From the NCBI GenBank assembly GCA_018398765.1, contig JAHBMJ010000009.1, positions 1 to 59,799 on the forward strand: a DNA stretch of 59,799 nt. Reading direction: 5' to 3'. The notes below the pieces were generated by a model. That model worked only from the letters and a program-made list of their open reading frames with translations. It was not told the DNA's origin and did no database searches. Each line of letters begins with the position of its first letter. The first letter of the stretch is position 1. Shown in pieces: positions 1 through 59,799 of this stretch. Both the position numbers and the translations under genes were made by a program. Origin of the DNA: Chromera velia. Taxonomy: Eukaryota.

Positions 1-629
1 CTCTCATGCAAGAAGGCCTCACCGTTCTTCCACACCTCCTTGAGGGACACGTTCGCATACTTCTCCGAAAAGTCTTCAACAAGCGAAACAAAATGACTGA
101 AACGATCCGTCACAGACATCACGACCATCCGATTGGACATTCTTCAAAGAAAAGGAAACTGCAAGGAGCCTGTCACGGGGAAATAAGTCCCTGTGAATGT
201 TTTCGGGTAGCTGTGTGCGTCGCTCTTCAGGGAATCGCCAACTGAGAACGATGCGACAACACCTTCATTCGACCAGTCAAAGATGGTCAACGAATCTACC
301 TTATCTGAGTGGGTCGACCACTCTGCTACCACGTTGGAGAGTGGCAGTTAGTTGGCTAGCATAATGGAGCTTATAGGTCGTAAGTTCAAGTTCTGTCATA
401 CAAGGTTCGTACTTCTCTCTAAAGCAATGCTCTATTGCTTTCAGACTGACTGACCTGCACAGACTTGCATTGCATGTGTATTGACTCATAGACGGCGCGA
501 CGCCATGCATGCGGCTAGGCTCGGCATGCGTGCGGCTCATTCCATTCTGATACATGGAACCACTTATTGTCACTCAGACGCTCACATCGTTACGCTACTT
601 GAAATTTTGTGCTGCTCAAAAATCCATTC

Positions 630-850
630 TTGAAAGGCCGCGCCGCAGGCGTGGCCTATGTTTTGAAAAGCCGTGCCGCAGGCGCGGCCTATGTCTTGGA
701 AAGCTGCACCGCAGGCGTGGCCTAGGTTTTGAAAAGCTGTGCCGCAAGCAGAGCCTATATCTTGAAAAGCTATGCTGCAAAGAGAGCCTATGTCTTGAAA
801 AGCTATACGACGCAAGCAGAGCGTATGTCTTGAAAAACTATGCCGCAAGA
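630..850. repeat. 33-bp tandem repeat, about 6.5 diverging copies
   Basis: Unit approx. TTGAAAAGCCGTGCCGCAGGCGCGGCCTATGTC; gives 11-aa periodicity in ORFs 554..874 and 582..1136. Confidence 0.85.
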
Positions 851-1476
851 CGAGTTCATCCAACACTGGTATGAAGTCAGGCCTCGGAACATGAAGGGAC
901 AGGACCCTCTTTCTTTGAGCACCTGCTCCGTCTGCCCCTTCCATCACCAAATGATGAAACCCAAGGTAACGCAGCTTTTTCTTCACTGTCCTAACCCACC
1001 TTTCAACATCTGTGTGTGTGTATGAAAGATTAGTGGGGATGATTGCAACGAAGCACATGTGCGAAACAAACTCTGATACAAGAAGACATAAGACAAGATA
1101 GAGAACAGAGGTAGCAAGACCGTACTTTTTGCACAAATTGAAGACGTCTTCGGGAAGATCAAAGGTGTTTTCATCGGGCCTGATGGGCCCTCAGAAAAAT
1201 ACCGTGCCTACATGCAGAAAGGCATGCCGGGGCCATGGTTTCCAGGGCCACGTGGTACTCCGTAAAGGCACCGCAACAGTGGGGTGCATACGCATACAGT
1301 GGAATAAATTTTGGCGGTACGAAATAGTACGAAACGGTGCCGCCGCTCAAAAATCCTAACTTAAAATTAAATACCGCTGAAAAATCCAATTTTGAAAAAT
1401 GTTTTTAAGAACAGTTTAGAGTGTCGGGGGGGTAATTGGCGAAAGACACTGCATGTATGCATGCGTGGGCTGAGGT

Positions 1477-1603
1477 ATTTCTGTTTTGTAAGTGCCCCCC
1501 GCTTCGCTTTCTAGGGTCATTTCTGTTTTGTAAGTGCCCCCCGTTTCACTTTCCGGGGTTATTTCTGTTTTGTAAGTACCCCCCACTTCGCTTTCCGGGG
1601 CTA
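1477..1603. repeat. 42-bp tandem repeat, 3 copies
   Basis: ATTTCTGTTTTGTAAGTRCCCCCC... starts at 1477, 1519 and 1561. Confidence 0.9.
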
Positions 1604-2217
1604 TCTTACAATAGGTGACTCAGTACAAAAGGCCCTCAATTAGAACCAAAAAAAGAATACGCATACGCCCCCCGGCCCCCCTAGGCCCCACCCGCGCCGC
1701 GGTCCACTGCTGAGCCTCGACTTGCACCCTGAGAGGCACGGTTGTCGCCGCGGGGTGGCAAACGGTCAGAAGTAGGCTAGAACCGCGGCGCTAGCTTGGG
1801 CATGCACCGCGGCGCAGCCGCGGTGCTCACCAAGGCTGCTCTAGAAACACTGCCCCGCGGCCCCCGCGCGAGGCCGCCGCAGCTATTATATATAGTGGTG
1901 CATGGTCCCGTCAGGCATGTGTTTGCAAAAACGAAACTGCGCGCGATACCCGAATCATCCGATTATATAGTCAGTTTGCGGTCGCGATTTTTGAGGCGGC
2001 AACAACCGGCCGCCTCGATCGCGAATAACAGTCTTCAGAAGACAATGTGGTTTCTTGCCCACTCCACGGTGATCAGTCACATGCACTAAGTATACGCCCT
2101 TGCAGTAGTCGTCCGTGAACGTGTCAGAGCACCCCTGCAGTCGAACGCTTCTCCTTCGCAGCAGCGTCTCGCCCAATACTACTAGGAGAAGACTGATCAA
2201 CACTTACATCAAGCAAG

Positions 2218-3848
2218 ATGATGAACGTTTTCAGACTTGCAGGTGACATGATTCACCTTGCATCCATCTTTCTTCTTCTTTTCAAGCTTACACGAAGCAA
2301 ATCATGTGTGGGTGTGTCGGCAAGGATGCAAGAGTTGTACTTGATTGTCTTCATGACACGATACCTCGACCTCTTCTTCCACTTTGTCTCAGTATATAAC
2401 ACCGGTCAGTGGTTCTCACTCTGTGCTCTAGCTGATCGCAGCTTTAGATAGGTTCCAGGGGCAGTCAATAAGCTTTTCCACTTGCAGTTCAGATCATCGA
2501 TCGGCCAGATGAACCTATGGAGCTGTTTGCGATGCATCTGATGTCTCTCTTTGCCCTTCTGTCTGTTCGTTGCAGTCATGAAGATCACTTTCATCAGCTC
2601 AACAGCCTACCTGATCTACCTGATGAGATTCAAGGCCCCCAGTCAGTCTCTTTGTTTGGTGTCTTCTCTCCCCTTTCCCCGGAACGAATGGGAGGTCTCC
2701 TGCATGCTTCTTTCAAAATCGTTCAGACTGACAACAGTTGTTAGACCTGTCTCTTTTTCACACGCGAGTCCTTGCTGAGTGGACGGGGCATTGGCGTAGC
2801 AGACACTGTTAAGAACACTTCTTCTCTCGCCGTGGCAACACTTTTCATTCTTGTTCTTGATACATGTGTGCAGTCAACACGACATACGACAGATCAGCAG
2901 ACAACTTCAGCTACGAGAAGTTCCTGCTTCCCCCGTGCCTGGTGCTCGCCTTCCTGACGGCCGAAGAGTGGGAGTTCACAGAGGTCTGTGTTTGCCTTTT
3001 TTTTTAGAGAGAGGCCTTTCATGAGTAGATTCAGAGAGGCTTGTGCTTATTATTGACTGACCGAGATGTGAACTGACATGACGGGGTTTTGTCCGTAGGT
3101 TTTTGCATGTGCGGGTTGGTTGAGAAATTGCGGTTCTGCAGGGGGGATGAGATGGGAGAGTGGCCGAAGGAATGCGTGGCCATGTTCGTGCGTGCATGCG
3201 TATGGTTTGGGTCCGTTTGTGTGAGTGAATGTAGGGGCATTTGCAATGGGCATGCATGTGTGTGCAGATTCTCTGGACGTTCTCCATCTGGCTGGAGTCC
3301 GTGTCCATCATCCCCCAATTGGCACTCTTGCAGAAGATGAGAGAAGTGCGTGCGTCAGCTGCCCGCTCGCCTGCCTGCCTGCCGGGTCTCATCTTTGCTT
3401 CCTAGCTTGTTCTTTTACCTTTTTGACCTAAATTTCTCCCTCAACCGTCTTTCTCCTCTTTTTCCATTCTTTCTGGATGCTGGAGAGATCCAACTTCTGG
3501 CTTTGGCTCTTCCCTTTTGCCTGTCTTCCTGTCTTTGTCCGTCACTTAATTGTCGTTTTTTTTCATTTCTCTCCTTTCTTTTCGCTTGGGGGGTAACTGC
3601 AGGTCGAGAACTTGACTTCTGATTTTGTTGGGGCGATGGGCATCTACAGGGCTCTGTACATTCTCAACTGGGTGAGTCACGAGTACCCTCAGGGTCTCTG
3701 TCTCTCTCTCTCTGTGGGGGGGGGNGGGGGGGGGCTGTGCATGTGGATACTTAATTGTGAGAATGCGTTTTTCAAAGAAAATGCATGTACATACACGATG
3801 GGTCGGTGTGCATCTGTGTGAATGTGGATTCTTCGTATGTGTCTGTGG

Positions 3849-3886
<38 letters not shown>

Positions 3887-5080
3887 TGTAGATCGTGTCA
3901 AGAGAGGTCAGAAGGGTATGTTGTGACGAGCTTGTTGTAAGGACAAGAGGCAAAAACAGTTGCGGTGGTGAGTCCTTGATGTGTGAGTCACCGTGTAACA
4001 ACATCAAGCAGCGTATCGAAAGAGAGAGAATAGAAAACGAGAGAGTTTCTTCCTTCCTCTCTGTCCGTCTGTCGTCCTCTTCTGCCTCACTACCCTCGCT
4101 TGAACGAAATTTGCAGGTGTACAGATTTTACACGGAAGGATACGTTAACTGGATCGGCTGGGTACGTGAGTTCTTTTTTTTTTCTCTTCTGGAAGGAGGG
4201 TGGGAAGGAGCGGTTTCTATGTCTATTTGTAAGGCATGTGAAAGCCGTGCTGCACTGCAATGCCCCGTTCCTCTCGTTTCCTCCTGTGTTGTTCTGTGTT
4301 CGAGACTGTTTCGTCTTCGACTGCTCTTATTTACCTCTCATCGCTTGGCCCCTTTCCTCTCGCCGCGCGCGCGCGCCCTGTGTACGTGTGTGAGCCCGCC
4401 TGCTATTCAAATGAAGCGTTTTCGGAGAGATGAGATGAAGATGTTTGATTTCTCGTCTCCACATTCGCATGCAGGTCGGAGGCCTTATCCAAACCGCCTT
4501 GTACTGCGATTTCTTCTACTACTACGTTAAAAGGTCTGTCTGTGCGTTTCACAGTTGCGCAGAGCATTGAAACTAAACATGTTTTTGTCATCGAAACGGT
4601 TTTTCCACACTCCCCACTTTTTCTTTTGCTGTGCTATCCGTGGTGCCCCCCCCAGTCAGTCGGCATGCAGGGAGGGCATCGATGGTCTAATGCGCGTCTT
4701 TCCATGGCTCTGGTATTTTATTTGAACGAAGCTGAAGCTGAAAGTTCTCTCTCCTCCAAAATGCATAGATAGAAAGAAAAGAGTGTCGAGCTGCGTGAGA
4801 GGGAACCTCTGAAGATCGATTCCTCTCGGTGTCTCCGTACTTGACGGAAAGAACTCGAGCAGACGGGAAGAAGGAAATGAAGTATGCGCACGCACACGTA
4901 CGCAACATACCAGAGAAGAGTAGCCTCTTCAGCAAACTCGTCTCAGCCCGTGCACTTGGCCAACATTTGATCTGTGCTTTCTTTCTTTCTCTCTAAATTC
5001 GTTGTTGGATGCGTTTCTGCTTGACTGCGTGCAGCAAAATTGCGGGAGAGAAACTTCGTCTTCCCATGGCAATTGTCTGA
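2218..5080 (+). CDS. ERD2: ER lumen protein-retaining receptor (KDEL/HDEL receptor), 8 exons
   Basis: Exons approx. 2218-2404, 2576-2641, 2874-2983, 3268-3346, 3603-3671, 4117-4161, 4474-4532, 5035-5080, joined by GT-AG introns. Translation: [105 protein letters not shown]. Confidence 0.96.
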
Positions 5081-8000
5081 TTGATGATCTGATGAAGCGG
5101 GGAAGAAAAGAAGACTCTCTATTTGAAATGATGCCTGCCTGTATTCTGCCTAACTTTTTGTTTGTCTGTTTCTCTCTCTCTCTCTTTGTCTCCTTCCTTC
5201 CTTCCTTTTCTCTCGAGAAGTCCCCGCCGAACGATGGACGGTGTCGTCGATGGTTCGGTTTTCGGCTTTTCGATCTGAAAGGAAGGAAGGAGGAATTCTT
5301 TCAGCGAGGGACGGAGGGACGTGCACTTCGGAGCGCTGAGTAGAGGAGCACTGGATTCTTTGATGCAAGGATGGAAGGGCGGATGGATCTGCATGTCTAG
5401 TTGGTCGGGCCGGGTCGAAGCGAGGATTGAGAGTTAACCGAAGGAAGAAAGTTGCGGGGAGAAGGAATTAAGGAGCCTGGGCGTCATTTAAAGATCAATG
5501 CAGTCGATCATTTAAGCTGCTTGCCTGTTCTGGTGGTGCCTCGTAAACAAACGTGAAAGTGTGTGTGCATTGCATGCGTGAGTGTACATGCATATGCGAG
5601 TGTACGTGCATCTGCCTTTTTGCGAAGGAGCGGGAGGGAAAGGGCGGATGGTGTGGGAGAAGAAGGAAAGGATTTTTCAGGTCCGTCCCCAGTCTCTCTC
5701 TCTCTCTTCTTTGTTTGTAGCGATGAAGAAGACAGAAAGAGAAGAAGAGGAAGAGATGCTTCATTTCTTTCTAGCCAGGCAGCTGAGGGGATGAAAAGCG
5801 GGGGGGGAGGGAAGGGGGTGTAGCGTATAGCTGTGGCAGCTGGCCTGGAGTGAATTTGCGGAGAGCTCAATCAATCAATCAAAAACTCCGATCGTCTCGG
5901 ATGAATCAATAAGGCGATAGTCATCTTTTGTTTTTTTGTTACACTAGCTGTGCTTGCGTGCCTCACACTTCTTCTTCTGCGTCTTTGGAGCTCGTCGCGA
6001 TCGCGGTAGGGGCAACAGCAGGTCGACTGAAGGTGGAAAGAAAGAATTAGATGATCGAACAAATGAGGTGAGGGAGGGGAGGCAGTCAGTGGGTTGGTGC
6101 GTGGGGGGATTAACCAACGAGTCTTTTTAGGTGAATAGGGGTGGGAGTAGGCAGGTTCTATTCATCAGTGGGCGAGCGGAGTCTGCATTCCCTTGAAAGA
6201 ATTGAGAGATTTCTGTCGCTACAGTTCTTTTGGGTCTTTGTTATCGACAGGAACTCTTCTCTGAGTGTGTAGGCTTTGTCTTCGTCTGTGTGAGGGAGNN
6301 NNNNNNNNNNNNNNNNNNNNNNNNNNNNNNNNNNNNNNNNNNNNNNNNNNNNNNNNNNNNNNGGGGGGGGGGGGGGGGAAGGGAAGGAGGGACTGCCTGC
6401 TTCTGTTTCTGCAGCAGCACGCGACTCTCTGTTTCTCTCTTTGTAAGCATGCGTGTGCGTGTCTTCGTGTGTTTGTACGAAAAAGTGAACGTGGCGCAGT
6501 GCCTCTGCATGAGTGCGTGTGCATCCCCATGCATCCTTCGGTGTAAGTGAAAATCATTGTGTAACTCCTTTTCCGTACGTACCACCGGAACTTTGAGGCA
6601 GTCCACCGTACAGCGTCACTGTTTCTTCCTCAATCCGCTCCTTCGACCAGCAAGCAGGCTGCATGAATTCTCGATTGTCGCAGCGAGTTAACCCCCTTTT
6701 TCTGACTTGATCGCCTAGTTGATCGCCCAAGTTATCGATCTACCTCTTCTCTCAATTAACGATGGACCGTCTGCTTGCATGCGTGGGTAGTCCGTGATTT
6801 TTCGCCTTTTTAAATTATATGCAAGAAGTGATGCACAAGCCCGGGATCCTAATTCCCAAGCTCATTCCGGCCCAGATCTAAGCCCAAACCCTTGTGTAAA
6901 TCCTAATATGAATCCATGTAAGCCCGATGATGATGATTGAGGGTTAAATCCTAGATCCAGCGATGCCAGACCCCAAGCCACTAAGAAGGCTTTGAGGATA
7001 ACCCCATGTCATGTAAAACGCTCATTCAACCTAGGTTTCATGGAGCATTTGAAGGCTTGCAAGACTAGGCGGCCCCTTCGCTTTTATTCGCTTTAGTCTT
7101 AAGCATGCACGCCAGACGGAGGTACCCAGTCTTCGAAAAAGACAAAACTTACATAGCAGACAACAAACCAACCCTCCTTTGTATGCTGTGACAAAGCGGC
7201 CCTTTTTTAAGTTTTATACTGTGATCGGCCTCTGCGCGCACGGCTCCGGCAAGCCCGCTTGATGCAATGTGTTATTGCTTAAAAAAGCTAGGTGTTGCAC
7301 ACGTAAAAAGCATGCATGCACGCGCATCAAATTTCTTAATCTGGTGTAATTTTGGCCATCTGGAGAGGATTTCAGCCTCTTCAGCGGCGAAGCTAGCTTC
7401 ACTCAGGAGGGGAATCGTAGGCTGATCGACACAACAGGCCGTCAGTAGTAAGTAGAGGAAAAGCTCTAAGATGCTGGGTCTTTTGTGTTGCAATTCACTA
7501 AATAGAGATCGAAATGCATAACATTTCAAAATCGATGTTGCAACTGCAAACTGTGTTGTAAGCTTCCCTACTGAACTTCATCTGAAGCTAGACTGCTTTT
7601 TATCGATCTTCTTTCTTTCCTAATGAACCTCTAGAGGTTTTTACAGACTTTGACGGTCTTTTGTCTGCTTCTTTGTAAGAGAGCAGGCCTCTAGAAGGCC
7701 AGGAAGGCCTTGTAAAAGTGCTTGGGACTCCATTTTGGCCTTGAAGTTCACTCCGCGCGATTCAAAAGTGATCGGTCAGCTATCAGATCGGCCTTCCCAT
7801 AGGCCTTCGCAGCCTTGCAGCAACCTGTCTGCCCTTTGTTTGATTGCTTTTCTGCTAGAAGGAGGCTGCTGTAAGCTTTGGGACTCTATTTGTCTTTGCA
7901 GGATCGATATAAGCTTTCGATCGATATGTGACATCGATAGGAAGACTGTCAGGTCAAGGCTCGAAAGGAACCATCTCGCGAGCACGCTCAGCTTCTGACC

Positions 8001-8773
8001 GACATGCGAATACAATCTCATGTAGCGAAGTTAACTGCAACATCGAAGCCGATTTTTGCACGTAGTGTTAAAAATTAACTTTGAAAAATGTACAAAAACT
8101 TGATAGGTTAATTTTTATCACTTTTTTATATTTTTTTTTGTACACTTTCATAGAGCACAAATCAAATTAATCTGATTTATGATATTTTTTTTTAGTTTCT
8201 GATTTACAAAAACATTTTTTGAGTTTAAAATTGCGTTGTCAGTATTTATATGCTGGTCATATTAATTTGCCGACTAGCTAGCTTACCGATACATCATGTA
8301 TACTTGCTAAACGCTATAGACGCCCAGCTAGCTATATATTCATCTAGAATAGTTTTTAGATTTAATTGTGGGCTAAAGTTGAGTCTGCCATCTAACCTGT
8401 GCCAGCTTAAGCTTAATAGGAACCTCAGTAGCTGTAATTGACTAGAACTAGGACTAGAAATTTAGTAAAAAAATATATTACGGTTACAAAAATAATCATA
8501 TTTTTATTAAAAATTTTGATACACTTAGTAGTGACTTACTAATATATAATTATTGAAATATCAGAAAAATAAAAAATAAATGTTCCACCTTCTGTATGTA
8601 AAGCTTGATGTAAAGGAAACCTGTATTGCATGCAATTAAAATGTGCACAAAAGATCAAATACAGTTGACCTAGCAGTTAACTTTCATTCTAGTTTTCATT
8701 GTGATATTGTTTAAGCTAGTATTCAAGTCATGTTGAATCTAGTGTTGAATCTCTGTACACGTGCATTTCGTGT

Positions 8774-11700
8774 TTATAATTTGACCCCTGGTCGTTGCAA
8801 GAAGGCCAGAAGGAAGACGAAGCTGACCCCGAGTCCCGCAGCCAGGAAGAGAGGCCGCACGACTCCATTGATCAGAAGGAGAGTCAGAGCAGAGTTGCCC
8901 ATCTCCACAACATTGCTCGTGTCTATCGGGTAGACGAGAGCAAAGGCAAGTGTGTAAAATACACATACGCACATCCAAAAAACACAAAAAGAAATCCCAA
9001 CCAGTCGCCTCCGATTCTGCCTGAACAACCAGAAAGCTCGGAAGGCCTCAGGGAGAATCCACTGCTTTGTTGCCTGACACATCGCGGCCATATCTGTTCC
9101 CTCCCCCTTCTCGTCTCCTTTTTGCCCAACCGTCCCCCTCCTTCTCCATTGCACAATTCTTTCCAGCGTCTTCTCCCTCTGCCACGCAGGGGACAGAATA
9201 GAAAGGCCCAGGGGGACCACCACCTTGTTTTTCCTCCTCCTACACAGGCCCCGATTCGCAACGGTGGAAGAAGCCCAAAGGAGATTCGTTTGGTCTAGTG
9301 TGATGCGATTACCTTTCTTGGCAAGAGCACTGATGTCTTTCAGCTCTCTCACCTCGGGGGTGTGCGGCTTGAGGAGAAAGTCTGCCAAGAGCCCCACGTG
9401 AATTGTGAGTGCGTAGACGAACAACACTCCCAAAAGGGAGCTGTCGGAGAACGACGACAGCGTTGCAATCACGACATCCATGGCTGTGAGGTCACTTGAT
9501 AATTCTGGAGTGTTGGAACTGAGTACCCCAAAAAACAGGAGCAACAGGAACTCCCACGTGAAGACCATTGTCCACTGGTGCAATGCTTGAGTGACCCGCG
9601 ACACACCGGGGAGAACTGTGTGATTGCCTCCCAAAAACATGGAGCTGAGGGGTAGAATAAACAACCGGATCTGAAGGTAGACCAAGCCCCACCCGAAGAA
9701 TCGAACTCTGCAGACACAAAGAACGCAAATGTAGAAGCACTTCTTCAACAAGCATTCGGATACATTGAAAATAGACAGCACACACGCATGTACGAACCTA
9801 CATGCAGTAAAAAGAAGAACGGAGACAAGAAAGAGAGCAATACTCCAAATTTTCGTGCAAATGGTCTGACAACAAAAAAGTTCGACATTCAACGCACATC
9901 CCTTGCTCCGTCCACATTGAACAATCCTCCCTTCCTTCCTTTCTCTCTCTCTTTCCCTCGGAGTCAGCTTCTTTCTCTCTCTCCCCAAAACTTTCTTCCG
10001 TTTAATCCTGTCTGAAACCTTCTTCCTCTCTCCGCCTTTTCTCACCTTTTGACGTCCTCTTCCACCTGTTCCTCCAATTCTCTCCACACAGGCAGCCTCC
10101 TCAGGGCTGTCGTCTCGCAGGCCTTTGCTTTCAGACAGAGATGACCGATAAAACGGAGCGTCTCCTCATTTTGCTCTCTCTCTTCCGGCGAGATATGCAC
10201 GTTCTCTGTACCCACACGGGACTTCAACATATTTCTCTGATGGGAGCCAATCTCCATGCGTGCCCCCTCCCCTTTCCCCTCCCTGCCCTTCGTTCCAATT
10301 TGGCCTCCAGGGTTCTTGGCACTTCCGCACTGGTTTCCGGGAGAAGAGACAGATAAGACGGAAATGTCCAAACCGACAACCCCGCTGGGTGATTCTTTGC
10401 ATTTGATGAACAGGCGGAGGACAGACACGTCGGGGCGTTCCTCGAGAAAGTGAACGCAGAACGACGGACACAAAGTCTGTCCGAGGTCCTCAACCTTCTC
10501 TTGAGAGGAAGAGGAAGGCAACTCCAAAGAGGCAGCGGAGGACTCAACACGCCACTCGCGCTCTGCAACCTCAGTCAGAACATCTGCCTGCTGCTTTGTT
10601 TCCACTTTACGCCCCCCGCACCCCCCTCGAACCGTCCCCGTCCTTCTCCCTTTCAAAATTCCTGCAGGCGAGGCTGCTTTGATCAGGCGGGCCGACAGCA
10701 CAGCCTGTGAGGGAATAATTACTCCCAACCTGGCACCTGCACCATCCAGGAATCCTGCGCCTCTTTCCTTGAGAAGAGGAGGGGGAATAGCGCCGGACAG
10801 GGGGGGTCCCCCAGGATTCGCGGCGCTAATCTGAGGCAAAGGGAGGGGAAAGCACAATCAAGAGGAAGAAGTGAAGGCAGAATGAATCAATTCAGCCAGC
10901 GAGGGACAGGTTGCAATGAATCAAGGCTCAGCAGGGAAACAAGGAATCCATGAGGGAAGCTTGAACAGAAGAGCAAACAACTAAAGGGCACGAAGACGCG
11001 AAGTTTTCAAGCAAGTCAACCGTTGGAACAACTGATTCTTCCACAACTCTTCCACAATAGCACTGCCCTGTGGTATCGACAAAGAAAAAACCAAGCACAC
11101 GCACAGAGGGCCTTTAACTTTCACGTCAGCCATGCATTGTGCAATAGAGTGAGCTGTGCTTTGTCCAAGTGATCCAGATGAAATTGCATCAACGCAAAAT
11201 GCATGTTGGCATGCCAAGCGACGTACCTTCAGAAAAGACCCTTTGACTTCAAGCCTCACAGAGACGCTCTCAGATGTCCACAGCAACCCCCCTTCTCCTC
11301 GACCCTCTTGCTTCTCTCCCTTTTCCCCTTCCCCGCTAGAATCGACTAGATCTGTACCATGCTCTACGGCCTCCTTCCACTCATCACTTCCTAGTTCCGG
11401 GACAGTGGGTGGCCAGGGTAACAGAAAACCCCGGAGGTCGAGCAGACTGAAACAATGACGCTCGCGGTTTATATCATCAGACGCTTCCTTGATCTGATGC
11501 TTCTCATTCTCACCATCCTTCTTTCTCTTCCTCTCTTTCCACCTTCTCACTGCATTGGTCACCAATTGCCACCTCCTTGCTTGTCGTTCTGCCAGGCCCT
11601 CCAGCCGCTTTCTGAACGTCCCGGACCTGATGAGGAACCTTGCCGCAGACAGGAGCTCCCAGTCCTCCTCTCCGATTGGGTCTACAGAGAGGTCCCTCTT

Positions 11701-12284
11701 CCACCTCAACCCAAGATTCGATCTGAGGCTGAAGGGAAGAACGGGGGGGGGACGAGGATCCCAGAGGGGGTTCAAGACTCTCGAAGTATTTGTCTGTCTC
11801 CCCATGGGGGTTCTGACTGCTGCTGCTGGTGAGAGGAGACGACGGTCTTCAAGGAGACACAACTCGGGGGAGACCACCACAATCTCCCTGTGCGACCCCA
11901 AGGATGACGTGTTCGATCCTACTCCCTGCGAGAGGAGTTTCTGGGCATCGGCTGTGAGAAGAGCCACGAGGTCGGTCTGTCTGAAGGCGAGCATGCCGAG
12001 GCCTTCAAAGTATTCATCAAATTCCGAGGGCACCTCTTCCGCGTCAGACGCCGTCAACGGATAAGCGCACTCGTTTGAAAATCGATGTTGATATCTCCCC
12101 TCATTCCCTGACACCCCCTCTTCAGCAAGGCGCTCTACTTGCATTTGAAGGAAGGCAAGGGAACAGCAGGGCGGGCGGTGTCTGCCGTCCCATGCAGCTG
12201 CCAAAACTGGTTTGTTGGAGAGATAGGCAGACTCCAGAATGCTCAAAGTGGCTCTGGGACTTCGCCGGTCCCGGAGAAGAGCAC

Positions 12285-12322
<38 letters not shown>

Positions 12323-15300
12323 CAGGTGGGCAGCGAAAGAGGAAGAGTGCAGCAACCAAAAAACAAGGACTGCATTTTTTCACTCGGTTCCTCTGTCCGT
12401 CCCTCCCGCCGCCAGTCTTGACTATCTGTTTCTCTATCCGGTCTGTTTGCCGATCTACCCGTCTGGCTGAGTATCTCGGCTCGTTGCTGCCTTTGTTTCC
12501 ATTTCCTAAACCAACCGTTCAGCGATGATCAAATGAAACGTCGGACTTGGAAACTCACATCTCAACATAGACTGTCGATATCTGCAAACCAACCGAAAGG
12601 AAGATAAGCAAGGAATCAAATTCTTTCAACGTAAAGACTGACACCATCAAGTGAGTCACCAGAGACCCAACCAAAATGACCACCAGCCACAAAGCTATGT
12701 TGTCCATCCTTGCCCCTTCCCCAAACTTGTCCACCCTCCAGATCACCGAAAGGTCTGCCCCTGCAGCGACGGCCAAAACGTCTCCAACAAACGAACCATA
12801 TTCGGTCTCCATCAACCCACCCCCCGCGCCTTCACATTCGCACCCCCCACCCGCACCTGCCGAGCAAAGAGAGCTCCACCCCACCTCATTCTCATCAAAA
12901 GAAGCACACCCCTCCTCACCCCCCTCTTCTTGCAATCGTCTCCTACGCGCACTGTCTCCAGACCCTATGCCTTCAATGCTGACAGTAATTCTGTCCTCCC
13001 CAAACACCTCCCTTCCCACCTCTCTCCCACACCAATACAGACGAAGCGACTGCGAAGACGAAGCCTGCCGCTCCCCCCCTACGTATCCCCTCACGTCCCC
13101 ACTCCACCCAACGGCAACCAACCCGAGCACAGAACTGACAGGGTCGCCACAACTTAAATTACGCAACCGGTCCCTCACAGTCACCGGCAGTTTCGGGATT
13201 GTCACCGTCATCGACCCGAGGCTCCCTCTGATGGTTCCCGCGTCTGCCACTGCGGTCGGGTCCCCCAGAACCACTCCCGAGAGAGAGAAGGAGTCTGTTG
13301 TCAGCTCAGACGCTCCACCCGCTCCTGCTTGAAGCAGAACTTGAGGTCCTGCACGCCAATTAACGCACAGACGGAATAGACTCAGTGTGCTTGAAGCGCT
13401 GTACACGGGAGAAAAGGAAGACTGACTGACGGCTGTGACCTCGACTTCAGAGGGTGTGTCGAGCCACATGCAGACACAATTAAGGGAGCAGAGGTAACTT
13501 CTTACGCCTTTTTTTCCTTTGCTAAACAGTCAGAAGTGAGAAATAAACGAAAAGCCCAACTATTCTCTTCCCTTTCTCGAGCACAAAATGCGATCCGTTT
13601 CCATTCGAAAATCGCAGAAAGATATTATATGTTTTTTCCAAAGCTCCACGTGATTCTTTTTTTTCAGCTTGAAGGAAAACAAACACCGATTGTACCAGCC
13701 CAGCTGCACAGAAGGAAAAGAGTGCCATCAGGCAGGTGGGCCCTGCGAGCGAACTTGAACTGACCAAGAAACTCTGTGGCGACCTTGATCACCCTTTGTG
13801 TTGCCGAGTGAAGTTCATCCCTTCTGGTCTGAATGCTCTCTGGATCCACATCTCCTGCTGAACCTGCAGTCACCCCGGCGTCCGAAGCGGCGTTCTCCAG
13901 GACGCTCTCGAGAGACTTCAGAATAGGCAGTTGGTTCTTCACCGCGTCCTTCCCTGTCCTGGTCTTCGATGGGGCCTCGGAGAGAGAGATGGTGTCCGAC
14001 AGAGAGGATGCCAACTGCAACACCAAAAAGGAGATCAACCAAGAGAATCATTTTTCCTAAATACAATGCGAATAAAGAATGCAGACACACACGATGACAC
14101 CACAATGATTCGGAGGAATGCTTGACAGCGTATCACATAGACCTTCTTCGTGGCAATTTGAAGAGGCCGTCCCCGAGTAGTTTGCACATCCTGAGGAGCA
14201 ATACGAATTTATAGGCAGGTAGCCCATACAATTTGTTTGTATCGCACGTAATACCCACTCACCTTATCGACAGCTGCTGCTGCCGCCTTCGTTTGTGCAT
14301 CTTTCTTCTCCTCCACATTCGTTGCTGTGTCCTCATCTTCATCCTCTGTCGAAGATTCTTCAAAAACTTTCGACAGCCCTTGTCCTGCAGCAACCAGCAC
14401 ATCTCTGATGGCTTTGGACTCCTCTGTCGCCAGCTTTCGACCGCTTGAGGACGCCAGCGAGAGCGTGTTGCTCACCCTCACAGCAACCGCATCGACAGTC
14501 CCGGCAGCGTCGGTTCGGGAAATCGCAGAGGTGTCTGAAAGCTTCGAGGAGGTCAGTGTAGTGAGGGCCTGCATCCATCCATTCATCCATCCATCCATCC
14601 ATGCATGCATGCAATCAAAGAGGGGAGGGCAGATTGATGAACCACAAAGAGTTCTCATTTTTTGGAAGCAGAAAGCATCAGCAACACTATAAGCGGGCTT
14701 TCTCAAGATTTGCCGACCAGTTTTCCTTCTTTTAGATTTTAAAATCGACCTCCAAAATTAATAGTCCATCAATCGTTTGTCAAAGGAGCAAAAACTTAAT
14801 TGTTCTATTTGTCATTTTATCTTTCTCTGCGGAATTGTCAGCTGACCTCCATAGTCTGTACATTGGTGGCTGTCCCCTCGTCTGCAGTGACCTCCTCTTC
14901 TAGCACCGAGGTCTCGATTGTCGTAGGAAAAATGCATTCGAACCCCCCCAGGGTGTTCACGCAGGTGCTGATGGACGGACAAGTGTGGGTACCCGATGAG
15001 CACTCATCCTCATCTGCATTCATGTTTCATGCACCCGTCATAAGTAGACAAAAAAAAGAAAGAAAGAAAGAAAGAAAGAAACAAACAAAAGTCAGGTGTG
15101 AACGGAGACTCCCTCCAGCGATCGAGAGATCTCTGAATGCTAATTTTTTTTCAGAAGCGGAAACAAAGCAGTCAGAGTCGGGCGACTTAACCCACAGAGC
15201 CAGCGACCTGAATATTCATCCATCATTCGACCTCTGAGAGACCTCTCACATTCTGCACAGGGACCGGACAGATTTCTGATCTGAACACTGCAAAGGGACT

Positions 15301-18300
15301 GAAGCCTGACATGTTGAAAATCTGTCAGAGCATTTTATGGGGCTGCCCTAGTCCTCATGCAGCGCATTGCTTCTTTTTCTCTTCTACTTTCAGTTCTTCT
15401 GTTCCGTTGTACAACTTCGACATTGAGAGATGTACTCGAAAAAACATTTGAAGAAAAGAGTTGCGCTTCAAGAACAGAGACCGGTCACAAACCCCACATG
15501 CATGCACAACTGTCACTCACCGAAGCAGACGCAGAATCCCTCCTCGAGAGGTTGCATGCACTCCCCGTAAGATGCACACTGCCAACTTTCATCGCAAGCC
15601 GTTGCATCCTCACAAGTCTTGGTCTCTGCACGTGCCCCAGCTCAAGGGGGGGGAAGGAATATAGGATATGCAGCAATGAAGTCAGAGAGGGGATGAAGGA
15701 GGGACTCCGGACTGAAAGACCTGTCCCTTGCAATGCTTAAAATGGAGGCACATTAACAAAGATGGCCATAGCAGTTTAATTTGGGGGTCAAATTGGGAGG
15801 GAGAGACCTTCAGCGAGTGTCAAAGGCTGCGGCCAAGGCCCGCGACCTGTCACGGACTGCCGGCAGACTGTCGGGTCACACGACGGCAGGAAACCACTAG
15901 GAATGGAGAGATCAGGGCGTTGAGTGCAAACAAGATATCTCATAGCAACGTGTCCAGAGACTACATGTGAATTTGAATATTCGGGCATGAAGGTACTTGG
16001 ACGGAATGCGAAACAAAGCAAAACAGGCGAGACTCACTCTCATCCTGGAAAATGGGAAAACCCAAAAGAAAACGCAATGGAACAAAGAGAAGGACAGAGT
16101 ACCATGCAAGGGTCTTGTTGATGGTGAGGGAGGTAGACTCACTCGCACAGAAATTGATAGGATCTCCCTCAAACCCTGAGGGGCAAGAACACGCAAAGCT
16201 GCCCGCACTGTCTGTACACTCTGCGTTGACACCGCAATTGTGCGCTCCTGTCGTACACTCGTCTATATCTGCATGATGCATCAAGGAGCAGAGAGGAAAA
16301 TTGTATGAAAGAACACGAAATGTATGTAGAGAGCGCATGAATCGAATTCGAGAGTGTAGGTCAGGTTCCTGTCTCCTAGCCAATTTAATTGTCTCTCTCT
16401 GTTATTTTTCTGTCTGGAACTGCATGCTTCTGTTCTTCGGTTTGCGAGAGAGTGTGCCAGGTGAAACGCCTGCCTGTATCTCTACTCATATGTCACTTCT
16501 CTTGTATTTGTCTCAGTCAAGAAAGAAGTTGAAAAACAAAAATGTTGCTCAGCATGGATATCTGATTACTTGCCATAGGGTTACTTCTGAATCCTCACTG
16601 TGCCAACTCACTTGTACAAGAGACGCCCCCTCCGCTATACCCGTTGTTGCACGCGCACGTGAAACTGCCCACGCTGTTTGTGCACGCGGCATTCGTGTGG
16701 CAGTCGTGAATACTGTTGGTGCATTCGTCAATGTCTGCAACCACGCACGGAGGTAGAAAGGCAGAAACACGATTGATGAACAAACACGCAGGAGAGCTAG
16801 CGCCTCAGGGCGAATGAACAGCCCAGTAGGAGGAGCAAAATGCACCTCCATCCATCCATCCATCCCAATAGCAGGTCCCGAAGATGCCCCCATGCAAGAA
16901 TGGAACAAGCAGTCACAGTTCTCTTCTTAGCCAGACAGGCCGGAGCCCTGCGCTGGTTTTCAAGCAGACAACAAGCCACCGCATTCCATCCAATCCAAAA
17001 ACGTTTCTGACATGCATCAGAGAACGGAACTGCCACCAGCATACTAAGTGCAGATAGATGGCTTCGGACAAGTCTATGCAGGGGTTGATTGCGCCCTCTC
17101 CCCAGCATGTCGGCACCTCACATATCGTTCCTGCCGGCCTGTGCACAGACCTACAGACCTACCTCCGTAAAGGTAAATTTCAGATGTTGACATCCAGAAA
17201 TTGGCGCTTTGCGAGATTCTCTTCAGATGAAAACGGAATGCCCTGTAGGCTGTCGTGCTGTCTGTGGTGGAGAAGGACCGCACCTCGCCGTTAGTCCAGC
17301 CGGTCTCACCGCTGTACGAGCCTATCAGAGTCCAGCTAGCGGATGATGTGCTCTGGTCAGTGGAGCCGTAAACGTCCAACACGCTTGGCGTTTGGTAGGG
17401 CTCCGCGCCTATTCGCGCCTTCACCGCATACCTGTCGGCACGCAGTCAGGCAGGGAGGGGGGCATACGGCCATTCACTCAATGATTCATATTCCCATTGA
17501 GATTTTTGGAAATTTGCCGTTTGCACCAGGTCCATCCACAGCTTACACAGGTGTGCAAGGTAAAGAAAATGAACTCACCCCCCACAAAACATGTGTAAGC
17601 CAGAAAAAGAAGAAGAATGGGGCGAAGCAGAAGGCTCTGACTGGACAAAGCATGCAGAAATTGAACGGCTCATTGGCTCTCTCTACTTCACGAAAGCTCT
17701 CAATCAAACTTCCTTTTTCTATGAAGATTCTCTGTGCATGTACGACGAACTTTGCGCAGACCGACATTTACATGTTGGAGCGTTTAATGCCGTTGACCGA
17801 CCAATAAAGGTACGTATAACAGGGCAGCCAGATCCAGAGTTCGGTGGCTGCGTCAGCGCCTGCCCCAATTCCAGGAGCGTAATAAGATGAGGACCCGTCC
17901 CCTGTGCCGACGTGCCAATTCGTCGAGTCCGTACGGTCGAACGCCCCGGCCACAGAAGAGTCGGAGCTCCAAGCGCAACATCCAGTGTCACTCGCCCAGT
18001 CTTCGTTTGTTAGTGCTCTGTACTGCCCAGCACACGTTCCTGTGTATGATTTGTAAATGGAATACTGCCCCGAAAGCTGAACTGAATTGTCTTGTGTCCA
18101 ATCGGTTTGAATTCCGATGTCAGAGGGTGGGAGCAGGTTCAACGTCGTGCAGGTGGTGCCATCCCCAGCGTCGGGGTAACTGCACGAATTGGCCGCCGCG
18201 CTTCTGACTCCCGAAGAGACATACCAAGTCAATTCTCTGTTTGAGTTTTGGGAAAGGTTCCAATTGGCAGAAAGGAACGAGAGAGCAAGAAGGATTCGAC

Positions 18301-18316
18301 TTTCAAAGCGCAACAT
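8774..18316 (-). CDS. Large multi-exon surface receptor-like protein: signal peptide, F5/8-type C (discoidin-like) domain, 3-4 EGF domains, stalk, GPS-like motif, several TM helices
   Basis: Hydrophobic leader [41 protein letters not shown] (17170-17430). Ca-EGF exons DIDECT..C.N..GSF.C.C..G(Y/F).G at about 16612-16735 and 16145-16270, DEDECS at about 14940-15012. [18 protein letters not shown] (about 12830-12910) followed by [17 protein letters not shown]. At least 4 more TM segments in 8774-9670. Some exon boundaries approximate. Confidence 0.8.
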
Positions 18317-18908
18317 TCTGAGACGTGTGATAATACAATTAATGTGTATCTATATATATACATACTTCGAAACAGTTATTTGTGTTCTTGCATGCGAGTC
18401 AAGTGTCGACGACACAAAAGGCAGGAGAATGCCCTCCCACACCGATTTCTGGAACTGCGGTAACGTAGCTATGTATATATATAGTGCATGGCAGCATCCA
18501 AAGAGACGTGTATATCTCACATTTTTATCAACAGTATAGTTAACAATTAAAATTAACTCACAGAATACACAATTAAGCATGCATGGCATGTATAGCTAGA
18601 TTCGCGCTCACACTTCGCGCGCCATCTGCATGCATGCATGCATGCGCAATTGTGGCGGCCCCGCCAAGCCGATTAATCGGATGTGCAAGTCAGTACCCCT
18701 AGCTATTTGCATGGAGTTAGGGATCGATGCATGCATACGGTTCTCTATCCTTTCACGCGGATCCATTTCGCTCGGCGATTGGGCAGTGTCTGGGCAGTGT
18801 CAATCTGAGTCTCACCGCTGCATCAGACCGTTTTCAGTGGGTTCAGAAGCGCTACATCATTCACGGAGTCATTCGCGTAATCGAATCGTCCCGTTCTTTT
18901 CTTTCACG
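18317..18908. promoter_or_regulatory. Putative bidirectional promoter with clustered TGCATG motifs
   Basis: About 590 bp between divergent start codons 18316(-) and 18909(+); (TGCA)n run at about 18626-18645 and several more GCATG motifs. Confidence 0.5.
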
Positions 18909-21900
18909 ATGAAGAAGGCCGGGAGGGGTGGTCGAAAAAACCACCGGCAGAGTCACCATCACAGGGGCAAAGGCCGCCATGGAGGGGGGCTGCGGGAGGA
19001 AGATGGGGGTGGGAGCTTTGAACCTCGGCCGGACCCGCTTGCTCAAGACGAAGATGGAGAGGAGGAGGAAGAAGAGGCGAAGCAGGAGTCGAAACCTGGC
19101 GAAGGAGACGTCGAGGCAGCAGAGGGAGATCCTGAACTTCAGGGGGCCGAGCGTGCGTCATTCCCCCTGGCTATGTGGGTAAGTCCTTAAGCCGACGAGT
19201 GTATGCCGTCAACCCTTCTCTTCATGGTCTTTTCGTGAAATCCATTTGTTTTACTTGGGTGATAGCTCGTTGGAGACGGCGGCTCGTTGGTCACTGAAAA
19301 TCCTTACGGTCATAAACCCACCCAGACAAACGCCAACAGACATGCAGACAATCTGAGTAGATGCTTTCTCAACAATGTGATCTACTGTATGCCCAGTCGA
19401 AAGGTCGGACAGCTCACTAGATGCCCTCGAACGGCCCTCAGGGCTGTGAGCCTTCATCACCTCTTGACGGACTGTTTGATGGACTGAGTGCAGGATTACG
19501 GACATTGCGACATCAAGAAGTGCAGTGGCAGGAAGCTGGTGAGGTTCAATCGCATTCGCAGCCTGAAACCAGGGGCACGGTTCCCCGGTATTGTCCTCAG
19601 GTCAGCCTAAGCCAGTAAGGCGGAGAAGAACAGTTAGTAGAGGGGACTGTATGTATTATGTCGCGCTGTCATGGTAGAATCTTCCAGAAAGAACAAGATG
19701 GGCAAGAGGGGTCAACAACGTTGCTGCTCCATTTCCATCAGGATGAGCGCCCCAACGTCTCTTCCTTCACTTTTGAATGTGCTCCCTCGTTTCTTTCTTT
19801 CCTTTCCGTCCTCCCATCCTCTTCTCTTTTCTTTTCTGCCCATCGTTCCCCTTAGTCCCCTCGCCACGCGCACGATCTCCCGAGCCGACGAGGAACTGAT
19901 CAAATCGAAAGGACTCTGTGTGATCGACTGTTCGTGGAACCGTCTGGAGGAGGTGCCCTTCAGACGCATTCACAACGGAAACGAACGCCTACGTGAGTCC
20001 CTCAGAAGTCAGGCTGTCCGTCTGACGGTTACAGCGAGAGAGGCGCAAGAAGCTAAATCGCGCTTTCGGAACGGAGCCCTCGCATTCCCCCTGAGTTGCT
20101 TCCTTCCCTTCGGATGAAGAGGCAGCCTGGGTCCTGACTACAGATTCAGCAGCCTGTCGAGCAGCATGGATGTTTCCTCTAGGATTGTGCTGGTCTTCTT
20201 CGCCTGCTCCTTTTGTCTCGTTCCTCCTTTTCCTTCTGTGGTTGCAAGGCTCTTTTCTCCTCCCTCAAGGCATCGTCCCCCCCTTCCTCATTCTTTTCCT
20301 TCCTGCAGTTCCCTTCCTCGTGGCGGCAAATCCTCCTCATTACGGGAAGCCTTGTGAGGTCTGTTTGCATGGCCGTCTGTAGGACTCCTCTGCCTGCCAG
20401 CTTGAAGATAGATAGATTCTCTTGCAGACAGAGATATAAATGGAGAGGCTGAGCAAACAACCAAGTGAACTGTACATCCATCAGGGCCGGGGCAGGAGGG
20501 AGGAGGTTGAAGGCACACGAACGAAATAGGTGCAAACACACCTGAGAAAAGGAAGTCCGGTCTCTCTTTCTCCCTCGCCTCAGCTTTCTATTTTAAAACA
20601 GCCCAGAAAGAAAGCAACGGGACGGCAAAGGAGGGAAAGAGGAAGGGTGAAGATTCAAATGGAGGGGAGGGGAAGAATGGGCAGAGAGGGAGGGGGGAGG
20701 AATCACAAGGCACTTACTTGATTTCATGATAGTGTCTCTCTGCTCTCCTCATCTAGATTCCTGTCCTTCTTTCTGTCCACTTTTCTATACCAGTCAGTCC
20801 GTCCTTTCTGTTGCTTCCCTTCCCGTCACCTGCCTGCACACTCTTCTTCTCTGTTTTCTTTTTGTGTGTGCAGCTGTCTTGTGTGGAGGCTCTCGCAGCT
20901 GCTTTGTACATCTCGGTCAGTCGATCTACCTGCCTGCCTGCCTGCCTGCCTGCCTGCGTGTGCGGATGTAGGCAAAGTCTTTGCTCGACGAATCGGCCTG
21001 ATTGATTCTTTTTATTTCCATGGTGGTAGTGTCGGTTCAGGTCTAATGAGGAGGACTGCTTTGCGTCTGCTCCCTGTGTTCAACTGTGAGGGGCTTATGG
21101 CTCAATTTGCGTGCTGTATTTCATTAAGAATAGTTGTACGTGTATGTGGGATGGTGCTTACTGGTCGATTCTGCCTTCTTGCTCAGCCCATCGGTCTCTG
21201 TCTCTTTTTGTCGGAGCGCATCCGTCTCTCTGCCAAGCAGTTGCTTCGATCCCGTCTGTTGTGTGTGTTGCGCTTTCTTCCCTCCTCTTGCCTCAGGGCT
21301 GCGTCGGGGAGGCACAAGATCTCCTGGGGCTCTTCAAGTGGGGCCCTGAATTTGTCACGTTAAATAAGTCAGTGGTAGTCTTTCTTTCTGTTCTGTCTCT
21401 GTGTGGCATTGAATAAGTCAGCAGTCTTTCTTTCTGTTCTGTCTCTGTGTGACATTGAATAAGTCGGTAGTTTTTTTCTTTCTGTTCTGCCTCTGTGTGA
21501 CATTGAATAAGTCGGTAGTCTTTCTTTCTGTTCTTTTTCTGTGTGACATTGAATAAGTCAGCAGTCTTTCTTTCTCTTCTGCCTCTGTCCATCTGGAAGG
21601 ATAAAGAAAAAGAAAGGGGTCGATTATTAATGGTCTGTGTGTCATTCAGCAGTGGTAAAGCAAGAGGAACACTGTACAAGGAAACCCACAAAAGAACTCA
21701 GGAGCAAACAGAAAGAAGAGAAGAAGAAAGGGATAACAGCTGACGGGCCCGCGCACCAACTTACATGCACTCTTGGGTGGAAGCTCACTTGTGTGTGTGT
21801 GAGCAGGCGTACATGACAGCGAGGGAGAGAAAAGAAAACAAAGAAAGAAAGAAAGAAAGAAAGAAAGAAGAAAGATTGCACAGAGAAACAGAAAGTATGC

Positions 21901-23104
21901 GCCTGTGTGTATGAAGAGGGGAACTAGGGACAAATGGATGCACTGCCCGTGTTTATGTATTGAAGAATGACATTGACTCCCTGTCTCTATGGTCTTGATG
22001 GATTCTTGCTGATGCCTGCCTGACCTGAATTGACTGCAGAGAGCTGCTGGAGCGCTATCGCCTGGAGGGACACGATTCTGCAGGGGTGCTGCGCGTCCAG
22101 GCAGACTTCATTCAGAAGGCCAAGGAAGACAGGGAGAGAAGGGCGGCTGAGGATCCCTTTGCAGGACTGCCTCCGAGTACGTCGATCTTCCTGCCTGCAC
22201 AGTTTTTTTCTTCGTGCTGTGCATTTATCTCTGTATTTTTGTCTGACTGACTGACTGCCTGTCTGTCTGGTCTGTGTGTTGATCTGTCAGTCTGTTTGCT
22301 GTCTGATTGAGTCAAAAGAGGGAAAGAAAGGAGAGGAAACGTCACACGGTCTGTTTGTTGCCTTTATGAAAGAAACAAAACAGGAGCAAAATGATGGATG
22401 TACCCTGTCTGGCTCGGGTGAAACAAAACTCGAAAAAACGAATAAAAAACTAGAGCGCGTATGGCTTCCAGAAAGGGAGGAGGCAGAATATCATCAGACT
22501 ATTCTCCGCCTTTTCTTGCCTCTTTTCCTTATTCCCCCATGTCTTCGTTAATTTGTGGCTGTACTTCTCTGTTTCAAAGCTGTTGTTTTCTTGCTTGACT
22601 TGCTTGCTGCATGATATTTCCATTTGCATTTCGTCGACCCGCGTTCAGTCCCATCGAACGGACTGCCACGAAACCTTTTCTGTCAACGCCACTTCTTTTT
22701 TTGCTCTAGTTGGATTTCTTTCCTTTTTACGACCTCACCCCTTTTGATCTCTTCTTCTTGCAGTGTCTTCCGACGAAGAGGAAGAAGAGGAGGATGCGGA
22801 GAAGACGGGAGCAGACGCGTTACAGGAGGATCCGATCAAAAGGGGAGACGGGGCAGCAGTAGAGGAAGGAACGGGAGGGGGACGAGGAGACGGAAGCGCT
22901 AGTGACCCTCCTGCCGTCTCCTCACAAGGAAGTCCTGACCATGCTGACTGCTCAGGAGACACTAAAAGGCTGACCCCAGTTGAACCTCTGTCGGCGTCAT
23001 CGCCCTCTCCAGCAGGAAAAGAGCAGACAGGAGAAGAAAACAACTTGCTAGACAACTTGTCGCAGGATCCCGTGGAATCTCCCGGTCCATCCTCTCCATT
23101 GTAG
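18909..23104 (+). CDS. TSR3: 18S rRNA aminocarboxypropyltransferase Tsr3 (RLI-like + DUF367), about 8 exons
   Basis: Spliced: FPLAMW|DYGHCDIKKCSGRKL..GIVLS|P..ISRAD..GLCVIDCSWNRL..ERL|LPFLVAANPPHYGKPCE|LSCVEALAAALYI..FKWGPEFVTLNK|ELLERY, then an acidic tail SSDEEEEEED..SSPL* ending 23104. Confidence 0.94.
21355..21590 (+). repeat. About 43-46 bp intronic tandem repeat (about 5 units) reiterating the TSR3 exon end and splice donor
   Basis: Units CATTGAATAA|GTCRGYAGTCTTTCTTTCTGTTCTGTCTCTGTGTGA follow the exon end CACGTTAAATAA|GTCAGT. Confidence 0.85.
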
Positions 23105-23188
23105 TTGGACGGACAGCAGAGGGATGAGAGAATTGAAGTGAAATATCCGGATGTTTGCTAGGCGTGAACTTTAGTTAGTTTAGCTCTT

Positions 23189-24512
23189 TACACTTGGACT
23201 TTAAGAGTTACCCGAATAGCACAGTAACTTTAGGGTCCAAGACCCCCAAAAGTTACCATACTTTAGTAACTTTGAGAGTTGCCCTAAAAATACTAAAGTA
23301 TAGTAGAAAGGTTCTGCTATCATAGTGAAACTAGTGTGTACACACTGGCAGTTTTTTTCAGTAGTGTGACATTGTTTTAAAATGCTAGTTAAACTGTTTT
23401 CTCTGCTTTAGACATGCAGCAAAATGATTTAAAGCTATCAGTTTAAGAAAATAGACTAATACCATCTAGGGCTGGGAAAAGGTTCATTGAGAAAAGGTTC
23501 AAATCTGAAAAAGTGAACCTGTTGAACCTGTTTTGAACCTGTTAAACCTGTTTTGAACCTGTTTTGGAGGCCAGACGCGCGGCCACTGGCACAAGGCCGG
23601 CCAGGCCCGCGCCGCCCGCGGCCGATATAGGTGAAATAAGGAGCCGGACCCGCGCGCACAGCAACTGTCCCTAGCCGGTTCAATCTATTGTGTCGGACAA
23701 ACGCATGTCAGCATATGTCAGCATCATATGTCAATATGAAAACTCATGCTGACGGTTGCAGAAGTGAAGAAGTATGCGTGACTTAACAGGGAGCAGGGGC
23801 TGCGGGGCAACCGGTGAGCAGACGAAAGAAAGAAAGAAACGCTGTGATGGTCTTATGTTGACTAAATTGTCATGATTAATACGATCATATAAATTTAATT
23901 ATGGCATTTTCCAATTTTTTCAGGCTTTTTTGATTACTAATTTTCGACTATAAACAGTGAATAACTTGAGACTAGCACCTAATGTGAGCGTAAATATTGA
24001 TTTAAACTATTTAAAAACACTACTAAGGCATAGATTCTATAATAAAACGTTCTAAAAATGGATTAAAGCCTAATTTAAAGACATAAAATAACATGAAAAA
24101 AATGAGGTTTCTATTAATTAAAAGTGAACCTGTTTTTGAACCTAATTCAGGTTCATTACTTCGAAGTGAACCTTGAACCTTGAACCTTGAACCTTTTCTT
24201 AGCACTAATACCATCACTTCAGAGACTTTTTTGAAGTTATTGCATAAGTCATCGTGCGTCACTGTGGTAAAATTCAGTAAAAAATTGAGACCAACTGTGA
24301 TGTTTAACTATCACAGACAGACAGAGTCTCATAGACAGACAAACAGACAGACAGACAAACAGACAGACTCTATCATCTTTTCTTTACTTCACTTTTTCTG
24401 AATCACCTCCTTTCTTTCTGACAGACAAACAGACAAGAAGGCATACAGACAGACCGGCAGACAGACAAACAGACAGTTACAGACAGTCTGAGACAGACAA
24501 ACAGACAGACAC

Positions 24513-24558
<46 letters not shown>

Positions 24559-24856
24559 TCTATATTTTTTCTTCTTTTCCCTTCTTTTCTTTAAGAACAT
24601 AGTAGACAACAGACAGACAGACAGACAGACAGATAGTAGACAGAGACGGTTATTAACCATGCAAAGACGCACAGGAACGGCCCCGAAAAGTCTTTGAATA
24701 TGGTCTAAAAAAGAGTTAAATTACGGTAACTTGACTCCTCCAACAGGCTAAAAGCCGTTGGTAACCAGTAAAAAGTTACGTAATTCTGGTAACCCAACTT
24801 TTTTATAAATTTAAAGTCTCTCAGTAACTCTTAAGGATTCTTAAGGTCCAAGTGTA
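23189..24856. mobile_element. Non-autonomous TIR DNA transposon (middle element) with 8-bp TSD
   Basis: TIR TACACTTGGACYTTAAGA at both ends; perfect TSD TAGCTCTT at 23181-23188 and 24857-24864. Confidence 0.9.
23467..24207. mobile_element. hAT-like MITE (inner element), 741 bp, 8-bp TSD
   Basis: TIRs TAGGGCTGGGAAAAGGTTCA / TAGTGCTAAGAAAAGGTTCA; subterminal TGAACC repeats; perfect TSD ATACCATC at 23459-23466 and 24208-24215. Confidence 0.92.
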
Positions 24857-25819
24857 TAGCTCTTTAGTTAGTTCATATTTCCCCAAAAAAGTAAACTAAC
24901 TAACTAACTTATGAATTAAACCAGTTATAGAGGGTTTTTAGTTTAGTTAGTTTAGTTTAATATATTAAACTGTATTACTATAAAAGGTTTGATTACTTAT
25001 TGTCTGCTAGCATTGTCTGAGTCTAGGAGCGCCCGTCGAAGCCTCAGCCTAGGGTCGATCTTCTTTGTATGGGAGGCTTTGAGTCACTTTTGATCTAAAT
25101 AGCAGCACCGGGAGGACCTGGTGCTGCGCGTGGATCCGAGAGCGAGAGGCACAGGCTTTTGCACTAGCCTTGATCTTGTTGGGGTTACATGTCATTTATT
25201 GTTATCAACGACACTAGCAAGGACACTAACAATGATATTAAGCATCCTAATACTGGGAGGGAAGAGGGGTGTGGGGTGCAAAGTTGTAAACGCTCTTTAA
25301 TTTGCAGCAGCTCAAATTTTAGGGTTAAACTAGGTCAAAATTGTTTAGTTAGTTTAGTTAGTTAGTTAGTTCTCCACGGGGTCATAAACTAAACTAACTA
25401 ACTACTAACTAAAGTCCATGCCTAGGATGTTTAAGTTTAAATTTAAATAAGAAAAGTTGTAATAATTGTTCAATAAATTTTGAATAAGAATTCTGATGAA
25501 TTATTGTGCTATGCATTTTACTAGCTATCCCTAATCCTATTGAGTCTTCACGCGCAACTCTAAGTCCTCTTGGTGCTGCTCATCATCTGATAAAGTGACT
25601 TAACCCACCAGCTATCGTGTCCTATTCTTTAATACACTCCTAATAAACAATCTATTTAGACTAGTATTTAGATTGAAAGACTATAACATAATGAAACTAG
25701 TAATGAAAGTGACCCAGAGCCTCCTATGTACGTAGAGAAGACGCCTTCGATGAGCGCTCTTTGACTAGGTTAGGTTATTAGGACTCAAACTAACTCAGAC
25801 AATGAACCTGAGTGATCAA

Positions 25820-25987
25820 ACCGTTTCTAGAACCTTTTACGGTTTCATACATCAAACTAAACTAACTAAACTAAAGACAAGCAAAGACCACGTATAACTA
25901 GTTTTTATCACAGTTTAGTTAGTTAGTTTAGTTTTCTGCAGAAATATAAACTAACAAAAGAACTAAACTAACTAAAGTCTACACCTA
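25820..25987 (-). mobile_element. Inverted second copy of the left end of the 23159 family
   Basis: Reverse complement reads TAGGTGTAGACTTTAGTTAGTTTAGTTCTTTTGTTAGTTTATATTTC.., colinear with 23159-23188 plus 24865-24990. Confidence 0.75.
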
Positions 25988-26910
25988 CGTAACGACTGGT
26001 TTAGTGCTTAGGTGAAGAGCTTGGTGAAGTGTTCTTGTATATGTATTTCGCCTTCCAGCAATCGGTTGATTATGGAGGGTATACGTTTAGAAACCTGTTC
26101 ACGTAGTGGTTAGCAGAGTAACTTAATTAAACATTTGTAGACTTATTATCTGACTTAACTCAATAATCCTCATTATTACTCATTATAAGACTAATGTGAG
26201 CCGATTGTAGAACATGTAGTAATAAGTAGTAATAAGTAGACTTAGATAGACTAAGTTTAACTAAATAAAACAGTACCAAGCAGTCTTTAGTTGTAGGTGA
26301 TAGTTCAAAATATAAATTTAACATAATTTAACAATTACATTACTTTTTCTGTGAAATTCCATGATATCATGCATGACCTTCCGTTTCAGTTTGCTTTGGT
26401 ACACTTCGGTCTAGAAGTGAAAGACTATGAAAGACGTATCAGAGCGGCAGAGAAGTTCAGATGGGGTGGGTGGGGGGGGGGGACAAAGAGAGTTGGAGGG
26501 CGGTGGAATGCGGCGGAGCTTGATTTCGGGGGGGCAAGGCATTCGTAGGGTGCATGGTCCTGGCGGACTGAGGCGGGCAGGGCCCCCCCTGCTTTGGGGG
26601 GGGCCGGGACGCCGGGGGTGATCATGCATTGAAATTTGGAATGCCCTGAGAATCAATTACAAGTCCATAAAATGCTGAAGATCGTTGTCACTCTGTGAAT
26701 TGATGATGCATACCGAACTCTCAATCATCTTTGGTCTGAGCAAAATTGGTCAGGATTGAGGGAAAGTGCTCTGCATTCTGTCGACAGGTTCTTCAATCTG
26801 GTTGAGACGGAGCCATCTCGTCCGACCTGGTTTTTGACACTGGATTCCACCGCTGTTTCAGTCGTCCGAACCTGCAGCTGTTCTCCCTCTTTGCCTTGTT
26901 CCTTTAAAGG

Positions 26911-29900
26911 ATGACAGCGAAGGAAGCGGATATTTTGAGTGTTCTGGTTCAGACCGGAATTTTGGGATTGCGCGGATTCTGGAAAATCTCCGCCGTCTCC
27001 AAGAAGCTTCTCTCTCTGAGAGACGATGCAACTGCTTTAGGTTTTGGCAGTGTCTGTTCAGGCTTCTCTTCTGTCACTGAGAGGCAGGAGGTATGGAGGC
27101 TGATTGACGATTGTCTCTCACGCGATGATGAGAAAGCTCTGCAGCAGCTATTTGCCCTTGCTGGGGTTTCTGGGCGTTACCCTTTTCTGCTGCGACGACT
27201 CGTAGAGAAGGGCCCCGACTCGGAAAAGTGCCGAAAATATTTGATGAAGAGGGGGGTGACTCCGTGCCTCACTGAGATTTCGTATGCGCAGCGAACCTTG
27301 GGTGGGACCAAGTTGACGAAAAAACTCGTAGACGAAATGGTCAGCCATCGTATTTTGCAAACCGACGCCTGGTCAGTATTTCCGTCCCGGGAGGACGATT
27401 TTGTCGTCTTCGACCCTGTTTCCGTTCACTTTCTTGAGAATGACCGATTTGACTTGGCTGAGTCCCTGCTTGATGCGGGCTCACGTATGGATGTTTGTGC
27501 ATGGGAGTGGGAGAGATTTCCCCGCGTTCCCGATGTGGGGGTAACGCCCCTTCAATGCTTAGTACAGCGCCTCGTGAGACTTGATTCTAAGGAGCATGCG
27601 TTGCGTCAGAAGGGGTTAGCTCTCCTTGACCGAGTTGCGAGAGCATCCAAGGCAGCCGGATGTTTGGATTGGAAGTTCGTCCATGACGATCGACGGGTGG
27701 CCGTCATGCGTGAGGGCACGGCTCTCGGTTTTGCGTGTCTCCGTCGAGATGCACAGATTGTGAGAGTGTTAGGGGGGGTGACTGAGAGAATTGATCAGGA
27801 GGGTCTTCCCTTCTTGATTCTTACGGGCGACGATGATCATTATGACCCTGAAAGACTCAGTCCAGAGAAAGTTGACAGTCGTTGTGCAGACACGCTTGAG
27901 GAACTTGCAAATATACGGGGGGTGAATCTGAATGCCGTCAACAGAGACGGACACACGCCCCTCTCTCTTGCCTGTTCTCTGGCGCTAGAGAAGAGTGCAG
28001 CAGTGCTTCTAAAGAGAGGCGCCCTGCCGAAAAGAGTGAAGGGACGGAAGAGAATGAGCCTGTCACCCCTGTATGAAGCCTTGAAAACCCGATCAGAGAC
28101 CATCTGCTCTCTGCTACTTCAGTGGAAGGCAGACCCAAATGAAGTGGTGGTGGAAGGGGCAGGGGCCTGCACACTCCTGCAAAAGACACTGCTGAAGGCC
28201 TTTACCTGCCGGGAGTCGGACCGAAAAATAACCGCAGCTCTTGCAAAGCTACTGATCGAGAACGGTGCACGAGCATGTGTGCTTTCTTCTCCCCTCCTTC
28301 CGACAACAGAAAAGGGTCAGACAGGCACTCCCCCTCTGATTGAGTTCTCAACGCTGTTGATGGCGTGTCAGACAGAGGACGCCGATTTCGTGCGTCTCCT
28401 CGTCACCAAAGGGGGGGGGGATCCGAATGCAAAGGCAAAGACCAGGGAGATGGATGCCGCAGAATGCCCCGTGTTTTTTGTTCTCTGGTATTTTCGGCAT
28501 TCGGACTCGGTGATCATGTCTCTTTTGAACACTCTAGCAGAATTTGGAGCAGATCTGAAAGTTGACAGGGGTGATGGGCACAGTCTCTTGTCTCTCGCCT
28601 GCCACCATCAGTGCGGCTCTGCAGTACTGGAATTCCTTCTTGAAAAAGGGGTGCAAGTGGGAGGGCTGAGGCGAGAGGGGGGTGCGGGACCCGTCCCTCT
28701 GGTCGAGGCGGCTGCATCGCTTTGCCCCGAGAACGTTCGCGTCCTTCTGAAATGGGGTACAGAGGTGAATCATCCAGGGTTGGTGGAGGATTGGGAGGTT
28801 CAACGTCCCCCCGGAACGGTCAGGACCCTTAGGAGGGTCAGGCGTAGAACTGTCATGTTTCCGCTGCAGGCAGCTGTACAGGTACAGAAGCAAGATCGTA
28901 TGCAGGAAATGTTCGCTATTGTAAAGATGTTGATTGACAATGGAGCCAAATGTCGTGCCTGCCCGTCTCCATCAATAGATGCGTCAGAACCTCCCCTTTC
29001 CGTGCTGCCGCCTCTTGAGAGCAGCGTCTCTCCGTTGTGGAAGGCGTGTGAGCTGCGAGATGCATGCCTGATACGTTTGCTTTGTGAAAAGGGGGGGGGG
29101 CTGCCCGAGGGGGGAAAGGAGGTCGGTGCCGCAGTGTCGGTTCTGGTGTCTGATAGAGATTTCCAGAGTCAGAAGGACGTGCACTGCCAGGAGGGGGCAA
29201 TCTTGGAACATTGGCGCTTGGCTGAGTCGCTTTTGCAGGTAGGTGAGTGTGCGTGTGTGTGTGTGTGTGTGCGTGCGTGCGCGCGCGCGCGCGAGTGAGT
29301 GAGTGAGTGAGTGAGTGAGTGAGAGAGAGAGAGTGAGTGTGTGTGTGTGTGCTTGTGTGTGTGTGTGTGTGTGTGCGTACGTGCGTGCGTGCGTGCGTGC
29401 GCTCGAGCGAGTGAGTAAGTGAGTGAGTGAGTGTGTGAGTCTGTGTGTGTGTGTTTGCTAGGTATGTTTGTGTGTTCGCGCGCGTGCGTGTCTCTGGGTG
29501 TGCGTGTGTTTTAGTGCGCTTATGTACACGTGTGTGTACGCGTATGTGTGTGCGGTCACGTCTGCATGTGCGCGTGTTTGTCCGGGGGAAGGGGGGGAGC
29601 GCCAGACAGAAGAGGGGAGGAAGAGAGAAGGAGAATGTGTTGGTTGTTTACTCAGGTTTCTCTTCTCTGCTCGTTCAGTTTTTTCAAGGACTTCCAAGGC
29701 ATATCTGGCGGCAATGCCCTCCCGGGCGTATTGTCTTTTTACAATGATTTTGCAGAATGGTTGAACTCCAACAGTCTGTACTGCAAGGCTCCAAACATGC
29801 AGGGAAACTACCTGTTGCTCCTTGTCGTTTTTACCACTGGGTGTTTCTTCATATCGATCATTTGCTGATTGTTTCTATCTACACTCTCATTCACTGTTTT

Positions 29901-30457
29901 CCTCACGGACCGATGATTTTTTTTTGCAGCAACACGGCGAAGTTGACCTTTCCTTACCTGCCTCGGACATTCCAGGAATGGTCCCGGGTTGCGGGTCTGG
30001 TTCCTGGTTCTTCGACCTGATCAGTCTCGAAGAGGCGAGGGGCCCCTCTCTGCTGAAGGTCATTCGATCTTCCCCTTTGAAGGAACTGGACAGGATAGTG
30101 CAGGTGGCGACAGAGGGCTGGAATTCGGAAACCCACGTCTCGTCTCTGGGCATGGCAATCAGGAGTAAGTGGGAAGAGGGGGTGACTGCACTACTAGAGA
30201 GGGGGGTAAATCCGAACCTGGACCCGTTTGTTTTGTCGGAAAGCCCCCTTTTCGCGGCTTTCGATAGTGAACAATGGGATAATGCGAGATCCCTCCTCAA
30301 AAAAGGAGCGGGGCTGTTTTCTAGATGCGAGAGCGAGGCCAAAGAGTTAGAGGCAAAAAGGTGTCAATTGCCCCCCGACCTCCGATCTTTCCGACTGACT
30401 TCTTGTGCCACGACAGACGGGGTACTCAAAATTACTTTTGATAAAGACGTTGTTTGA
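26911..30457 (+). CDS. Ankyrin-repeat protein, 2 exons (about 26911-29238 and 29930-30457)
   Basis: 795-aa ORF with repeated ankyrin motifs (NAVNRDGHTPLSLAC..LLKRGA, SPLYEAL..LLLQWKADPN, GHSLLSLAC..FLLEKG); LQ|GTAGGT donor, TTGCAG|CAACAC acceptor; exon 2 has LLERGVNPN..SPLFAAF..LLKKGA. Confidence 0.88.
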
Positions 30458-30479
30458 TTCACTACCTTTGATCAACTGA

Positions 30480-30480
30480 N

Positions 30481-30515
<35 letters not shown>

Positions 30516-31544
30516 GTGCGTGCGCGCGTTTGTGTGCGTGTCGCGCGCGTGCGTGTCTCTGGGTGTGCGTGTGTTTTAGTGCGCTTATGTACACGTGTGT
30601 GTACGCGTATGTGTGTGCGGTCACGTCTGCATGTGCGCGTGTTTGTCCGGGGGAAGGGGGGGAGCGCCAGACAGAAGAGGGGAGGAAGAGAGAAGGAGAA
30701 TGTGTTGGTTGTTTACTCAGGTTTCTCTTCTCTGCTCGTTCAGTTTTTTCAAGGACTTCCAAGGCATATCTGGCGGCAATGCCCTCCCGGGCGTATTGTC
30801 TTTTTACAATGATTTTGCAGAATGGTTGAACTCCAACAGTCTGTACTGCAAGGCTCCAAACATGCAGGGAAACTACCTGTTGCTCCTTGTCGTTTTTACC
30901 ACTGGGTGTTTCTTCATATCGATCATTTGCTGATTGTTTCTATCTACACTCTCATTCACTGTTTTCCTCACGGACCGATGATTTTTTTTTGCAGCAACAC
31001 GGCGAAGTTGACCTTTCCTTACCTGCCTCGGACATTCCAGGAATGGTCCCGGGTTGCGGGTCTGGTTCCTGGTTCTTCGACCTGATCAGTCTCGAAGAGG
31101 CGAGGGGCCCCTCTCTGCTGAAGGTCATTCGATCTTCCCCTTTGAAGGAACTGGACAGGATAGTGCAGGTGGCGACAGAGGGCTGGAATTCGGAAACCCA
31201 CGTCTCGTCTCTGGGCATGGCAATCAGGAGTAAGTGGGAAGAGGGGGTGACTGCACTACTAGAGAGGGGGGTAAATCCGAACCTGGACCCGTTTGTTTTG
31301 TCGGAAAGCCCCCTTTTCGCGGCTTTCGATAGTGAACAATGGGATAATGCGAGATCCCTCCTCAAAAAAGGAGCGGGGCTGTTTTCTAGATGCGAGAGCG
31401 AGGCCAAAGAGTTAGAGGCAAAAAGGTGTCAATTGCCCCCCGACCTCCGATCTTTCCGACTGACTTCTTGTGCCACGACAGACGGGGTACTCAAAATTAC
31501 TTTTGATAAAGACGTTGTTTGATTCACTACCTTTGATCAACTGA
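30480..31544 (+). other. Apparently identical copy (offset 1065) of the ankyrin intron end and last exon; probable assembly artefact
   Basis: ORFs 29822..30457 and 30887..31522 are identical; copies are joined at a single N (30480) beside a (TG)n microsatellite. Confidence 0.75.
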
Positions 31545-31825
31545 CTATAATATATATTCAATTGAATGTCATGTACCCTATATGAAATCGAGACAAATTA
31601 GTATAAGTACTACAAGAAATGTTCTAATTTTGGTACTTAGTACACATTTTCTTTAAAAAAGTTTTACATATTTTCTTAGACTAGCAAACCTTTAAGATCT
31701 AGATGTACCAGTAAATGAATGAATAAACCTAACATTTAAACCAAACTAATTTTGATACACTGGAACTATAGTGTATCACAATAAGAATTTGTAGTCTGTA
31801 AATTGTAGAACCTTTTGTATCACAA

Positions 31826-33793
31826 TGTTGTGTGCCGCCTTAGTGTGTTCTACACAGATACCGAGGCCAATACGGCATGTCCCAACCCGGCATTCCGGGG
31901 GCTACGGCAACTATTCTATCCGCAGCACTAGCTGCAACATCCTATTAGATATTTCTGGCTCAGCAGCGCATTCTTTAACACTGCTTTGGCAGCTTTGTCC
32001 AGTTGATCAATGGAATCAGACCTAGCCTCCTGACTGACAGTCTCACGTGACCGCGGTCTATGAATTTGTTGTATTATGCCTAGACTGTCTGCGTATGGAG
32101 TCTAGCTGGTATACAATATGGCAGCGAGCCTGGTTCCGGGTCATATTTGAGAACCGCAGCTGCCACTGTTAATTGCAACCCGTCTTCTCTTTGAGAAATT
32201 AGTTTTGCAGGGTTCACGCTTCTGGCAGCAAGCTCGCAAACGTTTTCCGAAGTAGACAGATAGACACAGTGGCGCGTATCCCTCAGAGTCTTCTCTTCTG
32301 GGTTTAATGAATTTATCCTAGAATTTACCCCCCTGGCTTCAAAAATTGCAACGTACTGAATTTTGAAAGACTCATCTCCTTTGTGAGTGTATCTTTCTCG
32401 CTCCGCTAGCCACTGCCCTAGCCACTGCCTTCTTGAAATGTCTTCTCTGTTTGGAGAAGTATCCACTATGGTGATGGCACTCAAGCAGGTATGTGATGGA
32501 GCCCTGGAAACAATTTTAAAAGCTTCATGGTGCTGAGGACTGCCACATCGCTCTGACTATTGCCGCTAAGACTTACTTCTCTTTGGTTTCTCAAACTTGT
32601 CTCGTCTTTGAGGCACACAGGCCTTAGAAACGCCGTAGAAAACGTGGTGTGGGCGTAAAAAAGAAGAAGACTTTTTGTGCACCGACCGTCAGCTAGTGCT
32701 TGCATTGCTTCTGCTGCAGCTTGTTTATCAACTCCAACACCGGAGCTACCTCTCGGACCCAGGTGCAGCCGCTTCTGAACCTTCTATTCCCGACAGGTCA
32801 TCTGGCACACATGCAACTCATGCAACCTTGCCCCTTTCCTTCTACAATCATGATGCACCAAAGTCATTCCTCTACTTTTGCCTTCTCCCCCTCGCTCTGC
32901 TGAAGTTCCCAAGCAATTGAGCAGCTCTCTGCTTTCCTTTTTCAGAACTATTCCCACAACTCTTCTGGAAATAAAGCTGGAAAACATACTAAGCGAGGAG
33001 TAACCCCCTCCCCCTCCCATTCCTACTGAATCGACCATAATCTCAGAGTCTACAAATACCCATGTGGAGGTTAATTGTGGTTTCTTCTCAGCACTCTAGC
33101 TTTCTTGTTCCACCCGATGCCGCTATTACAACTCCTTCCAAGACCCCCAATCCCCCCCCCAAACCCAAACTCATTCGAATGGTGAAAGTGGGATCCAAGT
33201 TCATCCCTGACCCCCATGAAGTGGATGAATTTCACTGCCGTCTCCCTTGCAGTGAGGAAAAGCAGGATACAGCGGCGACGGTCTTTCAGATAGACAGATC
33301 GACCCGCCTAATGCTTCCTCATATATGGATTAACCCAACTACCCTGCCTCCTCCTGATGAACTAACGTCTGCTGCCATGACAGCTGCAAGAACCGCTTCC
33401 GCCAAACGCTTGCCCGATTCTGCGTGGCACCTTCCTTGGTGGGAGCAGTACTGGCTATGATTTTGTACTGCCTGTTCAGAAGAAAGGAAAGGGATGCATG
33501 TTGTATGTCACCTCAGTGTGTCCTACACAGATACCGAGGCTAATCTGGTATGTCCCAACCCGGCAGTCCGGAGGCCATGGTAACTATTCCATCCGCAGCA
33601 TCCCATTGGATATTTCTGGCTCAGCAGCACATTCTCTAACACTGCTTTGGCAGCTTTGTCCGGTTGATCGATGGAATCAGACCTAACCTCTTAACTGACA
33701 GTCTCACGTGACCGTGATCCATACATTTAATTGTTGGATTATGCCTAGACGTGCTTAGACTGCCTGCGTACGGAGTCTAGCTGGTACACAATA
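31826..33793 (+). mobile_element. Non-autonomous LTR retroelement, about 2 kb
   Basis: Direct repeats about 31826-32118 and 33499-33793 (TGTTG...CAATA); TGGCAGCGAG PBS-like at 32119; purine tract GAAGAAAGGAAAGGG before the 3' LTR; TSD not resolved. Confidence 0.82.
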
Positions 33794-34271
33794 AGAATGA
33801 TTTGTGACATAATTTCGTGTCACATAAATGTCACACAATAATTGTAATTTTAAGAACTTTTGACTGATAATCCCAGCTCATTAAAATTCAATAAAAACTT
33901 TAAAAATTATTCAAGCTCTTGTTTAAACTTAATTCATTCATAAAATTTTTACTTAACTTATTGTAGGTTATTAATTCAATTAAAACGAAAGAAAAAATTT
34001 CTAGAAAAAATCCTATTCATTGTATCATTTCCTAGATCTTAGGTTTTCTAGCCTATTACTACTACTAGTAGATCGTTTGAACCGTAACTTCAACCGTTTT
34101 ATACTAAGGCTAGTATCAAGGCTACTTTAATAGACTACAGATGTTAGATATAAGAATCACCAATCAATTCATTCTAAAATAATTCAGAATATTTTCTACA
34201 TAGACAAACATAGTGACACACTGACATATATACACACACAAAGAAAGACAGAGAGACAGACAGATAGAGAG

Positions 34272-36849
34272 TGAAGTATATAGTAGAATATAACTAGCGT
34301 GAATAACATGAGATGAATCGGCCATTATAGAGTCCAAAGACTGTCAAGCAAGAGTCTTAGAGCTTAATAGATCGAACACAAAGTTAAGTTTTAACGTTGC
34401 GATCTGCCACTGAAGGGAATTGGAGTGAATAATTGATCCGTCGGATAATTTGCTTTCGCCGGGGCCCCTGGACCGCGCACTGCCAGTACCTGTACGTACC
34501 ACAGTGTGCATGCCGGGGCAACCACTTAGTGCGGTCGAACACAACATGCATTCCTTTTCTTTCTTTCTCCTCTCCAGGGACCTCTATCGACTTTCTGGGG
34601 TCTTGTCCTCCCTCTCTTCCATTTTGGCTTGTCACGTTCCTTTCTTCCCCTCCCTTTTCTGCCCGACACTTCAAGCTAACACCTCCTTAATTACAGGAGG
34701 ATTTTTTATTAAGACATGGAGAAGGGATGAAATTCTTTTCATGCTGACACCTCAGGTGACTGCCAAAGGATTTCTGTGTCAGTACATAACAAAAGAGACA
34801 ATGCATGTAGGTCAGGGTAGGGAAGAAAACACAATGACAAAGGGGGAAGACAGATTCCTAGCTGCACTTGTTTAAGGCTTGTAAAGGTGCGCAACCGCTG
34901 TTGCTGTGGGTGTGGACTCTGAGCCAGAGTTGGGGTCGGATACAGATCATTCAGAGGAAACGGAGGAAAAAGTGTTATACCTCCTCTTCGATGCTTTTGA
35001 TCGCTTTGCTGGGGGAGGCGTACAGCTAAAGTAGAGCTTAAGCTTCTCTTGCAAGCTCTTCCGGCAGTGTCTGGTCTTGTGTCCCTTCTGTAAGCACGTC
35101 TAGCGAAAAAACTAGAAAAGACCTCGAGAAGTGGGGTGGGTGGGGTTTTTGCAGCGATGGTAAAGGGGGCCTTCAGGGAGAGGCACAGAGTTCTGGCCGG
35201 CTGCTGTTGCAGCCGGTTGTAGCAGGTTGGTTCAATTAATTGGGTTCATTGGAGGGTGACTGGACAGAGTGGTTGGGAGGAGACGGAGACAGAGAAAGGT
35301 GTTGATGATCCATTAATGGGGAAATGTTCCGTCCAAGCTCATTCGTATGGCGGAGGTAGGTTATTTTGATGCCTCCTTTTCCCTTCCACCGGAAAAAGGT
35401 TGCTATAGTCGCGACAGGTCCCTGCAGTTTGAAAAGGATCGCGCGGAGAAGGAAAAAACAACCTGAGATTAAAAAGCCTCCTTGGTAGGAAAAGGGACGA
35501 AGGGCGGCGACTTCTTCGAGTTGGTGGTAGTAGTTTTTCAGATCTCTCTTGTCTTCTTCTCCTGTTCAAACAAAAACCATCTCCTCCTTATGATACAGTC
35601 GCTCAACACCGTTGGACTAAGTCTTGAGTTCAACAGTTTGGATGAGCTCTGTTGGGTGAAGTTTGGGGGCAGTCAGGGGTAAGACTTAGTTCATGAGCGC
35701 TCCCAGGTTGGTATCAAAGATGACAGCGGGGTCACTGTCAAAGAAGGTGCGGAGTTCGTCTTCAATAGTAGGGAGGCTGCGGCGGGAGGCAGAGTCAAGG
35801 GTGAGAAGGAAGTTGTGGATTTTGATATACTTTTCTGCACCAGAAACAAACGCATTGGCAAGTTATATAGGATTGGCGCCCTCCATATTGTTCTCTGCAT
35901 GACGTTAGAATGACTCAAAAATGTCTTCAAGGGAAAGAGTGTCATTTTTGAATTGAACAGAGCATTTCCACTCCGGGAAGGTGGTAGGGGTTTTCGGTTT
36001 GGAGAGCAGTGCTGAACGGAGCGTAGCATTTTCCATCTCCAGTTCAAGCATGCGCTGGTCTTTGAGGGAAGACTTCAGACGAACATTCTCTGTCACAGTG
36101 CACGCAAGGCAGTAAGCTCAGCCTCAGGAGATGAGGGCTGCTGAGCTAGCTGCTGAGACTGTTGAGACGAAGGTAGGGGTTTCAGGAGCTGGTACCTGGA
36201 TGAAGCCACTCTGGAAATTGTGTGAGGGGGAAAACTGGGGCAAGAGATCGTCTGAATGTAGAGGGGGCATCGCCAGTTGGGGTGTGGGTGGGAAGGGGAA
36301 CAATTTTCGTTATTTTGGTTTCCTCCACCTGAAGGTGGTTTTCGTCTTCCCACTGATCTTGCCATTCGTACGCCGGTGGAGCCTCCTGATTAAACATGCT
36401 GCTGCTTGCAAAATATGGAGTATGGACAGAGTCCGCAGCGGGCGTGCACAGGAAAAAACGACCTGACAGGGTTGTAGAAAAATCAAGTTGATTTAGAGTG
36501 AAGGTTGCAATTAATATGAGAAAGATATAAAATCAACCATCTCCTCAAGACTCCCTGGTTTCAAAGTAGAACCCGCTCTGGTACCATGAAGTGTACAACA
36601 GAATATGGTTAGCGTGAATAACATGAGATGAATCGGCCGTTATAGAGTCTAAAGACTGTTAAGCAAGAGTCTTAGAGCTCAATAGAACACAAACGTTACG
36701 ATCTGCCACTGAAAGGAATTGGAGTGAATTATACTGTGAACAATTGATCCGTCGGACAATTTGCTTTCGCCGGGGCTCCTGAACCGCACGGTGCCTGTAC
36801 GTACTACAGTCTGCATGCCGGGGCAACCACTCAGTGCGGCGGAACACAA

Positions 36850-36851
<2 letters not shown>
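34272..36851 (-). mobile_element. gag-only LTR retroelement, about 2.6 kb, degenerate
   Basis: LTRs 34272-34546 and 36587-36851; PBS TGGTACCAGAGC (minus strand 36575-36586, tRNA-iMet type); PPT at about 34551-34575; stop-riddled gag with zinc-knuckle remnant R*TCLQKGHKTRHC (about 35064-35105); no pol motifs seen. Confidence 0.88.
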
Positions 36852-36885
<34 letters not shown>

Positions 36886-37562
36886 CTGAGAGAGAGAGCT
36901 AGAGAGGAGAGAGAAAGAGACAGACAGACAGACAGAGACAGACAGACAGACACAGACACAGACACGCATGCACGCACGCAGGCAAGCGCAGACATAAAGG
37001 GAGCGGGGCAGCACTCGGGGCGGCGGGGAGAGACGAAGAGGAGATGCTGGATCGAAGACAGATCTAGAGACAGGTAGGAATCTAGATTTTTTTTTTTTAG
37101 TTAGGCATTGTGCAGAGGTTACGAACTTGAGTATTTATAGAACGAATTGAACTCAGTCTCTCTAACAGGTTGTCTATCTTTCTCACTCGAATCCTTTCCT
37201 GCATTCACAAGGTTCTGATGCTACCAGATCCCGGTCTCCATTCTTCTTTCTTTTTGCCAGTGGCCTTCTAAGCCCCGCCTCTTCAAGCATCTCCCGTGTC
37301 ACCGAAGTGTCCTTCAAAAGTGCTTGCAGCTGAATCATGGGGATCCTTTTCTCTTGACGAAGCAAGCATAAGGAAAATCTGAAAGGAGGAAGAGGGGAGA
37401 GAAGGAAGCTAGGACTTCTACAAAGAGAATATTGACCGACCCCCTTTTGATTCACGCTCCCACTGCCAACATCAGGCCAGCCGATTGGAAAATAATCTCT
37501 CCGTCCTTTTCTCTTCCTTTCTTTTCCTTCTGTAGATCCACACACGTGCCTCCCCCTCCCCC

Positions 37563-38077
37563 TCAGACGCTGAATTTGCTTGCCACGCTGGGTGGTGCTG
37601 CGTATTTGAGTGTCTCGATCCTGGGGTCTTTTGTCTTCAGAGTTCCGAAGTCCACTCCCGAGAAGGCCCCCAACCTGCCCCTCATCTCCTTCCAAGACGA
37701 GTCCTCTGACTCCAATAACTGCGGGTAGAACCTCCCGATGCAACGCACGTACTTGGCCTGCATGCCTTCGTAGTCAGCCACAGCGATCTTCTGGGCTGCC
37801 ATCCTGCAGACAGAAAGAAGAATTCATCAAGGGGACAGACATCAGAGGGGGGTGTCCATCCATTCATCATACCTTTAAATGATGTGCAATGAGCAGCGGG
37901 ACCTCCAAGAAAATTTGCGCACACCAAGCGCTTCATGAAGATTTCATCAGCTTGCCATTTTCTGAGGCAACGGAAGGAGGCAGAGAGAAGGCAAGGGGCA
38001 GAGAGAAAGTGAGAGAAAGAAAGAAGGAAAGAAGCAGGGGGAGGGACTGAGCAAGCGAGAGAGAGAGAGAGAGAGAA

Positions 38078-38151
<74 letters not shown>

Positions 38152-39203
38152 AAAAGCCTATTAAACGATCGAACAAAACTAACTTAAGCAAGCAAGCAAA
38201 CTAGGAACAAATATGCATGAAAGAACGGAAGCCTCTCTCTCTCCCACGATGGACATTGTGCAAGAAAGGAAGCAAGCGAAGGAAAAGAATACGGAGGGGG
38301 CAGCCAAGCAGAAAAGACGGACATTGTGCAAGAGGGAAAGGAAGAGAAAAAAAGCGACGCGGGAGGTGCAGCCGCGGGAGTGCACACTTTTTTGTTTTCT
38401 TTTTCTTCTTTCAGAAACAATCAATCACACAGGCGAACAGCGACGACCGGACGAATGTAGGAGTGGACAGGAAATGGAGACGACTTAGAAGAAGGTCCAA
38501 AACATATCTATATAGCAGAATGCGCCTTACACCACTTCTCTTGACATTGGAGTTTCATTTGGATAAAGAAATAATTCGAACACGCTACCTACTTCAGCAA
38601 ACAAAGGAATCCGGAAAGAGAGGGACGGACACTCATGCAAAGAGACAAACCGAACATTAGAGAGTACGGCACTCTGCCTCATATTGCTACCACGATTTGC
38701 ATCTATGAAAAGAGTTCAGCTCGCCAGTGGCATCCAGAAGAAATTAAATAAAGTTCGCACTGGTAATTCAAGACCCGAGACACACCCGCACACAAAGGTA
38801 CAGACAAACTCACAGGCAAACGACACAGCTGGTGAAGCCGTTTCAGTTCATACTTTTGAAGCTTTCTGTTCTTGAGAAGTAGGTTTTTGGCCAAAACACA
38901 CGGCAAGAGATTGACTGAATCCCTCCCTTGATGACTGACTCTCTCCTGGCCGAGTTCACTTGCATCTCCAGGCTCTTGCAGTCAGAGATCTCCGATGGAG
39001 AGGGCAGGGCGGGGGCGGTGGGGGCCTCCTTGGCCTTGTCGTAATTCACAAACGGTGCGGGCTCTGCCAGGAAGATCTCCTGGACAGGAGAAGCTGCAGG
39101 GTGAAAGGAGAGGAAGTTGTGAAAAGGGGAGGAGAGATGGATTTTGTGCGTACATCTGGAACCAAGCCAACCACTCACCTGGATACCGAACATTGCGGGG
39201 CAT
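37563..39203 (-). CDS. Hypothetical 139-aa protein, 3 exons
   Basis: Exons 39203-39179, 39093-38940 and 37803-37563 (420 nt) join in frame through canonical GT-AG sites: MPRNVRYPASPVQEIFLAEPAPFVNYDKAKEAP..SARREMAAQKIAVADYEGMQAKYVRCIGRFYPQLL..SKFSV*. Confidence 0.75.
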
Positions 39204-40514
39204 TCTCTATCCTGGACAGCGGGGAGTTTCTGAAGCTGCCGACAATGGTCCAAAAGGCGCCAGTGGATCGAAGGAAAGCAACACAGGAAATCTCCTTCCG
39301 CGCTGTGTGTATCCGGTCTGTGATGCGCGGAGAAGGGCTCAGCGGCAGCACAGAGACCGATCCAGCTGTGACAGTAAGGCAAAATTGGACTAGGACTGAC
39401 GTAACAATTAATCGTGAAAGTGACGGCAGTTTCTCTGAACTTTCTCAGCAGATCGAAAGCCAGAATTAAGCTTGAAGAAAGTTCGGAGACAGAAAAGGAG
39501 ACTGCATGCATGCAGGCGATGCGGCGACGGGAAAAGTGCGGCGTCGCCATGCACTAGCTGAGTGATCGACGACATGTGATCGACGACCACGGCTTGTGTG
39601 GCGGCGCACATTTTGGCCCGATCGATTATCGGTCGCTCAAAGATCGGCGATGTCAGATTGATTTCGATCGACGGCTTTTCCACTGTCACTGTGTGTCACA
39701 CGATCGACAGGCACAACAGCTCCATCTTACACCTCTGTATAGTCACTGTCAGAAGTCCTGTGGTGACAAGGTCGAGCGGCTGTGATTCCAAGACGTGCTT
39801 TCTGCTTGTATCTCCTTCTGTTGCACTGTCACCTCGAACCGTCTCATCCGCGTCGATACCTCGTTCCTGTACCGCAGTCTGAGCTGGCGTGTACAAAGGC
39901 GTAGTTCGGCGGGGATTCATGGTTACGTCTGGTGTGACAGAGACTATGGGGAGGTCTTGCAAGCTGCTGTTTGGGTGAAATGTTTTCGGTGAGTGATATT
40001 TATGTGTGGGTATCGCAAGTGGCTGCATCACGACGGTAGACGGTCCAAGTGTTCGCACACAGAAATTGGCCAGCCACATGACGGGAAAGCGACGGGCAAT
40101 TTTACATTCACAGACTGCTTTGACATGCTTCCCCTCTTTCCGTCTTTTGCACGTCATTCTTTGTGGGCCCCTCTGCCCCCCCCGTCCCGTTTTCCCGTCT
40201 ACGTACATCAATATTTCCTTTTCGTCTCTGGCTCTGCCTCCCGTCGTCTCCCCATTCGCCTCCGGCTTTCCCCATGGTCCTCTGCTGTTGACCTTTCACG
40301 AACTGCGCCCTTTACTCTATTATGCCGTGCAGTGAGTGTGTGTGTGGAGTTTGAAGTCTGAAGATCCAAGAGCTGAATAATCCGACAGGCTCATTGTCCG
40401 GATTCTCTCCTGGGAAGTTGAGTAATATAATTTTGTCTGTACTGTACAGTCATAAAGAGGGAGACCGAGCTGTAGCGCGAAGAAGGAACAGGGAAGAAAG
40501 ACGGGGAAGGGAGG

Positions 40515-40804
40515 ATGGCGACGGCGGCATCCCGACTGGCTCTCCTGCGGGAGGAGTTGAAGAGTCTAAAGGAGGAAATGAGCGTCCGTGAGAGCAGTCA
40601 GTCAATCAGTCAGGCAGTGAGTCAGTCAGACAGTTCTGTGCTCCCTCGCTGGTCTTGTGAGGGACGGGACGTGTTCCGAATTTTCCTCTCTTCTGCCTGT
40701 CGTTCTTTTGCAAAAGACCCACAAGCGGACGGACAGGAGAACAAGCGAGCAGACAGAGATCCGGACAGAGGGATAAAGAGAGGGATAGGGATAGGCAGAG
40801 AAAG

Positions 40805-40886
<82 letters not shown>

Positions 40887-43800
40887 GGAGAAAGGGAGAA
40901 AGGGAAAAAGGGAAAAAGGGAAAAAGAAAGAAAGAAAGAAAGAAAGAAAGACGACCGACAGACAGACAGACAGACAGGCAGACAGACAGAACGAACAGAC
41001 AGGCAGACAGACAGAACGAACAGAGAGAACGAACAGACAGAACAGACAGACAGACAGAACAGACACACAGTACGACACAGAAACAAGTAAAGACCTCCTG
41101 ATTCAAGGAAGGGAGCGCACTGAATTTCGTTTGTATAGCAGAATTACTGTCTTTTTTATTTTTGAGGTAATTGATCGTACTGGCATTTGCTCGTTTCTTT
41201 TTCATTCTTTGAAAAGTTTCCGCAAGGAATTTTTCAATCTGTCAGCACACTTGTCTGCCTCTCCGTCTATGTATGAAAACATTGCGTCCTGCGTGGTGAT
41301 TATCATTCAGTCATTCCTTCTCAGAAGATGTTGGCTGTGACACCCCCCTCTTTCTGCCTGTACGCGGAGTGCATCGTCTCCGTGCTTCCCCCGATTTTCT
41401 TCTGAGCAGACGCCAGCCTGAGTGGAATCGGTGCTTCCGCCTCCTGTTCTCTGTCGCTGTCTATGTCAAGGGGCCGAATCCCACCCAGCCCGCCCCGTGT
41501 GCGGAAAGGAGGCAAGGGAGGGAATGGGCCTGTGGAAGGGGAGAGTCTCTCTCTACTGTCGACGTCCTTCTTGTCGGACGGTCTGGGCCTGGGTTTAGGC
41601 AGCAGGCATACACAGTCAGGGTCCCGAGAGAGTCGGGGAGGGGGGGCGGGGGCCTCTCCGTCCAGACCCTCATGGAAGGGTAAGTGAGGGGGGGTGCAGT
41701 TGTCATTGTATGTGCATGGATGGAAAGCATGCAACATCAGCCATGAGAGCCTGATTGGTGCTCGGCTTTGGAGGTGTTTGGAAAGATTGCGTGCGTCTTT
41801 CTTTTGTTCGTGCACGTTCTGCATTCTAGGTTTGTATGGCCTGAAGGGTCCTCGACTTGAAGTTTTTTTCTCTTTTGCGGGTCATCCGCGGATGAATGTT
41901 TTTTCTCCTCGTTGCCATCACCTCCGAAGTACTGTCCATTTGTCTGCTTTTCTCCTTTTCTCCTTACACCATTTTTCTTTGCTGCAATGCACCTCTTTTT
42001 CCTTAGCTACATCGTCGCACTATGGTCCGTCTTTGCAGGTGTGACCAATGCGCTGCGTGCGACCTCCTCCCCGGAGCGGGGGGGTGTTGGGGTCGGTCGA
42101 AGTGTATGTGTGTGTTCATTGACAGCACCGATGGGGTCGGGGTGTCCTGAAGGGAAAGCTCTACAAAAATGGAACCCGCAAGACACCGCAAATGCAAAAT
42201 ATGATCGTCTGCCCTGCCCTGACAGACAGTTGGGGCTCCAGGCAAGCATTTGGCGTTCTCGGTTTGCCTTTTGTCTTTTGTTTCTCAGCTCTGTACATAC
42301 ATGGTCTCTCTCTGTCTGCCTCTCCTGTTGGCTGTGTGCGAAGAGAAAAGGAGAGGAGAACAAAGCAAAAACAAGTGACGCCGACCCTCTGATGAGAAGA
42401 AAATGCCGTCTGTCCGACTCTCCGTCTATCTCTCTGTCGTTTTGATGAATTGCTAATCAAAAGAAGAAAACAAGAAGAAAGGATCCCATGTATCCTCTCG
42501 GTCTGAGGGTTTGTCTGTCTGAGAGTATCCGTCTCTCTGCCTGTACGTCCGCCTGTCTGTTTGTCCTCCTCTCTCGCTGCAGAGGTCCCAGAGGTTGTCG
42601 AGTGCTTTCATACATTTATTATTTTTTTTTTTTGTATGAAAGTAAACGCATTGTCCTCCTCTGTCGCTGCAGAGGTCTCAGAGATCGTTGAGAGGTCAGC
42701 AGCCGCGCGTCGTCTTCTCTCCCCCCCGGAGGTCTCAGGGGAGACGGAGCCAGGAGGGAGAGGGAGAAGGAGGACTGCCGCCCCCCTTACCCCCTCCCTT
42801 CGTGGCAGCTCTGTCAGGCCACACACGCTTACTCACAGACCCTTCCATGCTACAGGCACCTGAAAGATGGAAGGGGAGAGCAGAAAGAGAGGCTTTCCAT
42901 TCTTCTTCTCTGACTTCAGTCTTTTCAGCCTACCGGTCTCATCCCGATCCTTTCTCTGCTGTGCACCAACACCAACACCAGCAGCAACACCAGGAGGGCC
43001 CCTTCCCCCCTCGTTCTTCCAATGAAGTGTCTAGAGGTGGATCTCTCGAGAAGAAGACCCACACCCGCTCTCCTTCCCCCTCTTTCCCTCACACCCGAAA
43101 CGCCCTGGAGGCATCCACAGAAGCTCTGAATGCAGACAACGGTCCTATGCCGAGTCTCCATCTAGACTTTCAACGTCTCTCAATTCAGTCAGTGAAGAGG
43201 GAGAAGGGAGAAGGGGGAAGGCACCAGATGCGCACGTGGCTTGGCAAGAGCAGAGAAGGGAAACAGGACGCTGGAGCAAGCGTTTATTCTCATTCCTCTC
43301 TTCGCTTTTCCGGGCCCCAATCCGGAGAGGTGCCAAACAAGGGGCAAGAGACCCAATGGAGGATGGAAAGGGAAAGGGAAAGAGCGGGGCATCTCACGGT
43401 GCCTCCACCGTGTCAGCCAATCGGGGGGGTTCTTGCAGGATCCACACCCTCCTTGGTTGAGGACAGACAGACAGGCTTCCATGTCTCTCCTCAAGACAGT
43501 GGAAGGACGCAGGGTGGAGAGGAAAGATTTGATGTTCCTGCCTCTTCTTCTCAGTCTGCTACACACAGTGCACAACAACCTCTCCCCCTCTCTGTACAGA
43601 AATCTTCCGAGAGTCAGCTAGGGGCAGCAGGAGCAGGCCCCCCGGAGTCCTCTCCTGTCTCCCGACTCCGGTCAGCAGCCAGTCGCCCCCACGCTGGGTT
43701 GTCGTCTTCCTCTCATTTGAGCACCCAGCCCCACGCCCCACACCCCAAACAACTCCCACACAAACCCGCATCTTCCCCTTCCTCTGGGCCTCTGGAGCAT

Positions 43801-45702
43801 TCAAGGGACGTGGCAAGCGGGGTTGCGTCAAAGCACACGAACACACATAGTCCGACTTCAGGAAAGATAGAGAAGAGCCGAGCCGACGCTAGGCGTACTA
43901 GCATCGTGATAGGACCCCACACACGCCACCCCGTCCCCCTCCCATCCCACCCAACGGGACCCCGCCTCCCCTCAGGGCCCGCCTCCCCCCCGAGACTCGC
44001 AGGCCCGTCGGCTGTCCCCCCTGCCCCCACACTCAACGCATCGATGCCTGAGGGAGAAAGAGACACGCATCCTTCGATCAGTGCCTCAGAACAGGGACAT
44101 GCCCAGAGAGACGGAGAAAGAAAGGCACTCACCTCTTCCCATCTGCACAGAAGCACTGTCCCTCTTCCACCACACCCTCACACAGTTTCGCATCAGAGCT
44201 CTGTCGTAGGGTCCCAGAAGTCTCCGACAAAGGCCGTGGAGGCTTCTGTCGTTGCCTCCTCTTCTGCCCTCCCGTCTCGACAAAAGGGGCCTGTCAGTGA
44301 GTCAGGCAATCCCCCTCCACAAAAGAGCCGGCCAGGCTCTAGAGAGAGAACCCAATCTGTCAGGGGAGGGGGAAGAAAGGCCCCCCTGACGGTCACGCAG
44401 CCTCGACCCTCTGTGACTCAGCAGAGACTAGGTCGGGGAGCGCGTGCTCCTCTGTCAGGGAAAGCAGAGAGACCCCCTGCGGCCTCTACCATACAGGCAG
44501 GCCGGAGGACGGACACACGTGCACCAACAGCAGAGCCGTCTAGAGTGCACGGGCAAGGGGGACAGAGTCAGTCGGTCCGAGAGACGGCGTCTCACCAGAA
44601 GGGGGAGGGAGGCAGCACTGCTTCTCAAAAGTTGGAGGGCTCTCAGACAGGGCGGAGGGGGGACCCTGCACACGTCGTCCTGAGCAGGCAGCAAGCGGGG
44701 GCCTCCCACGGTCCCTCCACACGCCCTGCTGAGAGGGCAGCAGAAGTTATTAATCGCCGTGTCGTGCATGGGAGCCTTGAAGGGGCCGAGGGGAGTCCAG
44801 CCAATGCGCACGCGCCTGCAGAGACCGTGGATGAGCTTGAACGGCTGCGCGAGAGGAATCGGGTGCTGTTTGAAATTCTCCAAGGCCTTCTGGGTGAGGG
44901 AAACCTGCCCAACAGATGGATGAGTGCCTTGAAAGGCCGCCGGTGTGTCGCCTGCACCAAACGAGACGGAAATCGTAGCCGAACAGACTGTTCTACCAGA
45001 CGTTCAAGATCAATGGCCCCGGAAAGAAACGCAGTAAGCCGAACGTCCGACTGCGAAGAATCACAGACAAAAGGGGACCCTAGAAGGGTCATGGCCCACA
45101 GTAGTCAAGAAGTGAGTGTCCAGGCAGCAGATCAGAGCCTGACCGAGCCAAACTCTCGTGGTCCTGCTGGAGTAGCACGAAACGCCTCTCGTCGATCGAC
45201 CTCCATGCCGTCACTTCGTAACCAAAGAGCACCCAGGCTCTCGTCTCGTCTCCTTCCCTCAAGTTCCACCCCCCGCACGGAAATCGCGAAAGACACAAGC
45301 GCGGTTGACAGCGCGACTAGACCCTCAAAGTCGGGTCTCCACTCCGGTCTACAGAGGGGGGGCAACGGTCAGGGGGGGGCTCCACAGCAGCAGGGGACCT
45401 TGCAGCGGGGACCCACTCCCGTGCCGTCACGAAGGTGTGACCCTCCGGCACAGTCCCACCCACTGGTCCCACGTCGCCTTCCGAGATCACCCGTCAGGTG
45501 GGAAGCCAGAAAAGCCCAACGGCAGATGCGTATGCAAGAGCCAAATACAACGAGAACCATTGCAGCAGCAGACGCTAGAGCAGACGTGAAACAGAGCGGG
45601 ATAACGCTATCGCGTTCCCGTCCTGTGCCGTTTTCCTTGCAGGAAGGAAGTTTATTTCGATGCCCCGTTTGTGACCGTGCAGACAATTTAGAATTAGTGT
45701 AA
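40515..45702 (+). CDS. Hypothetical Ser/Pro/Arg-rich low-complexity protein with short coiled coils
   Basis: Exon 1 MATAASRLALLREELKSLKEEM; probable exons about 41325-41680 and 42039-42241; terminal exon 42673-45702 containing the 1004-aa ORF, ending CPVCDRADNLELV. Confidence 0.7.
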
Positions 45703-47583
45703 ATGACTTAGAAGCATGATCTAGGCGTCGAAAAAAAAAAATTCAACGATCGGAGGAGATTTTTTTTTTTTGCTTTCTAAACCGAGTTCCAAGGTAAACC
45801 AAAAGTAACACTTAATAATAGTTGTTGAACTGTACAATATATAGGATAAGATAGGATAGGATAATAAGTATTAAGCAAAGATATATACGTCTAGGCCTCG
45901 GGAGCTTCAAGTTAGCGCTCCAACTAAGGTGATACATACTCTAAGTAACGTAGCTAGTAACTAATTAACTAACTAACATGCATAAACCCTATACTTATGC
46001 ATCCCTGATATGAGGTGCAACACTAGGTGCAACAGTCTAGCAATATGACATATTGAACATGCAGTTCTTCAAGTTTTTTATAGTTATTTCATTGTTGAAA
46101 CAGCCTTCTAGTCACCAGCCTCCTAGGTTACTTTAATTAGGAGTTAATTGTAGAATAATTCTACATTAGTAATTTATGTATCATGATGATCCAATCATTA
46201 TTGATAATAATCTTCTAATATTAATTCTTTTAGACATCATTAGATGATAACTTAACTTGAATTTTTTGATAACTAATTAAGACTAAAACTATAAGACAGG
46301 AGATATATATAAGCATCATAAAAACTTTTAATCGAATAAAACTCAGATTACTCTACATGCATAAATTAGAATAAACTTCCAAAAGTTGAAGCAATCAGTC
46401 TTTAAACGCCTAATTCAAAGAAAAAAAAATGGGTCTGAGTCACTTACGTAAACTAGAATCAAGGATACCAGATTTCTATTTCTATAAACTTTTTGAAGTA
46501 AGTGGTACTCTTGAAACAGTAAGTACGCACTCACAGGTTCAAACAGATTGACACATATTGGCACACGCATTTGCGTAGAGACCTCAGACTGATAGGCATG
46601 TATAGCCACATCTTGTGTGACTGTATTGAGTTGTCAGAGGGATGGCAGGCAGCAGTCTTCTGGGTGGTACATTGCTTTGTCGCTTGATCGATCCTCGCTT
46701 CTTCCATCTCTTTGCCGACTGGTCCCGTCGTCCCCTCTTCCGCCTCTTCGACGCGTCTCCGGCCAGGCTTGGTTTATGGGTCTCATACAGGAATGAATGC
46801 CGATGTAGTTCAACAAGGAGAGGACGGAACCGAGGAGATGCAGCCAGACACACACAGAGGGGCGGGGGGGCGGAAATGTGTCATTCAACGTTTGGAATGT
46901 GTCATTCAACGTTTTCTAAAAAAGAGACGTTCATTTGCATGCAGAATACCACCTGCATTCATGCAGTGTCCTCCCATTCATCCTCTCTGGCTGTCGTCCT
47001 TTGGCGTGCAGATACGGAGAGGGACCAATTCAAATCAGTGTTTTTAAGGCTGAGACCTGTCCTGTCAGTGACACTCAAAAATGAAATGATATTGGCCCNN
47101 NNNNNNNNNNNNNNNNNNGTTGGATTCTCAGTTTTAGCCGTGAAAATCTCTTAGCATCCAAGGCGTTAAACCAGCCAGAGAAGAGCTCCCCCCCCCCTTC
47201 ATCCTTGCTTATCCGTGCTTACCATTTGAGAGAGCAAGTACGCAGTTCCTTCGCGTAGAGCACATTGTCGGCCGGCTTGCGATCTCCCCTGCGGCTCCAG
47301 TTCGCTGTTCCCACCCTTCATTCTCAATCTCTCTCTGCATCAACAATTCTTTGTGCTGCCTGCCACCCATGACTTTTGTCATCATCGGTCTCTGTCTTTG
47401 CGTTTGTGCCAGCTAGCTGCCATCTAGCTGCTTGAATGAAGTGTACACACAACCTTGAGCCAGAACCTTGTCTTCTGCCTGCCCCCTCTCTCCTCGGAAG
47501 CGGCCGCGGCCACCGCATCTTCTGGGGTCTCGCAGAGTTGTGGTGGCTCGATGCCAGTGAGGAAGTTCCGTACATGCAATCAG

Positions 47584-47614
<31 letters not shown>

Positions 47615-48178
47615 GGGGGGGAGGGAAATGCGTCAATCAACATATTCCAAAAAATCGAGCCATCGCCCACTGATGCATGACACTACAGTCACGTTAATTT
47701 TCGTCTCATGCCCTCTGTGGCTGTCGTCCTTCGTTGCTTGCAGGGGCTCTTGGCAGTAATCGAATGGGGAGCGAGGAGGGCGCAGCCATGATTTGCTACC
47801 GTCATACTGAGCCAGCCGTAAAGGGACATTCTAGGGGACATTTCGATTTGTGCAACCTCCATGACCCTAATCCATGACCAATACGGCTTTTCCTTCTGTC
47901 GCAGTCAGACGTCATTAACATGTGCACTTGCATGCTTTTCGAACAGAGAGCAACAGACAAAAGAGAAACTTTGGCCTCGAGCAACGGAGTCCGACACTGT
48001 AGGGCAACATTCTCTCTCAATCATGCACATTTCGTTCCTCCCCCCCATTCATTCTTCCTCTCTCTCGTTAAGTTACTAATTTTGCACATTTCGGTCCGGC
48101 TCTCACTGGAGTTTCAAGCTAGAAAAAGAGAAATCAAAGCACCAGAACAATTGTCGATCGTTGGAAGGGCAGCAACAA

Positions 48179-48213
<35 letters not shown>

Positions 48214-49318
48214 TCGACTGTCATTCATGGAGAGAAACGAGATGGGACAGAAGATGGAAAGAAGCGTTGACTCGTCATGCCATGCACAGCAACCTCGTGT
48301 TTGTTAGGCCGACAGGTGCATGGGTAGTCTGATTAAGTACAAAGACCCCAACAATAGCGACATGAAAAACAGATGAACGAAAGCCGGGTCGGCAGGTTGG
48401 TTGAGAGACATCCTGGGACCTTGCCTGTATTTTTGTTGGCGTTCTTTCTTCATTCCTCCATTTCTTCATTCGTTCACCGTTTGCTTCTCACTCCCCCCCT
48501 CTGACGTACTCTCTTTCATAGGCTGCTCGAGCAAAAACTCAACTTCATCCGGTGAGAAAGATGAAAAAGAAGATGGCCAACAAAGATAGATCGAGAGTTT
48601 GACCCTCACATGCATGCAGAATTAGCGAAGTAGTGAGTCGCGTCACTGAACCGCAAGACTTTGACTGTGAGACAACGAAATGAACCCACTGTATACAAAC
48701 GAATCCATGTCCTCTGCCTATATCTCTTTCGCCGATAGTCTCTTGAAATGAACGCTTTTTACAGCTATATATAAGTAGTATCTAGCTGACGTCTTGACCT
48801 GCGTGCAAATCACGCAAAGGCTCCAAACCAGCCACAGCTTTTCAGGCATGAGAGGAAAACACCAGACCTGCCCTCCCCTGCTTACCATTGAGTTGAGGTT
48901 GACGTTCTTGACATTTGGAGTCAAAGCATGCCAGGGGCGTCAGGGAGTGGGAGCTGGAGTGGTAGGGGTGGTTGAGGTCAACTTGAAAGCGGGGGCGACG
49001 TGGGAAGGTGGTGTGGGCAATGCAGTCGAAGCCGTTGAGGGACTTTGGCGCACTGTGCATGTCGAAGTCGTAATCGACGGCGTGTGAGCGACGTGTGTCA
49101 TCAGTGACTGTCTGCACTCCTGAAGATGGGAGAGGGAGAAGAAGAACGTTTGAAGGACGCAGTACGAGACCATGCATAAGTTTCATCCTTGTAGTGAGTC
49201 GGCATACATGAAGGACACGCGACCCAGACCTTCAAGACGATGAAGAAAAAGCAACTCGGAGAAACAAAGAAAGGATATTGGTAGAGTGAAGGCCTTCAGA
49301 GCTTCACACAGACACACA

Positions 49319-49358
<40 letters not shown>

Positions 49359-49407
49359 GTCATATATACGTGCGTTTCTCTTCCTTCCATTTGAGTCTCT
49401 TCACACA

Positions 49408-49456
<49 letters not shown>

Positions 49457-50854
49457 CATTGACAACCGACGCTTGCACCCATTTATTCAAAATTGAAGAC
49501 AGCCAGGCAGTCATGGCGACAGGCAGACAGACAGGCATCCAGACAGCCGGAAAGGCAGAAAGAGAAACGGAGAAACAGAGAGACAGCAAGTCACTCGTGA
49601 CATTCTCATGCTCATGCGCGCACCTGTACGGGGGAGTGACGATGACCTTTCGTGGAATTCCAGGAAGGTCAGCATATCTTCCTTTTCTTGCCTCTGCAGA
49701 CGACAGAAGGAAGCGGTAGAGACTCGATCGATCAGTGGACATGCATGTATGTCTATGTAGAAGCTAAGTCAAGGAGAACAGAGGAATTAAGGGGTGGTTC
49801 ATGAAACTCTACCGGAAGAATGATCGATATCATGGGCTTTTCGTTTTCCCTGCTTATTCACTTTACTCACGCTCGACAGACAATGAGAAAAGAAGAGAAC
49901 TAAAGGCAATGGGTCGAAGGTCTGGAAGACAGCCAATGACTGCGGACACCAGGCCGTGTAATTCAGGACCCATGCAGGCACACACAAAAGTAAGTTGGTG
50001 CGTGCAGAGAAGAGCAAGCCAGCCAAACGTCGTGATTGCGGAGGGATCACGGTGAGATGCAATGAATGCTCAATCTCCCCTCCCTCAGCCGCCTCTCATG
50101 GGAAAGAATCCTCATCTTCTCTCTTCTGCTCGTGTTCCTTCCATTCTATCCATATTCCATGCTTACTTTCTTCGTCTTTTCCCTCCATTCTGTCTTCCAT
50201 GATTCTATGCTTCTGCATGGCGACCACTGCTTCTTTGCGACCTCCCTAGATTTTTTTATCCACAGTTCCTTGTCTTTTTGTTTTTCTTTCATTTTCCTCT
50301 TCTCCGTCACAAAATGAATAATCCTTCTCTGTCTAATCACTTGCCGATGCATTCATTTCTTCGATTTTTTCCCCCTCCCATCCTTTCTGCTTCATGCACT
50401 GTTCGCAGGCTTCCTCTCTTTCCGTTTTCATTTTAAATTGACCCTTGTGTTTCTCTTCACATATGCTCTTCCATTCGGATCACGCCATTTCCAAGGCGTA
50501 CTTCATTTTCAGTGAAAGGAAAAAGCATGCGAAGAATGGAAATCGTTCTCTCCTCTACCCGGCCCATCCTTCTCAACAACGCGGAAACGGTCGGTGGAAC
50601 CGCAATCAGCAGTCAAACTCAAAAGACAGGCGTTGCAGTCCTCTCAAAAGACAAAAGCAAACGGGAAAGAATGCGAGAAGCGAATCAACAATCAGCTGGG
50701 CAGAACGAACCTCCGAGGAGGAAGGATGAGCACCTTCGAGAACACGTTGTCAGATATCAAGGAAGATGCAGGGAGAAGTTCTTGATTCTTGCACCGAGAC
50801 GATGCCGAGGCCGGTAGCGGTGGTGGTGGTGGCTGTATGGAATGGCCAGGTCAC

Positions 50855-51300
50855 GTTTGAGAGGGCACGCGGACTCGGAGAAGGCGGGGTTGCAGTTTGA
50901 GAGCGCGGGCGGACTTGGGGAAGGCGGGGTTGCAGTTTGACAGGGCGGGCGGACTCGGGGAAGGCGTGGTTGCAGTTTGACAGCGCGGGCGGACTCGGGG
51001 AAGGCGGGGTTGCAGTTTGAGAGCGCGGGCGGACTCGGCGAAGGCTGGGTTGCAGTTTGACAGCGCGGGCGGACTCGGGGAAGGCGTGGTTGCAGTTTGA
51101 GGGGGGCTGGCGGACTTGGGGAAGGCGTGATTGTAGTCTGAGAGGGCTGGCGGACTCGGGGAAGGCGTGGTTGCAGTTTGAGGGGGGTGGTGGACTTGGG
51201 GAAGGTGTGGTTGTAGTCTTAGAGGGCTGGCGGACTCGGGGAAGGCGTGGTTGCAGTTTGAGGGGGGCTGGCGGACTCGGAGAAGGCGTGGTTTCAGTAA
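50855..51300. repeat. 40-41 bp GC-rich minisatellite, about 11 copies
   Basis: Unit TTGCAGTTTGACAGCGCGGGCGGACTCGGGGAAGGCGTGG, period 40 from 50890, drifting to a 41-bp variant. Confidence 0.92.
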
Positions 51301-54300
51301 AGGCTGGCGAGGGGCTTTGCGATGCCACATTGCTCTCCATCGCTTTGTTTCCGGTCGGTGCCCCGGACGGAGCCTCAAGTTTGTGTATGTACATGCAGAC
51401 ACCTGCAGGGAGGAAAAGGAGAGGAGAAGTGGTTGAATGACGGAGTTCGAAGATATCAGCTCCGTTTGACGGTTAAGATGCACAAGGAGGGGCGGGCTGT
51501 AGAAAGAGGTGGTTGAAAAGTGCGGGATTCGTACGGCAGAATACAGCGTGCCCCCTGAAGGCGATAGAAGAGCTGTCATGAGCAAGGTAAACGCCGCGAA
51601 CTGGAGTACTGCTTACAGTAAAGGCCGGAGTGTTGTGTGTTACTGAATATCACAGCACTGACCTTGACCGATACAGCAGCTTGTGGCGTGCAGAGGGATC
51701 CCTTCCTCGTTCCTCACATCCTCCGACCTGCGAGGAGCATCAATTCATCGTTGTGGATGCATGCTTTTCCCTTAAGTCTTTGCGACATTAGCATCTGGCG
51801 GGTTCTCTCAAAGGGCGTTCGACTCGTGGTCTGCCTTACCGTGACTTTAGAAGAGACACGTGCAGTCGACTCCGTCGCAAAGAGACATGAGCTACCAGAT
51901 CTCTGTGTCACCCGGGCACACACTGAAATTGCCGAACGGTCCGGCATTCAGAGGAGTCATTGAGAAGAGCCTTCAGTCAGCACGCGGGCGCCAGCTTCCC
52001 CCAGAGTGGAGAGGTGAAGAGGTGGAGAGGGGGAGGGGGTCCGGGTAAGAGGGAATGTCCGTCTATGTGTTTCCCGTCTTCACAGTTCAGGGTCTTGCCA
52101 GGAGGAAGGCAGTTGAATCAATCGCTGACAATCAGTGCTTTGCATGGGCTCGGGTCCAGCGTGAAAGCGACTCGAGAGATGTTCAGTCATGCGCACTTGT
52201 ACGAGTTTGAAACTGCAATACATGCAGGTTCGGCCGGCCGACGCGTATACGCGATTGATGCATGGGACATACAGGCGTGCATGCACGCAAGAAAATTGAG
52301 GTTGACTCAGATGGCAGTCTTCAACGCGAAGAGGCCCCAGTAAAAAGGTGTGAATCTGCGCATCCGCAGAATCGGCGCAGATCACGGTGTGGAACCAAAA
52401 ACATATGCTTGTGAAGCACCTCCGCGTGCCATCCACGGAACGCACATGCATGCACTTTCAGTCACACAAATGGAGAGTGTGTCTCTTGAAAAAACTCGTT
52501 AATTAATTAATTAAATTAAATTAAATTAAATCCAAAAATTGGATCGGATATATATATATATATATATACAGAGGCTGATGATCAGATACAGAGGCTGAAA
52601 TTACCTGTAAGGACGACCATCTTGTGCGAAGTGACGCCGAAGTAGGACACGGCAAATTCGCTCCTTGCATCTGTATCGTGTTGCAAAGCAAAGCTCTCAA
52701 CAGCTCTCAGCCCTCTCTGCGAGACGCTGTCCCTTCTGTCAGCCAGTGTTGCAGGCAACATCAACTCCAATAAACACAGCGAATGTGCGAGACCGACTGC
52801 GGTCGAAAGGTGATGAAATTCGGGCAGGTGGGCCCCTCCTTTTTTTGTTCTTGTGCGAGCGTGAATCACAACAGAATTACGAGTTTCGAAACAGAATCAG
52901 TTTTCCCAAAAAACTCCAGTTTTCTTCTCGGAACTCGAGTTTTCCACTGAAACACAAAGTGAAAACCCTGATCGTTCTCCGAAAACTCAAAATCAACTCT
53001 GAGGCCCCGCGCAAGCAAGTATGGACCGATAGAAGAAGTCTGACCTTGCAAACCACTGGTTGAGAAACGCAAACTCAGAGCTGCCATTGCTCAGGGAAAG
53101 GGATCCCGCTTGAGACAGTCATTGCGAGCCCAACCTCTGCTGGGTCTGTCTGAAGACTGTTGGAACTCCATGAAGCCTGCAACATCCCGAACTTCACCTT
53201 TCCTGAGGCAAAAGGTGCCATTCCGCAGAAGGAGTCGAATATGTCAATACATATTCATTCTGGAACCTCTAAGTGTTGCACTTGTGTTGCAGACCCTTTC
53301 AAAGTCATCCCATGCAAGGTCATTTCGACTGAAAGCCCTGCAAGCAGGCAGGTGGACGGTCTTTTGCCATCAATCGATCGATCGATTGATCGGCATTCGG
53401 TCCCGCTCTTGTGCTCCGCCCTGCAGAAGCCATCTGCGGCCTTTCAATCGATCGATTGACTCTTTCATTGGAGTGCCAGGATGTTCTTCTCCGCGCTCAT
53501 TGTCCTCGCAACTCTGGTTGGAGCCTCTGGACTTCGGCATCTGACCAAAGCGAAGGAACAATGCCCTTGCAGGTGCTTTCGATCCGAATTCTTGGCACTG
53601 TACCCTACAGAGCATGCCTCTGACTGGTGGAACTGTTCAGCTTTTGAAGAACGTCATCCCAAGCTGATATCGCCTCCTCCGTGCAGCGACCTCTGTCCAG
53701 GCACGTCCAGACCGAAATCTTTTGGCGCTTCATCCTGAAGCAAGCTCCTGTGGACGCCAGTCGAAGTCGCTTGCAGAGTCTGCGGCAACTCTGACCTGAG
53801 GCTCCTGTTTTAGCGAATGTGCCGCAAGCTTGGACAAAGCCGAATGCCCGACTGGTATTACGGACTGGAAGTTCGAGTTCGCGATTTCCGATGTTGAAGT
53901 CTCAGCAGCAGGTCCAGCGGAATCGGGCTTCATGCTTCGAAACGCCTGTCTGCCTGCCTACCTTTTGGCACAAAGGTTCACCCATCAAACTTGAGCGCTT
54001 CTGATAGGCTGTGGAGCCGGGCAGCAACGGTTTCTCTGCACACCGAAGAGAAGCGAGAAGCGTGAATGCGATACGAGAGAGGATGGAAGCATGCTCACGG
54101 CAACTTCTGGTGGACGGCTTGTGGCGAGGCTGAGTGTCCCGAGGAAAAGCGAGTCGGCCGAACGACGCGTCGATGCCTTCCCTTCCAAGGTTGATGAAGC
54201 GATTGTAGCTTTGACTCTAGCTTTGACTCTGTACAAAAATAGATTTTTATTTTTTATCCTGGGCCTATGGGGTCATGGGCCACAAACCTGAGTTTAGAAT

Positions 54301-54632
54301 TTAGATTTGCATGGACTGATTCAACCCCTTAGCTAAGTATTTAAAAACCACAGAACAATTATGATTGGTCGATGCCTAGGCAGCCTAGTCCCTAGCCTAG
54401 TCCATAGTGTTTAGCAGTGGAGTCTAGAGTAAAGTATGAGTTAGGTAGGTTTTACTAGGATCGAAAACGACATAACATAGTCGACACCACTAACAAATCC
54501 TAGAAAGCCCTAGAGATAAGAAAATCACTAAAAACTAAACTAAAAGCTAAATTAAGACTCTTAAAATTAATGAGCTATTGTCAAAGCTAAGAGCTTACAT
54601 AAGTTTTTAGCTTACAGTCACCCTAGAGAGTC

Positions 54633-54779
54633 ACCTCGAAGATTTGAGATTAAAGGTTCAGATTTGAAGTAGATTTGATAGGATTTGATAGGTCGTATCA
54701 TGCTAAAGTTTCTCAGGCCTAAGATTTGATTTGAGATTAAGCTCTACTTTAAATCAAATCAAATCAAATCTGGTCACTA
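54633..54779. mobile_element. Right end of a TIR DNA transposon with ATTTG subterminal repeats
   Basis: Ends AAATCAAATCAAATCTGGTCACTA; about 150-bp reverse-complement similarity to 59433-59590. Confidence 0.65.
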
Positions 54780-54944
54780 TTATCAGTTCATCTAGTTTGG
54801 TAACTTTGGTATACTTTTATCAAAGATTGACACTGTTGGTCTAGGTAAAATTAGGCAAACTATGAAATGTCAGCATTGTATTGAAACATAAATGTCGTTG
54901 TCGATCAGTGCCGTTTATACGTTTAGTGTCAATAACGGCATTTA

Positions 54945-57900
54945 TTGCCCACCACCGTTATTAATTTTCTCCATGCAGAAAATGACCTGTTTTTTCTGCC
55001 TCTGGAGATAGACAGGACTTCCCCACCCAAGTCCCCACCCATTTCGAATTCCCATTCCGTGTCTCCAGAGGCCGTTGCAGTGGGTCCTGCATTGCCTGTG
55101 TCCCCTCCGTTGTCTCCTTCTCCTGTTGTCCTTGCAAATGGGCACCTCCCCGCTCGTTTGAAGGCAGCTAAACAGAGGAAGCACCAACGAGGAAATCGCA
55201 CCTAGTCTCATGTTGTGCAAGCCCATTCAGAAGAATCTGCTGTCTCTCCCCCCGTTTCTTCATTTTATGACAGTTCTCCAGCCTCCGCTCAGCAGCCCCA
55301 ATCTTCTTCCTCACAGGACCTCCCTCCCATCTCAATAAAAGCCACTGTTGATGAACTCATCCGCGCACATCACGAATGGTTAGGACATGCCGGTATCGAG
55401 GCCACTTGGCGTTCCCTCCGTGCGTCCCTTTCTGACCTCCTTCCCGGTCGTAGCAGCATTTCCCGCCATGCCGTTCAACGCGCCCTGCTCCCATACATCC
55501 GAGGGGGTACGTGTGCGCACATGAAGCCGAGGCATGGGGGGGACGGCACCCGGGGGTCTTTGAAGGTCGATCGCCCCAGGTAGCGAGTGTGTTGTGACCT
55601 GGTGATGGGGTTGAAGGGGGGGTACTCGTTACACATCCAAGATCAGCATGATGATTGGCTCGCCCAAGAGGTAGTCGAAACAAAAGACTCCGCCACAATC
55701 TGTGCTACCTATGATTGTTGGTCCCGCAGTCTGGAGGGTGACCTCACTCCTGAGGTGATGACCGATCACGGACCCGAATTTCAAGGCGACTGGTATGAGT
55801 GGTTGGCTGAGCGGGAAGCTACAAACCCTTTAACCCCTGTGGGCAGCCACCACTCTCTCGGCAAAACAGAGCGTTCCTATCATGAGTGGCTCATGATCTT
55901 ATGGGGCATTTTGAGAGATCGTGGTCTTGACGATTCGCATTGGAAGGAGTTTGCTTCTCTTGCGACAGCGACATACAATCGTCAGCCTCGAAGGTCCTCT
56001 CACAAGAGCCCCTTTGAGCGACGCTGGGGTGCTTAGCCACCCAGTCCTCCCATCGACGCCCTGCATGACCTTCTTTAGACCTTCCATCGTCCCTCTGCTG
56101 AGATGTCTCCCTTTCTCATTGGCTCGTCTGTTTTGTATCATCACCCCGATCACCCCCGCGCCAAACTTGCCCCCCTGTACACTCCTGCGACTATGCTGCA
56201 GCGCATTAGCGAGCATGTGTTCCGCTTACGTCTCCCTTTAGGACGTCCCATCCTGTTACATCGCAGGTGCATCCGTCCCAATGATAGCCCCAACCCCGAC
56301 CCCGTCTATGTCGTTCCATTGCCGTTGGACTCCCCTCTTGAGCGTGCGGATACATCCGTTGGGTCTTCTCAGTAGCAGGAGCAGCAGCAGTAGCAGTCTT
56401 CTGACTCGCCGTGTTCGTCTGCCCCGCATTCTTCCCCCAAGTTTGATATCACCGATTTTGGCAAAGATGAGCTCATTTTTTGGCGGGATGAGAATACAGG
56501 CCGCTGCTTCCTTAGTAGCATCCGTGCTGTCGACCCTGAGGGTGAGGGACGGGTTGAGGTTCAGGCATGGGGGTTAAATGGCAAGCAGTCTCTTGCCAGC
56601 CGACGTATGCAGCCTGCATGGTACCCTTTCAGGGGCCACCCCAAACTTTTGTACGGTGCGCAGAAACCTTCTGGGTATGGGCCCGAGCTTTGTTTTCTGG
56701 TGCCAGAAGAGGTGGTGGAGAGAAACATTGTCCTCTCTGCCGAGGGAACCCTCCCCTCCCACCTTTGTAACACTTACCGAAGTGTTCTTCTGGCCAGCCC
56801 AGAAACTGTGTTCCCCACCGATCGGTTGTCTTCTAATTACCTTGCCTCCTCAGCAGCTGCGGCTGCCATCTTCTCTCCTCCCCCCCACCCAACTCCCGTT
56901 GCAGGTGCCTCTGTTGTGTACTTGTGGAACGAGGATGATGAGGTGGGGCCTGGTGCGTTCTAAGCTGCGACAACTCATATTCCCCTCCCCTGCCGGGGAC
57001 TCATAGTAGAACAACTCGATGGGAGAGCCCAGTCCCGTGCCGCCGAGTTGCAGTTCCTTGCCGATAACGATGCGTACAAGCGAGTCCCAATCGCCGAAGT
57101 AAACGCCGAGCACCGCCGCTCTGCAGTGCCCACGCATTTTGTTGACACCGAGAAGCGTGTTGAGGAAGGTGCTTGGACTTACAAGTCTAGAGTCGTTGCT
57201 GACGGCACTCCTTTCTTCGACCGCCATGAAGGAGTCACCACGTCTTGCGCTACCGTCTCCTAGTCTGCTATACATATTGCCCTTGCCATGGCATTTGCCC
57301 ATTCCGATTTTAACCCCCGTGAAATCGTTGTAGCCGATGTGAAAACAGCATATCTCACGGCTCTCCATTCCGATTCCCTTTACGTCCATCCCCCAAAAGA
57401 TCACCCTGACCATGGGCAGTTCCTGTGGCTCCTCAACCGAGCGCTTTACGGACTTCGCGATTCTGGTAATCTGTGGGACCGCTCTCGCAATAAGACGCTC
57501 GCAGCAGCAGGGTGGGTGCCTTCCTCTGTTTGAGGAATATGGTGGAAATAGACGGGTAAGCCTGAGGCCCCCACTTCACGCCTCCTTAGGATTCTCCCCA
57601 CTTTTGTTGACGACTTTGCCATCCTACCCATTGGTCGATCTGCAGTTCAGCTTGCGCACGAGATCGCAACCAAAGGAGGTTACCAGATGAAGATCACCAA
57701 ACCCAAGAACGGAATCCTCCGCTGGGCAGGGGTGGATTTCAATGTGTCACGAGACTCTGTGCACATCCACCAAACCAAGTACCTCCTGTCTCTCCCCCTC
57801 CCTGAAGGTATGGGAGAGTCTGAAGATTTTTCCGCATCCACTCCCTCTTCCGTTCCCATTCCTTCTCCCGATTTGTTCCCCCTCTCCCCATCGTCTTGCG

Positions 57901-59039
57901 AGCTTCCTTTTGAACCGCCTCGTCTCTTGACAGCCCAAGAAGGCAAAGCCTTTCGTGAACGGCTGGGGTGTCTTTCGTGGGTTGCACGAGATACTCGCCC
58001 TGACTTGTCCTAAGGGTACAATCAACTGAGCCGTCATTCGTCCGCTCCCACTCAAGCCGACGCTGCTTACCTCCTTTCGCTTCTCCGTTATGCCCGTCGC
58101 ACCGTAACCTCCCGTATCCTCCGTATCTCCCGCTCTGATGTCCCTCCCATATCGTCTCCCCTCTCCACTAAGTCATAGAGCGATGCCGCGTTGGGGTCTG
58201 CAAGAAATGCGCATCCACAGTCTGGGTGGCTCTTCACTTTAAAGTCTGCCATCCTGCACTGGCGGGCCTTTTCTCAGAAGCAAGTCGCCAGGTCTTCCAC
58301 CCGAGCAGAGCTCTATGCTGCTCATGACCTCGTTGATTTCTTAGAGTGCCTCTTGCCTGTCCTGCGGTGCGTCTGGAAAGCGGGAGTCACAGCGGAAGTG
58401 GGGGTAGACTTAAATGACTTGCTGAAGCTGGTTTCTAGTGAGATGCCCCGTCTGACCGAGCGTGCCCTCCAGTCCGTCATCGAGTCACTTCAGCTCGGCA
58501 TCATCAAAAAATCGCCCTGCACACTTGTTTTGCATACCTTTTCCCTCCGTGATGCGTTAGATGAAGCTTCCATCCGCCTTTCGTTCGTCCCTTCTCATTC
58601 TAATATGGCTGACCCTTTCACAAAGCCCATGTCAATTGAGCTTTTACTCCCTTATTTCACTTCCCTCTCCCCTCATCCTGACAGTGTGACATCGTCCCCA
58701 TCAGATTTTCCGATTGTCCTGTAAAAAAAAAAAAAAAGGAAGTCATGTAATCAGCCACTTATAGAGAGGCGGCGGCGGGCGTGCAGTGGTCGGCCCGACT
58801 CGGTCGGTCTCGAGCCGCGGCGTTGCTTATCGGAGCAGCACGGCTGGAGGCATTACGGAGAGTATGCATGTATTGATCCATGTTGTGAAGTTGATTCGCG
58901 CAATACTTCGAGTGATTCAATAAAGCAACTCTCAATAGATGAGAGCAGAAGCCGGACAGAAGTCGTGTAGTATTATTCCTGTATAAAGAACCGTAAGATT
59001 GACTGGACTGTCCTTGACTGGACTCTCTAGTTCATTACA
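54945..59039 (+). mobile_element. 5'-truncated LTR retrotransposon: pseudogenised pol (integrase - extra domain - Copia-type RT - RNase H) plus 3' LTR
   Basis: One frame 54945-58724. Integrase: HHEWLGHAG, VCCD, TDHGPEF, GKTER, YN..SPFE. RT (RVT_2 type): YKSRVVADG, DVKTAYL, RALYGLRDSGNLW, FVDD, TRPDLS. RNase H (Ty1 type): SDA, SSTRAELYA, NMADPFTK. Purine tract 58723-58742; LTR TGTAAT(58746)...ATTACA(59039) with AATAAA at about 58919. Confidence 0.93.
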
Positions 59040-59432
59040 CCCATAGTATTTACAAACTCTATGTTTTACTCAAAACATATATCATAATAAACTAGAATGC
59101 TGTAATCTCTAACCTAATTCTAATTCACCCTATAGTCTAGATGATGATAAATAAATAATCATATAATTTTAAATTTACACTTGTCAAGTATAAGTTGTGA
59201 ATTTAAAGAATAAACATCAACTTTGAAATTATATAATTTTTTTATTTAAACAAGAAAGTTGAGCTAGCAACATCATCAACATATTTCTCCCGATTTCGCT
59301 TTGCATATATTAATATATAATTGTTTGGGCAATTTTTGTTCCTGCCAATGATTTAATTACCGTTAAATTTGTTTAATGAATGTTTTATATGATCTAAGGT
59401 ATGGTCTAAGGTCCTAGGTAGTCTTCTGAAGT

Positions 59433-59590
59433 TAGTGACCATGTTTGATTTGATTTGATTTGATTTGATTTGAGGTAGGGCTTAAGCTCAAATCAAATAT
59501 CCAGTCAGGGAGGATCTAGTGTTTAAAGATCTATCAAATACGATCAAATATTTGATTAATATGACTTTCAACCTCAAATATGAAGGTCCC
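59433..59590. mobile_element. Left end of a TIR DNA transposon of the same family as 54633-54779
   Basis: Begins TAGTGACCATGTTTGATTTGATTTG. Confidence 0.65.
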
Positions 59591-59799
59591 GAAAAAACTT
59601 TTGCAAGTACCGATCCGTCACGCATGCTGATTCAAATAAAAAAACCTAAATCTTGATAGTTTACTCTCAAGAAAAAAACGTTTTGAGCTGCACTGAAATT
59701 GACGTTTCACCCCCTTTTACTTCATGCAGAGGTAAACCGATCAGCTGAACGTTTTCCCAAACAGCTGTGTTGACTTTTCTGGTGCTGGAACATCTTTTA

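Follow-up and report, generated by a model that had tools for sequence, protein, structure and literature searches.

Two-strand C-to-T erosion at CpA and CpG sites in retrotransposons of Chromera velia

A decayed Ty1/copia retrotransposon of Chromera velia and its sister copies carried a C>T substitution spectrum that affects both strands, arose after insertion, and is absent from one host duplicate and from the changes fixed between two subfamilies of the element. The fragment lies in a 59,799-nucleotide stretch of contig JAHBMJ010000009.1 (assembly GCA_018398765.1), referred to here as the window. With moderate confidence, this spectrum is best read as slow C>T erosion caused by CG and CA methylation that is directed to transposons. 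The initial annotation had proposed either a repeat-targeted C>T process or heavy non-CG methylation with deamination, and had called the pattern the hallmark of RID-dependent repeat-induced point mutation (RIP). Two-strand, post-insertion C>T change on chromerid retrotransposons, with CpA as a main target, was borne out; the RIP hallmark was not, and non-CG methylation with deamination is likely the better fit of the two options.

Structure of the copia fragment

Based on Pfam and family homology, the fragment is a 5'-truncated pol of subfamily A (54948..58724, plus strand) encoding integrase, reverse transcriptase, and RNase H, without gag, protease, or 5' LTR. Its annotated end at 58724 was retained, and its start was moved from 54945 to 54948, where family homology begins; other copies (P0003 and P0073) run on into 5' coding sequence, and the part absent from the window copy was found upstream in sisters P0073 and P0083. 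RVT_2 matched residues 722-947 (E 2.6e-13), while rve (residues 210-293, E 0.004, under the cut-off) and Integrase_H2C2 gave weak matches. The RVT_2-type reverse transcriptase sits 3' of the integrase, as in the Ty1/copia order. A single frame of 1260 codons, terminating at TAA 58722, is broken, as the initial annotation had stated, by 12 nonsense changes and no frameshift; the five other frames contain 25-71 stops each.

The element extends past pol to 59039. A purine-rich tract (58723..58745, plus strand) abuts the LTR and, from this position, is likely the polypurine tract, followed by a likely 3' LTR of 294 bp (58746..59039, plus strand) whose TG...CA ends form a 6-bp inverted repeat. Within the window, the copia element has this single LTR and tract in place of an LTR pair. 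The integrase-reverse transcriptase-RNase H order, RVT_2, purine tract, and TG...CA LTR are shared with Ty1/copia elements, but the family is divergent, the best full-length relative outside the named Chromera set being 28% identical (P0007).

On the left, a high-copy AT-rich repeat (54508..54952) reached a summed contig depth of up to 19,229, compared with 33 in the adjoining unique bin, a depth that is not a copy number. Positions 54642-54770 form an inverted arm of 59452-59579 (73-76% match) in the AT-rich right flank (59040..59700). Searches for sister DNA confirmed none of 52 pattern matches in metagenome contigs with P0014, 4 of 564 with P0085, all distant (32-45%) and left unused, and none of nine in viral contigs with P0021.

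In-frame stop codons

All 12 premature stops (55203..58178, plus strand) were verified: TAG at 55203, 55581, 56034, 56076, 56373, 56391, 57261, 57549, and 58176, TAA at 56961 and 58011, and TGA at 57531. According to the sister proteins, and at two sites also to DNA, they replaced nine Gln, two Trp, and one Arg codons. Among sisters covering each of the nine Gln sites, Gln was found in 8/9, 5/5, 16/18, 14/14, 7/7, 7/7, 22/22, 32/32, and 17/19; Trp was found at 57549 (26/26) and 58176 (17/17), and Arg at 57531 (24/27). These residues agree with the earlier assignments of 58176 to TGG>TAG, of the TAGs in the polyglutamine run to CAG>TAG, and of 11 of the 12 stops to CpA>TpA on either strand, the remaining one being CpG>TpG. 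The stops are private to the window copy rather than shared by all copies. In contigs of four public runs, C was present at 56961 and 57531, the only two stop sites among the 40 rows listed, and no indel with a share of at least 25% was listed inside pol.

That all 12 stops are C:G>T:A has a probability of 4e-7 under equal rates. Their position at CpA (11/12, against 64% expected from context-free C>T, P 0.037) is weak evidence of a CpA preference, and the stops by themselves prove little because the genetic code pushes most C>T stops into CpA. CpA changes were more frequent in Gln codons (9/47) than at other CpA sites (23/296; P 0.009, post hoc), possibly by chance or as the reason why this copy was singled out by the initial annotation.

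Substitution spectrum of the window copy

Using the subfamily A majority as reference, we scored 84 unambiguous amino-acid-changing substitutions; five further changes with several routes, C>T being possible for each, were left unscored. C:G>T:A accounted for 79 of the 84, divided evenly between the strands (38 plus, 41 minus, P 0.31). By context, 34/369 CpA (9.2%) and 26/307 CpG sites (8.5%) had changed (P 0.79), compared with 10/443 CpC and 9/319 CpT sites (2-3%), 2/1020 for A:T>G:C, and 3/5848 for transversions (0.05% per route). Per route, CpA change outpaces transversion about 59-fold, and CpC/CpT change exceeds T>C about 8-fold. This dinucleotide tabulation, which the initial annotation had suggested and which was run at the protein level against the subfamily consensus, confirmed C:G>T:A dominance but not a preference for CpA over CpG. 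CpG-only dominance was likewise absent from the window copy and its sisters, CpA being as mutable as CpG. In the contigs of public runs, the window had T/A where others had C/G at 170 of 267 differing places in runs X1 and X2, 129 of 187 in run X6, and 144 of 212 in run X5.

Sister copies

Of 97 proteins, 10 were left out (self, window-encoded, or distant) and 82 of 87 were aligned; after removal of 19 that were more than 10% divergent, one isoform, and two unassigned, 60 remained. As gene models, probably drawn from the assembly that also contains the window, these sisters can reveal neither stops nor synonymous changes. Polarised per subfamily, they repeated the pattern of the window copy. 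Subfamily A (23 proteins) gave CpA 3.7, CpG 3.7, CpC 1.3, CpT 1.4, A:T>G:C 0.15, and transversions 0.05%, and subfamily B (37 proteins) gave 5.4, 6.5, 2.0, 2.2, 0.26, and 0.10%, respectively; overall, CpG stood at 5.2% and CpA at 4.7%. The CpA excess persisted where the context is fixed inside the codon (CpA 42/795, CpG 111/2419, CpC 51/2766). A whole-family majority was rejected as reference, since it pooled both subfamilies and overstated the remaining classes.

Sister trinucleotide rates (CAG 3.2, CAH 5.2, CTG 1.3, CTH 1.9, CCG 1.3, and CCH 1.7%) argue against plant-type CHG methylation decay, as CAG, CTG, and CCG were not hotter than CHH. A 5'-TC deaminase was also rejected, as neither CpA nor CpG sites showed a 5'-TC preference.

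RIP acts in bursts, with one-strand clusters in each copy. Here, strand heterogeneity was absent across 37 copies (P 0.66), as were same-strand runs in the window copy (z -0.33), but many weak rounds would mask such bursts. C>T load rose with other changes across the 37 copies (rho 0.45, P 0.005, compared with 0.04 under the whole-family reference). The load was overdispersed (chi2 103 on 36 df) while other changes were not (42 on 36); episodic action could also produce this overdispersion. Lightly changed copies exist (P0036, one change in 240 residues; P0082, four in 574), and the copia family has expanded to dozens of copies.

Timing of the changes and host controls

Two other LTR elements in the window have paired LTRs. 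The second element (31826..33793, plus strand; LTRs 31826-32118 and 33499-33793), with a TGG primer-site-like start and a purine tract, showed 29 transitions and 4 transversions between its LTRs; the third (34272..36851, minus strand; LTRs 36587-36851 and 34272-34546), also with a primer-site-like start and a purine tract, showed 21 and 2. Paired LTRs are identical at insertion; those of the two elements together now show 50 transitions and 6 transversions, and therefore the process acts after insertion. Both members of these linked pairs were changed. CpA (25/87) exceeded CpC/CpT (14/124; P 0.002), while the excess of CpG (11/54) over the same sites was not significant (P 0.16). Between CpA and CpG, this smaller set leans to CpA. 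The C>T bias thus spans three LTR families.

As a host control, an ankyrin-repeat gene open for 770 codons (26911..29220, plus strand) was compared with its paralogue P0098 (81% identical), yielding 37 transitions to 39 transversions, kappa 2.3, and a flat context; this is one selected gene pair, unpolarised and compared as protein. Fixed differences between subfamilies A and B were similarly ordinary (18:19), and each set differed from the dead copies (P about 2e-9). A linked GC-rich 40-nt tandem array keeps its CpG and CpA (7 C>T-type and 9 transversion variants), and a 33-nt array, with 8 of 17 alternative letters of C>T type, is not clearly spared. Two inverted AT-rich pairs showed no bias (13:16 and 19:19 transitions to transversions), but at about 75% identity they are too diverged to read.

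Simulated equilibrium gave GC 0.10 and TpA o/e 1.06, compared with GC 0.50-0.53, TpA o/e 0.39-0.54, and CpA/TpG o/e 1.1-1.2 in host stretches. On single-copy neutral DNA, where the initial annotation held that the same spectrum would refute its reading, this composition and the one host paralogue pair bear indirectly. A genome-wide CpA/CpG bias, visible only in dead transposons and elsewhere recent or masked by selection and GC-biased gene conversion, is therefore improbable, and the ordinary host paralogue argues against it as well. In the available text of PMC4501334, the genome has 49% GC even though about 117 of 194 Mb are introns and intergenic DNA. Such a bias would nevertheless fit the mild CpG depletion of host DNA (o/e 0.67-0.81) and the one difference listed in unique flank, a C>T at CpG (54150).

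Origin of the C>T changes

Under the preferred reading, silenced transposon DNA would be cytosine-methylated in CG and CA contexts, and methylated cytosines would deaminate over many cell generations, giving C>T on both strands, with CpA equal to CpG in rate and CpC/CpT about one third as frequent. The mark would presumably be deposited by at least one of five C5-methyltransferase-domain genes reported for Chromera, be restricted to transposon chromatin, and act gradually. Nearly all copies would be predicted to die by Gln, Trp, or Arg nonsense long before ordinary mutation would kill them, and old repeats to drift into AT-rich, TpA-rich islands. A load tied to other substitutions, together with two-strand and post-insertion changes, is a feature of 5-methylcytosine deamination decay, and all of these were present.

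Some of these five genes could encode tRNA methyltransferases (DNMT2) or enzymes of prokaryotic type. The available text of PMC5890265, which gives C. velia five DNA_methylase genes, also describes non-CG (CH) methylation targeted to silent transposons in Symbiodinium, an alveolate like Chromera, but with CG methylation genome-wide, mCH of only about 1%, and no CpA mutation signature among the results it reports. In the literature searched, which lay outside subscription journals, we found no report linking Chromera with RIP or with 5-methylcytosine, DNA methyltransferase, or methylome, and the word 'methylation' is absent from the text of Woo 2015. Against methylation, equality of CpA and CpG demands unusually dense CA methylation. 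In Zymoseptoria, CA mutations did not track methylation level in the available text of PMC8016269, which argues for an enzyme-driven step over passive deamination.

An active RIP-like or Dim2-like mutator, in which a DNMT4/RID-type enzyme recognises repeats and imposes many weak C>T rounds at CpA over CpG methylation decay, is possible, though we consider it rather unlikely. The high CpA rate, the changes in both LTR copies, and the overdispersed load are consistent with it. In the portions of PMC4352252 available, ten fungi showed a CpA signature with a RID/Masc1 gene and a CpG-only one with Masc2, and in those of PMC10538959, a protein of the sister chromerid Vitrella groups with diatom DNMT4, but its clade separates from canonical DNMT4 in one of two trees; Vitrella has 1.5 Mb of transposons, compared with 30 Mb in Chromera. 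Of what RIP leads one to expect, C:G>T:A dominance in repeats was found, but CpG was hit as hard as CpA, CpC/CpT were raised, load followed other changes, and one-strand bursts were lacking. The host duplicate remained ordinary and open and the 40-nt array unbiased; like the lightly changed copies and the spread of the family, they weigh against the mutator, although these duplications are too few to judge whether it would act on any duplication. The RIP indices proposed in the initial annotation did not flag the window copy (TpA/ApT 0.58, (CpA+TpG)/(ApC+GpT) 1.30).

Known fungal systems resemble Chromera in part, as far as the available texts describe them. RIP in Neurospora and Leptosphaeria likewise yields two-strand C:G>T:A and CpA>TpA nonsense without frameshifts, but about 90% of changes in Leptosphaeria are at CpA, compared with 43% in the window copy (34/79), whose RIP indices were negative; the host duplicate was spared, and no burst was seen (PMC4352252, PMC9246332). 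Tuber melanosporum and Aspergillus niger/fumigatus share C:G>T:A dominance, a transition/transversion ratio far above 2, and effects at CpG and CpA, but these ascomycetes possess RID/Masc1 (Tuber also Dim2) and show CpA as secondary, whereas Chromera is an alveolate with CpA equal to CpG (PMC4352252). Like the process in Chromera, which is probably gradual as well, the Dim2-dependent mitotic mutator of Zymoseptoria tritici is gradual and repeat-linked, with CpA as a target, and it needs no premeiotic burst; however, its new mutations spare CG, and Dim2 is described as fungal-specific (PMC8016269).

Editing or error at retrotransposition, by a cytidine deaminase acting on cDNA or by reverse transcriptase, is very improbable: every affected sequence studied is a retroelement, but the paired LTRs, changed in both copies, largely refute it, and the equal strands, lack of 5'-TC preference, and ordinary inter-subfamily changes also oppose it. 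An artefact arising from the assembly or from a damaged library, or a genetic code in which TAA/TAG means Gln, is hardly credible either; window alleles were nearly absent from the Logan contigs (rows listed) and nine of 12 stops align to Gln, but such contigs drop rare variants, single-copy-depth contigs in X1 and X2 were equally divergent (13-26 differences per 150-210 bases), two TAGs align to Trp, sisters have CAA/CAG-type residues with C in DNA, the window contains long host frames without stops (770 and more than 1000 codons), and the available text of Woo et al. gives internal stops in only 245 of 26,112 genes. Fungal contamination was rejected, the sisters and host ankyrin paralogues being named Chromera velia.

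Significance

Standard RIP indices overlook this process, and nonsense codons taken alone exaggerate its CpA preference. In fungi, a CpA signature as strong as that at CpG has been linked to enzymes of the RID or Dim2 type; its occurrence in an alveolate leads one to expect either dense methylation outside CG or a mutator resembling RIP. Chromera is a culturable alga, a relative of malaria parasites, and a reference point for the apicomplexan ancestor. It is conceivable, although we think it doubtful, that Chromera possesses an enzyme-driven, repeat-directed C>T mutator based on a DNMT4/RID-type enzyme, outside fungi and among the closest photosynthetic relatives of apicomplexans. If so, a RIP-like defence would account for both the load of decayed transposons and the AT-rich islands, and the RID-related orphan DNMT4 enzymes of algae, whose role is called unknown in the literature, may gain a function.

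The copia element and its stop codons

A partial Ty1/copia pol gene was identified at 54948-58724. This 3' portion encodes, in a single frame, RNase H and integrase as well as a reverse transcriptase (Pfam RVT_2, E 2.6e-13), and is followed by a likely 3' LTR of 294 bp that ends at 59039 and has a purine tract just before it. Because family homology starts at 54948 and other copies extend upstream into gag-protease coding sequence, this copy (hereafter, the window copy) is 5'-truncated. Its flanks are AT-rich repeat sequences with inverted arms, and degenerate, MITE-like arms (54642-54770 and 59452-59579) enclose the truncated fragment. Another pair of degenerate, MITE-like inverted arms lies at 24854-24997 and 25811-25968. 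Fungal contamination was excluded since homologous proteins from the database (sisters) and matches to the host ankyrin gene (26911..29220, plus strand) carry the name Chromera velia CCMP2878, which was the named source of 5 of 11 and 49 of 54 matches in two homologue searches, 29 of 31 new members from cluster expansion, and 13 of 13 best ankyrin matches.

All 12 in-frame stops listed in the initial annotation were present. The sisters have Gln at nine of these sites, Trp at two, and Arg at one, and the public contigs carry C at both stop sites among the differences listed; all 12 stops are C:G>T:A changes (P 4e-7 versus equal-rate chance). No indel within pol is listed at a share of at least 25% among public contigs. 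The reported lack of frameshifts is expected because ordinary substitutions are so rare in the window copy. C>T changes can create stops only from CAA, CAG, CGA, or TGG, and CpA therefore accounts for 64% of such routes. Thus, the count of 11 of 12 stops at CpA was right but is poor proof of CpA preference (P 0.037 versus the expected 64%). The RIP indices of the window copy were negative (TpA/ApT, 0.58; (CpA+TpG)/(ApC+GpT), 1.30). Since the stops alone are code-biased, context was measured from all changes.

Mutation spectrum of the copia family

The family comprises subfamilies A and B (41 majority differences over 1080 shared positions). The window copy belongs to A and was scored against the A majority over 1235 codons, using unambiguous non-synonymous changes. 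C:G>T:A accounted for 79 of these 84 changes (plus strand, 38; minus strand, 41). Relative to the number of possible changes in each class, the counts were 34/369 (9.2%) for CpA, 26/307 (8.5%) for CpG, 10/443 for CpC, 9/319 for CpT, 2/1020 for A:T>G:C, and 3/5848 for transversions. CpA and CpG did not differ (P 0.79), and together they exceeded CpC/CpT (P 9e-8). By an ordinary clock, we infer that the copy is young. At the DNA level, the window had T/A versus C/G at 170 of 267 differing places in contigs of public runs X1 and X2, 144 of 212 in X5, and 129 of 187 in X6. These counts are unpolarised and also cover differences between the subfamilies and 850 bases of flanking sequence. Among 39 pol differences listed, 34 were of C>T type (CpA 12, CpG 11, CpC 7, CpT 4). 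X6 is a marine sediment metagenome; its copia-family contigs include one of 1912 bases with 97 differences from the window.

The sister set consisted of 23 A and 37 B proteins. Being gene models, these can show neither stops nor silent changes, and they probably derive from the same assembly as the window. Rates in A and B were 3.7 and 5.4% for CpA, 3.7 and 6.5% for CpG, 1.3 and 2.0% for CpC, 1.4 and 2.2% for CpT, 0.15 and 0.26% for A:T>G:C, and 0.05 and 0.10% for transversions. Pooled per route, CpA was ~59x, CpG ~66x, and CpC/CpT ~22x the transversion rate, and the CpA excess persisted with the neighbour base fixed inside the codon. A CHG-type pattern was ruled out by the context rates in sisters, and 5' T dependence by the context analysis. 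Across 37 copies with at least 200 residues, C>T load was overdispersed and correlated with the load of other substitutions (rho 0.45, P 0.005), whereas neither strand (P 0.66) nor CpA share (P 0.27) was heterogeneous. Four subfamily A copies, P0027 (source record, 5571 bases), P0036, P0082, and P0021, are almost without mutations and are regarded as young or active lineage members. P0032 and 18 more sisters, 12-32% off the majority and excluded from the counts, either form a third subfamily, further removed from A and B, or are copies with poor gene models.

LTR pairs and other repeats

Two short elements with paired LTRs, oriented oppositely, make up the block 31560-36850; they lie at 31826-33793 (plus strand, ~2.0 kb) and 34272-36851 (minus strand, ~2.6 kb), and both have primer-site-like and purine-tract features. 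The single internal frame checked gave no Pfam match, and the minus-strand element has a 391-codon frame interrupted by 9 stops; these are possibly non-autonomous LTR elements. The LTRs of one element are identical at insertion. Those of the two elements together differ by 50 transitions versus 6 transversions; therefore, the C>T process acts after insertion, in other families too. T/A that looked derived was seen in each of the paired LTRs, and both strands were affected. With the C>T direction assumed, CpA (25/87) was significantly above CpC/CpT (14/124), and CpG (11/54) was not significantly so.

A 1.06-kb tandem duplication (29419-30479 and 30484-31544), identical outside a microsatellite and with N at the junction, is likely an assembly overlap. 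Minisatellites of 33 nt (628-849, within an open frame), 42 nt (1477-1600), 46 nt (21377-21588), and 40 nt (50855-51298) were found, as well as a ribosome-biogenesis gene exon at 19641-20117 (Pfam Ribo_biogen_C, E 2e-11).

Origin of the C>T process

In the LTR retrotransposons here, C>T change acts in place and on both strands, in the order CpA = CpG > CpC = CpT; it appears gradual and limited to transposon chromatin. The cause is somewhat more probably than otherwise decay brought about by cytosine methylation at CG and CA sites, in which methylated transposon cytosines would be converted to T. Five DNA_methylase genes are listed for C. velia in PMC5890265, which also describes CH methylation targeted to silent transposons in the alveolate Symbiodinium, but at a level of ~1%.

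The main rival, an enzyme-driven RIP-like or Dim2-like mutator, is a less probable source. CpA signatures accompanied RID/Masc1 genes in ten fungi (PMC4352252), mitotic CpA mutation in Zymoseptoria depends on Dim2 (PMC8016269), and one Vitrella protein is annotated as DNMT4 (PMC10538959). Since neither the CpA-over-CpG preference nor the burst signature of RIP was found in the copia family, the process is not classed as RIP. The initial reading of a RIP hallmark is not supported, but the C>T signal behind it is real and family-wide, with firmer backing than the 12 stops suggest.

A genome-wide C>T bias, masked elsewhere, is improbable. The host ankyrin gene and its paralogue P0098, a single selected pair, showed 37 transition-type and 39 transversion-type changes over 532 columns (CA 8, CG 8, CC 10, CT 11; kappa 2.3), fixed A-versus-B differences were 18:19, and the 40-nt tandem array was unbiased, with 7 variants of C>T type against 9 transversions and 2 in the reverse direction. 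The 33-nt array, where 8 of 17 alternative letters were of C>T type, was not clearly spared. Transitions to transversions were 512:35 in 12 window-versus-sister pairs, which share the window copy and are not independent. Counting against these controls, the ankyrin comparison is one chosen pair, and the sole variant among those listed in unique flank is C>T at CpG. Simulated equilibrium under the measured rates gave 10% GC and a TpA o/e of 1.06; four host stretches had 50-53% GC and 0.39-0.54, and AT-rich islands 33-37% GC and 0.92-0.95 (genome GC, 49%; PMC4501334). Sharp AT-rich islands lie at 8000-8770, 23170-26400, 31540-31800, 45700-46550, and 59040-59700, with 28-41% GC per 500 bases and TpA o/e of ~1 against a 50% GC background; several begin directly where a long frame stops. 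Such islands look like the predicted C>T end state but could also be native 3' or intergenic sequence. Editing of cDNA, artefact, and a variant genetic code are all unlikely explanations of the spectrum.

The process resembles the decay at both CpG and CpA seen in transposons of truffle and Aspergillus. The literature searched, which further included PMC9998398, PMC9246332, and 10.1101/2021.11.30.470311, yielded no report of C>T transposon decay in Chromera; supplements or subscription papers outside the search may hold a Chromera methylome or enzyme tree. Our verdict is that the decay in Chromera, a lineage for which no earlier report was found, is more probably than not a form of methylation-linked transposon decay.
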